Shown here piece after piece: positions 1 through 64,000 of a DNA stretch of 64,000 nucleotides (its first letter is position 1; each line of letters starts with the position of its first letter). The position numbers and the translations under genes were made by a program. The notes below the pieces were generated by a model. That model did not search any database. It was not told where the DNA came from and saw only the letters and a list, made by a program, of their open reading frames with translations. Source of the DNA: an uncultured delta proteobacterium. GTDB lineage: Bacteria > Myxococcota_A > Polyangia > Polyangiales > Polyangiaceae. The stretch spans positions 1,472,001-1,536,000 of the forward strand of contig CAWAIF010000003.1 in the NCBI GenBank assembly GCA_963782055.1, read 5' to 3'.

Positions 1-803
1 AAGTGCTCCTCGAACTCCAGGATGTTGCGCACGTCGGCGCCGCGCCACGCGTAGATGGCCTGGTCGTCGTCGCCCACCACGCACACGTTCCTGTGCTTCT
101 CCCCGAGCAGGCGGAGCAGCTCGAGCTGCGCGCGGTTGGTGTCCTGGTACTCGTCGACCAGCATGAAGCGGAAGCGATCCTGCCAGCGCTCGCGCACGTC
201 CGCGCGGTCCTTCCAGAGGCGCGCCACCTCGCACACCAGGTCGTCGAAGTCGTAGGCGCGGAAGGCGCGCAGCGCCGCCTGGTAGCGTGGGTAGACCTCC
301 CGCGTGATCTCGTCGTACGCGTCCTCCGAGTCCTTCTCGGCGAGCGCCTCCGGCGAGAGGAAGGCGTTCTTGGCCATCGAGATGCGCGCCAGCACCGCCG
401 GCACGTCGAAGCGCTTGCCGGCGTCGAGGTTGCGCATCGACTCCTTCACGACGCCCAGGCAGTCGCCCTGGTCGAAGATGGTGAAGGCGCCGCCCGTGGC
501 CTCCTTCTCGCGCGAGAGCACCTGCAGGCCGAAGGAGTGGAACGTGGAGATCACCAGCTCCTTCGCCGAGAACCTGCGCGCCTTGCCGATCTTCGCCACG
601 CGCTCCGCCATCTCCCCGGCGGCCTTGTTGGTGAAGGTGAGCGCGACGATCGCGCGGGCGGGCACGCCGCGTTCGACGAGGCGCGCGATGCGCTCGGTGA
701 TGACGCGTGTCTTGCCCGACCCGGCCCCGGCGAGGACGAGGAGCGGGCCCATCTGGTGCTCGACGGCGCGTTTCTGCGCGGGATTCAGCGCGACGGAGCT
801 CAT
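1..803 (-). CDS. UvrD/Rep/PcrA family SF1 DNA helicase, N-terminal part (runs off window start)
   Basis: Manual minus-strand translation from ATG 803: [39 protein letters not shown]...DEFQDTN...[20 protein letters not shown]; not in ORF track because no stop in window. Confidence 0.95.
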
Positions 804-893
804 GGTGCTGCCCGAGCCTTCAACCATGGCGGCGACGCGGGGGGAAGCTTGCTTTTTCGGGCGCGCTGCGCCTCGCGCGTCTATCCTCGCGCG

Positions 894-2837
894 ATGCGCC
901 GCCTGCTCCCCCTCGCCCTCGTCTCCGCACTCGCGTGTGGGGGCGCGCCCCCGCCGCCGGCGCAGCCCGTGCTGCTCCCCACGGCCACCGCCACGCAGAC
1001 GGTCGAGGCGCCCTCCGTCGACCTGTCGCCCGTCCCGGTGCCCGCGTCGCTGGCGGTCTACGCGCGGCTCTCCTCGCCGTCCCGTACGCTGGACATGCTC
1101 GGCACCTGGGTGGGCACCAGCCTGGATGGTCACGAGCCCCTCGCGGAGGCCATCGGTGAGCGGCTCGCCAAGCTCGCGGACATGACCGCGCCCATCGATC
1201 TGGCCGTGGTCTTTCACTCGCCCCTCCACGGCGACTCGGGCGGGGACATCGTGCTGAGCGTGCCGCTGCAATCGCTGGAGGACGCGAAGTCGGCGTTCGC
1301 CGGCAAGCTCGTCCCGCTGTCCAACGGCGCCTTCGAGATCCTGGGCGGCGCGGAGGAGGGCGAGGACGACGGTCCGTCGGGCCACCTGCACGCCTGCGCC
1401 ATCTCGCCGGCCGTCGGCGCGGCAGGGGCGCGGGCGCTCTGCTCCCGCCGCCCCGACGCCCGTGACGCCGTGATGCCGTACCTGGTGCGCACCGCGCCGC
1501 GCAAGACCTTCCCCTCCGACCTGCACGTCGAGGTCTTCGCCGCGCCCTTCACGTCCTTCTCCAGAGACAACCCCCGGATCATCCCGCAGATCGTGCACTC
1601 CATGGGCGGCTCCGATCCGGCCGTCCACGACGCCTTCACGTCGGCCTTCGCCGACCTCGTCGACACCCTCTCCGACCTGCGCTCGGTGAGCTTCGACGGA
1701 GCCGTCGACCCGGCGGCGGCGAGCGTGCAGCTTCAGGCGACCTTCCACGGGAGCAGCGGCCTGGTCACGCGCGTGCTGACCGGCCACCCCGAACGCGCCG
1801 AGGCGCTCCCCGCTGCCTTCCTGCGGCTGCCCTCGGACAGCGACCTCGCCGTCTTCGGTCACGGGATGGACGCCGACCAGCTCGCGCACCCGCGCGACAT
1901 CGCGACGAGGGCCTTCGACAACGGCCTGACCTACGCGAAGGAGCTCAAGCCTGCCGACCGCAAGGCCTTCGAGGACGCCTTCTCCCACACCGTGGACCTT
2001 CTGGCCTACCCCTTCGTCTACGCGCGCGGCGTGGACGTGGGGCCCGCGTCGCGGGCGCTGGCGAAGTGGCACGCGTCCCCCGGCGATGCGGCGAAGGAGC
2101 GCGCCGCGTACGCGCAGGTCGCCGGCTGGGACGTGTTCGGCACGCAGGCGCCGAAGGGCGCCGTCGCGCAGGCGGTCAAGCAGTGGCAGGCGGCGTTCCG
2201 GCGGCCGGCCACCCTGCGGTGGTTGAAGGCTCACGCGGGGCGAGGCGGCAAGCCGCCGGTGGTCAAGCTCGCGGCGGTGCCGTCCGGGCTGCCGGCGGGG
2301 ACCGTGCACCTGGAGGCGGACATCTACTCCACCCCGCCCGCGCCGCCGGCCCCGCCCCCGCGGGCGAACCGCGGGACCCGCAAGCCGGTGCGCCGCGCGC
2401 GGCCGGCGCCCACCCTCACCAGGCTCCACGTCCTGGTCGTGCCGGACGCCGACACGACGTGGGTCGTCAGCGCGCTCGACGACAAGCTCGCCGCGGCGCG
2501 CGCGCGCGCCATGCTCAAGCCGGCCGCCTCCGGCACGCTGGCCAGCCGCGGCGGCATCGAGGCGCTGCGCGGCGCGCGGCTCAACGCCGGAGGCCTGCTC
2601 ACCATGCGGGGCCTGGGCATGAAGACGCCCTTCGTCTGGGCGATGCTCGATCCCACCGACGAGCTGCAGGACGATCCCCTGCTCGGCATGTCCAGCGCGT
2701 CGCAGGGAAGCACGCTGCTGCCCTTCACCTACGTCGAGTCGGCGAAGGGCGGAGAGCGCTCCTTCACGATGGCGCTGCGGGTACCGCGGACCGCGCTGTC
2801 CGGGTTGATGAACGTGGGGCCACGGATCTTCCCGTAG
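894..2837 (+). CDS. Large hypothetical lipoprotein
   Basis: ATG 894 gives [17 protein letters not shown] lipobox and Pro-rich linker; the part of the 3..2837 ORF upstream of 894 is the antisense shadow of the helicase. Confidence 0.8.
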
Positions 2838-2995
2838 AGCGGGTGCGCGCGTGGAGGTGGGTGAGGCACCGGGCGCGCTGAGCGGTGCGATCGTCCTTGT
2901 GCCCGGCCCCGAACGACGCGATACCCGGACGCGGACCCGATCGTGAGGCAACAGTGGGAGAGTCAGAGGCGCGCGACGTCGCGCGGGGCGCGACG

Positions 2996-3445
2996 GTGAC
3001 CGAGCTCCAGGAAGACGAGGGCGGTCACCCGCTCCGGAGCATCGTCGCGGTGATCGGCGGCATCTTCGTCGGGGCCGTCTGCACCATCGGGACCGATGGC
3101 GTGCTCCGTGCCATCCACGTGTATCCGTCCGCCGGCGCGTCGATGACCGCCGGGCTCTTCGTCCTGGCGGCCGGCCATCGAGCGGTGTGGGCGGTCCTCG
3201 CGAGCCTCGTCGCCGGGCGCATCGGCCGCCCGAGGCCGATGCTCCACGCGATGATCGTGGGCGGCCTCAACCTGCTGGTGAACGCGGCGGGCACCCTCGC
3301 GACGTGGCACAAGGGGCCCGAGTTCGGGCCGAAGTGGTACCCGATCCTGCTCACGGCGCTCGCCTTGCCCTGCGCGTGGGTGGGCGGGCGCCTCGCCGCG
3401 CGCGGGTCCAGCGTCCGCGTTCCATCGGGCGGCAGTACGCTATAG
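2996..3445 (+). CDS. Small multi-pass membrane protein
   Basis: About four hydrophobic segments ([14 protein letters not shown]...[20 protein letters not shown]); start codon uncertain. Confidence 0.7.
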
Positions 3446-3455
3446 AGTCGCTCGG

Positions 3456-4064
3456 ATGGGGTTGGTGCGCGCCCTGCTTCGAGGCATGCTCCTCGCCGCG
3501 AGCGCGTCCGCGTGCGGCTGTGCCGTCTTCGGCAGCGCGACCGCCGGCTACGGCCACGCGTTCGCCCAGGCGCCGGAGCGGAGCACCTTCACGACCAACG
3601 TCTACGCCGGCTATGGACCGGGCACCGGCGAACCGGGCGGGACGGGGCTGGGGTTCGGCGACGCCGTCGGCCTGCGAACGAAGTGGAGCGACGCCGTCCA
3701 GCAGGTCTCCATCTCCGACTCGCTCTTCTTTCTCTACGGCTTCGGGCTCGACGGCTCCGGAAACCCGGCGATCGGCCTGTTCGCGAACGCGGGGGCGGCG
3801 CTCTTCACGTTCGAGGAGGTGGCCGGGGAGTCGTCCGCCTCGCTCGCGAGTCCGTTCGCCGAGCTCGGCACCTTCTTTCGCGTACTGGACGAGTGGGGGA
3901 TCACGGCGAGCGTCGGCATCGAGGACGACATCCGCTTCACCGACTTGCCCAGCACCGGGTACCTGACCTTCGCGCTCGGCGTCGGCGTGATGTCGTTCGT
4001 CGAGTTGGATCTGCGCCGTCCCCCACCAGGGGCACGGCACGCGTACACCGGCGATCGCCGGTAG
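3456..4064 (+). CDS. Hypothetical exported/lipoprotein, possible beta-barrel
   Basis: Signal with ACGC; alternating Gly/aromatic strands ending GYLTFALGVGV. Confidence 0.6.
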   Translation: MGLVRALLRGMLLAASASACGCAVFGSATAGYGHAFAQAPERSTFTTNVYAGYGPGTGEPGGTGLGFGDAVGLRTKWSDAVQQVSISDSLFFLYGFGLDGSGNPAIGLFANAGAALFTFEEVAGESSASLASPFAELGTFFRVLDEWGITASVGIEDDIRFTDLPSTGYLTFALGVGVMSFVELDLRRPPPGARHAYTGDRR

Positions 4065-4098
4065 AGGCACTCCAGCCCGCGCGGACGCGGGCGCCGGA

Positions 4099-5394
4099 TC
4101 ACTCCACGACCAGGCCAGGCCACACGGCGACTCGCGCGCCGAGTCGGGAGGTGATCATGAAGGCGTGCGCGCCGCCGACCAGCGAGGCGCCCGTGACGGT
4201 GATGGTGAGCTGGAGCTTGTCGCCGTTGTGGCCCTGCGTGCGGTCCCAGGCGAAGTCGAGGGTCGGCTTGAGCCCGTACGAGCCGTAGTACGCCGAGAGC
4301 ACGTCGGCGGCGCTGACCGTCCACGGGCCGCCGGTGTCGCCGTCGCTGAACAGGTCGACCTCTATCGTCTTGCTCGCGCCCCGGGCGATGGTCACGCCCT
4401 TGGTCGTGACGTCGCCGGTGAGGGTCGACGTGAAGCTGACGGTCTCGTCGAGCACCGGCGCGCTGTCGAAGAAGGGGCCCGCGATCGCCGGCACGCATGG
4501 GTCGTGGCTCGCCGCGGCGGCCAGGTTGGACCACGTGCGCTGCACGCGCTGGCCGACGTCCGGCGGGGTGACGTAGACGGCCGGACCCTCGGGGTCGCAC
4601 ATGTCACCGGCCTCCCCGCCGCCGAGCAGGGCCCACACCGCGTGGTCGCCGTCCGGCCCGTAGAACGCCGACGTCGGGCCGGCGGCGAGCGTGAAGGTGC
4701 CGCCGGAGGTCACCTGCGGGTCCGTCGCCGCCTCCACCCACTCGTGGCTGATCGTGGAGGTGACGGTGGCCAGCGCCCCGCACGTGGGGATCACCGCGTA
4801 GGCGAAGTCGGTGGTCCCGGCGTCGTCCAGGGCGAGGTCCACGTTGTCGTGGTAGCCGAGGAAGGCCACGCAGCTGTTGACCGTCCCGAAGATGGATCCG
4901 ACGGGGTTCGGCTCGGTCACGGTCGTCGTCTTCGGAAGGACGATCGTGTAGATGGCCTGCGGGTCGGGCGTACCGAACGCGCCGCTCTGGATCTCGGCGC
5001 CGACCCACGTCTGCATGTCCGCCTGCGAGATGGTCGTCGGCGGCGTCTCCCCGGTCAGGTCGATGGTGCCGGCGTACGCGAGCGCGCCCACGCCGTACTC
5101 GGCAGTCGTGGCGGACCAGTAGGTGCTCTTCGCCATCGACTGCGCGAACGCCTGCAGTGGCTGCTCCGACGCGTAGCCCGGGTAAAAGACGAGGACCACT
5201 CGCGGAGAGGTGAGCACGGGGCCCTTCGATGCGTTGACAATCTGGGGCAGCGGCGGGTGTGGCGCGGGGTAGCCCACCTCCGGCGGGGAGTCGGGGCCGG
5301 CGTCCGCCATGCCGGCGTCGTCGCCGGTGGGTTGCACGCTGCTGCCGCAGCCGAGAGCGAGCACGAGGCACCAGGCGACGGTGTGTGGATGCAT
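4099..5394 (-). CDS. Lipoprotein with HExxE (HEWVEAATDP...GEAGDMC) motif, Phi-1/EXORDIUM-like
   Basis: Lipobox LALGC; conserved SHExxEAATDP and ExGDxC motifs. Confidence 0.75.
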   Translation of the reverse strand: MHPHTVAWCLVLALGCGSSVQPTGDDAGMADAGPDSPPEVGYPAPHPPLPQIVNASKGPVLTSPRVVLVFYPGYASEQPLQAFAQSMAKSTYWSATTAEYGVGALAYAGTIDLTGETPPTTISQADMQTWVGAEIQSGAFGTPDPQAIYTIVLPKTTTVTEPNPVGSIFGTVNSCVAFLGYHDNVDLALDDAGTTDFAYAVIPTCGALATVTSTISHEWVEAATDPQVTSGGTFTLAAGPTSAFYGPDGDHAVWALLGGGEAGDMCDPEGPAVYVTPPDVGQRVQRTWSNLAAAASHDPCVPAIAGPFFDSAPVLDETVSFTSTLTGDVTTKGVTIARGASKTIEVDLFSDGDTGGPWTVSAADVLSAYYGSYGLKPTLDFAWDRTQGHNGDKLQLTITVTGASLVGGAHAFMITSRLGARVAVWPGLVVE

Positions 5395-5471
5395 GCGGAC
5401 CTCTCCCCGTAAAGGAACATAGCACCCCGCGGGGGTGGGACCGTCGCGCGGCCTCGTGGTATGCGCTGGGC

Positions 5472-6278
5472 GTGCGGGTCGCGGTCGTCGGACATCTGGA
5501 GTGGGTCGAGTTCCTGCGCCTCGCGCGGGTCCCGCGCGCGGGGGAGATCGTGCAGGCCGAGCCCGGCGTCGCGGTCGCCGCGGGCGGAGGCGCGGTGGCC
5601 GCCGTGGCGCTGGCGCGCTTCGGCGCCGAGACGCTCTTCTTCACCGCGCTCGGTGACGACCCGCTCGGCCATCGCGCCGAACAGGAGCTGGCCGCGCGTG
5701 GCGTCCAGGTCCGCGCGGTGTTTCGCGATGAGCCGCAGCGCCGCGCCATCACCTTCGTCGACGCCTCGAGGGAGCGCACGATCGTGACGGTCGGGGACCG
5801 GCTCGTACCCCGCGCCGGCGATCCGGTGCCCTGGGAGGAGCTCGAGCGGTGCGAGGCGGTGTACGTCACGGCAGGCGACGCGGCGGCGGTGCGCCTCGCC
5901 CGCCGCGCGCGCGTCGTCGTCGGCACCTCGCGGGTGCTGCCCTTGCTGCGTGAGGCGCGTGTGGCGCTCGACGCGCTCGTCGGCAGCGCGAACGACCCGG
6001 CGGAGCGCTTCGTGTCGGGCGATCTCGACCCCGCGCCGCGCCTCGTCGTGCGCACCGACGGGGCGCGCGGCGGCGAATGGGTCGTGCCCGACGGCTCCTC
6101 GCATCGCTGGGCCGCGGTGCCCGCCGGCGCCTCCGGCGACGCCTACGGGGCGGGCGACACCTTCGCCGCCGCGCTGACGCTCGCGCTCGGACAGCGAAGG
6201 TCGCCGGCGGACGCGGTCGCCTTCGCGGCGGCGCGGGCAGCGGAGGTGGTCGCGTTCGAGGGACCGTACCCGCCCTGA
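5472..6278 (+). CDS. PfkB/ribokinase family carbohydrate kinase
   Basis: VRVAVVGH start, AGGGAVAA, C-terminal DAYGAGDTF signature. Confidence 0.9.
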   Translation: MRVAVVGHLEWVEFLRLARVPRAGEIVQAEPGVAVAAGGGAVAAVALARFGAETLFFTALGDDPLGHRAEQELAARGVQVRAVFRDEPQRRAITFVDASRERTIVTVGDRLVPRAGDPVPWEELERCEAVYVTAGDAAAVRLARRARVVVGTSRVLPLLREARVALDALVGSANDPAERFVSGDLDPAPRLVVRTDGARGGEWVVPDGSSHRWAAVPAGASGDAYGAGDTFAAALTLALGQRRSPADAVAFAAARAAEVVAFEGPYPP

Positions 6279-6309
6279 TGTGTGCGACCGGTCGTGTTAC
6301 GCTATCGCG

Positions 6310-6534
6310 ATGACCCTCTCGGTTTGCAAGTGCGGCAAGCACGTTCGCGTGACGGACTCGACCTGCCCGTTCTGCGGCGCCCGGCGCGGCGCGGCGCGCA
6401 TCTCACGCGCGCTGCTCTTCGCGGGCATCGCGGCGACGAGCGCCGCGTCGGTCGCGTGCTACGGCGGCCCGGTCCCGCCGCCGCGGAGTGCGCCGCCCCC
6501 CGCGTCGTCCGGAAGCGGCAGCTCGACTCCGTGA
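6310..6534 (+). CDS. Small Cys-rich protein (CxC..HVR..CPFC, hydrophobic segment, CYGGP)
   Basis: MTLSVCKCGKHVRVTDSTCPFCG...SVACYGGPVPPP. Confidence 0.65.
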   Translation: MTLSVCKCGKHVRVTDSTCPFCGARRGAARISRALLFAGIAATSAASVACYGGPVPPPRSAPPPASSGSGSSTP

Positions 6535-6559
6535 CGGGCGCCGTCGCGCGGCCCCGTCG

Positions 6560-8002
6560 CTACCCCTCCGCCACGCTCGACAGCGGCTCGGCGATCTCCT
6601 CCAGCGACCTCCTCTCGGCCTTCACCCCCAGGACCGCCCCCACCGCCGCCGCGACGAGCATCAGCCCTGCGCCCACGGCGTACCCGTAGAACAGGTGCAT
6701 CGGGTCCTTCGTCCCGACGAGCCACCCGAAGAACGCCGGCGCGCCCAGGCCGCCAACGCCCGTCCCCACCGCGTAGAAGAGGGCGATCGCCATGGCGCGG
6801 ATCTCCACCGGGAAGAGCTCGCTCACGGTGAGGTACGCCGAGCTCGCCGCGGCCGACCCGAAGAAGAAGATCCCCGACCAGAGCAGCGTCTGCGTCGTGG
6901 CGTTCAGCGATCCGTGCACGAAGAGCACGCCCGACCCCAGCAGCAGCACGCCGGACGCCGCGTAGGTGGTGACGATCATCGCCTTGCGCCCCACCGCGTC
7001 GAAGGCGCGCCCGAGTACCAGCGGACCGAGGAAGTTCCCCACGGCGAAGGGCAGCAGGTACAGCCCGACGCGCTCCGGTCGCACCGAGAAGAACTGGGTG
7101 AGGATGAGCGAGTAGCTGAAGAAGATGGAGTTGTAGAAGAAGGCCTGCGCCACCATGAGGGTGAGGCCGAGCACCGCCCGCGCGCGGTACTGCGAGAGGA
7201 TCACCCGTGCGACGCGCTTGAAGCCGGTGCGCACGCCGACCTCGATGTGGATGTGGCCGCGCGGCTCCGCGAGCGGCTCGGGGTGGTGGCGCGCGACGAT
7301 GGTCTCGATGTCGCCGACGATGCCCTCCGCCTCCTTCTCCCGGCCGTGCAACAGGAGCCATCGCGGGCTCTCCGGCACGAAGCGGCGCACCAGGACCACC
7401 GCGAAGGCGAGCACCGCGCCCATGGCGAAGGCGAGGCGCCAGCCCAGCCAGCGCGGAAAGAAGCGCGGGTCGAGGAGCACCGTGCTGGCCGCGGCGCCCG
7501 CCGCGGTGCCGACCCAGTAGCTCCCGTTGATGGCGAGGTCCGCGTGGCCGCGCACCCGCGCGGGCAGGAGCTCGTCGATCGCCGAGTTGATGGCGGCGTA
7601 CTCCCCGCCGATGGCCGTGCCGGTCATCACGCGGAAGACGGCGAACGACGCGAAGTTCCACGCCATCGCCGTCAGCAAGGTCGACACGAGATAGATGGCG
7701 AGCGTCACCAGAAAGAGGCGCTTGCGCCCGAGCCGATCGGTGAGGTGGCCGAAGACCAGCGCCCCCGCGATGGCCCCCATGATGTACATGCTGCCCGCGA
7801 GCCCCACCTGGTCGCTGGTGAGCCGCAGCGTGTCCCCCCGCTCCAGGACGCTGCCGATCGCGCCGACGATCGTCACCTCCAGGCCGTCCAGGATCCAGGT
7901 GATCCCCAAAGACACCACCACGAACCAGTGCCAGCGCGACCACGGCAGGCGGTCCAGCCTCGCGGGGATGTTGCTCGTCACGCGACGCGGCTGGCCGTCC
8001 AT
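6560..8002 (-). CDS. MFS transporter (sugar/aromatic acid porter-like)
   Basis: RLDRLPW start, motif A GHLTDRLGRKR, GGEYAA, SELFPVEIRA; ~12 TM segments. Confidence 0.95.
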   Translation of the reverse strand: MDGQPRRVTSNIPARLDRLPWSRWHWFVVVSLGITWILDGLEVTIVGAIGSVLERGDTLRLTSDQVGLAGSMYIMGAIAGALVFGHLTDRLGRKRLFLVTLAIYLVSTLLTAMAWNFASFAVFRVMTGTAIGGEYAAINSAIDELLPARVRGHADLAINGSYWVGTAAGAAASTVLLDPRFFPRWLGWRLAFAMGAVLAFAVVLVRRFVPESPRWLLLHGREKEAEGIVGDIETIVARHHPEPLAEPRGHIHIEVGVRTGFKRVARVILSQYRARAVLGLTLMVAQAFFYNSIFFSYSLILTQFFSVRPERVGLYLLPFAVGNFLGPLVLGRAFDAVGRKAMIVTTYAASGVLLLGSGVLFVHGSLNATTQTLLWSGIFFFGSAAASSAYLTVSELFPVEIRAMAIALFYAVGTGVGGLGAPAFFGWLVGTKDPMHLFYGYAVGAGLMLVAAAVGAVLGVKAERRSLEEIAEPLSSVAEG

Positions 8003-8077
8003 CCGTCGATACTACGCATCGAGGCGCGCGACGCACGGCCCACGGTGAGCGCTGGTATAGTGGCACACGGAGGCCCC

Positions 8078-9469
8078 TTGCGAAGGACGCACCCCACAGC
8101 TCGCCGGTTCGTCTGTGCCGCGCTGGCGCTCGCCGCGGTCGTCGCGTCGTCGTCCGCCGCCGCCGCCACCCTGCAGGCCGGCCCGACGCGCACCTACAAG
8201 ACGCCGTGCGCGGCCATCGCCGCCGCCAAGGCCGGCGACGTGATCGAGGTGGACGCCGGCCGCTACGACGGTGACACCTGCGCGTGGTCGACGGACGACC
8301 TGACCGTCCGCGCCGTCGGCGGCCGCGCCAAGATCGACGACACCAAGGTCGCGGTGTCGCAGAAGAAGGGGATCTTCGTCATCACCGCGCCGAATGCCAC
8401 CGTCGAGGGCTTCGAGCTCTCCGGCGCGGCCATCTCGGCGGCCGACGGCAACAACGGCGCGGGCATTCGCCATCAGGGCCAGAACCTCACCGTGCGTGAC
8501 TGCTACTTCCACGACGACCAGGACGGCATCCTGGGTGCGCCGCCGGCGGACGGGCAGGGGACCGTGATCATCGAGCGCTCCGAGTTCTCCCACAACGGCG
8601 CGGGCGACGGGTACTCGCACAACATGTACCTGAACCACTACGCGAGCTTCACCCTCCGGTACTCGTACTCCCACGACGCCAACGTGGGGCACCTGGTCAA
8701 GACGCGCGCCCACCAGAACTTCATCCTCTACAACCGCCTCACCGACGAGACCGGCGGCAAGGCGAGCTACGAGCTGGACGTCCCGAGCGCCGGCAAGACG
8801 TACGTGATCGGCAACGTCATCGAGCAGGCGTCCACCACGCAGAACCCGAACATCGTCTCGTACGGCGAGGAGGGCGGCACCCTCAACCCCGACACGCACC
8901 TCTTCTTCGTCGGCAACACCGTGCTCAACGACGACGCCAAGGGCACCTTCGTCGTCGTGGCGCCCAGCACGCCGGCCTTCTTCGCCGACAACATCTTCTC
9001 CGGCCCGGGCACGGTCACCTCGCAAAAGTCCGCGGTGCAGAAGAACGATTTCGACGACTCGATGGGCGACCCCATGTTCGTCGATCGCGCGAGCTTTGAC
9101 GTGCACCTCGCCGCCGGCTCCCCGTGCATCGACCAGGGGGCGGACCCCGGGAGCGACGGCGCCCAGTCGCTGATGCCGGACCACGAGTACGTCCACCCCC
9201 TCTCGGAGGAAGCGCGCGGCGTCGTCGGCGCGGCGATCGACATCGGTGCTTACGAGTACGGCAACACGCCCGACGCGGGCGCGCCGGGCGCCGACGGTGG
9301 GGGGCCGGGGAGCGACGGGGGCGCCGTCGGCCCCGACGGCGGCGTGGTGGGCGACGGCGGCGCGGGCGGCTGCGGCTGCGTGGTCGGCGCCCCGGCGGGC
9401 GGTGCCCTCGCGTGGCTCGGCGTGCTCACCGCCGCGGCCGCGCTCGCCGCCCGTCGCCGTCGCGGCTGA
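8078..9469 (+). CDS. Secreted right-handed beta-helix protein with MYXO-CTERM anchor
   Basis: GGAGG then TTG 8078; signal peptide; GNNGAGIR, HNMY, IDIGAYEY; C-terminal GGCGC-TM-RRRR. Confidence 0.85.
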   Translation: MRRTHPTARRFVCAALALAAVVASSSAAAATLQAGPTRTYKTPCAAIAAAKAGDVIEVDAGRYDGDTCAWSTDDLTVRAVGGRAKIDDTKVAVSQKKGIFVITAPNATVEGFELSGAAISAADGNNGAGIRHQGQNLTVRDCYFHDDQDGILGAPPADGQGTVIIERSEFSHNGAGDGYSHNMYLNHYASFTLRYSYSHDANVGHLVKTRAHQNFILYNRLTDETGGKASYELDVPSAGKTYVIGNVIEQASTTQNPNIVSYGEEGGTLNPDTHLFFVGNTVLNDDAKGTFVVVAPSTPAFFADNIFSGPGTVTSQKSAVQKNDFDDSMGDPMFVDRASFDVHLAAGSPCIDQGADPGSDGAQSLMPDHEYVHPLSEEARGVVGAAIDIGAYEYGNTPDAGAPGADGGGPGSDGGAVGPDGGVVGDGGAGGCGCVVGAPAGGALAWLGVLTAAAALAARRRRG

Positions 9470-9470
9470 T

Positions 9471-10982
9471 CTACGGGGCCTCGGCCGGCGAGGTCGGCGT
9501 CGACGGACTCCACGGGAAGTCGAGGCGCATCGTCGTGCCCTCCGCCGAGGTGGTCTCCACCTCCAGCTCGCCGCCGAGCGTGTGGACCAGGCCGAGGGAG
9601 ACGGCGAGGCCCAGCCCGGTGCCGACGTGGCGCGGTCGCGTGGAGAAGAAGGGCTCGAAGAGACGCTGGCGCACCTCCTCGCCGATGCCTGTGCCGTCGT
9701 CGCGAACGCGCATCACCACCCTGTCGCCGTCGCGCTCGGCGCGGATGGCGATGAAGCCGCGCCGACCGGCCGCCTCCGGGCCCAGCTTGGTGCGGGCCTC
9801 GGTCACGGCCTGCGCGGCGTTGGTGAAGAGGTTGACGAGCACCTGCTCGAGGAGGGCGGCGTTGCCCCGCACGTGCAGGTCCACCGGCACTGTCACGTCG
9901 ATCTGGATCGCCTCGTCGCGGCCGGACCGGGAAGAGGAGAGGGCCACCGCCACCGCGTCGGCGACGCGCACCGGCGTCACGGTCTGCGCGCCCTCGGCCA
10001 CGCGGCCGGCGTCCAGGAGCTGCCGCACGATGCGGGCGATGCGCGCGATGGCCGCGAGTGACTCCTCCACGCAGTCCCGGGCGTCCGCCGGCATCTCGCC
10101 GCGCTCCAGGAAGGACTGCAGGTACTCCAGGTTCGCCAGGACGGCGGCGGCGGGGTTGTTCACCTCGTGCGCGACGCCTGCGGCGAGTCGTCCGATGGCC
10201 GCGAGCTTCTCGTTGCGCATCGAGGCCGTCTGCACCGCGGCGAGCTCGCGCGTGCGCTCCTCCACCAGGTGCTCGAGCTGCCTGGACAGGGCGTCCAGCT
10301 CGCGAGCGTCCTGCACGAAGCGGCGGGCGCCGATGCTGCCGACCGACACCACCAGGACGAGGAACCCCGCGTCGACGAGGTAGATGCCGTCGTAGACGCC
10401 CATGCCGACGAGGGTGTCGTTGATCGCCGTGCCCACCAGAAAGGCGAGCCCAACGGCCTGCGGGGCGGCGTACTGCACCCCGGCCTTCCACTCGCGAACG
10501 TAGTGGATCAGCGGGACGAGCAGCGCGCCCACCGCGATGAAGAAGACGAGCACCCCCAGGCCGGTGGGCACCGCATCCGCGAGCGTCATGCCCAGCCACG
10601 GGACGGCGTGCACCCGCACGCCCGGCGCCACCACGAGGTCAGGCACCAGGGAGGCGACGCCCGCCCCGAGTGCGGTGTAGCCCACGACGCGCTCCAGGCG
10701 GGTGTTGGGCCTGGAGGCCGAGGCGGCGAGGTAGCGGATCCAGGCGAAGCCGTGCAGCCCCGCCACCGCCAGGCAGATCCGGGATCCCCAGGCGATGAGG
10801 AGGGGATCGTGAGTCGCCGGCGGGAGGATGTCGGTGCACGCGTACACGGCGGCGGTGCCGGCGATGAGCGCGAACCAGCGGAGCTGCTTCCAGCCCGGCG
10901 CCGCGGCGGCGAGGAGGGTCAGCAGGGTGAAGAGCGTGCTCACCACCGCCGACACGACCGGGAGTGCCAAATCGAGGCGCAT
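9471..10982 (-). CDS. Membrane-bound sensor histidine kinase
   Basis: Multi-TM N-terminus; AHEVNNP H-box, NLFTNA, DDGTG, FEPFFST, GTGLGL. Confidence 0.95.
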   Translation of the reverse strand: MRLDLALPVVSAVVSTLFTLLTLLAAAAPGWKQLRWFALIAGTAAVYACTDILPPATHDPLLIAWGSRICLAVAGLHGFAWIRYLAASASRPNTRLERVVGYTALGAGVASLVPDLVVAPGVRVHAVPWLGMTLADAVPTGLGVLVFFIAVGALLVPLIHYVREWKAGVQYAAPQAVGLAFLVGTAINDTLVGMGVYDGIYLVDAGFLVLVVSVGSIGARRFVQDARELDALSRQLEHLVEERTRELAAVQTASMRNEKLAAIGRLAAGVAHEVNNPAAAVLANLEYLQSFLERGEMPADARDCVEESLAAIARIARIVRQLLDAGRVAEGAQTVTPVRVADAVAVALSSSRSGRDEAIQIDVTVPVDLHVRGNAALLEQVLVNLFTNAAQAVTEARTKLGPEAAGRRGFIAIRAERDGDRVVMRVRDDGTGIGEEVRQRLFEPFFSTRPRHVGTGLGLAVSLGLVHTLGGELEVETTSAEGTTMRLDFPWSPSTPTSPAEAP

Positions 10983-11113
10983 CCATGACCCATACGGCTC
11001 GGTGCCGGCGCGCCCTTAGGCGTCCCGATCGCCGAAGCCCGCGAAATCCGACCGGGGCGGGGTGCCCGCGGCGGGCCGAGTTGACGCGCAAACGGCGCGT
11101 CAACCGAGCGTCC

Positions 11114-13588
11114 TCACCCGGGGTGGGCGACGAGGACTCGCACCCGCTCGTCGAGTGCGTACCCGTCCTGTGCCCGCTTGAGGACGCCCCGCAGCCCGCT
11201 GGCGCGCAGCGAGGCGAGCGCGACGTGCAGCCGGTTGGTGGCGGTCGCCGCCGGCAGTCGCTCGCCTGGCCAGCCGGCGGAGATGAGGTCCGTCGCTCCC
11301 AGCGCCTCGCCAGGCGCCGTCATGCGCCGCCGGACGAGCTCCATCAGCAGCCGCCGGTGCACCGCCCGCCGGGCGATGTCCACACGCGGGCCGCCGGGGG
11401 GCTGGAACCAGGCGCCGTCCTCGCTCACCACCAGGGCATCGCCGTCGGCGGGTGCCAAGGCGGAGGCGGGCACGCTCGCCACCCGGGCGAGCATGCGGGC
11501 GGCGAAGCGCACGTCGTCCGACTGCTGGGCCAGCCCCGCCGCCGCGCCCACCCGCGCGGCGATCGCCCCGGCGTCCGCCCCCGGCGCCGCCGCGTCCACG
11601 CGTGCGCGGTGCAGCGCCACCGCCGCGACGACGCGCGGCTCCCCCTGCCTCGCCGCCGCCTCCTCCGCCGCGGCGACGCGCGCCGTCGCCGCCTCCCGGT
11701 CCCCGGCGGCCGCGAGCACCGCCGCCAGGCTCGCCCCGAAGACCGCGTTGAACTTCTCGTCACGCAGCGTCGCGGTGATCGCCAGCGCCGCCTCGTAGCG
11801 CTCCTGCGCCGCGGCCAGCTCCCCCTCCTCGTCGTCGAGCCCGGCGAGGTACCCCGAGGTGATCCCCTCGTGGCGCCGGTTGCCCACCTCCCGGTGCGTC
11901 GCCAGTGCGTCCTCGTACGCCGCGCGCGCGGCGGCGAGATCGCCGAGCTCCTGCAGCACGATGCCCAGATCCACCTGCACCATCGCCGCCGTCGCCCGGT
12001 CGCCGAGGGCGCGCTGGGTGGCCACCACCCGCTCCAGCCTGCCGCGCGCGGCGTCCAGATCGCCCTCGCCCAGGTCCAGCGCGGCCAGTCCGCTCAGCAC
12101 CACCGTCGCGCTGCCCACCTCGCCCGTCTCGTCGAAGAGGGCCATCGAGGCCTCCAGCCGCTCCCGCGCCTCGGCGAGCCGTCCCTCCGCCCGCAGCGCG
12201 CTCCCGAGGTAGGCGAGCGCCCGCGCGGACTGCCCGCCGTCGCGCGCTTTACGTGCATGATACAACGATCGCTCGAAGGACGCCATCGCCTCCGGCCGCC
12301 GCGCGCAGAGCTGCAGCGCGCGCCCGCGCACCAGGAAGAAGCGCGCCGCGAGCGCCGGGTCGGCGGCCTCGGCGCGCGGGAGATCGCGCGCGTCGTCGAG
12401 CAGCGCCAGGTACTCGGGGTACGGCCCGGTGACGGCGTACGGGGGATAGAGCGCGATCGCCGCGCGCAGCACGTCGGCGCTCCCCGACTCCGCCGCGCGC
12501 GCGTGGACGGCGAGCAGGTTGCCGCGCTCCAGCGCCAGCCGCTGCGCGTCGGGCACCCCGCCGTACCACGCGTCCCAGCGGGTCCCCACATCCAGGTAGT
12601 GCGCGGCGTGCCGCTCCCGCGCCGCGCGCGCCGCCTCGTCGAGCGCGCCCGCCGCCTTCCCTGCCGCGAGCTGCCGCAGCCCCTCGTACATGCCGAAGCG
12701 CAGTCCGAGCTTGGTCTCGGTGCTGCGCAGGAGCGATTTGCCCAGCAGCGACTGGACGACGTCCACCACCGGCGGCGCGCCGGGCTCCATCACGACGACC
12801 GCCTCCGCCGCCTCGAGGAAGAAGCCCCCGCAGAAGACGGTGCACTGCACCAGCGCCGACTGCTCGGAGGGTTGCAGCATCGACCACGACCACTCGAGGG
12901 CGCCGCGCAGCGACCGCTGCCGGTCGGTGCCGGTGCGCCACGCCGCCGAGACCAGGTCCAGCGCGCCGCCCAGCCGCGACGCCAGCTCCGCCGGGCTCAT
13001 CACCCCGAGGCGCGACGCCGCCAGCTCGATCGCCAGCGGCACGCCCTCCAGCTTGCGGGCGATGTCCTCCAGCGCCTCGCCGCGCCCCGCGTCGAACGAC
13101 CTGCGCGCGCGGCGCGCGCGCTCTGCGAGCAGCGCCACCGCGCTCGCGACGTCCAGCGGGCCCACCTCCACCACGTGCTCCTCCGGCAGGCGCAGCGTCT
13201 CGCGCGACGTCACCAGCAGCCGCGCCTCTGGACACGCCCGCAGCAGTCCGGCGACCACGCGCGCCAGGTCCTCCAGGATGGGCTCGGCGCTGTCGAGCAC
13301 CAGCACCGCGCGGCCCCGCGCGCGCACCGCGCCCGCGAGCATCGCCACCGGATCGCGCCCGCCGCCCAGCGAGACGTCCAGCGCCCCGGCGACCACCATG
13401 CAGGCGTCGGCGACCGACCGCGCCCCGGCCAGATCGCAGAAGGTCGAGCCGCCGCTGTCCGACGCCACCGCGCGGGCGAGCGCCGTCTTGCCGATCCCCG
13501 GCGGCCCGTGCAGCGTCACCAGCCGCGCGCCCTGATCGAAGAGCGCGGCCAGCGCCCGCCTCTCCTCGTCGCGGCCGAAGAGCACCAC
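11114..13588 (-). CDS. STAND/NB-ARC ATPase with TPR repeats and C-terminal winged-helix-like domain
   Basis: LFGRDEE, GPPGIGKT, LVLDSAE, VTSRE, GVPLAIELAA; TPR helices; WPGERL...NRLHVALASLR. Confidence 0.9.
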   Translation of the reverse strand: MVLFGRDEERRALAALFDQGARLVTLHGPPGIGKTALARAVASDSGGSTFCDLAGARSVADACMVVAGALDVSLGGGRDPVAMLAGAVRARGRAVLVLDSAEPILEDLARVVAGLLRACPEARLLVTSRETLRLPEEHVVEVGPLDVASAVALLAERARRARRSFDAGRGEALEDIARKLEGVPLAIELAASRLGVMSPAELASRLGGALDLVSAAWRTGTDRQRSLRGALEWSWSMLQPSEQSALVQCTVFCGGFFLEAAEAVVVMEPGAPPVVDVVQSLLGKSLLRSTETKLGLRFGMYEGLRQLAAGKAAGALDEAARAARERHAAHYLDVGTRWDAWYGGVPDAQRLALERGNLLAVHARAAESGSADVLRAAIALYPPYAVTGPYPEYLALLDDARDLPRAEAADPALAARFFLVRGRALQLCARRPEAMASFERSLYHARKARDGGQSARALAYLGSALRAEGRLAEARERLEASMALFDETGEVGSATVVLSGLAALDLGEGDLDAARGRLERVVATQRALGDRATAAMVQVDLGIVLQELGDLAAARAAYEDALATHREVGNRRHEGITSGYLAGLDDEEGELAAAQERYEAALAITATLRDEKFNAVFGASLAAVLAAAGDREAATARVAAAEEAAARQGEPRVVAAVALHRARVDAAAPGADAGAIAARVGAAAGLAQQSDDVRFAARMLARVASVPASALAPADGDALVVSEDGAWFQPPGGPRVDIARRAVHRRLLMELVRRRMTAPGEALGATDLISAGWPGERLPAATATNRLHVALASLRASGLRGVLKRAQDGYALDERVRVLVAHPG

Positions 13589-13721
13589 CCGGCCATTGTA
13601 CCCGCGCGATCACGCCGCGCGGTGGATCGTCGCCGGATCACCCCGCGCGCCCGGATTAAGGCCCCTTTAAGAGGTGTCGCCGCGGCCTCGGCTGCAGGGT
13701 GGAAGGCAAGAGGTGCTCATC

Positions 13722-15209
13722 ATGCGAACGACGGTGTCTGGTTTGTTGCTCATCGGAACTCTGGCCCTGGTCGCGTGCGGCGGCAGCCCCGACGACGCGG
13801 CGAGCACTGCGGACGATCTGGTCACGGTCTGCGCGGCCGGTGGCACGCTGGAGGGCGTCGACGTCTCCGAGTTCCAGGGCGCCATCGACTGGAACGCGGT
13901 GCACGCATCCGGCCGCGCCTTCGGCATCGCGCGGGTCAGCGACGGCACGCAGCACGTCGACCCCACCTTCGCCGCCAACTACGCCGGCATGAAGTCGGTC
14001 GGCATGGTGCGCGGCTCCTACCAGTTCTTCCGCGCGAGCCAGGATCCCATCGCGCAGGCGGACCTCCTGCTGTCGCGGATCGGCACGCTCGGCCCGGGCG
14101 ATCTCGCGCCGATGCTGGACGTGGAGGTGACTGACGGCCAGTCCAACGCGCTCATCGACGCGCGCATCGCCACGTGGGTCGCGCACGTGAAGGCGGCGAC
14201 CGGGCGCGACCCGCTCATCTACACCGGGCCGTACTTCTGGCAGCAGATCGGCTCCCCCGACCAGTCGCAGACGACGCTGGTGGTCGCCGACTGGGGCCCC
14301 CAGTGCCCGCTCGTGCCGCCCACGTGGGCGCGCTGGAAGATGTGGCAGTACGCCGACAACGGGCACGTGCCGGGGATCGGGCCGCTCGTGGACCTGGACA
14401 GCTTCGACGGCGACGGCGCCGCGCTCGCCGCGCTCGCCGCCGGCGGGCAGCAGCCCTCCGACCTGCCCGCGCGCACCGACTACGTTGGCATCGCCTCCAG
14501 CCAGGACGGCGGCGGCTACTGGGTGCTCAAGGGCGACGGCGGCATCTTCAGCTTCGGCGACGCCAAGTTCCACGGCTCGGCCGGCGGCTCCGGCATCGCG
14601 CAGCCGGCGATCGCGCTCACGCCGACCGACGACGGCGGCGGCTACTTCATCGCGGCGACCGACGGCGGCGTCTTCACCTACGGCGACGCCGGCTTCCACG
14701 GCTCGATGGGCGGCAAGTCTCTCTCCGGCCACGTGGTGGGCATCGCCGGCGACGGCAGCGGCGGCTACTGGCTCGCCGGCACCGACGGCGGCGTCTTCTC
14801 CTTCGGCGCGGCGTTTTACGGTTCGATGGGCGGTCAGAAGCTGAACGCGCCGGTCGTCGGGATGGCGGCGACGCCGAGCGGGAAGGGCTACTGGCTGGTG
14901 GCATCGGACGGCGGGCTGTTCGCCTTCGGCGACGCCGGCTTCCACGGGTCGATGGGCGGCAAGAAGCTGAACGCGCCGGTGGTGGGGATGGCGGCGACAC
15001 CGAGCGGGAAGGGCTACTGGCTGGTGGCGTCGGACGGCGGGCTGTTCGCCTTCGGCGACGCGCACTTCTACGGGTCGATGGGCGGCACCAAGCTCGCCGC
15101 GCCGGTCACCGGCATGGCCGCGCGCCCGCAGGGCGACGGCTACTGGCTCGTCGCGCGCGACGGCGGCGTCTTCTCTTTCGGCGCGGCCGACTTCCACGGC
15201 AGGCCGTGA
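13722..15209 (+). CDS. GH25 muramidase lipoprotein with six ~42-aa GYWLVASDGG repeats
   Basis: Lipobox LVAC; GVDVSEFQG, LDVE, WQY, VDLD GH25 motifs; C-terminal repeats. Confidence 0.9.
   Translation: MRTTVSGLLLIGTLALVACGGSPDDAASTADDLVTVCAAGGTLEGVDVSEFQGAIDWNAVHASGRAFGIARVSDGTQHVDPTFAANYAGMKSVGMVRGSYQFFRASQDPIAQADLLLSRIGTLGPGDLAPMLDVEVTDGQSNALIDARIATWVAHVKAATGRDPLIYTGPYFWQQIGSPDQSQTTLVVADWGPQCPLVPPTWARWKMWQYADNGHVPGIGPLVDLDSFDGDGAALAALAAGGQQPSDLPARTDYVGIASSQDGGGYWVLKGDGGIFSFGDAKFHGSAGGSGIAQPAIALTPTDDGGGYFIAATDGGVFTYGDAGFHGSMGGKSLSGHVVGIAGDGSGGYWLAGTDGGVFSFGAAFYGSMGGQKLNAPVVGMAATPSGKGYWLVASDGGLFAFGDAGFHGSMGGKKLNAPVVGMAATPSGKGYWLVASDGGLFAFGDAHFYGSMGGTKLAAPVTGMAARPQGDGYWLVARDGGVFSFGAADFHGRP
14823..15062 (+). 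repeat. Near-identical 126-bp tandem duplication inside the GH25 repeat domain
   Basis: tcgatgggcgg..aagctgaacgcgccggt..gggctactggctggtggc..ttcgccttcggcgacgc recurs at 14823 and 14949. Confidence 0.85.
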
Positions 15210-15354
15210 CGCCGCCAGGCTGACCCGTCCACGCCGTGCCCGTGCGCGTCGCGGGCACGGCGTTCCGCCCCGGACGCGCGTCGTCGTCACCGCGCGCCTG
15301 CTCTCGCCGTGCACCCGGTACATCTCTCCAAACGGCCGGGTGACGGAGATTCGG

Positions 15355-15795
15355 ATGACGCATGAGCTCCGGGGGCGCCGCCATTTCTTGAAGCTCGCCG
15401 CGGCGACCGTCGCGACGACGACCGCGAGCTGCCTGTACAACACGACGGGGGGCCCCTCGAGCGTGGACACCGCCGCGGGCAACGTGAGCGCGCTGCCGGT
15501 CGGCTCGCTCCAGGCGGTGGGCAACTCCCTCTGCGTCGGCCGCGACGCCGGCGGCGTCTACGCCATGTCCACCATCTGCACCCACGCCGGCTGCGACATC
15601 TCCGGCCAGGGCACCATCTCCTCGTCGGGCCTGTACTGCGCCTGCCACGGGAGCCGCTTCGACCCGAACGGCAAGGTCACGCGCGGGCCGGCAGGCTCCC
15701 CGCTGCAGCACTACTCGGTGACGGTCGACGCGCAGGGCGAGCTGACGGTCCACCCGGCGACGAAGGTCGACGCGAGCGCGCGCCTCGCCGTGTGA
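15355..15795 (+). CDS. Tat-exported Rieske [2Fe-2S] protein
   Basis: RRHFLK twin-Arg signal; CTHAGC and CACHGSRFD motifs; GGAG before ATG 15355. Confidence 0.93.
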   Translation: MTHELRGRRHFLKLAAATVATTTASCLYNTTGGPSSVDTAAGNVSALPVGSLQAVGNSLCVGRDAGGVYAMSTICTHAGCDISGQGTISSSGLYCACHGSRFDPNGKVTRGPAGSPLQHYSVTVDAQGELTVHPATKVDASARLAV

Positions 15796-15810
15796 TCACG
15801 AGGCGTGTCC

Positions 15811-17055
15811 TCACACCAGGTGGCTCGCCAGATCGCGCGCCAGCGCGCCGGCGTCCAGGGCGACGCTCGCGTCGAGCATCACGCCGACGCGCACGCGCCC
15901 GGCGTAGCTCATCAGCGTCACCGCCAGCGTGACGCTCCCCGGCGCGGGCGCCCACACCACGATGTCCTTCACCTCGGCGCCGCACACGTGCGCCGGCGCA
16001 GCGGGTCCGCGCACGCTGGAGACGACCGCGCTCGCCTTGCGCGAGAAGAGCGCCACGCCGGCGTGCTCCATCGCGCGGGTGCCCGCGCCCGCCGCCTCTG
16101 CGAGCCGCCCGCCCGCCGCGCCGCCATGGTGCGCGCGCGCGCTCGCGAGCGCGTCCGCCGCCGCGCGCAGGCGGTCGTGGGCGCCGGCGAGGTGCACGGG
16201 GAGCCGGACCCGCGCCGAGCCGAAGTGGTTGCCCTCGCCCGCGCCCGGCGTGCGCACCGGCACGAGCGCGTGGACGCGCAGCCGATCGGCGGCGTCGTCG
16301 TGGCCGAGCGCGCCGCGGAGCGCGCCGGCCACCGCCGCCAGCAGCACCGCGGCGATCGTCGCCTCGCCCGCGTGCGCGCGTGCCTCGAGCGCGTGGAGCA
16401 CTAGGGGCGGGGAGAAGGCGAGCCGCTTGCGCCCGGACGGCGCCACGCGCAGCGCGGTGCGGGGCTCCGGAGCGCCGAGCAGCAGCTTGCGCGCGCCCGC
16501 GACGCCGCCGGCGAGGCGCTCGATGCGCGAGGCGTGGCGCTTCGCCGGCGTGCGCGCGGCGCCCGGCGCGAGCCTCGTCGCCGCGCGCGCCCCCTCGTCG
16601 CTCAGCTCCGCCAGCAGCGCGAGCAGCGCGCCGCCGTCGGCGAGCGCGTGGTGCACGCGCAGCACGATCGCCCCGCCGTCATCGACGCCGTCGACGAGGT
16701 GGAGCTGCCACAGCGGCGCCGCCGGGTCGAGCGGGGTGCTCGCCAGATTGGAGAGCAGCTCGGCGAGCGCGCTCTCGTCGCCGGGCCACGGGCAGCCGAC
16801 GCGCCGCACGAGCTCGCCGGCGTCGAGGTCGGGCCGCTCCGCCCACCGGGGCGTCCGCAGGCCCGCGCGCCCCTCGACCACCACGCTGCGAAAGCGCGCG
16901 TGCGCCGCGGCGAGCCGCCGTGCCACCTCCTCCACCGCGGCGCGCGCGACGCGCCGGTCGAGGAGCAGCGCCGCGACGATCACCATCGGGTTCTGGCGCG
17001 TGCTCATGTGAAGCCGCGCGGCGTCGGCGGCGGCGAGCGGCGTGTTCCTCGGCAT
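15811..17055 (-). CDS. Wax ester synthase/diacylglycerol acyltransferase (WS/DGAT)
   Basis: PLWQLHLV, HHALADG catalytic motif, SSVRGP, MSYAG. Confidence 0.9.
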   Translation of the reverse strand: MPRNTPLAAADAARLHMSTRQNPMVIVAALLLDRRVARAAVEEVARRLAAAHARFRSVVVEGRAGLRTPRWAERPDLDAGELVRRVGCPWPGDESALAELLSNLASTPLDPAAPLWQLHLVDGVDDGGAIVLRVHHALADGGALLALLAELSDEGARAATRLAPGAARTPAKRHASRIERLAGGVAGARKLLLGAPEPRTALRVAPSGRKRLAFSPPLVLHALEARAHAGEATIAAVLLAAVAGALRGALGHDDAADRLRVHALVPVRTPGAGEGNHFGSARVRLPVHLAGAHDRLRAAADALASARAHHGGAAGGRLAEAAGAGTRAMEHAGVALFSRKASAVVSSVRGPAAPAHVCGAEVKDIVVWAPAPGSVTLAVTLMSYAGRVRVGVMLDASVALDAGALARDLASHLV

Positions 17056-17182
17056 GCCCACGGCGTGCCCATCCGCGCGCCCCGCGTCAAGGGCGACGCA
17101 TCGCGGCATTGAGCGGGACATGGTGGCTGCGTCGCAGGCTCAGGGTGGTACGCTTGGGCTGATTTTCGCAGAGGAGGCCGAA

Positions 17183-18973
17183 ATGCGCATCGCCGCTTGC
17201 TTGACCGTCGTCCCCTTCCTGTTCGCGCTCGGATGCGGCAGCAACCACCCCTCCAACTTCGGAGACGTCGACGGCGGCATCACCGACGGCGCGGTGGACG
17301 ACTCGCCCATCATCATCGGCGGCGGCGACGGCGGCGGTGACGGCGGCGGGTGCTCCGTGACCTGCTCGAGCGACCTGCACTCGGTCATCGACTGCCACGG
17401 CAACGTGGTCAAGACCTGCCCGGACAACCAGGGCTGCGGCGCCGGCGGCCAGTGCGTCGACGCGTGCGAGAGCGCGAAGGACAACAAGAGCACCATCGGC
17501 TGCGACTACTACTCGGTGGACCCCGACATCATCCCGGAGGGGCAGGGGGGTTGCTTCGCGGCGTACATCGCCAACACGTGGAACGGCCCGGTCGACATCA
17601 CCGTGCAGCGCAACGGCACCACCCTCCCGGTCTCGCAGTTCGCCCGCATCCCGAAGGGCAACGGGCAGTCGATCACCTACCAGCCGCTGCCGAACAACCA
17701 GCTCCCCGCCGGCGACGTGGCCATCCTCTTCCTCGCCTACGCGGGCTTCGTCGCGTGCCCGGCGGGCATCACCGCGGGCTACACCGCGGGCCCGGCGGAG
17801 GTGAACGGCACCGGGATGGGCAGCGCGTTCCACATCACCACTTCCCGCCCGGTCGTCGCCTACGACATCTTCCCGTACGGCGGCGGACAGAGCGCGGCCA
17901 CCAGCGCCACGCTCCTGCTCCCGACGACGGCGTGGGGCACCAACTACATCGGCGTCAACGCCTACCGCCAGAGCCAGATCGCGGTGGGCGCGGCCCCGTC
18001 GATGGACATCGTCGCCCAGCAGGACGGCACGCAGGTCACCATCAGCCCCACCGCGGCCATCGTGGGCGGCGGTGGCGTGGCGGCCACCGGCAAGGGCGTG
18101 CCGCACACCTACAACCTCAGCAAGGGACAGATCCTGCAGTTCACCCAGCCGGCGGAGCTCACCGGCAGCCCCATCCAGTCCAACTACCCCATCGGCCTCT
18201 GGGGCGCTGCCTCCTGCCTGAACATCGACGTGACCGACTCCGCCTGCGACTCGGCGCACCAGCAGATCCCGCCGGTCAACGCGCTCGGCCACGAGTACGT
18301 CGCCGTCCGCTACCGCAACCGCATCGACAACGGCCCGGAGGAGACACCCCCGTGGCGCATCGTCGGCGCCGTCGACGGCACCAAGCTCACCTACGAGCCG
18401 GCGATCCCCACCGGCGCGCCCAGCACCCTGCAGTCCGGCCAGGTGGCCGAGTTCAAGAGCGCCGGCCCCTTCGTGGTGAAGAGCCAGGACGACAAGCACC
18501 CCTTCTACATCTCCGCGCACATGACGGGCGGCGGCAACTTCGGCGGCATCGGCGACCCCGAGTTCGTCAACGTCATCCCGCCGCAGGAGTACCTGGACTC
18601 CTACGTCTTCTTCACCGATCCCACCTACTCCGAGACGGACCTGGTCGTCGTGAGGGAGAAGGACAAGAACAACACCTTCCAGGACGTCAACCTGGACTGC
18701 GCGGGCAACCTCACCGGCTGGAAGGCCGCCGACTCCAGCGGCAAGTACCAGTACACGCGCATCGATCTGGTGCGCCACAACTTCGCCAAGCAGGGCAACT
18801 GCGACAACGGCCGCCACTTCATCAAGAGCAACGCGCCCTTCGGCCTGACGGTGTGGGGCTGGGGCAGCCTGGAGACCACCGGCTTCAGCACCGCCTACGT
18901 GAGCTACGCCTACCCCGCAGGCGCCAGCATCCAGCCCATCAATACCGTCGTCGTCCCGCCCGTCCCCAAGTGA
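17183..18973 (+). CDS. IgGFc-binding N-terminal domain lipoprotein
   Basis: GAGGAGG RBS; lipobox ALGC; SATLLLPTTAWGTNY, GDPEFVNVIPPQEYL, SYAYPAG. Confidence 0.85.
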   Translation: MRIAACLTVVPFLFALGCGSNHPSNFGDVDGGITDGAVDDSPIIIGGGDGGGDGGGCSVTCSSDLHSVIDCHGNVVKTCPDNQGCGAGGQCVDACESAKDNKSTIGCDYYSVDPDIIPEGQGGCFAAYIANTWNGPVDITVQRNGTTLPVSQFARIPKGNGQSITYQPLPNNQLPAGDVAILFLAYAGFVACPAGITAGYTAGPAEVNGTGMGSAFHITTSRPVVAYDIFPYGGGQSAATSATLLLPTTAWGTNYIGVNAYRQSQIAVGAAPSMDIVAQQDGTQVTISPTAAIVGGGGVAATGKGVPHTYNLSKGQILQFTQPAELTGSPIQSNYPIGLWGAASCLNIDVTDSACDSAHQQIPPVNALGHEYVAVRYRNRIDNGPEETPPWRIVGAVDGTKLTYEPAIPTGAPSTLQSGQVAEFKSAGPFVVKSQDDKHPFYISAHMTGGGNFGGIGDPEFVNVIPPQEYLDSYVFFTDPTYSETDLVVVREKDKNNTFQDVNLDCAGNLTGWKAADSSGKYQYTRIDLVRHNFAKQGNCDNGRHFIKSNAPFGLTVWGWGSLETTGFSTAYVSYAYPAGASIQPINTVVVPPVPK

Positions 18974-19268
18974 GGCGCCGGGCGGCGCGCGTCGCCGTGG
19001 CGCCGCGTGCGGAGGCCGGTGGCAAGGCGTGCGCCAGCCGGGCCGAGGTCCGGCTCGAGGGCTCGAGGCGCTTGCCCGCACCGCGGGGATGCGGGGATGC
19101 CTCGCGATGATGCGGCGCAGGGCAGCCCCCATCCGGCATGGGCTGAGCGGAGCACGGGTCGCCCACTACGTCAGGACGGGGCAGCGCGGGACGTTACTCA
19201 CGCTCCTCGGGAAATGCCCCGAAGTGCGCGAAATCAACTCGCCTCACGCCGCCCCACCCGAATTCCAA

Positions 19269-19302
19269 TGAACCCTGACGATGTCAACGAACCGAACCCG
19301 CC
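19269..19302 (+). repeat. Direct repeat copy 1 (partner at 21826..21859)
   Basis: tgaac[c/g]ctgacgatgtcaacgaaccgaacccgcc; 33/34 identical, with a 28-bp exact core. Confidence 0.9.
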
Positions 19303-19349
19303 GGTACGCCCCAGCTCAATCGCCATGTCGCCAGAGTCGGGCAACACGG

Positions 19350-19961
19350 CTATCCGAGCACGCAGGCGCCAGCGTCATAGGCACTAACCCAAGACTCACC
19401 GTCGTATACCGGCATTACAACCGCGCACGCCCGAGACACAAACGCCTCGAGGGCCGCCGGCGCGGCTCGTCCAGGGGTCAGCGACGGAGGAGACGACACA
19501 CACACAGTCCCGGCGTCAGCTCTGCTCCGCCCTATCAAGTATGCAAGTGCGGCGTAGTTGTCTCCCAAGCCGCGCGCTCCAAGAAAGACGCTGTCGCCAA
19601 CGATCGTGAGCGTCTGTCCAGTCGCTCGCAACGAATCCAGAAACGTATCGCGCGCGAGAAACGGGTCCCCCGGGCGTGCAAAGGGGTGCTCAAACACTGC
19701 AGCCCACTCGGCCAACCGCAGCTTGTTCAAGAGCCATCGCGCCGTAGACATGGCGACTTCGGTGCGAGACGTGCCCATGCCGACGCTACTCGCAAAATCG
19801 TAACTTGTTGCATTCTGGTCCGTCAGCACAGCAAGTCGGCCGCGCGACACGCACCGAGACTCCGCGGCGAGCGCCGACAGTGGTCCTAGCTGCCTCAGCT
19901 CACCCTGGACGAGGCTACGGGCTCGCTCGTCCAGCTGATGTTCCTTGAGTCCTGCGTCCAT
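19350..19961 (-). CDS. Hypothetical protein, candidate immunity protein for the Ntox37-like tip
   Basis: ATG 9 nt after the restored toxin stop (19971-19973); atypical codon usage; function inferred from position only. Confidence 0.65.
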   Translation of the reverse strand: MDAGLKEHQLDERARSLVQGELRQLGPLSALAAESRCVSRGRLAVLTDQNATSYDFASSVGMGTSRTEVAMSTARWLLNKLRLAEWAAVFEHPFARPGDPFLARDTFLDSLRATGQTLTIVGDSVFLGARGLGDNYAALAYLIGRSRADAGTVCVSSPPSLTPGRAAPAALEAFVSRACAVVMPVYDGESWVSAYDAGACVLG

Positions 19962-19970
19962 CCTCGCATT

Positions 19971-20398
19971 CTACTTCGGGACGACTCGTCCATCGCGGAA
20001 GATCCGAAACGGCTTGCCGTTGCTGTCGGTGTAGTCGCAATGTGGGCCGATGGGGGGGGCCATGGCCCAAGTCTGGGTGAAGGCTTTCGTCAGTACTCGG
20101 ATTGTAGAAGCTACCCCGCCGAGTTCCAATGGCCCCTCTGCCGCGCCACTCCCAGTCTGCGCCTGGCGCTACAGTGGGGTCGTCGCCTGGCCATCCGCCG
20201 CTCCACGCGGCCCCCACCGTGTTGACTATTGCTGGAACGCTCCAGAGTGCCACGCCGCCGACCCCAACGTCCGCACCGAGATAGACATCTCGCACGGCTG
20301 CGAGCTTGTGACACGGCCACTCGGCGCGCGCTCGCCCGATCAAGTCTTTCGAGATCTCAATCAGATCCGTGCCCCATTGTTGCCACCGGTAATCAGCG
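19971..20398 (-). pseudogene. Orphan polymorphic toxin tip, Ntox37-like, with +1 frameshift
   Basis: PGDDPTVAPGADWEWRG...SFYNPSTDESLHPDLGHGPP; removing one base from the G8 run (20052-20059) continues IGPHCDYTDSNGKPFRIFRDGRVVPK*; no own start codon or RHS core. Confidence 0.8.
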
Positions 20399-20402
20399 CT
20401 AG

Positions 20403-21650
20403 CAGGGTGCTGAAAAAGTCTCCCCAAAGGGGATCGACAAGCGGATCGCGGCGTGATCTAAATCGGTCATGCGAGGCGAGAACGCGAAGCAATCGTCGAT
20501 GTTGATGCTGATGTCGCCCGAGTCGCGGGTGCCGCGAGGGCACCCTCTTCGGGAGATCAAGAGGATGGCGGACGACGCGCTGGCGCAGCTCTCGCCGATC
20601 TTCGATGCGATGTACGCGGAGGGCGGGCGGCCGTCGATCCCGCCGGAACGGCTGCTCAAGTCGATGCTGCTGATGGCGCTGTACACGGTGCGGAGCGAGC
20701 GCCAGTTCTGCGAGCAGCTCGACTACAACCTGCTGTTCCGCTGGTTTCTCGACATGGACATGGTCGAGGAGAGCTTCGTGCCGACGGTCTTCACCAAGAA
20801 CCGCGACCGGCTGATCGCCCATGACGTGGCGGGCGAGTTCCTTCGCGCGGTCGTTGCCCAGGCGCGGAGCGCCAAGCTGATGAGCAGCGAGCACTTCACC
20901 GTCGACGGCACGCTCATCGAGTCGTGGGCGTCGCTCAAGAGCTTCAAGAAGAAGGGCGACGACGACAAGACGCCGCCGGACGATCCGGGCAACCCGATGG
21001 TGGACTTTCGCGGCGAGAAGCGCAGCAACAAGACGCACGAGTCGACCACCGACCCGGACGCGAAGCTCGCGCGCAAGGGCAACGGGAAGGAGGCGAAGCT
21101 CGCGTACTCGGCCCACGCGCTGATGGAGAACCGCAGCGGGCTGATCGTCGACCTGCAGATGGACGTCGCGGACGGGCACGCCGAGCGCCGCAACGCGCTG
21201 GAGATGCTGGACAACAACCTGCCTGGCTGCCGTCGGATCACGCTCGGCGCCGACAAGGGCTACGACACGCAAGACTTCATCGCGGAGTGCCGCGAGCGGA
21301 ACGTCACGCCGCACGTCGCACAGAACATCACGGAGCGACGTGGCTCGAACATCGACGAGCGCACGGCGAAGCCGGTGGGGTACGCGATCAGCCAGCGCAT
21401 CCGAAAGCGTGTCGAGGAAGTGTTCGGCTGGATCAAGACGGTCGGCAACTTCCGCAAGACTCGCTACGTCGGCCTCGGACCCAACCAGCTCGCAGCGCAC
21501 TTCCTCGCAGCCGCGTACAACCTGGTGAGGATGGCGAAGCTGGTGGAGGAGGGTTGAGACAGCAACCCGGCCGACCGCGCGACGGTCGCGGCCGAGGCAC
21601 GCGACGGGCCGAACGGCTACCATCCAGAGCGCCGATTTTTCAGCACCCTG
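20403..21650 (+). mobile_element. IS5-family insertion sequence, 1248 bp
   Basis: Terminal IRs CAGGGTGCTGAAAAA / TTTTTCAGCACCCTG; CTAG target duplication at 20399-20402 and 21651-21654. Confidence 0.95.
20469..21557 (+). CDS. IS5-family DDE transposase
   Basis: GRPSIPPERLLK..SERQ..YNLLFRWF (DUF772-like), VDGTLIESWAS, ADKGYD, RKRVEEVFGWIK. Confidence 0.95.
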   Translation: MRGENAKQSSMLMLMSPESRVPRGHPLREIKRMADDALAQLSPIFDAMYAEGGRPSIPPERLLKSMLLMALYTVRSERQFCEQLDYNLLFRWFLDMDMVEESFVPTVFTKNRDRLIAHDVAGEFLRAVVAQARSAKLMSSEHFTVDGTLIESWASLKSFKKKGDDDKTPPDDPGNPMVDFRGEKRSNKTHESTTDPDAKLARKGNGKEAKLAYSAHALMENRSGLIVDLQMDVADGHAERRNALEMLDNNLPGCRRITLGADKGYDTQDFIAECRERNVTPHVAQNITERRGSNIDERTAKPVGYAISQRIRKRVEEVFGWIKTVGNFRKTRYVGLGPNQLAAHFLAAAYNLVRMAKLVEEG

Positions 21651-22484
21651 CTAGGGGCTCGTCGTTGACCCCCCGTCGCTCATCCCCCGATGCGGCAAGA
21701 CGATCGAGGCTGGTCGCGCAAGTGGGTAACCAGAAAACGGGCCGATAGATAGCCTCATGTAGTGATCCTCTACGCACTTCTTCTCCGTAATGGAGACTTG
21801 CGCAGGGGCATAGGTTGGAATCCGCTGAACGCTGACGATGTCAACGAACCGAACCCGCCCGGTCGGAAGAAAGTAGAGCATCAGGCCCCACGCAGCAGGG
21901 GGCTCGCCCGTTCGGGCGCATTCGTCCGGGGTAGGAAGCCGCTGAGCCGCGTCGGGTGCCACCAGCGGAATAGGTACGCAATCACGCAGCTCATCATCTG
22001 TCGGCGCCGTTGTCAGGACGTGCACGCCGACCAGACGCGGTTCCTGTCCGAGTTTCCCATCCACAGGGTAGACAGGGTAGACAACCGTACCTTCCGCAAT
22101 GACGCGACCAGAGCAGGACGCCTCCTCCCCGTCGGCGAATTGCACGGGTAGCTCGCCAATGTAACTGCCACTGGCCGTGTGCGACAACTCCCCCTCCACT
22201 GCAATGTGGTCTTTGACGCCAGGTTCCAGTCCGATTTGTCTGGATACGTGGAAGCAGTTGGAATGAGCACGACGGAAAACTTGGTGACGACAGGGGCCGG
22301 ACGACTTGACACCAATCGACGGTTGCGGTACCGACTTCTCCCCGCTCCCAGTGTCTTGACCCGCGTCGAGGCCAAGCGACGACGAATGGTCCGTGCTCTC
22401 GCAAGAATTCGCCCAGCAGAGCAAGCCGGCTGCCAGCGCGATTTGCATGGCACAACGGGACATGTGTGGCGTAATCGCAATCAT
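21651..22484 (-). CDS. Cys-rich putative lipoprotein, candidate immunity protein of the RHS toxin
   Basis: ATG 22484 lies 4 nt after the toxin stop; MQIALAAGLLCWANSC signal-like segment; start may instead be one of the next two Met codons. Confidence 0.6.
   Translation of the reverse strand: MIAITPHMSRCAMQIALAAGLLCWANSCESTDHSSSLGLDAGQDTGSGEKSVPQPSIGVKSSGPCRHQVFRRAHSNCFHVSRQIGLEPGVKDHIAVEGELSHTASGSYIGELPVQFADGEEASCSGRVIAEGTVVYPVYPVDGKLGQEPRLVGVHVLTTAPTDDELRDCVPIPLVAPDAAQRLPTPDECARTGEPPAAWGLMLYFLPTGRVRFVDIVSVQRIPTYAPAQVSITEKKCVEDHYMRLSIGPFSGYPLARPASIVLPHRGMSDGGSTTSP
21826..21859 (+). repeat. Direct repeat copy 2 (partner at 19269..19302)
   Basis: Encodes RVRFVDIV on the minus strand within the candidate immunity gene. 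Confidence 0.9.
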
Positions 22485-25400
22485 CCATCTACCACGGCAG
22501 TGTCCCCGGGGTGCCGTGCGGGGCATCGGTGCTATACGGACGGAGAAATCGATAGCCGACGATATATCCGTAGTGCTCTCCGGGAAGGTTCTCCCTGGAC
22601 TCGTCATTATCGCTTGGCCATGCCTTGTACATGCTCGGGTCCCAGTTGTTCGGATGGGTGTGAAGAGACCCAACGGACGACCAGGCGGTGCCCCAAAAAC
22701 CGACGAGCACGTCGGCGTCCGCAATGTTGTAGGCGTCATTCTTGCGTTCGTTAACGTTGTCCGGTGAGCGTCCAGGAACGCCGAAGGTGTCGCAGTCCGC
22801 CGCGGCTTGCCCCTGCGCCTTAGGGTCTCCTCTCCGATAGGCGCCATAAACATAGCCCCAGCCTGCAAGCGTTGGCACCCGATAGAGCCGTGCGCCATTT
22901 TCCACGCCATATGTCTGGCCGAGCCACCACAGGTCTCCTGCAGCTCCCTGGGCTGCCGCATCGGGAGTCAAGTACACCTGCCAAGGCTTCCGGCCGTCCG
23001 GATCGATGCAGTTCACCGGGTCATTCCCGCAGTACGCGTAGAAGTTCAGCCCGCCGCCGAAGCGGATCGGGTCCTTGCTCAGCCAGCGGTGCTCCCAGCC
23101 ACTGTAGTCCCGTGCGCCCATGTGGTAAATCGCCGGGTAGTAATCGACCAGGCCGCCGGCGAAGCCGAAGGGCTGGTAAACGAGCGCCGGGCCGGTCATC
23201 GCGCCGAAGTCGTTGTAGTAGGTGTATGGGCCCTCGATGATGTTGCCGGGTGTTCCGCCGCACGCCGGGCCGCTCAGGCAAATGACTGCGCGCGCCGTGC
23301 CGACGCCGTCGCTGACGATGCGCAGGATGCTACCATCGGCACGGTAGACCAGATCCGGGATGTTCTGCTTCGTCACGTAGGCGAAGTGGGCCGTGACGGC
23401 CCCGCTGCTGTCCAGGGTCGCGATGACTCGGTCGCCCTGGTAGAGGTACCCCGCGCTCTCGGCACCGGGCGGCTGGCTGCCGCTGCTCGTGCGGAAGACG
23501 AGGCGCCCCTGCCCGTCGACGGCGTAGTTGAGCGTCACGTTGCTGGATGGATCGGAGTAGTGACGGAGGTTGCCGAGGGGATCGTAGCCGAAAGTCTGGG
23601 TCTGCCCGCCTCGGTGGCGGTTGACGGCCTCGCCGTTGGAGGAGTAGTCCCAGGTCCAGTACCCGTCATTGATGAGCCGATCCTGCGCGTCGTAGGTCCA
23701 CGCGTTCCCGTTGCCGCCGTTGCCGTCGGCGTCATACGGAGTGTTCACGGGGGGAGTCGAGCAGCCGGAGGTGGTGGAGTAGGCGAGGAAGGTCTTGTAG
23801 GTGGTGTCGTAGTGGTAGGTCGTGACACAGGCGGTGCCGTTGTTGAAGGTCTCGCGCTTCGTCGCCACGCGGCCGCTGGCAGGATCGCGAGTGTAGACCA
23901 GAGCATACCGCGGCTGAGCATCGTAGGTGATGGTGTCGGTGAGCAACGCCCCGTACCGGTCGTAGGTGAAGTCCTCGTGGAGGAGATCCGTGTCCGTACT
24001 CGCGAGCATGCGGTTGTAGCCTTGCGCGCCGCGGTTGAGCGTCATGGTCATGATGCCGCCCACATCCACCGCGCTCAGCGCGCCGTCGCCGTCCCGGTCG
24101 AAGGTGTAGCCGAGGGCACCGTCGATGTCGCGCGTGTGCAGCCTGCCGTAGCCGTCGTACCCGTAGTTGACGCTGCGCGTGGCGCTGGGCGAGGTGAGCC
24201 CGTAGGTCTCCTGCGTCAGCATCGAGCCGTCGTAGCTGTAGGTGAGATTGACCTGGCCGTTGTCGAGGGTATGCAGCTGCCCCGTCGACAGGTACGTGTA
24301 CTGGTTGGTCACGGTGCCGGTGAACGGTGCGAAGTAGCTCGCGGTGGACGGACGTCCGGCGCCGTCATACGCATAGCTCACGGTGCGACCCGGTTCCTGC
24401 ATGCTCGTCATGAGGCCATCCAGGTCGTAAAGGTAGCTGGTCGGACCGGTGGCGCCAACGGACGGCGGCGTGTAGGTGTCGAGCAGGTCCAGAGGGGTCG
24501 CGGAGAACTGGTGCCACTTTCCCGCGGGGGTGTCTGCCCACGTTACATTGCCGTTCGCGTCGTAGTACCGGAACAACGTCCGGCCAGGAATCCTGACTCG
24601 CTGGGCTCGACCCACGCCATCGAACATCGTGAAGTCGTAGGTACCAATGCCCGGCACATCGACGGAGGACACGGCCCCGGTCCACGGATCATACGTGAGC
24701 GTCGTGATGCGCGAGTTGACAGTGTACTTCCAGGGCTGTCCGGTGGGGTAGTAGTCGATCTGTACGGGGTAGAGTTCGGCGCTCGGCCCCGGCACCTTCC
24801 CCGTCACCTGGATGCTGGACGGACGCTCGTGCTGGCTGTCCAGCGTGATTTCCGTGCTGGCGCCGGCGGCGCTGGTCGCGGTGAGCTTCGACTGGCTCGA
24901 GTCGTACTGGGCGGTCGAGGTGAGGGTGTTGTTGTCGATGTCCGAGACCGTGGTGGTGTCCGTCTCGGACGTCACGTTGTCGGTCTGCGGGTCGGTGGTG
25001 ACCATGCTCGCGTTGGTGGTGGTGACCGTCTTGCTGCCGTCGATCACCACGCGCTTCGCCGGGTAGCTCGCGTTCACGCCGAACCGGGGGTCGGGGGCGT
25101 AGGTGCTGGAGATTTGGGTTCCGTCGCGGAGCGAGACGTTTTCCGATCCGTCGGCGTACGTCGTGTGGGTGGACAGCAGGCCCGCCGGATCCGTGATGGT
25201 CCGGGACTCCACCTGATTCGCTCCGTCTCCCCCGGTCGTGCCGCGCGTGGTGTCGACGGAGTAGGTGGTCGATCGGGACTCCGCCGTGGTCAGCGCGACG
25301 TTCCATCCGCTGCCCGTCACCGGCATCGAACGCGCCAGGGTGACCCCGGGCGAGCTCTGCGGGTTCTTGTCGTTGGTCAGTAGGCCGAAGCTGTCGTATG

Positions 25401-28400
25401 TGAAGTGGTGGTGCTGGCCCTTCGCGTCGGTCAGGTCGGTGAGCAGGCCACCCGTGCCATAGCCGAGCTGGATCGTCTCGTTGTTGGCGTTGACGACTCC
25501 CGCGAGGTAGAGCGTGCCGCCGTAGTCTTGGAATTCCAGAGTCGTCGGCTCGTTACTCGCGATCCCGGTCGCTGGCGTGATGGTCTTGCAGTCGTCGAAA
25601 CCGCAGGACAAGCCGGTGTCGGTGATCTGCGTGACGTTGCCGTAGTCATCCGTGATCGAGGACAACACGCCCGAGGTGTACGCGAGGGTCTCGAGCGGCA
25701 CGCCTCGGTAGCGGCTGAGGGTGGCGACGTGCTGCCCGCTGCTGTCGAACTTGTAAATGGCGGAGCCGTCGGGGCTCAACAGGCGGTAGCCCGTGATAGG
25801 GTCCGGTGTGCCGAGGGGCTGCAAGGCCCTGACGATCGTGCCCGTGTTGCCGTCGCCGCCGGGTTCACGGCTGGTGTAGAGCAGCGATCCGTCCTGCCCG
25901 TCGGCCAGTCCCACCAGCTCCGAGCCGCCGCCGTGACCGCCGCCCGTGGCAGGCGCGCCGTCCACGTAGGCGATCGTATTCTGCCCGTTGTTGACGATGC
26001 AGCTGCTACCTACCACCGTTGACATGGTCCCGTCTGGCTCGATCCGGCGCACTGCAGCCTGGTCCTTGTCGGCGATGTACAGCGCTCCGGCCTTCCACAG
26101 GAGCCGCTGGGGCGCGCCGAGGGGCGCTAGCGTTGCCGCGTTCCCGTCGCCCCAGTCATGAGGGCAGGTGTATTCACCGACACCGTAGTCGAATCCGTTG
26201 CCGCCCGCGGCGACGTGCAGCTTCCCATCGGTCGAGACACGAAACACCACCGCGCGACCGAAGGAGCTCAAGGCGTTCTCGGAGAAGTAGACGTCGCCAT
26301 TCGGGGCGACGGCCACGCCTTCGACGTCCTCTAGCGCATAGCTCGTCGCGGGCTTTCCCGCCATCGTGGCGAGGTCCGCCAGGTTGCCATTCCCAGAGCC
26401 GGCGATCGTCTCCAAAACGCCGTCAGTCCGTACGCGCCGGACCTCTGACTCCACCTTCCCGCGGTTATCGACGAACACGACGCTGCCATCGGGGGCGGTG
26501 GTGATCGCGCTCACGGTGTTCAGGGAGGCCGCCGTTGCCAGGCCCCCGGCGGCCTCGAAGTGCCCATCCGTTCGGCAGCCGAGCTGGGAAGGCCGCGCGT
26601 CGCCGGCGAGCACCGTCGTGTGAGCGCTGCTCCAATGGGGTGGATTGTCCGTCGGGGCGTCCACGTGGAGCACGTCGCATGCGCCTCCGACGAGCACCGC
26701 GCCGTCCCGCGACGGAGCCACGGCCTGGCCGTTCACGTACACGCTCCCGAGGTTCGTGCCGTTGCTCGGCACCGGTGGGGCGCCGGCATCGACGCTCGAC
26801 ACGATCGTGTTGCCGGGAAACGCCCTCACCGCGCCGCTGTAGAGTCCGATGTCGGCGGCGAGTATGGTTCCGTTGCTGTCGCTCGTGGCCGTCAGCCCTC
26901 CCAGCTGATCCGAGGTGTCCTCCTGCCGCACCATGTCCGGGAGCTCGGTCGCGGTTCGCTTCTCTCCGTACCCCGTCCAGAGCGTCCCGCTGCTCGGCTC
27001 GTACACGTGCTCCGCGCTCAAGGTCCAGCCCCCGAAGCCGAGCGGCTGCGCGTCCAGCGCGTCCAGGTGCACGTCGTAGTCGCGGCGGAGGAAGATCAGC
27101 CGCTCGTTGCGGTTGCCGTCCACGATCACGTCGCCACCGGTCCCGTAGGAGCCGAAGGTGGGGGTGAGTCCCGACGGGGTCGCCGGGTACGCGTAGGCCA
27201 CGCGGACGTGGGCCACGACCGAGCCCTGGATCGGGCGGCCGTACGCGTCCTCGCGGTTCCACGCCCACGAGATGGACTGGTTCTTCTGCGGCACGCCATT
27301 CTTCGTCACATCCAGGTTCGTGAAGAGGGCACGCTGGCCCGCCACGTCGATCTCCACCTCCGCGTAGTTTGGGGCAGGACTCAGCGTGGTGTCATCGGTG
27401 TACGGGACCGTGATGACGGGGTGGAAGCCCCGCTGCGTCTCGCTCCGGTAGTGCAGGCTGTAGGGAGTGCCGGCGATCGGGATGTCCTCGCCCAACACCT
27501 GGTTCTCGCACTCGATGATGGATCCGTGGTGCTTGCAGCCCTTGTCCTTGGATGTGCTCTTGGAGGGACTCAGGTTGGGCGGAGGCTTCGCGCCCGCCTC
27601 CGGCCCGGCGGACCAGTTGAGGTCCAGGCCGGAGAAGTGCGGCATCGGGACGCGCCAGACCTGCTTCTTGTTGGCGTTGGGGTAGACCGTCGCGAGCTCC
27701 TGGCGCTCTCCATCGGTGATGGGCGGCGACTCCAGGGAGTAATCGCTGATCTCGGTCGTGCAGCCGGTGGTCCCGCGCCCTAGCTGCGCCTTCGGGGGGT
27801 TGCCGCCGTCCAGGCCGATGATGCAGTAGACCCTGCCGTTCATCTCCGGCTGCCAGACGCCACGGGATCGATCGTAGCTGCCCGTGGGTATCACGTTCTT
27901 GTAATGACCGTGGCCGTCCACGTCCGTGTCGTCCATCGAGACGCCGGTGAAGTTGTCCAGGTAGAAGAAGACGTCGTGATTGAAGTGGACGGTCGCGTCG
28001 CCGGCCTCGAGCATCGCCGCCTCGAACGCGTAGGTGTAGGCGCTCTGCGGCGGTAGCTCCCCGGGAAGTGCCAGCCGGCCCTCGGACCCCACGGTGTACT
28101 CCGTGACGTGCATGGTCACGGTGGCCCCGCAGTTTGGACATTCCTGCTGATTCACCGTCGTGCCCGGCGGTATCAAGATCGTCGCGGTCCTCTGCGTATC
28201 CAAGTCGGTGTGCGGGTTGCCCTGGACGACCTGCCAGCCGCCGGCGTTGAGGGCGATCGACGTGGTGTTCTCCGGCTTCGTGAGGGCGATGTCCGGGAGC
28301 ACGCTCCAGTCGAGCCACCGCGTCTCCGCGCGCCGCTGGACCGTGAGGTACGCGGGGCTGTTCACGTGGTCCGACAGCTCCACCACGTACGTGGTCCCGC

Positions 28401-28836
28401 CGTTCACGGCCATGTCGAACCAGCCGTCCGCCCGCGTCTGGGTCGTGCCGTACTCCGGGTGGTTCAGGATGCTCACGGTGATGTCCCCGAGGTTGACGAG
28501 CGGATTATCGCGCTCGACGACGTGCCCGCGGATGATGGAGACGTGGCTCTTCACCATGTTCGCCGTGACGCCGGTCTGGATCTGGCTGACCGCGTCGAGC
28601 ATGCCCTGCCCGATGTCGCTCGGGACCGTGCCGCCGCCCGGGTAAGGAGTGACCCCGTTCACCCCGTTCGGCACCCCGCAGCCCTGCATGGGCGTGTTCA
28701 CGGGGTGCCCGTCGACGCAGGTATCGGTCGTGCAGGAGTTGCCGTCGTTTACCGGCACGTCCCCTCCGGTGATCTGCTGCCCGCTCTCGTTGCAGTAGGT
28801 GACCTGGTAGGCGTTGCCGTTGCACTCCGTCCCGAT

Positions 28837-30352
28837 GTGTCTGCTTAGCGGTGTCGCACACTGTGGGTCCATTCTTCGTTCCTGATGCGAGAAGTTCTTT
28901 CCATGGGACCTGATCGGGAGCATCCCGGATCACGTGACGCCCGAGCAGCGGATCCAGGAGCTGGAGCAGGAGAACGCCGCGCTTCGCGAGGAGCTGGCGA
29001 AGCTGCGCAAGGAGATCGAGGAGTGGAAGCGGGGGTTCCGCGAGCGCGGGAAGCGGCGGACGTCGCGTTCCGAGGGTCGGCGGGCGGCCTCGGGCAAGCC
29101 ACGCGGCCGCAAGGCGGGCCATGTCGGATCGCGGCCCGCCGCACCGGCCCACGTCGACGACGAAGTCGTGCACGAGATGCCGGCGACGTGCAGCTGTGGC
29201 GGGGCAGTCGTGGCGACGGGCGAGACGGACAGCACAGTCGTCACCGACATCCCAGTGGTGCAGCCGCGGCAGACGCATCACGTGGCGCACGTCGGCAGCT
29301 GCGAGGTGTGCCACAAGCGCGTGGTCGCGAAGCTGCCGGGCGCGCCGGCCGCGGGCAAGAGCGTCGCCGCGGTGTCGTTCGGCCCCAACGTGCAGGCGAT
29401 GGCGCTGGACCTGCGCTTCGAGCGCGACATGCCGCTGGGCAAGATCAGTGCGTTCCTCGGACAGTGGCTCGGCATCTCGATCACGACCGGCGGCCTGGCG
29501 CAGATGTTCGACCGATTGCGACGCCGCTCGGCGCCGAGCTACGACGAGCTGGTCGACGCGGTGCGCGCATCGCCCGTGGCGGGCCTCGACGAGAGCGGCC
29601 ATCGACAGGACGGCGTGCCGGGTTGGATGTGGCTGATGCGCACCGACCGCGTCTCGGTCTTCCGCGCCGAGCTGTCGCGCGGCGCGTGGGTCGCCGAGTC
29701 GATGCTCGGCGCGAGCTTCAAAGGCGTCCTGTGCACCGACTTCTACGGCGTGTACACGAGTCACGACGGCTGGACCCACGCCTACTGCGGTGCGCACACC
29801 ATCCGCGAGGCGAAGAAGATCGCCGAGCTCACCCCGTGCGCCGCGACCGAGGAGTTCCGCGACCGACTCATCGGCTTCTACGTCGCGGGCAAGCACGCCG
29901 CGGCGAGCGGCGATCCCGAGCAGCGCCGAGGCGCGCGCATCCGCCTCGGCCATCTCATCAGCAGCACCAACTTCGTGGAGTTCCCGGACATCGTCCGGCT
30001 GCAGGAGCGCCTCGACGAGCACAAGGTGGGGGTGACGCTCTTCATCGACCGCCCCGACGTCCCGGCCACGAACAACGCGACCGAACGCGACATCCGCGCC
30101 CACGGGCGGCACCGCGCGATGACCGGCGGCACGCGCTCGGCCGCCGGCAGCGCCACCCTGGCGCACTGGATGAGCATCACGCAGACGCGGCGCAAGTGCC
30201 GGCTCCCGCTTCGGGGCTTCGTCATCGGGCTGTACGAAAGTCACCTCCACGGCAAGCCGCCTCCGTCTGTCTTTGCCCACTAGCCGGCGAGTCCTCCGAC
30301 GGTCGACGTCACGCCCGGGCCGCGGGCCGTCTTCCGGCCGCTAAGCAGAGAC
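28837..30352 (+). mobile_element. IS66-family insertion sequence (single-ORF, ISBst12-like), 1516 bp
   Basis: IRs GTGTCTGCTTAGCGG / CCGCTAAGCAGAGAC (14/15); 8-bp target duplication GTCCCGAT at 28829-28836 and 30353-30360. Confidence 0.95.
28934..30283 (+). CDS. IS66-family transposase
   Basis: N-terminal coiled coil, GRKAGHVG, Zn-finger Cys pairs, LDESG, TDFYGVY, CGAHTIRE, TNNATERDIR. Confidence 0.95.
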   Translation: MTPEQRIQELEQENAALREELAKLRKEIEEWKRGFRERGKRRTSRSEGRRAASGKPRGRKAGHVGSRPAAPAHVDDEVVHEMPATCSCGGAVVATGETDSTVVTDIPVVQPRQTHHVAHVGSCEVCHKRVVAKLPGAPAAGKSVAAVSFGPNVQAMALDLRFERDMPLGKISAFLGQWLGISITTGGLAQMFDRLRRRSAPSYDELVDAVRASPVAGLDESGHRQDGVPGWMWLMRTDRVSVFRAELSRGAWVAESMLGASFKGVLCTDFYGVYTSHDGWTHAYCGAHTIREAKKIAELTPCAATEEFRDRLIGFYVAGKHAAASGDPEQRRGARIRLGHLISSTNFVEFPDIVRLQERLDEHKVGVTLFIDRPDVPATNNATERDIRAHGRHRAMTGGTRSAAGSATLAHWMSITQTRRKCRLPLRGFVIGLYESHLHGKPPPSVFAH

Positions 30353-31093
30353 GTCCCGATGACGGTGCCTGCCGGGACCAGCTCCGAGTTGTCGATCACC
30401 CCGTTGACGCACTTGTCCACGGTGCAGGGGTCGCCATCGTCGGCGTTGAAGTCCACGTCGGCCTCCACCTGAGCGGACTCCACTCCGGGCTGCGTAACGC
30501 CCGCTGAGAGCTCGAGGTACGACGTCGTCGTCGGACTTCCCGCGGAAAGCGCGTTCGTGCAGATCGTGAGGGGTAGCGGGTTGGTCTCCAGCCCCGTCTC
30601 CTGCGTGCGCCCGTATGTGCAGTAACCCCCTTCGACCGTGAACGTGGCCCAGATCGAGTCGCCAGCCTGGACGTTGGCGCTGACGACGTTCACGGTTGCG
30701 GGCACCAGGACATGCCGCTCGCTGCCCAGCGATAGGTAGTAGCTGCCGTTGCCGGACCATGCCAGAATCCCCTGATTCCCGCAGGCGGCGGCGAGCGGGC
30801 TCTGCGTGCTGGCCGTCTGCTCGTCGGGGGAACCGCCGCACGAGAGGCCGATCATCACCGCGAGGATCAGCATCGCCGTCGAACGCCCGGAGATGCGCAG
30901 CTTCGTGAGTGCCATGACTCCCTCCTCCCCGGCGACTGTGCGCGTCCGCGGGGGCCGGCGTCAACCCAGTTAGATCCTGCGACACTACGTTGTTGCACAT
31001 GGATGTGTCTGAATGGGCTCGGCGCTCGGGTGACGATATTGGTCAATAATATCGGGAGATGAGATACGAGTGCTCGGCAATCTGTCACAACCA

Positions 31094-31113
31094 TCTACTC
31101 CCTAGGGAGTAGA
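31094..31113. promoter_or_regulatory. Perfect 20-bp palindrome, probable transcription-factor operator
   Basis: TCTACTCCCTAGGGAGTAGA in the AT-richer divergent intergenic region between the toxin gene and the RCC1 gene. Confidence 0.6.
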
Positions 31114-31200
31114 GGCATCCGTTCAGGTGGACGCCGTGCCACGGCCGGTCGCGGTGGATAGATGGGCGCGACGCGTGGTACCGCGTGGTACTCTCGGGCC

Positions 31201-33606
31201 ATGAGGCGGCAGGTCCGGAGACGAGGCGCGATCGTCGTCGCGGCGACGGCCCTCTCCCTCTGCCACGCCTGCGGGGGCACGACCGCGACCGCGCCCCCGC
31301 ACGTCGTGCTCGGTGCGTCCGGGCTCGACTTCGGCCTCGTCGACTGCGGCGGCGCCGCGTCGACCGAGCCGCTGACCATCGCGAACACGGGCGGCTCCCC
31401 GCTGACGTGGGAGGCGAGCGTGGGCAAGACGGGCGCCTTCTCCCTGGATGGCGCCCCCGCGGGCACGCTCGCGCCGGGAGAGACGACGAGCCTCTCGGTG
31501 AAGGCGAAGGTCCCAGACGGGGCGCCCGCGGCCGAGGCGCTCGACACCACGCTCTGGGTGACCACCAACGATCCGGCGAACGGGACGAGCAGCATCCCGC
31601 TCCACCTGATTTCCCGCGGCGCCATGCTCACCGTGAAGCCCGCCACCGCCGACTTCGGCCAGATCCCGCTCGGCCTGACGGCGCCGGACATCGCGGTGAC
31701 CGTCACCAACTCGGGCAACGACGCTGTCGCGCTGGCCTTCGGCGCGCCGCAGGATCCGCAGTTCACCGCGGGGTGGGACGGCGCCCCCGCCGCGGCGAGC
31801 CTGCCGCCCGGTGGCGAGCTCACCGCGACGCTCGGCTTCACACCGACCACCGACAAGGCGGTGGCGGACGCGTCCGCCCTCCTCGTGACCGGCGCGGTGT
31901 GCGCCGCGCCGCAGACGGTCGCGATCAAGGGCGAGGGCACGAAGGGGATCGCGGGCGTGAGCCCGGGCCTGCTCGACTTCGGCGTGGTCGGGTGCGCGAC
32001 GGCGGCGCCGCCGCAGGAGGTGACCCTGCTCAACGCGGGCAACCAGGCCTACGACTTCACCGCCACGCTGTCGCAGGGCGGAAGCTCGCCGTACGTGGTC
32101 ACCCCGAGCAGCGGCACCGTCCCGCCCAAGTCGCAGGTGCAGCTCGCGGTCGCGCCGAAGACCGTCCCCCCGCAGTCCGCGCTGACGCCGGACCTCTACG
32201 ACGACACGCTGGCGATCATGACGACCGCGCTCGACGACGTGCCGCACGCGGTCGCGTTGCAGGAGTCGGCGGGCGGCGCCATCCTCTCCACCAGTGCGCC
32301 CCTGGTCTTCTCGCGGCTCGCCGTGGGCGCCACCCCCGCGACGCAGCAGCTCGTGATCACCAACGCGGGCAACCAGCCGGCGCAGGTGACCTTCAGCTCG
32401 CCCGAGCCCTTCTCCGCCGCGGGCCCGGTGCTCGTCCCCGCGGGCGGCACGGCGACGACCACCATCTCCTTCACGCCCGACCCCGGAAGCCTGGGCCCGG
32501 TCACCCAGGACCTCGGGATGAGCACGACCGATCCCGTGTGCGCGCCGATCAGCGCCGCGAACGCGACCGCGACCACGTACGACCGCGCCAGGATGCTGGC
32601 GGCGGGGGACACGCACGCTTGCGCGACCGCGGTCAGCGGGGTGACGTATTGCTGGGGACGCAACTTGGAAGGTGAGCTCGGCGACGGCACCACCCTCATG
32701 AGAAAGAAGCCGGTACCCGTGAGCGGCCTGAAGGACGTTCTCGGCTTGGGGCTGGGGCAGTACCATTCGTGCGCCGTGGTGCAGGGCGGCACGGTCGAGT
32801 GCTGGGGCGCAGACTTCGATGGCCAGCTCGGCGGCGGGAACACCGGAGGATACTCCACCAAGCCCGTCGCGGTGTTGAACCTCGCCGATGCCACCCAGGT
32901 GGCAGGTGGCGGTCAGTCATCCTACGCGCTGACGTCCGCAGGAGGCGTCGTGGCGTGGGGCCTCAACGGCGCCGGCCAGCTCGGCGACGGAACGACGGTC
33001 GACTCCAACGTCCCCGTGACGGTCTCGGGCATCACCGATGCGGTGCAGGTCGCCGGACGACGATGGACGGCCTGCGCCCTGCGTGCCGGTGGAGGCGTCT
33101 GGTGTTGGGGAGACTATTACCTCGGCGATGGCACGAAGGGATCGTCGGCCGTGCCGGTGGACACGGGGCTGACGGACGTCGTGCAGGTGGGTGGCGGACG
33201 GGGTACGGAGGGGAATGGTTGCGCGGTCGAGACGACGGGTGGGGTGGCGTGTTGGGGCTACAACCCGTACTCGACGACGCCGAGCTCGTTCGGGGGGCTC
33301 ACCGACGCAGTGCAGGTCGGGGTCGGCGAGGAGTTCGCATGCGCGCGTCGCGCGGCAGGCGGCGTGATGTGCTGGGGCGACAACTCGTGGGGACAGCTCG
33401 GGCACGGGGGGTATTTTTACTCATGGGTGCCTGTTGAGGTGTCGGGGGTGACCGACGCGGCGAGCATCGCCGTGGGCGCCAACTTCGCGTGCGTGATGAA
33501 CGGCGACGGCACGTTGCTCTGTTGGGGAAGTGGCATCAGCTATGAACTCGGCGACGGCGACCATGGCAATACCCCCAACCCGATGCCCGTCACCGGCTTC
33601 GACTGA
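31201..33606 (+). CDS. Lipoprotein with tandem Ig-like (ASH/choice-of-anchor D-like) domains and RCC1 repeats
   Basis: CHAC-GG lipobox; repeated LDFGxVxC..I/LxNxG; repeated HxCA..VxCWGxNxxGQLG. Confidence 0.88.
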   Translation: MRRQVRRRGAIVVAATALSLCHACGGTTATAPPHVVLGASGLDFGLVDCGGAASTEPLTIANTGGSPLTWEASVGKTGAFSLDGAPAGTLAPGETTSLSVKAKVPDGAPAAEALDTTLWVTTNDPANGTSSIPLHLISRGAMLTVKPATADFGQIPLGLTAPDIAVTVTNSGNDAVALAFGAPQDPQFTAGWDGAPAAASLPPGGELTATLGFTPTTDKAVADASALLVTGAVCAAPQTVAIKGEGTKGIAGVSPGLLDFGVVGCATAAPPQEVTLLNAGNQAYDFTATLSQGGSSPYVVTPSSGTVPPKSQVQLAVAPKTVPPQSALTPDLYDDTLAIMTTALDDVPHAVALQESAGGAILSTSAPLVFSRLAVGATPATQQLVITNAGNQPAQVTFSSPEPFSAAGPVLVPAGGTATTTISFTPDPGSLGPVTQDLGMSTTDPVCAPISAANATATTYDRARMLAAGDTHACATAVSGVTYCWGRNLEGELGDGTTLMRKKPVPVSGLKDVLGLGLGQYHSCAVVQGGTVECWGADFDGQLGGGNTGGYSTKPVAVLNLADATQVAGGGQSSYALTSAGGVVAWGLNGAGQLGDGTTVDSNVPVTVSGITDAVQVAGRRWTACALRAGGGVWCWGDYYLGDGTKGSSAVPVDTGLTDVVQVGGGRGTEGNGCAVETTGGVACWGYNPYSTTPSSFGGLTDAVQVGVGEEFACARRAAGGVMCWGDNSWGQLGHGGYFYSWVPVEVSGVTDAASIAVGANFACVMNGDGTLLCWGSGISYELGDGDHGNTPNPMPVTGFD

Positions 33607-33652
33607 CGTCCCATCCCGCGGCGCCCTCGAGCAGTCGACACAAAACGGAAAC

Positions 33653-33683
33653 GCGCGGCCCCCTCTTCCGGAGAGGGCCGCGC
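33653..33683 (-). terminator. Intrinsic terminator-like hairpin
   Basis: GCGCGGCCC...GGGCCGCGC stem, followed on the minus strand by GTTTCCGTTTTG. Confidence 0.6.
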
Positions 33684-33711
33684 CTTCCCGCGCGACACGT
33701 CCTGCCGCCCG

Positions 33712-34224
33712 TCACCCGTGCGCACCTCCCGGGGCCGGGAGCGCGAGCACTCCGTTGCTCTTCCCGTTCACCTGCGCGGGCGGCAGCGCGGCGATCGGGG
33801 CGCGCAGCAGCTCGAGCAGCGCGGGCGCCGCGGGCGCGGGACTGACGATCTGCGCGGGGACCTCCACCGGTGCGCGCGCCGCCGGGGCCGCGGCCTTCGA
33901 GGGGCCGCGCGCGCGCGCTTGCCGATGCCGAGGCGCAGGAGCTGGTCGCGCCGGGGGATGACCGCGCGCGCAGTCCGACCGGTCCTGCACCCAGGCGTGA
34001 AGCTCCGTCAGCGCCTGCATGCGCTCGTCGGTCACCGGGGCGATCTCCACCGCGGCCGGCGCGGGGGTGCTCTCGACCAGGTGCACGAGCGTGCGCGCGC
34101 TTGCGCTCCTCGGTGGTGAGGCCGCGCCGCGCATCACCGTCCGAGCAGCCGGCGAGGCGCTCCGCACGAACGATCTCCCGCGCTTGCCCACATGGGACAA
34201 GCACGCGTGCGGCTCGTGCGACAT
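33712..34224 (-). CDS. Ala/Pro-rich hypothetical protein
   Basis: ORF fills the gap between the DUF559 gene and the terminator; no recognisable motif. Confidence 0.4.
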   Translation of the reverse strand: MSHEPHACLSHVGKRGRSFVRSASPAARTVMRGAASPPRSASARTLVHLVESTPAPAAVEIAPVTDERMQALTELHAWVQDRSDCARGHPPARPAPAPRHRQARARGPSKAAAPAARAPVEVPAQIVSPAPAAPALLELLRAPIAALPPAQVNGKSNGVLALPAPGGAHG

Positions 34225-34295
34225 GGTCGGCCTGTGCCGGAAGCGGAGCGCCTAGGAGATCGTGGCGCGATCGAGCAGCGTCGAGCGCGCTCCGT

Positions 34296-34673
34296 TCACC
34301 CCCCACCCCGCAGCGCCTCCCTCACCATCCCCGCCGCCCGCTTCACATCCCCCTCCACCACCCCCGCCTCGATCCTCAGCACCCGGAACCCCATCGCCTC
34401 GATCGTCCGCTGCCGCCGCGCATCCGCCTCCGGATGCCCCGGCGCCCGGTGCACCCCGCCGTCCACCTCCACCACCAGCCGCTCGCTCAGCGCCACGAAG
34501 TCCACGATGTACGTCCCACCCAGCACGTGCTGCCGCCGGAACTTCACCCCGCAGCACCGCCGCGCCTGCAGCTCCTTCCACAACAGCGCCTCCGATCGCG
34601 TCGCCTCCTTCCCCCGCATCCGCCGCGCCCGCTGGTGAAGGAAGAAGAGAGAGGGAGCTTCGTGCGGTGCCAT
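34296..34673 (-). CDS. DUF559 (Vsr-like PD-(D/E)xK) endonuclease
   Basis: RARRMR..TRSEALLW..KFRRQHVLG.YIVDF..LVVEVDGGVH..DARRQ..GFRVLR; GAGGGG before ATG 34673. Confidence 0.9.
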   Translation of the reverse strand: MAPHEAPSLFFLHQRARRMRGKEATRSEALLWKELQARRCCGVKFRRQHVLGGTYIVDFVALSERLVVEVDGGVHRAPGHPEADARRQRTIEAMGFRVLRIEAGVVEGDVKRAAGMVREALRGGG

Positions 34674-34789
34674 GCCCCCTCGAGGCGGAAGAAGCATGAC
34701 AGCCGCAGTCCCGCCGCCCCCCGGCCCCCGGAAGGCTGGCGGGCTTCTTCCGCCCGCCCGGCGTGGCACCGCACGAAGCTCCCTCGCTC
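34647..34789. repeat. Long nested inverted repeat covering the DUF559 start codon
   Basis: 34647-34676 vs 34760-34789 (28/30), 34684-34695 vs 34743-34754 (12/12), CAGCC/GGCTG inner stem. Confidence 0.9.
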
Positions 34790-34790
34790 G

Positions 34791-34960
34791 CCCCCTCCCA
34801 GCCTGGGCGGAGGACCTTCGCGGGGGAGGGCCCGTCACCTCCGTCCTCCATCCGGCCCCCCTCCTGGTCTCCCATCCTCGCGTCCCCCCGCCCGCACACC
34901 GCGCCCAGAAACCCTCCCCGCCCACGAGCGAGCGAAGCGAGCGAGGGGCCGGGGGAGGGC
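34791..34960. repeat. Two REP-like CCCTCCC...GGGGAGGG palindromes
   Basis: ccccctccc..gggggaggg (34791-34830) and ccctccccgccc-acgagcgagcgaagcgagcga-ggggccgggggaggg (34912-34959). Confidence 0.65.
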
Positions 34961-35184
34961 GCTCACGCGCAGGGCTCGCGCGCAAGCGCGCGTGCGTGCC
35001 GTCGCCCGCCCCTCATGCGCCCCCCGCCGGCACGCACGCGCGCGAGCACGAGCCCGAGCATGAGCGGGGCGGGGCCCCCCTCATCATCCGCCCCCCCGCC
35101 CAACTGAGCCGCCCGCGACCCGGGCGCCGCGCCTCAGGCGTGGGAAGGGATGCGAAACCCGAGAAACGGCCTTAGGTTAGGCGC

Positions 35185-36690
35185 GTGGTCGACGCCCCCA
35201 AGAGCCTGGAGCCCGCAGCCGCCGGGGAGGTCCTGCGCCGGAGCCTCGCGAAGGCACCCGGCGGCATCAAGCCCGTGACCGTGGCGGACGCCTCGGTGAC
35301 GAGCGGCCTGGCCCTCCGCGACGCCCAGGCCGGACTCCACTGGCTCACCGGGGAGTACCGCGGCCACCTGCGCGTCACCGAGGACGGCGATCTGGTCCAC
35401 GTCTTCCCCACCGGCTTCACCAAGCCCTGGGAGACGCGCGATCGCCTCGCCCGCGCGTGGTCGGCCGCCGGCCGCGGCCTGCTCGGCGCCGGCCGCTTCA
35501 TCGTCCGCGCGTGGATCCTGGTCGTGATGCTCGGCTACACCGCGCTCTTCGTCGCGCTGCTCATCGGCCTCACCTTCGCCGGCCGCTCCAACGACTCCCG
35601 CAACGACCGCGGCTCCTTCGGCCTGCTGGGCGGCATGCTCCGCCTGCTGGCCGAGGCCTTCTTCTGGACGTTTCACCCCTTCTCGCCGTTTTACTACTAC
35701 GACTACGGGTACGGGTACGGCCAGGGCTACGGCTACGGCTACGGCCGCCCGGCGGTGCCCGCCCGCTCCAGCCGCCGGCGCAAGGGCAAGAACGACATCC
35801 CCTTCTACGAGAAGGTGAACCGCTTCGTCTTCGGTCCCACTCCCCCGCCGGAGGACCCCAACGCGGTGCGCGCGCGCATCCTGGCGCAGGTGCGCGCGCA
35901 GAAGGGGCGCATCGGCCTCGCCGACGTGATGCGCGTGACCGGCCTCCCCCGCACCGAGGCCGATCCGCTCATGGCCCGACTGATGCTCGACTACGACGGC
36001 ACGGTGGAGGTGGGGGAGCAGGGCGGCATCATCTACCGCTTCGAGTCGGTGCGCCGGACGGCAGAGGCGGTGCCGGGGACCGCCACGCCTCCCCCCGCGT
36101 GGGAGACGCCGCGTCGCCTGGCGCCGCTCACCGGCAACGGCGTCGGCTCCAACGTCATCATCTCCTTGCTCAACGGCTTCAACCTGGTGGCGAGCGGCGT
36201 CGTGATCGGCGCGGGCCTCACCATCTCCAACATCCTGCTCCTCTTCAGCAAGCACCCCCCGCGCGTCCTCCCGTACGACGGTGTCCCCGTCGCGCTCGGC
36301 GTGGTGCCCCTCGTCTTCTCCGCCGCGCTCTTCGCGCTACCCACCCTGCGCGCCCTCTTCCGGCGTCGGGCCGCCCGCGGCGTCGCGCGGGAGAACGCGC
36401 GCCTCGCCATCCTGCGCGAGGTGCTTGCGCGCGCCCCCCACAAGGAGCCGGTGCCGGACGAGACCCTGCGGGCCGCGTACCGCGTGGCCACCGGGGAGGA
36501 CGCGAGCTCGAAGGAGATCACCCGCCGCGTCGTGGAGCTGGGCGGCGACGTGGACGTGGGCCCGGAGGGCGAGGTGCGCTACCGCTTCGCCGACCTGGAG
36601 GCCGAGGCCGAAGCACTCGAGGAGGAACGCGCAACCGCGAGCGACGCCGAGGCCCGCCTCGGCAAGGTCGTCTTCGCCAGCGACGCATGA
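35185..36690 (+). CDS. Membrane protein with three winged-helix-like repeats (resembles the cyanobacterial/plastid At5g03900 family)
   Basis: Three units ending GxxxVxxxGxxxY/HxF separated by TM hairpins; YG tract; family resemblance recalled from memory, not searched. Confidence 0.75.
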   Translation: MVDAPKSLEPAAAGEVLRRSLAKAPGGIKPVTVADASVTSGLALRDAQAGLHWLTGEYRGHLRVTEDGDLVHVFPTGFTKPWETRDRLARAWSAAGRGLLGAGRFIVRAWILVVMLGYTALFVALLIGLTFAGRSNDSRNDRGSFGLLGGMLRLLAEAFFWTFHPFSPFYYYDYGYGYGQGYGYGYGRPAVPARSSRRRKGKNDIPFYEKVNRFVFGPTPPPEDPNAVRARILAQVRAQKGRIGLADVMRVTGLPRTEADPLMARLMLDYDGTVEVGEQGGIIYRFESVRRTAEAVPGTATPPPAWETPRRLAPLTGNGVGSNVIISLLNGFNLVASGVVIGAGLTISNILLLFSKHPPRVLPYDGVPVALGVVPLVFSAALFALPTLRALFRRRAARGVARENARLAILREVLARAPHKEPVPDETLRAAYRVATGEDASSKEITRRVVELGGDVDVGPEGEVRYRFADLEAEAEALEEERATASDAEARLGKVVFASDA

Positions 36691-36697
36691 GGGCACC

Positions 36698-38593
<1,896 letters not shown>

Positions 38594-38598
38594 GCACG

Positions 38599-40464
38599 TC
38601 ACGCCTCGGCGATCACCCGCAGGATCGCCTCGCCGTACTGCTCGGCGCGCGCCGGGCCCATGCCGTGGACGGCGAGCAGCTCCGCGATCGTCCGCGGCCG
38701 CGCCGCGGCGAGCTCCGCCAGCGTGCGGTCGAAGGCGACGACGTACGCCGGCACGCCGCGCTCGCGCGCGACCTCCGCCCGGTGCGTGCGCAGCCGCTCG
38801 AACAGCGCCTGGTCCGCGGCGGCCAGCGCGGGCGCAGCCGCCTGCCCTCGCGCGGACTGCTGCCCTCTCGACCTGCGCCTCGCGCGTGGCTCCGCGGGCA
38901 GCACGATGCGCGCCGGCGCGCGCCCCTTCATCACCTCCGCCCCGACGCCCGTCAGGAAGGGAACGGGGTGGTCGGTCGGGGTGAGATCGACCCACCCGGC
39001 GGCGAGCAGCGCCCGCAGCAGCGCCACGACCCACTCCGCCGAGCGGTCCTCCAGCAGGCCGAAGGTGGAGAGCCGCGTGAAGCCGAACCTGCGGGTCTTG
39101 TCCGAGTCCACGCCGCGCAGCATCTCGGCGATCGCCAGCAGCCCGGCGCGCCGGTTCGCCCGCGCCACGCCGGAGAGCGCCTTGCGGACCACCAGCGTCA
39201 CCTCCGGGTCCACCGCGCCGGCGGTGTCCTCGCCGCGCTCGTCGATGGCCTCGCACACGTCGCAGTGGCCGCAGCCGCCGAGCAGCTCCTGCTCGTCGCC
39301 GAAGTAGCGGAGCACGAAGTCGTGCCGGCAGGTGCGGGCGTCCAGGTACCGCAGCAGATCACGGAAGAGCGCCCAGGCGTGCGCGGCGAGCGCCGGGTCG
39401 TCCCCGTCCGCGAGCACCAGCCGGCGGCGCAGGGCGATGTCGGCGCCGGAGCAGAGCAAGAGGCCCGTGGCCGGCTGCCCGTCGCGCCCCGCGCGCCCCA
39501 CCTCCTGGTAGTAGGCCTCGATGGACGAGGGCGGCTGCACGTGGACCACCGCGCGGATGTCCGCCCGGTCGATGCCCATGCCGAACGCGTTGGTGGCGAC
39601 GACGACGTCGGTCTCGCGCGCGGCGAAGCGAGACGCGACCCGGGTGCGCGCGTCCCCGTCCATGCCGGCGTGGTAGTGGGCGGCGTCCCAGCCGCGCTCG
39701 CGCAGCAGCCCGGCGTACTGCTCGGTCGACTTGCGCGTGGCGGCGTAGACGATGGCGCCGCCGCGCGGGGAGCGCGCGTCGCCCAGCGCCTCGCCGAGCG
39801 TCTCGAGGAGCGCCGATCGCGCCTGCCGCGGGCCGTCGACGCTGCGCGCGCCGAGGTGCAGGTTGGGTCGCGCGAAGCCGCGCAGCACCTCGTGGCAGGG
39901 CTCCAGCTTCAGGTGCGCGCGGATCTCCTTGCGGACCTGGGGCGTCGCCGTGGCGGTGCACGCGAGCACGCGCGGCGGGCGCAGCCGCTCCAGCAAGCTG
40001 CCCAGCCGGAGGTAGTCCGGGCGGAAGTCGTGACCCCACTGCGAGATGCAGTGCGCCTCGTCGATGGCCACCAGCGAGATGTCGCACCGCCCGAGCAGCC
40101 CGACGAACGCGTCGGAGGCGAGGCGCTCCGGTGCGGCGTAGACGAGCGACCAGCGGCCACGAAGCATGTCCGCCTCCCGGCGCCGGCGCTCCGCGAGGTC
40201 CACCGTGGAGGCGAGGTACGTCGCCTCGATGCCGCGCGCCTGGAGCGACCGCACCTGGTCTTCCATCAGCGCGACCAGCGGCGAGATGACGAGCGTGGTG
40301 CCGCCCAGCATCGCCGCCGGGAGCTGGTAGGTCAGCGACTTGCCGCCGCCCGTCGGCGCGACCACCAGCACGCGGCCGGGCCCCTCCAGCAAGGCGACGA
40401 TCGCCTCGCGCTGCCACGGCCTGAATTCCTGCAGGCCGAAGCGTTCGCGCAGCACCTCTTCCAT
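38599..40464 (-). CDS. recQ: RecQ family DNA helicase with RQC and HRDC domains
   Basis: PTGGGKS, IDEAHCISQWGHDFRPDY, ATNAFGMGID, QEVGRAGRDG, CGHCDVC, VPAYVV. Confidence 0.95.
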   Translation of the reverse strand: MEEVLRERFGLQEFRPWQREAIVALLEGPGRVLVVAPTGGGKSLTYQLPAAMLGGTTLVISPLVALMEDQVRSLQARGIEATYLASTVDLAERRRREADMLRGRWSLVYAAPERLASDAFVGLLGRCDISLVAIDEAHCISQWGHDFRPDYLRLGSLLERLRPPRVLACTATATPQVRKEIRAHLKLEPCHEVLRGFARPNLHLGARSVDGPRQARSALLETLGEALGDARSPRGGAIVYAATRKSTEQYAGLLRERGWDAAHYHAGMDGDARTRVASRFAARETDVVVATNAFGMGIDRADIRAVVHVQPPSSIEAYYQEVGRAGRDGQPATGLLLCSGADIALRRRLVLADGDDPALAAHAWALFRDLLRYLDARTCRHDFVLRYFGDEQELLGGCGHCDVCEAIDERGEDTAGAVDPEVTLVVRKALSGVARANRRAGLLAIAEMLRGVDSDKTRRFGFTRLSTFGLLEDRSAEWVVALLRALLAAGWVDLTPTDHPVPFLTGVGAEVMKGRAPARIVLPAEPRARRRSRGQQSARGQAAAPALAAADQALFERLRTHRAEVARERGVPAYVVAFDRTLAELAAARPRTIAELLAVHGMGPARAEQYGEAILRVIAEA

Positions 40465-40498
40465 CCCGACCTCGTCGGCGCGAGCGCGCGGCCCGTTG

Positions 40499-40879
40499 CT
40501 ATTCGCGGTAGGTGGCGCTGCCGATGCAGCGCAGGAGCCGCCGGCAGGGGGCGTTGCCCGTCTGCCCGTGGCAGGTGTCCTCCACCTCGAACTGCGGCTG
40601 GCCGGCGTAGAGGGCACGCATCACCGCGTCGGTGATCTCGTGGCCGCCGTCCTTGCAGGCGGGATCCCCGCAGGGGAGCCAGAAGAGCGCAGGCGCGTGA
40701 TCCACCACGATATGGCGGATGTGCGAGGGTTCACCCACGCCGCCGCCGCCGGATTGCTCCTCGACGTCGAGCCGCAGGCTCTCCAGCTTGGGGACCTGGG
40801 TGAGCAGGCGTGGCGCTTCGTCCTCGCGGCGCCGGCGCTCGGCGAACCGCAAGGCCGCCTCGGAGGAGCGTCGATTCAT
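40499..40879 (-). CDS. Conserved hypothetical Cys-containing protein
   Basis: MNRRSSEAALRFAERRRREDEAPRL..CGDPACKDGGH..CHG..C. Confidence 0.7.
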   Translation of the reverse strand: MNRRSSEAALRFAERRRREDEAPRLLTQVPKLESLRLDVEEQSGGGGVGEPSHIRHIVVDHAPALFWLPCGDPACKDGGHEITDAVMRALYAGQPQFEVEDTCHGQTGNAPCRRLLRCIGSATYRE

Positions 40880-40972
40880 CACCCTCAAACCATAGCACTT
40901 TTCGAGAGCGCGCGCCGTTTCGATGACGCCACAACGCGCTCGCCCGAGCCGGCGTGGTGGTACGCTCGCGTC

Positions 40973-41419
40973 ATGACCAAGCTCCCCAAGCAATCCTTTC
41001 TCGCGCTCGCCGCCATCGGCTGGGCGGACGGCGCGCTCCAGCGCATCGAGGCCACCGGCCTGCTGAGGGCCGCGAAGGAGTCGGGCGTCTCCCCGGAGGA
41101 TTACGCCGCGATCGAGCAGGCGACGAAGAACAAGATCGCGCTCGAGGACGTCGACGTGGGCGGGATGAGCGAGTGGGAGCAGGTGCTCACCTACGCGCTC
41201 GCCGCGTGGTTCGCGCAGCTCGACGGCGTCGTCTCCACGAGCGAGCACACCACGATGGTGGACCTGGGCGACAAGCTGGGCCTGGACGAGGCGCTGCGCA
41301 AGCGCGCGGCCGTCGCCGCCTACGACATCGCGTGTCTGCCGGAGGGTGGCCGCCCCAATCGCTACGACTTCGTGAAGCTCGGCGAGCGCCTGCACGAGCG
41401 CATGCCGCAGCTCGGCTGA
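40973..41419 (+). CDS. TerB-like protein
   Basis: Two ADG/LDG..E helical motifs (WADGALQRIE, LDGVVSTSEH..LGDKLGL). Confidence 0.75.
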   Translation: MTKLPKQSFLALAAIGWADGALQRIEATGLLRAAKESGVSPEDYAAIEQATKNKIALEDVDVGGMSEWEQVLTYALAAWFAQLDGVVSTSEHTTMVDLGDKLGLDEALRKRAAVAAYDIACLPEGGRPNRYDFVKLGERLHERMPQLG

Positions 41420-41421
41420 CG

Positions 41422-42447
41422 ATGGGACTTCGACGCCGGCTCGTCGATCTGCGGCGGAGGGCCACCCTCGCCGCGACCGACAAGTTCTTCGTGTCGCTCT
41501 CCGCCGCCGGCCGCATGCACCCGCTCGCGGCGCCGGAGCGGCACAACGTGGAGCTGGTGCGCGACGTGCCGTACGTGCCGGGTGGCGACGCCGCGCACCG
41601 GCTGGACGTCTGGCGGCCGCGGGATGCCAGCCCGGACGCGCCGCGGCCCTGCATCTTCTACGTGCACGGCGGCGGCTTCCGCATCCTGAGCAAGGACACC
41701 CACTGGATCATGGGGCTCATGTTCGCGCGCGCCGGGTACGTCGTGTTCAACGTCAACTACCGCCTCGCCCCCGCGCACCCCTTCCCGGAGGGCCTGCGCG
41801 ACGTGTGCGACGCCCTGCGCTGGGTAGCCGATCACGCGACGGAGTACGGCGCCGACCCGGGCGAGCTGGTCTTCGCCGGGGAGAGCGCCGGCGCCAACCT
41901 CGTCACCGCGCTCACCCTCGCCACGTGCTACGCGCGGCCGGAGCCCTGGGCGCGCGCCGTCTTCGACCGCGGGGTGGTCCCGCGCGTGGTGCTGCCCGCG
42001 TGCGGCCTGCTGCAGGTCACCGAGCCGGGGCGCTTCGCGCGGCGCTGGCCGCACCTCGCCACCTTCGCCCACGACCAGATCGTCGTCATCTCGGAGCAGT
42101 ACCTCTCCCGCGCCGCCGAGCTGGACCCGAGGACGCTGGACCTCGCCGATCCGCTCCTGGTGCTCGAGCGCGGCGACACGCCGGACCGGCCGCTCCCGCC
42201 CTTCTTCGTCTCCGTCGGCACCCGCGACCCGCTGCTCGACGACGCGCGCCGGCTCACCCGCGCGCTCGTCACGCGCGGCGTCGACGCCGAGCTCGCCGTC
42301 TACGCGCGCGAACCGCACGCCTTCCACGCCGTCGTGCTGACGAAGAACGCGCGCCGCTGCTGGCGCGATACCTTCCGCTTCCTGGGCGATCACCTGGGCG
42401 CCGGGCCCGACGCCGAGCGCATGGCCGGCCCGGTCGCCGACGTTTGA
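41422..42447 (+). CDS. Alpha/beta hydrolase, hormone-sensitive-lipase (family IV) esterase
   Basis: HGGGF, YRLAP, GESAG, DPLLDD, HAF. Confidence 0.93.
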   Translation: MGLRRRLVDLRRRATLAATDKFFVSLSAAGRMHPLAAPERHNVELVRDVPYVPGGDAAHRLDVWRPRDASPDAPRPCIFYVHGGGFRILSKDTHWIMGLMFARAGYVVFNVNYRLAPAHPFPEGLRDVCDALRWVADHATEYGADPGELVFAGESAGANLVTALTLATCYARPEPWARAVFDRGVVPRVVLPACGLLQVTEPGRFARRWPHLATFAHDQIVVISEQYLSRAAELDPRTLDLADPLLVLERGDTPDRPLPPFFVSVGTRDPLLDDARRLTRALVTRGVDAELAVYAREPHAFHAVVLTKNARRCWRDTFRFLGDHLGAGPDAERMAGPVADV

Positions 42448-42495
42448 GGTCCAGCCCACGCCGAAGTCGTCTACGTTTGGAGGCACCGAGGTCGC

Positions 42496-43533
42496 ATGCC
42501 CAACATCCCGCGTCCCGCGCCCAGCTCCCGCCCCGCGCCGAAGTCCCGCCCGTCGAGCTCCCGCGCGGCGCCGCCCAGCTCCAAGTCGGTCAAGGCGCTG
42601 CCGGAGCTCATCGTCTTCGGCTACGCCGCGCCCGAGGCGAGCGCGGAGGCGAAGCGCCGGATGACCGACCTCGCCATCCGGCTCGGCAAGCTCGCCGGCA
42701 CCGACGTCGGCATGACCGCCCTGCCCTCGTACGAGCGGGTGGCACAGCTCGTCCACAAGGGTGAGATCGACCTCGCCTGGCTCTCGCCCATCCCCTTCAT
42801 CGCGCTGATGCGCGGCAAGAGCGTGGTCCCGCTGGTGAGCCAGTATCGCGTCGGGCGCAACAGCTACCACGGCGCCATCATCGTCGCCGCGTCCTCCCGG
42901 GTGCGCTCGCCCACGGGGCTGAAGGGCAAGCGCGCGGCGTGGGTGGACAAGCACAGCGCCAGCGGCTTCGTGTTGCCGCGCATCCAGCTCGCGGCGATGG
43001 GCGTCGACCCGCGCACCGCCTTCTCCGGGCAGCGCTTCTACGGGTCACACCAGGCGGTGGTCAAGGCGGTGGCGTCGGGCAAGGCGGATTTCGGCGCGAC
43101 GTACGTGCAGCTCGGCAAGCAGGGGGCCATCGCCGACGGCCCGTGGACGCACGTCCCGGGCCTCGGCTCCTCCATCCGCGTGCTGGCGATCTTCGGCGAG
43201 ATCCCCTCCGACGTCATCGCCGCGCGCGGCGATCTCCCGGCCGCCGGGCGCGACCGTCTCACGCGCGCCTTCTTGCAGCTCGCCAAGGACCCGAAGGGCA
43301 AGGAGCTGGTGCGGGAGGTGTTCGGCGCGGACGACTTCCGTCGCCCCAGCGTGGCGAGCTACGAGGAGCTGCGCAACGCCGCCGCCGGCGCGGTGGAGGA
43401 CGGCCTCCTCGACGCGGGCGCCGGAGAGCGCGGCGCGGCCGAGGCCTCGGCCGACAAGACCCAGCCCATCCAGGTGCGCCGCCGCGCCGACAGCACGCAG
43501 GAGGCGGAGATCATCGAGGTGATCGAGGAGTAG
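42496..43533 (+). CDS. PhnD-like phosphate/phosphonate-binding protein, no signal peptide
   Basis: IDLAWLSP, VDKHSASGFVLP, GSHQAVVKAV..GKADFGAT, IPSD. Confidence 0.85.
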   Translation: MPNIPRPAPSSRPAPKSRPSSSRAAPPSSKSVKALPELIVFGYAAPEASAEAKRRMTDLAIRLGKLAGTDVGMTALPSYERVAQLVHKGEIDLAWLSPIPFIALMRGKSVVPLVSQYRVGRNSYHGAIIVAASSRVRSPTGLKGKRAAWVDKHSASGFVLPRIQLAAMGVDPRTAFSGQRFYGSHQAVVKAVASGKADFGATYVQLGKQGAIADGPWTHVPGLGSSIRVLAIFGEIPSDVIAARGDLPAAGRDRLTRAFLQLAKDPKGKELVREVFGADDFRRPSVASYEELRNAAAGAVEDGLLDAGAGERGAAEASADKTQPIQVRRRADSTQEAEIIEVIEE

Positions 43534-43555
43534 CGCGGCGCTAGACTCTGAGCCG

Positions 43556-44530
43556 ATGGACCTCGATCGGATGCTCGAGCGCTGCCGGCGCGATCAGTGG
43601 TCGGTGCACGACATCGACCTCTCCCGTCCGCCGCGGGCGCTCTCCGAAGAGGACGAGATCGCGGTCTGCCAGCTCTTCACCGACATGGCGGTGATCGAGC
43701 GGCTCGCAGGCGCGCTCTTCCGCGAGCAGTCGCGGCGGGTGGACGATCCGGTGCTGCACGACATCTTCGAGACGTTCGTCGTCGACGAGATCCGCCACGC
43801 GCAGATGGCGCAGCTCCTCGCCGACCACTACGACCGCCGGCGGCTGCGCGTCTACCGGCCGAGCCCCGCGCTGACCCGCTTCTTCGACCACTTCGTCACC
43901 GCGGTGACCGGCCTCGACGACGACGTCGCCAACACCTACATCACCGCGGGTGAGCTGATCCTGGACATCGCCCTCCTGCGCTCGCTCAACGACTACGTCG
44001 CCGACGAGGCGAGCGACCAGGCGATGCGGCTCATCAACCGCGACGAGTCGCGGCACATCGCCATCGACTACCACATGGTGGGCTACTACTCGTCGCCCGC
44101 GTGGGCGGAGCGCCGGGCGCGCCGCCCGCACAAGACGCCTCGCGATCACGCGCGCTCGGCCTGGACGTTCGCCTCGATGCTTTACTTCGGCCAGCCCTTC
44201 TTCCGCGACGTCTTCTTCCGGCCGATGGAGCGCATCGACCCGTCCGGCACGCGCATGCGCGAGGCGTTCAAGCGCCTGCAGCTCCTCGGCGCCAAGCCGG
44301 CCGTGATGAACACGTGGTTCGGCACCTTCGCCCGGGTGCTGCAGGACGGCTACAACCACCCGGTCGTCGGCCGCGCGCTCGGCCCGGCCATCCGGCGCGT
44401 GGCGGGCATCGGTGATTTCCTGGGGCGCCTCTACTCCGACGAGGAGCAGCACAAGGCCGCCGCGATGAGCTACGCCGAGCTCGCGGAGGAGGCGGTGGCG
44501 GTGAAGGAGGGCGGCGCCCTCTTCGAGTAG
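43556..44530 (+). CDS. Ferritin-like diiron protein
   Basis: Paired DEIRH and DESRH motifs. Confidence 0.85.
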   Translation: MDLDRMLERCRRDQWSVHDIDLSRPPRALSEEDEIAVCQLFTDMAVIERLAGALFREQSRRVDDPVLHDIFETFVVDEIRHAQMAQLLADHYDRRRLRVYRPSPALTRFFDHFVTAVTGLDDDVANTYITAGELILDIALLRSLNDYVADEASDQAMRLINRDESRHIAIDYHMVGYYSSPAWAERRARRPHKTPRDHARSAWTFASMLYFGQPFFRDVFFRPMERIDPSGTRMREAFKRLQLLGAKPAVMNTWFGTFARVLQDGYNHPVVGRALGPAIRRVAGIGDFLGRLYSDEEQHKAAAMSYAELAEEAVAVKEGGALFE

Positions 44531-44553
44531 ACGCGGCCCCCCCGCGTCGCGCC

Positions 44554-44838
44554 TCAGACCTTGCGCTCGTCCGGCCTGTAGCCACCCCGGACGATCAGCC
44601 CGTGCGCCATGCGCAAGAAGAGCACGACGGCGAGAGAAATGCCGGCTGCGGCGAACAGGTCCCGAACCGGATCTCCGGTGTGCATGACGTCCAGACGGAA
44701 GACGCCGCCCACCAGGGCCGAGCCCACGGCGAAGAAGCGCGTCATCGTGCGCACGGCGGGTTCCCGCGTGGGAATCAGCCGGAGACTGACCTCGCTCACG
44801 GCGACGCCGATGACGAGGAAGAGGAGGAGCATGGCCAT
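44554..44838 (-). CDS. Small three-TM membrane protein
   Basis: Three hydrophobic segments; GGAG before ATG. Confidence 0.6.
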   Translation of the reverse strand: MAMLLLFLVIGVAVSEVSLRLIPTREPAVRTMTRFFAVGSALVGGVFRLDVMHTGDPVRDLFAAAGISLAVVLFLRMAHGLIVRGGYRPDERKV

Positions 44839-44954
44839 GGTGGACTCCGATCTGCGCACCGGAGGTGCGGCTATGCATCGTCAGGTGCATCCCATGTGCC
44901 ACGGCAGCACGCCCGGGGTGTGACGGCAGCGCTCCGGTCCGACTGGCGACGCGA

Positions 44955-46400
44955 TCAGCTCACGACCCAGCGTCGCGGGCCATCGGGCGCCCAGGCGCGC
45001 AGCTCCGCCACCGGCTGGCCATCGTCGCCGAGCTGGATGACCAGGTGCGTGCGGGGAGCCCGATACGCATCCTCGTCGGCGACGTCCGGCTCCTCCTCCG
45101 CCCAGGAGCCGACGTTGATGTACGTCGCCGCGCCCTCGTTGACGGGGGTCTCGGCCGGCGCGTGGGTGTGCCCCATCACGACGAACGCCGCGGGGAGCAG
45201 GCGCGCGAGGTGTGTCGCCCGCTCGGCCATCTGCTCGGCGGGATCCAGCTGGCGCTGCCGCGAGAGGTACGCGTGGCCGAGCACCCAGCCCAGCGCGACG
45301 CATGCGCTGGCGTAGAAGAAGTGACCGGAGCGCAGGCCCAGCACCCCCGTCACCAGCAGCAGCAGCGAGCAGAGCAGGGCGAGGGCGAGCCTGTCGAGCA
45401 GCACGCTCGCCAGGATGCCGCGGATGGATCGCGTGACGGGCGGCGTCTGCAGGGCGGCGAGCGCGCGCAGCCTGTCAATCCCGATGCGCGTCGCCTCAGC
45501 CACCAGACCCATGCGCCGCTCGTGCTCTGCCTTGAGCGCGCGCGCCGCCTCCGAGAAGTGGCCGCGCCGCAGGCGGAAGAGCTCCACGACCGCCTCGAGG
45601 AAGCGGAAGAGGAGCTTGAACATGCCGCCGATGCCGAGGCGCGCCCCGAAGGTGAGGTAGTCGAGCATGCCCTTGTGCTCGTGGCCGTGCTCGTGCATGC
45701 CCATCGTGGGGCGGACGACGTAGCGCAGGAGCACGTCGGAGAAGCCGCGGGCCACGCGGCGCGGATCCAGCGGGGAGAGCGGCGCCATCAGGTAGTCGGT
45801 GGCGCAGAAGGCGTCGTACTGGTGACCGTGCTCGATGTAGGCCACGCCCTTCCAGAAGAAGAACCAGGGGCGGAAATCGATGCGATCGAGGAAGCGCGCC
45901 GCCTCCTCGCCGGTGAGGGCGGTGTGCGCGAGGAGCAGGGCGCGGAAGTCCTCCTTGACGCCGTCCCAGTAGAACTCCACGTCGTGGTTGCCGTGCACGA
46001 CGGTGAGCGCGTGGCCGCCCGCGACGAAGGTGGCGAGCGCGGCGAACACGTCCGGGTGGCGCCCGGCGACGCGACGGAGCTTGGCGCGCGCGTGGTCCGC
46101 GGCGTTGCCCAGGCCGTGCTCCTGCTCCTCCTCGTTCAGCGCGGTCTCCAGCGGGCCGTCCGGGCTCACCGTGATGCCGATGAAGTCGATGAAGTCCCCC
46201 GCGATGACGATGCGCCACCGGTCCGCCGCCGGCTTCTCGTTGCGGTAGTGGGCGAGGAAGTCGACGAGATCGTGGTCGATGCGATCGGAGCGGCGCGCTC
46301 GCTGGGCGGGGGCGAGGCGATCGTTCAGGTCACTCCCGAGGTGAACGTCGGAAAAGACGAGCAGACTCTCGCGGGGGGAATTGGGAGTGAGTGAGGACAC
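44955..46400 (-). CDS. Calcineurin-like metallophosphoesterase with membrane segment
   Basis: SDVHLG, GDFIDF, GNHD, EHGHQYD, GHTH; start placed at GTG 46400 because GTG 46424 lies inside the sigma54-like promoter. Confidence 0.88.
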   Translation of the reverse strand: MSSLTPNSPRESLLVFSDVHLGSDLNDRLAPAQRARRSDRIDHDLVDFLAHYRNEKPAADRWRIVIAGDFIDFIGITVSPDGPLETALNEEEQEHGLGNAADHARAKLRRVAGRHPDVFAALATFVAGGHALTVVHGNHDVEFYWDGVKEDFRALLLAHTALTGEEAARFLDRIDFRPWFFFWKGVAYIEHGHQYDAFCATDYLMAPLSPLDPRRVARGFSDVLLRYVVRPTMGMHEHGHEHKGMLDYLTFGARLGIGGMFKLLFRFLEAVVELFRLRRGHFSEAARALKAEHERRMGLVAEATRIGIDRLRALAALQTPPVTRSIRGILASVLLDRLALALLCSLLLLVTGVLGLRSGHFFYASACVALGWVLGHAYLSRQRQLDPAEQMAERATHLARLLPAAFVVMGHTHAPAETPVNEGAATYINVGSWAEEEPDVADEDAYRAPRTHLVIQLGDDGQPVAELRAWAPDGPRRWVVS

Positions 46401-46420
46401 GACTGTACGGTTAATATGAC

Positions 46421-46435
46421 GCACGAGTCGTGCCA
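46421..46435 (-). promoter_or_regulatory. Sigma54 (-24/-12) promoter candidate
   Basis: Minus strand TGGCACGACTCGTGC matches TGGCACG-N4-TTGC with the required GG-N10-GC spacing. Confidence 0.6.
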
Positions 46436-46509
46436 GCGCTCGTCATGGGAGCGTCATTTCGGCAGCGATCGCGCCGATTTCGCCGCGCGTTCGTGCGCGT
46501 GGCCTCGCG

Positions 46510-46728
46510 TCACCAGCCGAATCGAACGGCGCCCCAGAGCGCGGCGAGGATCACGATGGCGATGCCGGCCATCAGGAACAGATTGGAGATGAAGAAGGGG
46601 TAGGCGATGAGCAGCACGCCCGCGATCATGTGGGGGAACCGCGCCTGGCGCTTGCCGTAGACGAGCGCCACCGTGCCGATCCCGCTGATGACGATCGAGG
46701 CGAGGATGGCGTTGGCGTCGAGGTCCAT
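46510..46728 (-). CDS. Small membrane protein
   Basis: 72 aa, three TMs, YGKRQ and YPFF motifs. Confidence 0.75.
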   Translation of the reverse strand: MDLDANAILASIVISGIGTVALVYGKRQARFPHMIAGVLLIAYPFFISNLFLMAGIAIVILAALWGAVRFGW

Positions 46729-46890
46729 GGGTGCAAGCTAGCACGCGCGGCAGGCCGCGCCCGGGCGGCCACCGCGCGCGCGCCGCGCACCGGGTGCAGA
46801 GGCGCGCAGGATTGGTCGCCGCGTCCCCGCCGCAGCGCTTCTTTTCGGACTCGACGTCGCGGCACGAGCGATGCAGCTCGTCGTCTTGCC

Positions 46891-47568
46891 ATGCGTCATC
46901 ACCTCGCCAGTGCCTTGTTGATCCTCTCCTCCAGCGTCGTCGCGTGCGGCGCGCAGCCGTCGGCCGAGTATCCGGTGACCGCCAGCACCGCGCCCGCTCC
47001 TGCGCCCGCCCCCCCGCCTGCCGCGGCGCCGGGCCGCATGGGCGCCGGTCCGCGCGCAGGAGGCGGCGCAAACGCCGACTGCCCCTGGCGTGGCCAGATG
47101 GGCGCCGGGGCCGTCGCGCCGCGCACGGGGGCTTCCTGCCCCGGGGCGAGCGGGGCGACTCCCGTGCCCTTCACCGAAGGCGTCGCGCAGGCGGTGAACC
47201 GTGCCTACCAGGACGAGCTGCGCGCGCAGGCGACGTACGACAAGGCGATCGCGGATCACGGGGCGGCGCGGCCGTTCCAGCGCATCGCCTTCTCGGAGGC
47301 GCGTCACGCGTGGCTGGTGCGCGGGCTGTATTCCTCGCGCGGGCTCGAGCCGCCCAAGAGCGCGTGGAGCGCGGCCGCCGTGCCCTCGTACAAGACGATG
47401 CAGGCCGCCTGCGCCGCCGGCGTGGCCATCGAGACGGAGAACGTCGCCATGTACGATCAGCTCCTGGCGCGGACGGACCTGCCGCCGGACGTCCGCAACG
47501 TCTTCGAGCGCCTGCGCGCCATGTCGCAGAACCGGCACCTCCCCGCGTTCCGCTCCTGCGCGCCCTGA
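46891..47568 (+). CDS. DUF2202-like ferritin-fold lipoprotein
   Basis: VVAC lipobox; DELRAQATY, SEARH, E.ENVAMY, HLPAF. Confidence 0.8.
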   Translation: MRHHLASALLILSSSVVACGAQPSAEYPVTASTAPAPAPAPPPAAAPGRMGAGPRAGGGANADCPWRGQMGAGAVAPRTGASCPGASGATPVPFTEGVAQAVNRAYQDELRAQATYDKAIADHGAARPFQRIAFSEARHAWLVRGLYSSRGLEPPKSAWSAAAVPSYKTMQAACAAGVAIETENVAMYDQLLARTDLPPDVRNVFERLRAMSQNRHLPAFRSCAP

Positions 47569-47610
47569 ATCAGCGTCGCCGTCGCGGTCGGTCCCCGGCC
47601 AACGGCCGGC

Positions 47611-48240
47611 TCACGCGCAGCCGCACCCCGCGGGCGGGAGCTGATCGATGAAGTCGCGGTAGCGGGCGGTCACCTCGTCCAGCAGCGCCTCCGCGCCGTC
47701 GGCGAGCTTCGCGTCGATGCCGGCCCACTGCGCGGGCCCGAGGCGTGCCACGGCGAGCGGGAAGACCAGCGCCTCCTCCACCGCCATGTTGCGTCGCAGC
47801 TCCGCGGTGTACGCGAAGCCGAGGTGGGCGATGCTCCGGCGCTCCACCGGCGCGTCGGCGAGGGCGCAGTCGAGCAGCTCCTGCAGGAGGAGGCCGCGCC
47901 GGGCGATGGTGTCGTGCTGACTCCTCAGCGTGTCGGCGATCACCTGGAGCGACGGGTCGTTCGCCACGAGCTCGGCCATCACCAGCTCCTCGCGCGTGTG
48001 GTGCACGGCGTCGATGTACTCGGTGAGGAAGCTCACCACCTCGCGCATCATCGCGCAGTCCCCGTCCCCGGCGGCGTGCACGAGGGTGAGCTGTGACTCC
48101 AGCGAGGCGAGCAGGCGGGATACGTCGTCGTGCTCCCGGCGCAACCGCCCGACCGGAGCGTCGTCGGGCGTGGGCGTGATGGCCACACCGGACGAGTGGT
48201 CCACCACGTGTGTGTACGTGCCATCGTTCGGGTGATTCAT
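47611..48240 (-). CDS. Hemerythrin (HHE) domain protein
   Basis: LRREH, HHTREE, QH, NMAVEE..VFP. Confidence 0.85.
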   Translation of the reverse strand: MNHPNDGTYTHVVDHSSGVAITPTPDDAPVGRLRREHDDVSRLLASLESQLTLVHAAGDGDCAMMREVVSFLTEYIDAVHHTREELVMAELVANDPSLQVIADTLRSQHDTIARRGLLLQELLDCALADAPVERRSIAHLGFAYTAELRRNMAVEEALVFPLAVARLGPAQWAGIDAKLADGAEALLDEVTARYRDFIDQLPPAGCGCA

Positions 48241-48449
48241 GGGGCACCTCCAGCGCAGAACAGGCCGATCATGGAAGAAACATGTGCATCCACCGTGCCC
48301 GGGGCAGCCCAGCCCATCCCGATGGTTGGAGAGTCCGATCGCCCCGCGACGAGCTGCACATCGGTCGTCGCACGCGCAAAACGAGCGCGCCCACCGGGGC
48401 ATTTGGGTGGCGCAAAAGTCGCACCATGCGTCATAGTGGAGCCTCAGCG

Positions 48450-49313
48450 ATGCGTCGAAGGGGTCCTGTGCGGGGTGTGGCGAGTGGTGCGCTGACAGGC
48501 CTGCTCCTGGTCGGTGCGCTGGGCTGCGCCACCGGTGGCAAGGTGAGCGATGATGCCGGCACGCCGCAGGTGGAGGCGGGCGGCGACACTGGCGCGCCGG
48601 TCGACGCCGCCGCCGACGCCCCCGCGTCCGACGCCGCGGCGGACGGCGGGACCGAGGACGCCGCGGTCGACGCCGACGCCGGCTCCGGCCTCGCGCGCCT
48701 CCAGCTCAACGAGATCGCCCCCAACGTCAGCAGCAACGTCGACCTCGTCGAGCTGCTGGTGGTCGCTGCCGGGAAGACGACGGGCATCACGCTGGAGCAG
48801 GACATCACCAGCGGCGTGCTCATCCTCGCCACGCTGCCCGACCTGCCGGTGGCCAAGGGGGACTTCATCGTCGTGCACCTCAAGCCCCCGGCCGGCGTGA
48901 CCGACGAGACCACCAGCCAGACGGACTGCACCAACGCCAACTGCTACGACACGGGGTGGGACGTACGTGGTGGCGCCGGGGGCATCACCTACTCCGGGCG
49001 CGTGCTGGTGCTCCGCGACTTCAACAACGGACCCATCCAGGACGGCGCCGCCTTCTACCGGAGCAACGCCACGTCCCCCGCGGGCTTCTTCAACGAGGTG
49101 ATGGCGCTCCAGGTGGCCACGCAGTGGCTCCCGGCGGACTGCGGCGGCAACGCATGCAACACCAATCCTCTCGCCGAGGGCGTCTCCGCCGACTGGGCCG
49201 GCTGCGGGAGCGGGCCGGCGGGCAAGACCGTCGCGCGCGTCGCTGGCGCCGACACCGACGGCGCGGGCGACTGGGCGGTGGGGACCAACTCCATCGCCCT
49301 GACCAACCCTTGA
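48450..49313 (+). CDS. Lipoprotein with lamin-tail-like domain
   Basis: ALGC lipobox; DAG linker; LNEIAPN..DLVEL. Confidence 0.75.
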   Translation: MRRRGPVRGVASGALTGLLLVGALGCATGGKVSDDAGTPQVEAGGDTGAPVDAAADAPASDAAADGGTEDAAVDADAGSGLARLQLNEIAPNVSSNVDLVELLVVAAGKTTGITLEQDITSGVLILATLPDLPVAKGDFIVVHLKPPAGVTDETTSQTDCTNANCYDTGWDVRGGAGGITYSGRVLVLRDFNNGPIQDGAAFYRSNATSPAGFFNEVMALQVATQWLPADCGGNACNTNPLAEGVSADWAGCGSGPAGKTVARVAGADTDGAGDWAVGTNSIALTNP

Positions 49314-49317
49314 CGCG

Positions 49318-50190
49318 TCAAGCGTTCGCCGTCCGCCGCCGGATGAGCCCCTCCTGCGCGGTGGAAGCCACCAGCCGGCCGTCGCGTGTGAAGACGCGGC
49401 CGCGGGCCAGCCCGCGAGCCCCGTGGGCGGCCGGGCTGTCGATGACGTAGAGCAGCCACTCGTCGACGCGGAAGGAGCGATGAAACCACATCACGTGATC
49501 CAGGCTCGCCACCTGCATCCCGCGGGTCAGCCAGGTCACGCCGTGAGGCAGCAGCGACGTGGTGACGAAGGCGAAGTCGGAGGCGTAGGCGAGCAGGTAG
49601 CCGTGGAGCGCCGGGTCGTCGGGGAGCTGCCCGGCGGTGCGCAGCCACAGCATCCGCCGCGGCGGGCGCGGCGCGGGGGCGAAGGGGTCGTCGTCGGGCT
49701 CGACGGGTCTCGTCTCGAAGGGGCGTGGCGCGAGCGCGCGCTGCAGCGCGAAGGCCGGGAGCCTGTCGGCGTGCGCCTTCCACCGCTCCTGCTCGGTGGC
49801 GAGCGACTCCGGCTCCGGCGCCTCCGGCATCTCGTCCTGGTGCTCGAAGCCGGGCTCCTCCTTCTGGAAGGAGGCGGCGAGGTTGAAGATGGCCTTGCCG
49901 CTCTGCACGGCGACGACCCGGCGGGTCGTGAAGGAGCCGCCGTCGCGGATGCGGTCCACCTCGTAGACGATGGGCTTGCGCACGTCCCCCGGCCGCAGGA
50001 AGTACGCGTGCATGGAGTGGGCGTGGCGCTCCGCCGGCACCGTCTGTACGGCGGCGGAGAGGGCCTGCCCGAGCACCTGCCCGCCGAAGACGGTGCCCCA
50101 CCCCAGATCCTGGCTCTGGCCGCGGAACAGGTTCTCCTCGATCCGCTCCAGGGCGAGCAGGGTGACGAGCTCGTCGAGCACCTTGGCCAT
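49318..50190 (-). CDS. tesB: Acyl-CoA thioesterase II
   Basis: VFGGQVLGQAL, HAYFLRPGD, RDGGSFTTRRV, LAYASD, SLDHVMWFH, QEGLIR. Confidence 0.96.
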   Translation of the reverse strand: MAKVLDELVTLLALERIEENLFRGQSQDLGWGTVFGGQVLGQALSAAVQTVPAERHAHSMHAYFLRPGDVRKPIVYEVDRIRDGGSFTTRRVVAVQSGKAIFNLAASFQKEEPGFEHQDEMPEAPEPESLATEQERWKAHADRLPAFALQRALAPRPFETRPVEPDDDPFAPAPRPPRRMLWLRTAGQLPDDPALHGYLLAYASDFAFVTTSLLPHGVTWLTRGMQVASLDHVMWFHRSFRVDEWLLYVIDSPAAHGARGLARGRVFTRDGRLVASTAQEGLIRRRTANA

Positions 50191-50243
50191 GGAGCACGTT
50201 ATAGCGGCTTTACATCCGGCCGCGCGCGTGGATGCATGCGGCC

Positions 50244-50900
50244 ATGCGCACCGCACTCATCGTCGGGTCCTCCGGTCTGGTCGGCGGCTGCTGTCTGTCG
50301 CACCTCGTGGAGCGCATGGAGTACGCGCGCGTGGTGGCGCTGGTGCGGCGCCCCTCCGGACGCAAGGACGCCGGGCTGGAGGAGCGCGTCGTCGACTTCG
50401 ACCGGCTGGAGGAGCACAAGGACGCCTTCGCCGTGGACGACGTCTACGCGTGCCTGGGGACGACGATCAAGAAGGCCGGCTCGCAGGAGAGGTTCCGGCG
50501 CGTCGATCACGACTACACCGCGGCGGTGGCGCGGCTCGCGGCCGGGGGCGGGGCCTCCCGCTTCGCGCTGGTGTCGTCGGTGGGGGCGAGCGAGCGCGCG
50601 TCCAGCTTCTACCTGCGGGTGAAGGGGGAGACCGAGCGCGACGTGGCGGCGGCGGGGTTCGAGTCGCTGGTGATCGCGCGCCCCAGCCTCCTCGTGGGCG
50701 AGCGCGCGGAGAACCGGCCGGGCGAGCGCATCGGCATCGGCGTGGCGCGGGCGGTGACCTTCACCCTGATGGGCGGGCTGCGCAAGTACCGCCCGATCGC
50801 GGCCGACACCGTCGCGCGCGCGCTCGTCGCGGCGACGCTGGCGGGGGAGCAGGGCACGCGCATCCTCCACTTCGACGAGCTGGTCGCCTTCGGCGCGTGA
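50244..50900 (+). CDS. NAD(P)-binding SDR-like protein (TIP30/YraR type)
   Basis: GSSGLVG, CLGTTIKKAGS, YLRVKGE, RPSLLVG. Confidence 0.9.
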   Translation: MRTALIVGSSGLVGGCCLSHLVERMEYARVVALVRRPSGRKDAGLEERVVDFDRLEEHKDAFAVDDVYACLGTTIKKAGSQERFRRVDHDYTAAVARLAAGGGASRFALVSSVGASERASSFYLRVKGETERDVAAAGFESLVIARPSLLVGERAENRPGERIGIGVARAVTFTLMGGLRKYRPIAADTVARALVAATLAGEQGTRILHFDELVAFGA

Positions 50901-50948
50901 CGCCCCGCGGGCAGGCAACGCCTGGTGGGCCCGCGCCGATGGGCCCCC

Positions 50949-51968
50949 ATGAACATCCAGAGACGGACGACGTCCGCCGGACCCGCCCCGGATCACGACG
51001 AGCAGCCCGGCGCCGCGACGGAGGCGCGCCACCATCACGAACCGACGCCCGACCTGGGCGGTGGCCACGAGCACGAGCTCGACCACTCGGCGGTGCTCTT
51101 CGCGCAGAACGCGGGACGGGAGCCGCCGACGCGCTCCGACGCCACGAGCACGCAGCCGCGGCCGCACCTCAACGACGGGATCATCTACCTCGGCATGAAC
51201 TCCACGGTCGGTGACGACACTCACGAGCACCAGAACGAGCTCGAAGCGAAGAACCTCCCCGGCGCCGTGGTGATCGCGCACTCCGAAGACGGCCCCGACG
51301 GCGCCGACCACGCGCGCGTGGGCGGGAGGTCGGTCGACCTCTCCACGCCCGAGGGCGCGAAGGCCTTCGCCCAGTCGCTAGGCCTTCCTCCCGCGCAGTC
51401 GGGCGCCATCGCCCGCGTGCTGCGAGGCGCGGGCACCGGATCCCGCGACGAGCTCGCCGGCCTCGCGCGCCTCTTCGCCCGCGCCGAGCACGGCGGCACC
51501 ATCCCCAGCAGGCTTGTGCTCTCCGGTCACTCTGTGGGCGAGGGGATCTACGACGGCGCGGGCAAGGACGGCGGGCTCGGGTTCGCCTCGGTCCAGGCGC
51601 TCGCCGACGCCATGCCGGAGGCGGCCGCGCAGATCGAGGACCTCATGCTGTCGGCGTGCAGCACCGGCTACGAGGGCGTGCCGAACAAGACGTCGCTCAG
51701 CTCCTGGAAGGCACACTTCCCCAACCTGAAGACCGCGTGGGGCTACGAGATGCCGAGCGACTTTCACTCGCCGACCGAGAACCACGCGGTCTCGCACATC
51801 ACCGCGTGGCGGGAGCACACGCGCGGCCGCACCAATCACCTCGACGGGCCGAGCGCCGTCCGCGAGAGCTATGCGCGGCACCACGACGTGTGGGGGAGCA
51901 AGCCGCTCGTCCCGGAGAACGTCGCGGTGTGGACCGAGTCGCAGGGCTACCGGGAAGGACACCGCTGA
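50949..51968 (+). CDS. Hypothetical protein with possible His-Cys (clan CD-like) dyad
   Basis: Disordered His-rich N-terminus; LVLSGHSVG and LMLSACSTG. Confidence 0.7.
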   Translation: MNIQRRTTSAGPAPDHDEQPGAATEARHHHEPTPDLGGGHEHELDHSAVLFAQNAGREPPTRSDATSTQPRPHLNDGIIYLGMNSTVGDDTHEHQNELEAKNLPGAVVIAHSEDGPDGADHARVGGRSVDLSTPEGAKAFAQSLGLPPAQSGAIARVLRGAGTGSRDELAGLARLFARAEHGGTIPSRLVLSGHSVGEGIYDGAGKDGGLGFASVQALADAMPEAAAQIEDLMLSACSTGYEGVPNKTSLSSWKAHFPNLKTAWGYEMPSDFHSPTENHAVSHITAWREHTRGRTNHLDGPSAVRESYARHHDVWGSKPLVPENVAVWTESQGYREGHR

Positions 51969-52693
51969 TGCGCGCGCTCGCCCTTCTCCCGCTCGTCGCG
52001 TTCGTCGCGTGCGCCGCACCGCGCGCCGAGCATCCAGTCGTCGCGCTCGAGATCCCGCCGGCGCCGACCGCCCCGACGCCGGCGTGCAGCGCGCCGGCCG
52101 CTCCGGCGGTGAAGATGTGCGACATCCCGGGCGGCTCCAACGACTTCATGCACAAGGGGCTCGTCCCTCTCGACTTTCAGACGTGTGACGACTACGTCCC
52201 CGAATTCCAGTACCGCATCAGCGACGCCTGTCGCGACGCGCTACCGAAGGTCGCCAAGATCGTCGGCGACCTGAACGGCGAGCGTGAGGACAGCGGCCTC
52301 TACACCCACGACGCCATGACCGAGCGCAACGCCCGGATGGTCGCGGTGTCGCTGCCGCTCCTGCCACCCCGGTGTCGCACGCACTTTCCGGACGGCGTCG
52401 CGGCCGACGACGTGGACCGCGCCATCTGGGAGGTGGACTCCCGCTGGCGGGATTGCCAGCCGGACCCGGAGGTCGCGGCCTCCTACACCTTCGACGAGGG
52501 GACGGTGGTCCACCACCCCACGGCCAACGTCCCGGTGGGCGCGTTCCTCCTCGCGATCGTGCTGGAGCCGCACCTCGGGCCGCTCGGCAAGCAGTACCTG
52601 CGCAAGTTCATGGTGTGCGAGATGATCGAGATGGAGGCGCGGCACGACCTGGAGAACCGCGCGAACATCGCGAAGGGCGTCCTCGTCCCCTGA
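51968..52693 (+). CDS. Cys-containing hypothetical lipoprotein
   Basis: TGATG overlap with the upstream stop; MRALALLPLVAFVAC lipobox. Confidence 0.75.
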   Translation: MRALALLPLVAFVACAAPRAEHPVVALEIPPAPTAPTPACSAPAAPAVKMCDIPGGSNDFMHKGLVPLDFQTCDDYVPEFQYRISDACRDALPKVAKIVGDLNGEREDSGLYTHDAMTERNARMVAVSLPLLPPRCRTHFPDGVAADDVDRAIWEVDSRWRDCQPDPEVAASYTFDEGTVVHHPTANVPVGAFLLAIVLEPHLGPLGKQYLRKFMVCEMIEMEARHDLENRANIAKGVLVP

Positions 52694-52700
52694 CCGGGCA

Positions 52701-54323
52701 TCACGGCCGTGCGCGCGCGGCGAAGTACTCGTCGAAGCGGGCGTCGGCGTCCTCGTCGCCGAAGAGGAGGCGGCACGCCTCGCGCAGACCGGGGGCGGCG
52801 CGAAGGTCCTCCCGGCGCATCACCAGGGCGATCTTCGACCGGCGCCTCAGGAAGTCCTCCAGCTTGACGATCATCTCGCGGCGCGCGGCGTGGGCGATCT
52901 CGCAGCGCAGATACTCGGCGCCCTCGATGAGCACCTCGCCGTTCGCCGGGTCGTCGCGGATCTCGTCGAGCAGGCCGAGCGCGGCGTCGCCGTAGCGCCG
53001 CCAGAGGCGGATGGTGAGCGGCTCCGACGACGTGGGCGAGGTCATGGCGTCCAGGTCCATGAGGCGCGCCTGGTGCAGGAACTCCTTGTGTGTCTCCTCC
53101 GGCGGCTCGCCGTACCACCGCGCGGCCGGGTGCCCGAGCGCCACGCCCAGCGCGGCGACGTGGCGGGCGACCTCGTCGCCCACGTTGAGGCAATCGGTGA
53201 GCTTGCCGCCGAAGATGCTGACGTGCTTCGCCGCCGCGTCCACCTCCACCACGTGCTTGCGCGAGAGGTGCATCCAGTCGGCGCCGCGGTCCGCGTGCCC
53301 GCGCACGGCCAGCGGCCGCACGCCGCAGCGCTCGGCGATGACGTCCGCCTCGGTCAGTGGCTCGTCCAGGCGCAGTCGCTTGTTGATGTTGTCCAGGATG
53401 AAGCGGCGGTCCTCGTCGGTGACGTGCGCGACGGGGTCCTCGACGGGCGTGTCGGTGGTGCCGATGCACGTGCGCGGCCCCATCGGCAGCACGAAGAAGG
53501 GGCGGCCGTCGTCGGCGAAGAAGGTGAGGACGCGCTTGTGGGGCGTCAGGCGGTCCACGATCAGGTGGACGCCCTTGGACAGGACGTGCCGGTGCTCCGT
53601 CTCCTCGCCGCTCATGGAGTTGAGCGTGTCGACGTACGGGCCGCACGCGTTGACCAGCACCCGCGCGCGAACGTCCAGCTCGCCGCCGAGCGCGACGTCG
53701 CGGCAGCGCGCGTGCCACACGCCGTCGTCGCCCTTCGTGGCGGCGGTCATCTCCACGTAGTTGGCGGCGACGCACCCGTGCTCCAGCGCCGAGCGGACGA
53801 AGTTCCACACGAACCGCGCGTCGTTGTCGTGCAGGTAGGCGTCGGAGTACTCGAAGCCGCCGTCCACGCGGCTCATGTCCACGATGGGCTCCTCGCGGGC
53901 GAGCTCGCGGGCGGAGAGGCGCCGCGGCCTCCGCGTGAAGCAGCTGCCGATCACCCAGTACAGCCAGGCCCCGAGCACCAGCTTCCAGAGGCCGTGACGG
54001 AAGCCGCGCGGGTGCGCGGCGAGGAAGCGGATCTCCTGGACGGTGGAGGGGTAGCTCTGGATCAGGTGGTTGCGCGACCGGCAGAGCTTGCGCACCAGGC
54101 CCAGCTCCAGGCTCTCCATGTACTTGATGCCGCCCCAGGCCAGGTTGGACGACTGCTGGCTCGTGAAGCCGGCGAAATCGCCGCGGTCGACGAGCGCCAC
54201 CCGCGCCCCGCGCGCCGCGAGGCACGCCGCGGAGACGGCGCCGTTGATGCCGCCGCCCACCACCAGGACGTCGTAGATCCCCTCTTCCAGCCGGTGCACG
54301 TTGGCGTTTCTGCGGGACGACAT
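52701..54323 (-). CDS. glpD: FAD-dependent glycerol-3-phosphate dehydrogenase/oxidase
   Basis: DVLVVGGGING, DFAGFTS, NACGP, KGVHL, IGTTD, GVRPL, GGKLT. Confidence 0.88.
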   Translation of the reverse strand: MSSRRNANVHRLEEGIYDVLVVGGGINGAVSAACLAARGARVALVDRGDFAGFTSQQSSNLAWGGIKYMESLELGLVRKLCRSRNHLIQSYPSTVQEIRFLAAHPRGFRHGLWKLVLGAWLYWVIGSCFTRRPRRLSARELAREEPIVDMSRVDGGFEYSDAYLHDNDARFVWNFVRSALEHGCVAANYVEMTAATKGDDGVWHARCRDVALGGELDVRARVLVNACGPYVDTLNSMSGEETEHRHVLSKGVHLIVDRLTPHKRVLTFFADDGRPFFVLPMGPRTCIGTTDTPVEDPVAHVTDEDRRFILDNINKRLRLDEPLTEADVIAERCGVRPLAVRGHADRGADWMHLSRKHVVEVDAAAKHVSIFGGKLTDCLNVGDEVARHVAALGVALGHPAARWYGEPPEETHKEFLHQARLMDLDAMTSPTSSEPLTIRLWRRYGDAALGLLDEIRDDPANGEVLIEGAEYLRCEIAHAARREMIVKLEDFLRRRSKIALVMRREDLRAAPGLREACRLLFGDEDADARFDEYFAARARP

Positions 54324-54387
54324 GTCGGGCGGGCGAACCATAGCGAAGCCGGGGGCGCCGGTCTCGGTTTGCGGTACCGTGTCCGCC

Positions 54388-55359
54388 ATGCGAGCGGTCC
54401 GCGTCCACGAGCTCATCGGTCCGAAGGGTCTGCGCGTCGACGAGGTGCCCGAGCCCACGCCCGGCCCGGGCGAGCTGCTCCTGGACGTGAAGGCGGCCGG
54501 GGTGAACTTCCCGGACGTGCTGCTCTCCGAGGGCAAGTATCAGTTCAAGCCCGCGCTGCCCTTCTCCCCGGGCGGCGAGGCGGCCGGCGTGGTGCGCGCG
54601 GTCGGCGCGGGCGTGACCCGCTTCGCGCCAGGGGACCGCGTCGCGACGATGCTCGTCTACGGCGCCTTCGCCGAGCGCATCGTGGTGCCGGAGGCGGCGA
54701 GCGTGCTCCTGCCCGACGCCGTGTCCTTCGAGGTCGGCGGCGGCGCGATGGTCACCTACACCACCACGATGCACGCGCTGGTGGACCGGGCGAAGGTGCG
54801 CGCGGGCGAGACGCTGCTCGTGCTCGGCGCCGCGGGCGGCGTGGGCCTCGCGGCCGTGGAGCTCGGCAAGCTGCTCGGCGCGCGCGTCATCGCCGCCGCC
54901 TCCACCCAGGAGAAGGTTGCATTCTGCAAGGAACGCGGCGCCGACGACGGCATCGTCTACACGCCGCAGAACCTGAAGGAGCGCGTGAAGGCGCTGGCGA
55001 GCGGCGGCGTGGACGTGGTCTACGACCCGGTGGGCGGCCCCTTCGCCGAGCCGGCGCTGCGTGCCACCGGGTGGGAGGGGCGCTACCTCGTCGTCGGCTT
55101 CGCCAGCGGGGAGATCCCGCGTATCCCGCTGAACCTGACGCTCCTCAAGGGCTGCCAGATCATGGGCGTCTTCTGGGGCGCCTTCGCGATGCGCGAGCCG
55201 GAGCGCAACCGCGACAACGCCGCGCGCGTGCTGGACTGGATCGCCGAGGGCAAGCTGCGGCCGCACGTCGACGCGGTCATCCCCTTCGCCCGCGCGGCGG
55301 AGGCGCTGGAGCGCCTGGCGAAGCGGGAAGTGAAGGGGAAGGTCGTGCTCGTCCCGTGA
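54388..55359 (+). CDS. NADPH:quinone oxidoreductase (MDR family)
   Basis: GVNFPD, GKYQ, GAAGGVG, YDPVGG, GFASG, GKVVL. Confidence 0.93.
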   Translation: MRAVRVHELIGPKGLRVDEVPEPTPGPGELLLDVKAAGVNFPDVLLSEGKYQFKPALPFSPGGEAAGVVRAVGAGVTRFAPGDRVATMLVYGAFAERIVVPEAASVLLPDAVSFEVGGGAMVTYTTTMHALVDRAKVRAGETLLVLGAAGGVGLAAVELGKLLGARVIAAASTQEKVAFCKERGADDGIVYTPQNLKERVKALASGGVDVVYDPVGGPFAEPALRATGWEGRYLVVGFASGEIPRIPLNLTLLKGCQIMGVFWGAFAMREPERNRDNAARVLDWIAEGKLRPHVDAVIPFARAAEALERLAKREVKGKVVLVP

Positions 55360-55393
55360 AGGAAGCCTTCAGGCCACCGAGTTCACTTGGGCG

Positions 55394-55421
55394 GGGAGGG
55401 GCGGCGCGTGCCGCCCCTCCC
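55394..55421. terminator. 12-bp perfect hairpin between convergent genes
   Basis: GGGAGGGGCGGC-gcgt-GCCGCCCCTCCC; no U tract. Confidence 0.55.
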
Positions 55422-55428
55422 AGATCGA

Positions 55429-56170
55429 TCAGTGCACCATGGGGACGAAGATGACGCCGCCGAGATCCTCGGTGGTGACCTTGCCCGCGTGCTTCGCGTA
55501 GCGGAGCAGGCGCTGGTCCTGGTGCTGCTCGCCGACGGGGACGACGAGCAGCCCGCCCTCGGCGAGCTGGTCGAGCAGCGCCTGCGGCACCGCCTGCGGG
55601 GCGGCGGTCACGATGATGCGGTCGAAGGGGGCCTCCTCCGGCCAGCCCGCGTAGCCGTCCCCGGTGCGCACGTGCACGTTGGCGTAGCCGAGCCGGGCGA
55701 GCCGGGCGCGCGCCTGCTCCGCGAGGGGCGCCAGGATCTCGATGGTGTAGACCTCCCGGGCGAGGTGGGAGAGCACCGCGGCCTGGTAGCCGGAGCCGGT
55801 GCCGATCTCGAGCACCCGCTCCTTCCCCGTGAGCTCGAGCGCCTCGCTCATGATGCCGACGATGCTTGGCTGCGGAGATCGTCTGGTCCCAGCCGATGGG
55901 GCGCGCGTCGTCGACGTAGGCCTCCTCCAGGGAGTAGCCGGGCATGAACTGGTGGCGAGGCACTGCGCGCATGGCCGCCTGCACGCGTGGGTCGTGGACC
56001 TCCCGCGCGACCTTGGCGACCAGGGCGTCGCGCAGCTCGCGCGCCCGGGCATCGTCCTCCGTGGCGACCGAGGCCGCGGGCGCCGACGCGTCGCCGCTCG
56101 CGGGGAGCGTGCGCCGGCACCCGAGGCTCCCCAGAAGGGCGGTGGCGAGGAGGAGCACGCGGCGGTTCAT
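55429..56170 (-). pseudogene. pcm: Protein-L-isoaspartate O-methyltransferase with +1 frameshift at ~55873
   Basis: AMRAVPRHQF..AYVD..IGWDQTIS in one frame, QPSIVGIM..LEIGTGSGYQAA..FVPM in another; one extra base in ATC TCC G CAG. Confidence 0.9.
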
Positions 56171-56324
56171 TACGGCTGCGTTAACCACGAACGCCCGGCC
56201 GCGCACACATCGCGCCGCGGCCCTCGTTGCGTGGGCCCGCAAGCATTGCACGCCGTCGGCGCCTCGCCGAGGCAGCCATGCCCGTGGGCGGGCTGGCGCC
56301 AGGTATGCAAGGAGTTCTCCCATC

Positions 56325-56735
56325 ATGACGACGTCTCATCGAATCCTGCTGCTCGCTTCGTCGATCGTCGCGGCCCTCGCCCTGGGCGGCTGCACCCTCC
56401 GGGCTGGACCCCCGGTCGTCACCGGCGGCGTGACCGTGGAGAGCGCCCCCATCGACGTCGACGTCTATCCTCACGTCTACTACGACGGTCAGTGGGTCTA
56501 CCTGGTGGGCGACCGCTGGTACCACCGCGGTGCTCATGGCTGGATCGTCGTCGGACGGGAGCCGGCCGCGCTCTACCACCACCGGTTGTACTACCGGCAG
56601 CACCGGCGCTTCGAGGGGCCGGCGGTCCGGCACGAGCGGCGTGACGACCGGCACCAGCGGCCCGACATCCGGCACGAGCGGCGTGACGACCGCCACGAGC
56701 GGCGTGACGACCGGCACCACGGTCACGGCCACTGA
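56325..56735 (+). CDS. Small lipoprotein with His/Arg/Asp-rich repeat tail
   Basis: LGGC lipobox; YPHVYYDG..YLVGDRWY; RHERRDD x3. Confidence 0.75.
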   Translation: MTTSHRILLLASSIVAALALGGCTLRAGPPVVTGGVTVESAPIDVDVYPHVYYDGQWVYLVGDRWYHRGAHGWIVVGREPAALYHHRLYYRQHRRFEGPAVRHERRDDRHQRPDIRHERRDDRHERRDDRHHGHGH

Positions 56736-56737
56736 TC

Positions 56738-58117
56738 GTGAGCCTGCCGTCCCCCCTCGTCGGCTGGCTTCCCGCGGCGGGCGTCGTCCTGCTGGGCGCC
56801 GCGGCGGGGCTCTTCGCCCGGCGCCTGCTCTACGGCCGGCTGGAGCGGTGGGCGGCGCGCACGCGCACCCACGTGGACGACGTCATCGTCAAGGCGACGC
56901 GCTGGCACCTGCCCTTCCTCGCCGTGCTGGGCGGCGTCTACCTGGGCATGCGCCTCTCGCCGCTCTCGGAGCGGACCGACGCCATCCTGGACAAGATCGT
57001 CGGCGTGCTGGCGACCATCTCGGTCACCTGGATGGCCGCCGACGCCGTCTCCGGCCTCCTGAAGCTGCACAAGCCGCGCACTGACTGGTCCATCGACGTC
57101 GCCCGCATGACGCAGCAGATCGTGCTCATCGTCATCTCGGGCACGGGGCTCCTGTACCTGCTCTCGGCCATCGGGATCCCGCCGACGCCGCTGCTGCTCG
57201 TGGTGGGCATCGCCGCGGGCACGGGCGCGCTCGCGATGCGCAACATCCTGCCGGACCTGGTCGCCGGCATCAGCATCGCCCTCGGCCACGAGATCCGCCG
57301 CGGCGACCGCATCCGGCTGGGCTCGCAGGAGGGGGTGGTCACCGAGATCGGGTGGCGCAGCACCACGCTGCGCTCCGAGCGCGGCGAGCGCACGATCATC
57401 CCCAACTCGCAGCTCGCCGCCGCCGTGGTCAGCACGGCACCCGGCGCCGCGCGCCTCGACGCGGAGCGGCGCGTCGAGGCGCCCTTCCGCTTCGTCACCC
57501 GTCTGGCGCTGACCGAGCTGACCGGCCTGCGGGCCACGACGCTCCCGGAGCTCATCGTCGCGCTGGAGCGCGTGCCGCTCTCGGTCGTGCACCACCACAG
57601 CCTCCAGTTCGTGGCGGAGCACGAGCACCTGAGCCCGACGCCCACCAGCGACTTCGCGCGCTGGGTGTCGGAGTCGCTCGGCTACGTGGACCTGGGCGAG
57701 GTGATGGCGAGCATCGACCCCTGCGCATGCACCTCGCTGGAGGAGTACCGCCAGAAGCTGCTCGACCTCTGCCGGGAGTACGCCGCCTCGCGTGACGACG
57801 GCCGCCGCTCGCAGCGCGGGCAGGAGCTCTTCTTCGAGAAGTCGCGCCTCTTCCTCTTCCACACGGGCGAAGAGGCGCACTCGCTGGGGGAGCTGGCCCA
57901 GGTGCTGCGCACCGTGTCGGCCACCTCGCTCTACTACCACCTGTTCGAGTCGCGCGTTCTGCCGGACCGCACGACCAACGACTTCTCCCTCTGGATCGAG
58001 CAGAGCGTCGGCGACGCGGAGCTCGCCGGGCGCATCGCGGGGCTCGACCCCTACACCCGCACGGCGGAGGGGGTTCGCAACGCGCTCCTGGCCCTCGTCG
58101 AGGAGCGCATCGGATGA
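56738..58117 (+). CDS. MscS-family channel fused to a duplicated DUF5752-like domain
   Basis: TMs, GDRIRL..EGVVTEIGWRSTTL..IIPNSQL; two repeats with HHH/YYH and DFxxW motifs. Confidence 0.85.
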   Translation: MSLPSPLVGWLPAAGVVLLGAAAGLFARRLLYGRLERWAARTRTHVDDVIVKATRWHLPFLAVLGGVYLGMRLSPLSERTDAILDKIVGVLATISVTWMAADAVSGLLKLHKPRTDWSIDVARMTQQIVLIVISGTGLLYLLSAIGIPPTPLLLVVGIAAGTGALAMRNILPDLVAGISIALGHEIRRGDRIRLGSQEGVVTEIGWRSTTLRSERGERTIIPNSQLAAAVVSTAPGAARLDAERRVEAPFRFVTRLALTELTGLRATTLPELIVALERVPLSVVHHHSLQFVAEHEHLSPTPTSDFARWVSESLGYVDLGEVMASIDPCACTSLEEYRQKLLDLCREYAASRDDGRRSQRGQELFFEKSRLFLFHTGEEAHSLGELAQVLRTVSATSLYYHLFESRVLPDRTTNDFSLWIEQSVGDAELAGRIAGLDPYTRTAEGVRNALLALVEERIG

Positions 58118-59340
58118 CCGACCTGCTGAGCAACTACGCCGAGATCGCCGGCCCCGCCGTCGTCCACGAGCTGCGCGTGCTCGCCGGGCACCTGCGCGGG
58201 CGGAGCGTCCAGCACGTCAACTCGACGCGCGTCGGCGGCGGCGTCGCCGAGATCCTCGCACGCATGGTCCCGCTGCTGGAGGAGCTCGGGGTGAAGGCGC
58301 GCTGGGACGTGATCGGGGGCAACCCGGCCTTCTTCGACGTGACCAAGAAGCTGCACAACGCCCTGCACGGCCGGGGGGAGGACATCACCCCGGCCGACCG
58401 CGAGGTGTTCTGGGAGACGGCGCACGCGGCGACCCGGGCGTTCCGGCCGGCGGCGGACACCGTCTTCGTCCACGACCCGCAGCCGAGCGCGCTCGTGCAG
58501 CACGAGAACGCCAGAGACCACACGTGGATCTGGAGGTGCCACATCGACGTGTCGCACCCGCTGCCTGGCGCCTGGTCGTTGCTGGAGGAGGTGGTGCCCC
58601 GCTACCAGGCCGCCGTCTTCTCCTCGCCGCAGTTCGCGCGGGAGCTCCCCATCGCGCAGTTCAAGATCGCGCCCTCCATCGATCCGCTCAGCCTGAAGAA
58701 CCGCGAGCTCCCGGAGGAGACCATCGAGAAGGTGCTCGCCAAGTACGGCATCGAGCGCGACCGGCCCATCGTCACGCAGATCTCCCGCTTCGACCGGCTG
58801 AAGGACCCGGTCGGGGTGATGCAAGCGTTCCGGATGGTGCGCAAGACGACGCGCTGCCAGCTCGTCCTCGCCGGCGGCGGTGCCTCCGACGACCCGGAGG
58901 GCGCGGAGGTGCTGGCGGAGGTGCAGGAGCGGGCGGGAGACGATCCGGACGTGCACGTGCTCTTGCTGCCGCCGGGGAGCGACGTGGAGGTCAACGCGCT
59001 CCAGCGCGCCTCCGACGTGGTCGTGCAGAAGTCGCTCGCGGAGGGCTTCGGTCTCACGGTCAGCGAGGCGCTGTGGAAGGCGCGACCGACGGTCGCCTCC
59101 GGCGTGGGCGGCATCCCGATGCAGGTGGAGCACCGCAAGACGGGGCTGCTGGTGCACACGGTGGAGGGCACCGCGCTCGCCATCCGCGAGCTGCTCAACA
59201 ACGTGTCCTTCGCCACGTGGCTGGGCAACAACGCGCGCGAGCACGTGCGCCACAACTTCCTGCTCACGCGGCACCTGAAGGACTGGCTGCTCCTGTTTCT
59301 GGCCGCCGGCCACGAGGAGGAGATCGTCGAGCTGACCTGA
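58114..59340 (+). CDS. treT: GT4 trehalose synthase (TreT-like)
   Basis: NSTRVGGGVAEIL, TKKLHNALHG, HDPQP, WRCHID, PSIDPLS, SRFDRLKDP, EGFGLTVSEALWK. Confidence 0.9.
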   Translation: MTDLLSNYAEIAGPAVVHELRVLAGHLRGRSVQHVNSTRVGGGVAEILARMVPLLEELGVKARWDVIGGNPAFFDVTKKLHNALHGRGEDITPADREVFWETAHAATRAFRPAADTVFVHDPQPSALVQHENARDHTWIWRCHIDVSHPLPGAWSLLEEVVPRYQAAVFSSPQFARELPIAQFKIAPSIDPLSLKNRELPEETIEKVLAKYGIERDRPIVTQISRFDRLKDPVGVMQAFRMVRKTTRCQLVLAGGGASDDPEGAEVLAEVQERAGDDPDVHVLLLPPGSDVEVNALQRASDVVVQKSLAEGFGLTVSEALWKARPTVASGVGGIPMQVEHRKTGLLVHTVEGTALAIRELLNNVSFATWLGNNAREHVRHNFLLTRHLKDWLLLFLAAGHEEEIVELT

Positions 59341-59350
59341 GCGCGCGCGG

Positions 59351-59770
59351 TCATCGGTACTTGTGGTGGCACTCCTTGCACGTCGCCTTGATGGCGGTCA
59401 GCGTGCCGGAGGCCGTCCCCGCGTCCTTCTTCTCGGCCGCGGCGGAGAGGGCCGCGGCCTGCTGGTTGAGCTGGTCGGCCAGCTTGTCGAAGCCGGGCCC
59501 CGTCGTGAACTGGTGCGCCTTCCTGCTCGTCACCTGCAGACGGTTGCCCATGTCGGCGAAGGCGGCCCAGTCCTCGGCGGTGTAGCTGGCCTGGCCTGCC
59601 TTCTTGAACTGCGGGTCGGAGATGGTGGCCTGGACGTCCATCACGTCGGAGAGCTTGGTGAGCGTCTCGATCTGCGCCGGCGGCAGGTCGCGGTGAGGCA
59701 CGCACCCGGCGGCGAGGAAGGGGAGGGCGGCGAAGGCGAGCGAGGCGAAGAGGTCACGCGGGGTGAGCAT
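59351..59770 (-). CDS. Cytochrome c'-like lipoprotein
   Basis: AAGC lipobox; helical body; C-terminal CKECH. Confidence 0.85.
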   Translation of the reverse strand: MLTPRDLFASLAFAALPFLAAGCVPHRDLPPAQIETLTKLSDVMDVQATISDPQFKKAGQASYTAEDWAAFADMGNRLQVTSRKAHQFTTGPGFDKLADQLNQQAAALSAAAEKKDAGTASGTLTAIKATCKECHHKYR

Positions 59771-59895
59771 CGCCCGAGGGTAGAAGACCCTCCCGGTGGA
59801 CGGAAGCCCCCGCGAGATCTGCGGCGCGCCCTGTTGGGACTTGGCGGCGCGCGCGGCCGTTGTACGCTCCGCCTTCTCTCTCCAAGGAGGAGACC

Positions 59896-60342
59896 ATGGC
59901 CAACCCCTTCGTTCACATCGAGCTGAACACCGACGACATGTCCGCGGCGAAGAAGTTCTACAGGACCGTGTTCGCCTGGAAGCTCAACGACATACCCTCC
60001 ATGCACTACACCACGATCGACGTGGGCAAGGGCACCGGCGGCGGCATGATGCAGAAGGCCGTGCCGGGCTCGCCGACACTCTGGCTCCCGTACGTGGAGG
60101 TCGACAGCGTGAAGGCCACCATCGCGAAGGCGCGCAAGGCGGGCGCCGACGTGCACGTCGAGTACATGCCCATCCCGGGGATGGGCGCGTTCGGCGTGTT
60201 CGTGGACCCGACAGGCGCCCCGCTCGGCGTGTGGGAGATGGCGAAGGCCGCCCCGAAGCGCACGGCGAAGAAGGCCGCGAAGAAGGCCGCGAAGAAGCCC
60301 GCGAAGAAGGCGGCGAAGAAGGCCGCGAGGAAGAGACAGTAG
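59896..60342 (+). CDS. VOC/glyoxalase family protein with Lys/Ala-rich tail
   Basis: AGGAGG RBS; FVHIEL, GGGMM, DPTGA; AKKAAKK repeats. Confidence 0.9.
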   Translation: MANPFVHIELNTDDMSAAKKFYRTVFAWKLNDIPSMHYTTIDVGKGTGGGMMQKAVPGSPTLWLPYVEVDSVKATIAKARKAGADVHVEYMPIPGMGAFGVFVDPTGAPLGVWEMAKAAPKRTAKKAAKKAAKKPAKKAAKKAARKRQ

Positions 60343-60366
60343 GCGTCGGCGCGCGCCGAGCGTGCG

Positions 60367-60918
60367 ATGCTGAGCGGCATGGGCACCTACGCCGCGTTCC
60401 TCCGGGCGGTCAACCTCGCCGGCACGGGGAGGGTCGCGATGGCCGACCTGCGGGCTCTCTTCGCGACGCTCGGCTTCCCCGGCGCGCGCACCCTCCTGCA
60501 GAGCGGCAACGTCGTCTTCGACAGCGAGGGCCGGAAGGAGGCCGCCGCGCTGGAGCGGCTGCTCGAGGAGGCCACCGCGAAGCACCTGCGTGTCGAGACG
60601 GATTACCTGGTGCGGAGCGCCGGCGCGCTGCGGCGGGTGCTCGCCGACAACCCGTTCCCCGACGAGGCGAAGCGCGACCCGAGCCACCTCGTGGTCATGT
60701 TCCTGAAGGCGGCGCCCGCGGACGCCTCTGTCCGGGCGCTGCAGGCGGCGATCCGCGGGCGGGAGGTGGTGCGCGTCTCCGGCCCTCACGCGTACCTCTA
60801 CTACCCCGACGGCATCGGCCGCTCCAAGCTCACCCCCGCGCTGCTCGGGAGCAAGCTCGGCTGCGGCACCGGACGCAACTGGAACACCGTCACCAAGGTG
60901 GCGGCGCTGATGGGATAG
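60367..60918 (+). CDS. DUF1697 family protein
   Basis: YAAFLRAVN, LQSGNVVF, TGRNWNTV. Confidence 0.9.
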   Translation: MLSGMGTYAAFLRAVNLAGTGRVAMADLRALFATLGFPGARTLLQSGNVVFDSEGRKEAAALERLLEEATAKHLRVETDYLVRSAGALRRVLADNPFPDEAKRDPSHLVVMFLKAAPADASVRALQAAIRGREVVRVSGPHAYLYYPDGIGRSKLTPALLGSKLGCGTGRNWNTVTKVAALMG

Positions 60919-60921
60919 GGC

Positions 60922-61560
60922 TCAGTCCTCGTCGTCGTCGACGGTCTGCATCGGGCCCTCGGCGGGCTCGACCGACGTGCCATGCGCGCCGGCCGACGCC
61001 GCCGAGTAGGCACCGACGCCCGCGCGCGGATGCGCGAGGTTGGGCGCGCCCAGTTCCCCGCCGCTGACGCCCAGCTCGGCGTCCAGCTCCGCGTCGTGCC
61101 GCCGCTCCCTGGCGTGTTCGCGCTCGGAGACCTTCTCCGCCGTCGCTCCGGCGAGGGCGCCGAGGGCGATGCCGGCCAGCAAGCCCGGCGGGCCGCCCAC
61201 CGCGCCGAGCGCGCCGCCCGCGAGGGCGCCTGCCATGGCGCCGGCCACCTCGCGCGCGATGGCACGGCGCTTCGCCTTCGCCTTCGGGGTGGGTTTCGCC
61301 TTCGCCTTCGGGGTGGGCTTCGCTTTCGCCTTCGGGGTGGGTTTCGCCTTCGCCTTCGGCGTGGGCTTCGCTTTCGCCTTCGGCTTGGCCTTGGGCGCGG
61401 CCTTCGCCTCGAGCTTCGTCTTGGGCCTGGCGGTGACCTTCGCCTTGGGTCTGGCCTTGGGCTTCGCCTTCGTCCTGGGGCTGGGCTTCGCCTTCGCCCC
61501 CGCGCGGGGCTTCGCCTTCGCGGGGGTCTCCTTGGCCTTGCTCGTCTTCCTGCTCGCCAT
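60922..61560 (-). CDS. Histone H1-like Lys/Ala/Pro repeat protein with glycine-zipper segment and acidic tail
   Basis: MASRKTSKAK..(AKAKPTPK)x4..GAMAGALAGGALGAVGGPPG..DDDED. Confidence 0.75.
   Translation of the reverse strand: MASRKTSKAKETPAKAKPRAGAKAKPSPRTKAKPKARPKAKVTARPKTKLEAKAAPKAKPKAKAKPTPKAKAKPTPKAKAKPTPKAKAKPTPKAKAKRRAIAREVAGAMAGALAGGALGAVGGPPGLLAGIALGALAGATAEKVSEREHARERRHDAELDAELGVSGGELGAPNLAHPRAGVGAYSAASAGAHGTSVEPAEGPMQTVDDDED
61270..61381 (-). repeat. 24-bp coding tandem repeat (about 4 copies)
   Basis: ttcgccttcgccttcggggtggg[t/c] units on the plus strand. Confidence 0.85.
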
Positions 61561-61724
61561 CGTCCGCTCCCTTCCACGCGACCGTACTCGCACGCGCCCC
61601 AGGGGCCCTGGAGTGCTCGTGCTCGAGGCGGGACGAGCATAACACCCCCTGCCTCCTCGTCGCGGCTGGCGCGGCCGCCGGTCCGATCCACACTGAAAGG
61701 ACAGGAGTATCGAGGTCGGCAGTC

Positions 61725-62627
61725 GTGACCTTCCCCAGCGCCCGTGGCGCGCAGCACGCAGCATCCGTCTCCCGCAGAGCTCGCCGCTCGCGGCGGGGCG
61801 CCGGCGCGCTCTTCTTCGGCCTGACCACCATCGTCGGAGCGTGCGCGGCGCGCGACGGGAGCGCTCCGGCGCGCGCCGGGCACACCCTCACCGTGGCCGC
61901 GGCCGTCGACAATCCGGCGGGTATCGCGCCGACGCTCCCCCCGCCGCGCGCTCCCTCGGCCCCGCCCGTCGCCGCAGCCCCCGCGGCGCCGTGTCCGGAG
62001 GGCATGGTGCTCGTGGAAGGGGCGTACTGCCCGGACGTGCGTCAGGTGTGCCTGAAGTGGATGGACCCGCCCGGCCCCTACGCCCACCTGCGCTGCGCAA
62101 GGTTTCGCTCCCCCGCGCGCTGCGCCGGGTCGAAGGAGCCCATGCGCTTCTGCGTCGACCAGGAGGAGCACGTCGACGAGGGGCAGGAGCTCCCGCGCGT
62201 CGGCGTGAGCTGGACGGACGCGGTCTCCCTCTGCGAGGCAGCCGGCAAGCACCTGTGCACCGAGCGCGAGTGGGAGCTGGCGTGCGAGGGCCCCGCCATG
62301 CTGCCGTACCCGTACGGCTTCTCTCGCGACTCGAGCGCCTGCAACATCGACCGCACGGATCTGGGCCGCCCCAACGGGGGCCTCATCGATCACCGCGCGC
62401 CGCCGGGCTCCTTCCCGCGCTGCGAGAGCCCGTACGGCGTGCTGGACATGACCGGCAACGTCGACGAGTGGACGGTGCGTGAGGACGCGAAGGCCCCGCA
62501 CCGCTCCGCCCTGCACGGCGGCTGGTGGCTCCCCGGCCGCAACAACTGCCGCGCCGCGACCCTCGGTCACTTCGAGTCGTACGCGGGCAAGCAGGTGGGC
62601 TTTCGCTGCTGCGCGGACCCGTCCTGA
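61725..62627 (+). CDS. FGE-sulfatase (SUMF1/PvdO-like) domain lipoprotein
   Basis: LCTEREWELAC, YPYG, DMTGNVDEW, GFRCC. Confidence 0.88.
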   Translation: MTFPSARGAQHAASVSRRARRSRRGAGALFFGLTTIVGACAARDGSAPARAGHTLTVAAAVDNPAGIAPTLPPPRAPSAPPVAAAPAAPCPEGMVLVEGAYCPDVRQVCLKWMDPPGPYAHLRCARFRSPARCAGSKEPMRFCVDQEEHVDEGQELPRVGVSWTDAVSLCEAAGKHLCTEREWELACEGPAMLPYPYGFSRDSSACNIDRTDLGRPNGGLIDHRAPPGSFPRCESPYGVLDMTGNVDEWTVREDAKAPHRSALHGGWWLPGRNNCRAATLGHFESYAGKQVGFRCCADPS

Positions 62628-62714
62628 CCCCTCCCGAGACCCATCGGGGACACGCGCCCGGGCGGCCGGACAGCCCGTCCGTGGTAGCTTCTGAGACGAA
62701 ACGTAGGAGGTAGC

Positions 62715-64000
62715 ATGGGGCTCAGCGTATCCAGGTGGCTCATCGGTTCGATCGCGGCAGGCGCCCTCCTGGCCGTCGCGTGCGGCAGCCACGGTGACTT
62801 CGGCGGCGGACCGGACGGCTCCGCCGATGGCGGCGACCTGACCGACGCCCAGTTCAACACCGACGCCAGTGGGGGCGACGGGGGCGACGCCGGAACGAAC
62901 CCCAAAGGCTGCGACCAGTCGTGCGTCGCCGCCGGAGGCAAGTGCGTCAACGACACGTGCATCCTCGGCGACAACCCGGGCAAGGTGGACCAGGCCACAC
63001 AGACCAAGCTCAAGGCGGGCGGCTCCACCGACAGCAAGTTCAAGTTCCTCTACCCCTACAATCAGACCGTCTTCCCCCGCGGCCTGCAGGCGCCGACCCT
63101 CCAGTTCGACGGCACCTCCTGGGACGCCGCTTACGTCCACGTCACCTTCACCGGCTTCGACTACGAGGGCTTCTACGGCGCGGCCACGCCCGGGCGCCTC
63201 GCCTTCTCGGCGGCGGTGTGGAAGGCGCTGACCCTCGCGACGGTCGCCAAGTCGGACGTCAAGGTGGAGGTCAGCAAGATCCTGGGCGGCAACGTCACCG
63301 GCCCGGTCACCGAGCACTGGACGATCGCCCAGGGCAGCCTCCGCGGCACCATCTACTACGAGACCTACGACTCGCTGCTCGCCGGCGGCCTGGGGTCGGT
63401 CGGCATCATGAAGATCTCCCCGGGCGCCTCGCAGCCGGTGGTGATCAAGTCCGGCTGCGGCAACGTGTGCCACACTGCCAGCGCCGACGGCTCCACCCTC
63501 GTGGCGAACAGCGGCTTCTTCATCGGCAGCTCCACCTACGACCTGAAGAACAACGCCGCGACCATCTACGCCACCGGCGCGCAGAGCTTCACCTACGGCG
63601 GCGTCTACCCCGACGGCAGCTTCGTCGTGTCCGCCACCAACTACCGCACGTGGCTGAACGGGCCCTCGCGCCTGTACGACACCAAGACCGGCGCCAACAT
63701 CCCGGCCGCGAGCTGGGACAGCAAGATCACCAACAGCGGCACGCCGGCGTTCTCGCCGGACGGCAAGCACATCGCATTCAACCACGAGGACACCGGCGGC
63801 GGGCACACGCTCGCCGTGGCGGACTTCGACGTCAAGACGAAGACCTTCTCCAACTTCGTCGACATCGCGACCGACAACCAGAACACGCTCGCCTGGCCGG
63901 CCTTCACGCCGGACGGCAAGTGGGTCGTCTACCACGCCGGCTCCAACACCGCGTTCGAGACCGACAACAACGAGACGGGCGACGTGTTCATCGTCGACCT
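62715..64000 (+). CDS. TolB-like/PD40 beta-propeller lipoprotein (runs off window end)
   Basis: AGGAGG RBS; MGLSVSRWLIGSIAAGALLAVAC; YPYNQTVFPRG, PAFSPDGK, WPAFTPDGK. Confidence 0.85.
   Translation, partial: MGLSVSRWLIGSIAAGALLAVACGSHGDFGGGPDGSADGGDLTDAQFNTDASGGDGGDAGTNPKGCDQSCVAAGGKCVNDTCILGDNPGKVDQATQTKLKAGGSTDSKFKFLYPYNQTVFPRGLQAPTLQFDGTSWDAAYVHVTFTGFDYEGFYGAATPGRLAFSAAVWKALTLATVAKSDVKVEVSKILGGNVTGPVTEHWTIAQGSLRGTIYYETYDSLLAGGLGSVGIMKISPGASQPVVIKSGCGNVCHTASADGSTLVANSGFFIGSSTYDLKNNAATIYATGAQSFTYGGVYPDGSFVVSATNYRTWLNGPSRLYDTKTGANIPAASWDSKITNSGTPAFSPDGKHIAFNHEDTGGGHTLAVADFDVKTKTFSNFVDIATDNQNTLAWPAFTPDGKWVVYHAGSNTAFETDNNETGDVFIVD

Follow-up and report, generated by a model that had tools for sequence, protein, structure and literature searches.

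An IS66-family element within a probable lipoprotein-type teneurin-like protein gene of an uncultured polyangial bacterium

In a stretch of 64,000 nucleotides (the window) from an uncultured polyangial bacterium, two minus-strand open reading frames stand on either side of a plus-strand transposase gene, which raises the question of whether they are the halves of a single gene, what the undivided gene would encode and how its product would act. The explanation that very probably holds is that a gene for a lipoprotein-type teneurin-like protein (TLP) was split in codon 188 by an IS66-family element, and that its whole form was likely anchored to envelope lipid and held a polymorphic tip of 167 residues in its YD shell. 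The features of the locus are collected in Table 1.

Table 1. Positions in the window of the TLP gene, the inserted element and neighbouring features.
Feature	Position	Strand	Basis
Candidate operator: perfect palindrome of 16 bp, TACTCCCTAGGGAGTA, lying about 180 bp ahead of the start codon	31096..31111	.	Four-paralog alignment
Putative signal peptide, 25 residues MALTKLRISGRSTAMLILAVMIGLS	30841..30915	-	Translation, lipoprotein rule
Lipobox Cys26 codon	30838-30840	-	Translation, lipoprotein rule
N-terminal domain, residues 27-150, directly after the lipid anchor	30466..30837	-	Common to paralogs and P0012
Cys repeat 1 (DGDPCTVDKC)	30409..30438	-	Translation; weak Dicty_CTDC match, E 0.0037, below cut-off
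Target-site duplication, 5' side of the gene	30353..30360	.	GTCCCGAT
IS66-family insertion sequence, 1516 bp, one transposase ORF	28837..30352	+	Sequence, Pfam, NCBIfam, genome copies
Target-site duplication, 3' side of the gene	28829..28836	.	GTCCCGAT
Cys repeat 2 (DGNSCTTDTC)	28717..28746	-	Translation, alignment
Teneurin TTR-like domain, 3'-piece residues 96-183, contains TRADGWFDMAVNGG	28288..28551	-	Pfam PF25020
TIP insertion and FN-plug, 3'-piece residues 184-636	26929..28287	-	Alignment to Bacillus TLP
NHL beta-propeller, 3'-piece residues about 637-1157, approximate limits	25366..26928	-	Pfam PF25021
YD/RHS-repeat shell, approximate start	23218..25365	-	RHS_repeat and YD_repeat matches
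Rhs-associated core, residues 1874-1948, DPIR...DPDG	22993..23217	-	NCBIfam TIGR03696
Polymorphic C-terminal tip, 167 aa plus stop, HTHP...SDND motif	22489..22992	-	Paralog divergence point
Candidate immunity gene P0006, 277 aa, signal-peptide-like N-terminus	21654..22484	-	Position, composition
Second, unrelated transposase gene (DUF772 and DDE_Tnp_1), 3' flank	20469..21557	+	Pfam E 8.5e-20, 2.9e-16

Inspection of the sequence revealed an 8-bp target-site duplication on the two sides of an element that ends in imperfect inverted repeats. These lie at 28837-28851 (GTGTCTGCTTAGCGG) and 30338-30352 and form a pair of 18 nt with 89% complementarity. The sole ORF of the element, on the plus strand (28934-30283, 449 aa), encodes an IS66-family transposase with DDE_Tnp_IS66 and zf-IS66 domains and a leucine-zipper-like stretch at its N-terminus, matched by Pfam PF03050 (E 1.9e-34) and by NCBIfam NF033517 (E 3.7e-65), the latter above its cut-off. 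The limits of the element are not guesswork, since it occurs in the genome in 14 full-length copies that are 98-100% identical and all have the same ends, ten of them being flanked by a perfect 8-bp duplication; no target sequence common to these ten duplications was found. The copy within the TLP gene is only 2 bases in 1516 away from its nearest sister copy (99.87% identity). The DDE transposase, the terminal inverted repeats, the 8-bp duplication and the multiple copies are features of the IS66 family, and the domains, the duplication length and the short inverted repeats are shared with its single-ORF type, which we take to belong to the ISBst12-like group; the tnpA/tnpB accessory ORFs are absent from this element.

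The minus-strand pieces of the gene, 30915..30355 (187 codons) and 28836..22489 (2115 codons plus stop), have the same codon phase and are both still open apart from the element, which lies inside codon 188. Removal of 1524 bases, that is, the element and one copy of the duplication, together a multiple of three, leaves an open frame of 563 + 6340 nt, or 2301 codons, that encodes 2300 aa. Two paralogs are intact, B with 2286 aa and C with 2253 aa, and in the alignment both are colinear over the junction with the present gene (paralog A), which has lost no residue. The preliminary description had proposed exactly this, two pieces joining in frame to 2300 aa across a clean IS66-family insertion, and both parts are confirmed: the join by the phase, the base count and the colinear paralogs, and the split by the transposase profiles, the duplication, the inverted repeats and the 14 copies. 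Contigs from four soil-metagenome runs contained mostly the element at other sites, together with a few short flank pieces; none spanned the junction or the empty site, which is uninformative either way.

The insertion separates the export signal, the N-terminal domain and the first Cys repeat from the remaining protein, and the public gene call P0007 (2127 aa) corresponds to the 3' piece begun at an ATG within the end of the element. Because the 3' product, if made, would have no signal peptide, the split copy is likely no longer exported and has most likely lost its function recently. That the element instead works as a reversible switch by precise excision, or drives the 3' piece from an internal start to give a signal-less cytoplasmic protein with another use, is extremely improbable. 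The start of P0007 within the element would suit this alternative, as would the presence of the same element in two of the four paralogs (A and D, with B and C intact), in the same 5' region and in frame in both; the chance that at least 2 of 14 copies fall in TLP genes is 1.2e-3, in a test made post hoc. However, precise excision of DDE elements is rare, the ten duplications have no target sequence in common, and a shell devoid of a signal peptide cannot reach the envelope.

As judged from sequence profiles and a predicted structure, the rejoined product is a bacterial TLP, a teneurin-like RHS/YD toxin carrier, in which a lipobox (Cys26), an N-terminal domain, two Cys repeats, TTR, TIP/FN-plug, NHL, YD shell, Rhs core and tip follow one another. 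The N-terminal domain gave no Pfam or NCBIfam match, and it recurs in paralog B (E 9e-75), in paralog C (2e-19) and in P0012, a relative outside the genome (7.5e-13), each time behind a lipobox. The TTR domain was recognised by PF25020 (E 1.9e-13, 50.6 bits; cut-off 27), and an unbroken 263-bit alignment of 3'-piece residues 83-636 to residues 383-927 of the Bacillus TLP runs over TTR, TIP and FN-plug, placing the TIP insertion after TTR and before the FN-plug, as in TLPs. The TIP/FN-plug stretch contains GGWTLSAEH and the conserved, predicted autoproteolysis site G438|S439 (codons 27520-27525). The NHL region matches PF25021 (E 4.8e-9, 36.1 bits; cut-off 27.1), aligns to teneurin-4 residues 505-916 and forms all-beta blades in the AlphaFold2 (AF2) model. 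A further alignment of 207 bits carries 3'-piece residues 760-1948 as far as Bacillus TLP residue 2143, and the Rhs core was identified by TIGR03696 (E 4.6e-18, 65.5 bits; cut-off 32.5).

The two motifs for self-cleavage are conserved: G|S in the FN-plug, DPxG...DPxG in the Rhs core. In the FN-plug, C-K-H-H-G-S aligns on C719...G723-S724 of the Bacillus TLP (numbering of PMC13018210), and the Ser of G438-S439 is invariant in alignments of 66 and 33 sequences. The aspartyl motif of the Rhs core (DPxG...PxxxxDPxG) is present as DPIR...PVNCIDPDG, a predicted self-cleavage site that would free the tip; G-to-R variants of the first motif are on record (PMC13018210). No PAAR, VgrG, TcdB or SpvB module was found in the protein by Pfam and NCBIfam searches. 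The domain order given in the preliminary description was thus recovered in place from the lipobox to the tip, and its claim that PAAR and VgrG are absent held in the same searches.

The PDB sequence search matched the Bacillus TLP structures 9ifo_A and 9pt5_A at E of about 5e-142 (9ifo_A, 4.6e-142) and teneurins at E 1e-12 to 1e-25 (teneurins 2, 3 and 4 at 1e-19 to 1e-25), with weak matches over the core to Rhs proteins and YenC2. An AF2 model of 3'-piece residues 83-1180 (1098 residues, including only the start of the YD shell) reached a mean pLDDT of 79.5, and its best 16 Foldseek matches in the PDB were all teneurins or TLP (E 4.6e-42 to 2.5e-15). The superfold of FN-plug, NHL and YD shell is consequently supported by the PDB matches, PF25021 and the model, of the YD shell only as far as its modelled start. 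The preliminary description had staked its assignment to the teneurin-like carriers on a structural match to this superfold and on homologs sharing the N-terminus; the match was obtained, TTR and NHL scored above their Pfam cut-offs, and P0012 has the same N-terminal domain right after its own lipobox. Among 7993 scored candidates, 2066 were relatives at E <= 1e-20, and identity to any relative outside the genome was only about 35-40%; a contig search with the 3' piece returned one 2.6-kb MAG contig (41% identity, residues 87-185).

Since the TLP class has been published, together with its enrichment in Myxococcota and the prediction of a Sec/SPII lipoprotein anchor there (Raoelijaona et al., Nat Commun 2026, PMC13018210), the present protein is an ordinary, well-preserved member of a known family. 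It shares TTR, TIP, FN-plug, NHL, YD shell and Rhs core, in the same order, with BiTLP of Bacillus inaquosorum (PDB 9IFO/9PT5), whereas its N-terminal module consists of a lipid anchor, the N-terminal domain and two Cys repeats rather than BIG/S-layer-type modules. Like published TLPs, it combines the two self-cleavage motifs with a short tip that is polymorphic and immediately followed by a small gene; the Sec/SPII signal predicted for Myxococcota is shared as well, and its paralogs stay within the range of up to four copies per genome (PMC13018210). Unlike them, it has a tip and a candidate immunity protein that are both orphans in sequence, and this copy and paralog D are each split by an IS; it is absent from the alignment file of PMC13018210, and the main text of that paper contains neither 'transposase' nor 'insertion sequence' nor 'pseudogene'. 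With metazoan teneurins 1-4/Ten-m it has the TTR, FN-plug, NHL and YD-shell superfold in common, by sequence and predicted structure, and its Cys-rich stretch ahead of TTR occupies the position of the teneurin EGF and Cys-rich regions, although none of the models tested identifies the two repeats as EGF domains. It differs from teneurins in a lipid anchor in place of a type II transmembrane helix and cytoplasmic domain, in the TIP insertion, in a tip unrelated to ABD/Tox-GHH, and in the retained Rhs aspartyl motif, which mammalian teneurins do not have (PMC13018210). The YD shell with a Rhs-core self-cleavage motif around a toxin recalls T6SS Rhs effectors and the BC cocoons of Tc toxins; in contrast to these, PAAR, VgrG, TcdB and SpvB are absent and a signal peptide and NHL/FN-plug are present, so that neither the PAAR or VgrG-binding N-terminal module nor the signal-less start of a T6SS Rhs effector was found.

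The lipid anchor was evaluated by a PROSITE-type lipoprotein rule, and the claim of a lipobox-bearing anchor agrees with it: Cys at 26, K/R within the first 7 residues, a mean Kyte-Doolittle value of 2.57 in the h-region, G at +2 and E at +7. The rule was passed by all four paralogs, A-D, which conform to the Sec/SPII signal of Gram-negative TLPs, and, among the eight closest relatives outside the genome (P0010, P0012-P0018), by five. As +2 is not Lys and +7 not Ala, the protein conforms to the outer-membrane rule quoted in PMC5562445. This would suit the proposal that TraAB-dependent outer-membrane exchange (OME) hands the protein on to kin, in the manner of SitA, with release of the tip from the shell in the recipient periplasm. 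The likeness to SitA comprises the myxobacterial origin, a type II signal with lipobox, a polymorphic toxin at the C-terminus with an immunity gene behind it (here a candidate) and adjacent mobile elements. SitA is not known to have a YD shell. According to PMC5562445, OME moves outer-membrane lipoproteins in general, and most SitA tips are nucleases that work in the cytoplasm. The exported-looking candidate immunity protein would fit a periplasmic site of action, and no other delivery machine was evident from Pfam and NCBIfam.

However, PMC5562445 describes SitA orthologs as restricted to species with traAB, and no traA/traB-like pair was found in the 97% complete genome by domain and architecture proxies. 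Neither of the two PA14 hits coincided with or adjoined any of the 19 MYXO-CTERM hits, and none of the 17 OmpA hits lay within about 15 kb of one. No MYXO-CTERM ORF was strongly Cys-rich, the highest value (6.5% Cys) belonging to a 168-aa ORF, and two longer, moderately Cys-rich ones (4.0% and 3.0% Cys) contained other domains when scanned. TLPs also occur in Gram-positives and in many phyla without OME. Moreover, the review PMC10433427 reports that large signal-bearing Rhs proteins of Myxococcus xanthus mediate kin discrimination without OME or T6SS; among them, Rhs4 and Rhs5 resemble the present protein in their large Rhs/YD build, signal sequences, location in mobile elements and supposed action at the surface, with about 4000 aa against 2300 aa here. 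A literature search combining OME and teneurin returned one unrelated paper only. The SitA-like delivery put forward in the preliminary description is therefore left unsupported by the proxy search, and we regard it as highly improbable.

The four paralogs keep 81-88% identity as far as NCIDPxG, and right after it their tips are unrelated. The GC3 of the present tip (0.67) is close to that of the downstream gene (0.66), against 0.89 in the gene body. A phmmer search of 1.84 billion representatives returned only the tip itself and one spurious repeat protein, and no match was obtained in Pfam, NCBIfam (family models at E <= 1) or the PDB sequences. Look-alikes in the ESM Atlas scored 0.90-0.95, some of them with DUF4329, Prok-JAB or Toxin-JAB1 domains, and the tip of paralog B matched Prok-JAB at E 0.009, below the cut-off, with an empty word-index search. 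The Pfam models of DUF4329 and Toxin-JAB1 did not match the tip of paralog A even at E 10 in a six-frame genome search, and of the JAB/MPN metal site (E...HxH...SxxD) it has HTHP...SDND only, no JAB/MPN family model matching it. The single-sequence AF2 model of the tip was unusable (pLDDT 34.6). A JAB/MPN-like metallopeptidase is accordingly a tentative candidate, a lead somewhat more apt to fail than to hold.

The candidate immunity gene P0006 begins 5 bases past the TLP stop codon, and its composition (GC1/2/3 of 0.64/0.51/0.66) matches that of the tip. Its product has a hydrophobic stretch, AMQIALAAGLLC, and failed the lipobox rule. No homolog was found, not even an identical record in a collection of 5.8 billion proteins, nor any protein family match; the top Atlas score of 0.82 was uninformative, and no likeness was seen to the ORF behind the tip of paralog B. 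P0006 may be mis-called. A 164-aa frame at 21994-22488 was rejected, its codon score being -0.69 versus -0.23 for the overlapping P0006. If P0006 is rightly read as an exported immunity protein, the tip would act in the periplasm or envelope.

For an intact lipoprotein-type TLP, export by Sec/SPII would be followed by sorting to the outer membrane, and self-cleavage would leave the tip caged in the shell. On contact with neighbouring bacteria, the tip might be released into them and so serve kin discrimination or competition, the producer being shielded by the downstream 277-aa protein. Such toxin/immunity logic has been demonstrated experimentally for other TLPs, and 3 of 9 tested TLP tips, as well as the tip of the Bacillus TLP, were toxic in E. 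coli (PMC13018210). The protein could alternatively serve mainly in cell-cell adhesion or recognition, as a counterpart of teneurins whose tip is not a delivered toxin, which PMC13018210 leaves open for social bacteria, allowing also for a signalling function without toxicity. Between A and B, dN/dS is 0.21 in the 5' piece and 0.25 in the body, which indicates purifying selection; for A versus C it is 0.71 in the 5' piece, and the N-terminal domain (0.71-0.75, A or B versus C) evolves as fast as a recognition surface might. The presence of one palindrome upstream of six large predicted lipoproteins would also suit adhesion. This role is nonetheless very unlikely, given that both self-cleavage motifs are retained, that swapped tips followed by small unrelated ORFs are the signature of toxin-immunity modules, and that TLP tips have proved toxic as above.

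The palindrome is invariant in the aligned upstream regions of all four paralogs and has six exact copies in the genome; none was found in 40 relatives, nor any for a reversed control, and a scan upstream of the TLP detected neither a sigma-70-type promoter nor a terminator. A broader proposal, which we consider unlikely, would place the four TLPs in a regulon of giant envelope lipoproteins that is specific to this genome and switched by one factor binding TACTCCCTAGGGAGTA. In that picture, lipid-anchored cages would pass tips that act in the periplasm (at this locus an orphan peptidase resembling JAB, paired with an immunity protein that is exported) to neighbours by outer-membrane contact or fusion with no secretion needle, and insertions into the anchor module would recurrently silence single paralogs. 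The find itself is modest, the family being known and an IS within a toxin gene commonplace. Its value lies in the delivery route of bacterial teneurin-like toxins, left open in PMC13018210, for which this genome supplies a small natural set of test cases: two intact and two IS-silenced lipoprotein TLPs with one scaffold, four tips and a common candidate operator. Two of the tips are followed by proteins with signal-like N-termini, which would indicate an envelope target. As at the present locus, mobile-element genes lie on the 3' side at all four TLP loci.

The split of the teneurin-like protein (TLP) gene of the window, hereafter A, by an IS66-family element is confirmed. The octamer GTCCCGAT occurs twice in the window sequence, and the 1516-bp element between the two copies, which ends in imperfect terminal inverted repeats, carries a single ORF that matches Pfam PF03050 (E 1.9e-34), zf-IS66 and NCBIfam NF033517 (220 bits, cut-off 180). 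In the genome searched (7.58 Mb, three contigs, 97% complete), 14 full-length copies of this IS were found, sharing 98–100% identity and identical ends, and a perfect 8-bp duplication surrounds 10 of the 14, with no consensus among the ten duplicated octamers. Both pieces of A are in the same phase, and excision of the IS plus one duplication copy (1524 bases) yields 2300 codons, with the insertion located within codon 188, where the joined protein carried an X in the computations. Additionally, the same genome holds three further copies of the TLP gene, named B, C and D. It was verified that B and C are colinear with A over its junction, with zero residues missing from A, and that the A–B comparison gives a dN/dS of 0.21 in the 5′ piece and 0.25 in the body; hence, the two pieces formed one coding gene until recently. 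Codon phase, the 1524-base excision and paralog colinearity thus bear out the preliminary description, in which the pieces had been joined in frame into 2300 aa. The D paralog is cut near codon 129, within its N-terminal anchor module, by a further copy of this IS, likewise in frame and with the duplication ACTGCAAG; when read through, it would be 2306 aa long. Four full-length copies of this IS, along with a 65-bp fragment of its end, cluster within about 80 kb of contig 3 (6.16–6.24 Mb), an IS-rich region.

Features of the split TLP gene, its paralogs and their surroundings (window positions unless a locus is named; L022, L023 and L024 are the loci of B, C and D)
Feature	Location	Strand	Description
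A, 5′ piece	30915..30355	-	187 codons
A, 3′ piece	28836..22489	-	2115 codons + stop
GTCCCGAT copies	28829-28836; 30353-30360		Duplication flanking the IS
Transposase ORF	28934-30283	+	449 aa, sole ORF of the 1516-bp element, IS66 family
P0006, candidate immunity gene	21654-22484		277 aa, behind TLP stop codon; composition as tip
Mobile element 3′ of A	20469-21557		DUF772/DDE transposase
Palindrome TACTCCCTAGGGAGTA	31096-31111		Perfect, 16 bp
814-aa protein	31162-33606	+	Ig-like (HYDIN/ASH) domains, RCC1-like propeller; divergent from TLP gene
IgGFc-binding-type domain protein	17042-18973	+	E 2.9e-98; exported-protein gene
GH25 lysozyme-type protein	13674-15209	+	Exported-protein gene near locus
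993-aa ORF	6353-9469	+	MYXO-CTERM at end; exported-protein gene
Paralog B	contig 3		Intact, 2286 aa; identity to A 92% (N-terminal 187 residues), 88% (body)
Tip B	L022 3058-3525		Prok-JAB E 0.009, below cut-off
ORF behind tip B	L022 2522-3058		Hydrophobic, signal-like N-terminal stretch
Mobile elements 3′ of B	L022 269-2077		Tyrosine recombinase + IS91-type transposase
Paralog C	contig 3		Intact, 2253 aa; identity to A 55% (N-terminal part), 81% (body)
Mobile element 3′ of C	L023 198-2333		Transposase_29 gene
Paralog D	L024 (contig 2) 3812-12256		IS at 10351-11866; 39% identity
Mobile element 3′ of D	L024 2716-3114		IS91 zinc-domain fragment

The teneurin-like identity proposed for A was upheld by sequence and by structure. 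The Pfam teneurin TTR-like (E 1.9e-13) and NHL (E 4.8e-9) domains were both detected above cut-off, the NCBIfam Rhs-associated core spans residues 1874–1948 of the 3′ piece, and the Rhs core ends in DPIR...PVNCIDPDG. Among all PDB sequences, the top matches were the entries 9ifo_A and 9pt5_A, a solved Bacillus "teneurin-like protein" (E about 5e-142), followed by teneurins 2, 3 and 4 and Ten-m (E 1e-12 to 1e-25). Residues 83–636 of the 3′ piece align unbroken to TLP residues 383–927, a stretch that includes TTR, TIP insertion and FN-plug. When residues 83–1180 were modeled from a 33-sequence alignment (mean pLDDT 79.5), all 16 best Foldseek matches in the PDB were to teneurins or the bacterial TLP, with probability 1.00 and E values from 4.6e-42 to 2.5e-15; the TM-scores of about 0.4 are low because domain placement differs. 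Both self-cleavage sites of the solved Bacillus TLP are also present in A: the C-K-H-H-G-S segment is aligned on its C719...G723/S724, and the serine of the FN-plug site is invariant in the 66-sequence and 33-sequence alignments of relatives; the other site is the motif at the end of the Rhs core. PAAR, VgrG and Tc modules were not found in A with Pfam and NCBIfam, as had been anticipated for PAAR and VgrG.

The central part of this reading is right, yet already published: bacterial TLPs were described by Raoelijaona et al. (Nat Commun 2026, PMC13018210), and A adds to that family a new and divergent member, split by an IS. That article reports TLPs in 139 genomes of six phyla; over 20% of Myxococcota species have one, with as many as four in a single genome, and 96% of TLPs contain a TIP domain. 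For Gram-negative bacteria, Myxococcota among them, it predicts Sec/SPII lipoprotein targeting. It describes the tips as polymorphic and about 15 kDa in size, several of them toxic in E. coli, and places an immunity gene directly 3′ of the TLP gene; the delivery route is given there as unknown. By word search, the TLPs of this genome are absent from the alignment file of that study. The family is large: of 7993 candidates scored, 2066 proteins fall within E ≤ 1e-20. The nearest relatives outside the genome share only about 35–40% identity. Its distribution is patchy, as the TTR model matched four times in this genome, in 6 of 24 relatives of the same family and 13 of 40 overall, and in none of six genomes of the same genus (84–98% complete). 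On this evidence, the TLP genes look as if they had been acquired and expanded specifically in this strain or species.

The lipid anchor that had been read from the A sequence is predicted for all four paralogs, whose N-termini combine a positively charged n-region with a hydrophobic segment and (G/A)LS-C with Cys26, and satisfy a PROSITE-type lipoprotein rule, as do five of the eight closest relatives outside the genome. The anchor has G at +2 and E at +7, and thus neither of the Myxococcus inner-membrane retention residues quoted for these positions in PMC5562445. The 124-residue domain behind it matched no family; an outside relative, P0012, carries it too, directly behind its own lipobox (E 7.5e-13). 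It is followed by two DxxxC(T)xDxC repeats, between which the IS lies. The 5′ piece, comprising the lipid anchor, N-domain and first Cys repeat, has a dN/dS of 0.71–0.75 for A or B versus C, evolving much faster than the scaffold (0.25–0.26 between paralog groups); judging from these sequence comparisons, it may be a recognition surface.

From this anchor, SitA-like transfer by TraAB-dependent outer-membrane exchange (OME) had been suggested. The genome is myxobacterial: it holds 19 MYXO-CTERM matches above cut-off versus none in 14 control genomes. TraA and TraB have a characteristic domain layout, and they were sought by this architecture. The two PA14 matches both lie far from any MYXO-CTERM match, and none of the 17 OmpA matches is within about 15 kb of one. 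No MYXO-CTERM ORF is strongly Cys-rich, the maximum of 6.5% Cys belonging to an ORF of 168 aa; two longer, moderately Cys-rich ones were scanned, at 4.0% and 3.0% Cys, and contain a TSP3-repeat domain and GH25/FG-GAP domains. By these proxies no TraA/TraB-like pair was found, and SitA toxins are described in PMC5562445 as occurring only together with traAB. In addition, a review (PMC10433427) describes the large M. xanthus Rhs toxins that bear a signal as OME- and T6SS-independent, and our literature search returned no paper connecting OME with teneurin-like proteins. The suggested transfer is thus unsupported, and delivery by OME is very improbable.

The paralog sequences part exactly behind NCIDPxG, where the polymorphic C-terminal tip begins. 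In a search of 1.84 billion representatives, the 167-aa tip of A retrieved no protein other than itself and a single spurious repeat protein; Pfam, NCBIfam and PDB gave nothing. The motif HTHP...SDND in A corresponds to HTHP...SPSD in B, and language-model look-alikes of tip A (0.90–0.95) include clusters with DUF4329, Prok-JAB or Toxin-JAB1. However, a JAB-like metallopeptidase is a lead rather than a result, because DUF4329 and Toxin-JAB1 models, applied to the genome at a limit as loose as E 10, gave zero matches and the single-sequence structure model of the tip was unusable. The candidate immunity protein P0006 has a GC3 of 0.66 versus 0.89 in the TLP gene body, a hydrophobic, signal-like N-terminus that fails the lipobox rule, and no homolog in our searches; if it is the immunity protein, tip A would act outside the cytoplasm. 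An overlapping 164-aa frame was rejected, its codon score being below that of the 277-aa frame. The tips of C and D may be membrane-active, given the long hydrophobic segments at their start.

The IS severs the N-terminal part of A, with its export signal, N-domain and first Cys repeat, from the rest. A public gene call of the 3′ piece (P0007, 2127 aa), which begins at an ATG within the end of the IS, has no signal peptide. Recent loss of function is the most likely state of A; soil-metagenome contigs were uninformative on an empty site or expression. TLP genes make up 0.36% of the genome yet hold 2 of the 14 IS copies (chance 1.2e-3, post-hoc test); selection on costly toxins, relaxed or negative, would account for this. 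At all four TLP loci, mobile-element genes lie just past the tip/immunity module.

All four paralogs also share the palindrome TACTCCCTAGGGAGTA about 180 bp upstream of their start codons, invariant even with unrelated flanking sequence at D. Besides the window copy, exact copies occur on contig 3 at 2241063, 6338097, 2916523 and 5312023 and on contig 2 at 12412, and all six lie about 100–190 bp upstream of large predicted lipoprotein genes, the two non-TLP ones encoding 1029-aa Kelch-repeat and 1296-aa TSP3-repeat proteins with lipoprotein-like N-termini. None was found in 40 relatives, and the reversed control was found nowhere. This distribution makes the palindrome a candidate operator for a genome-specific regulon. 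In the window, it sits between A and the divergent gene of the 814-aa protein.
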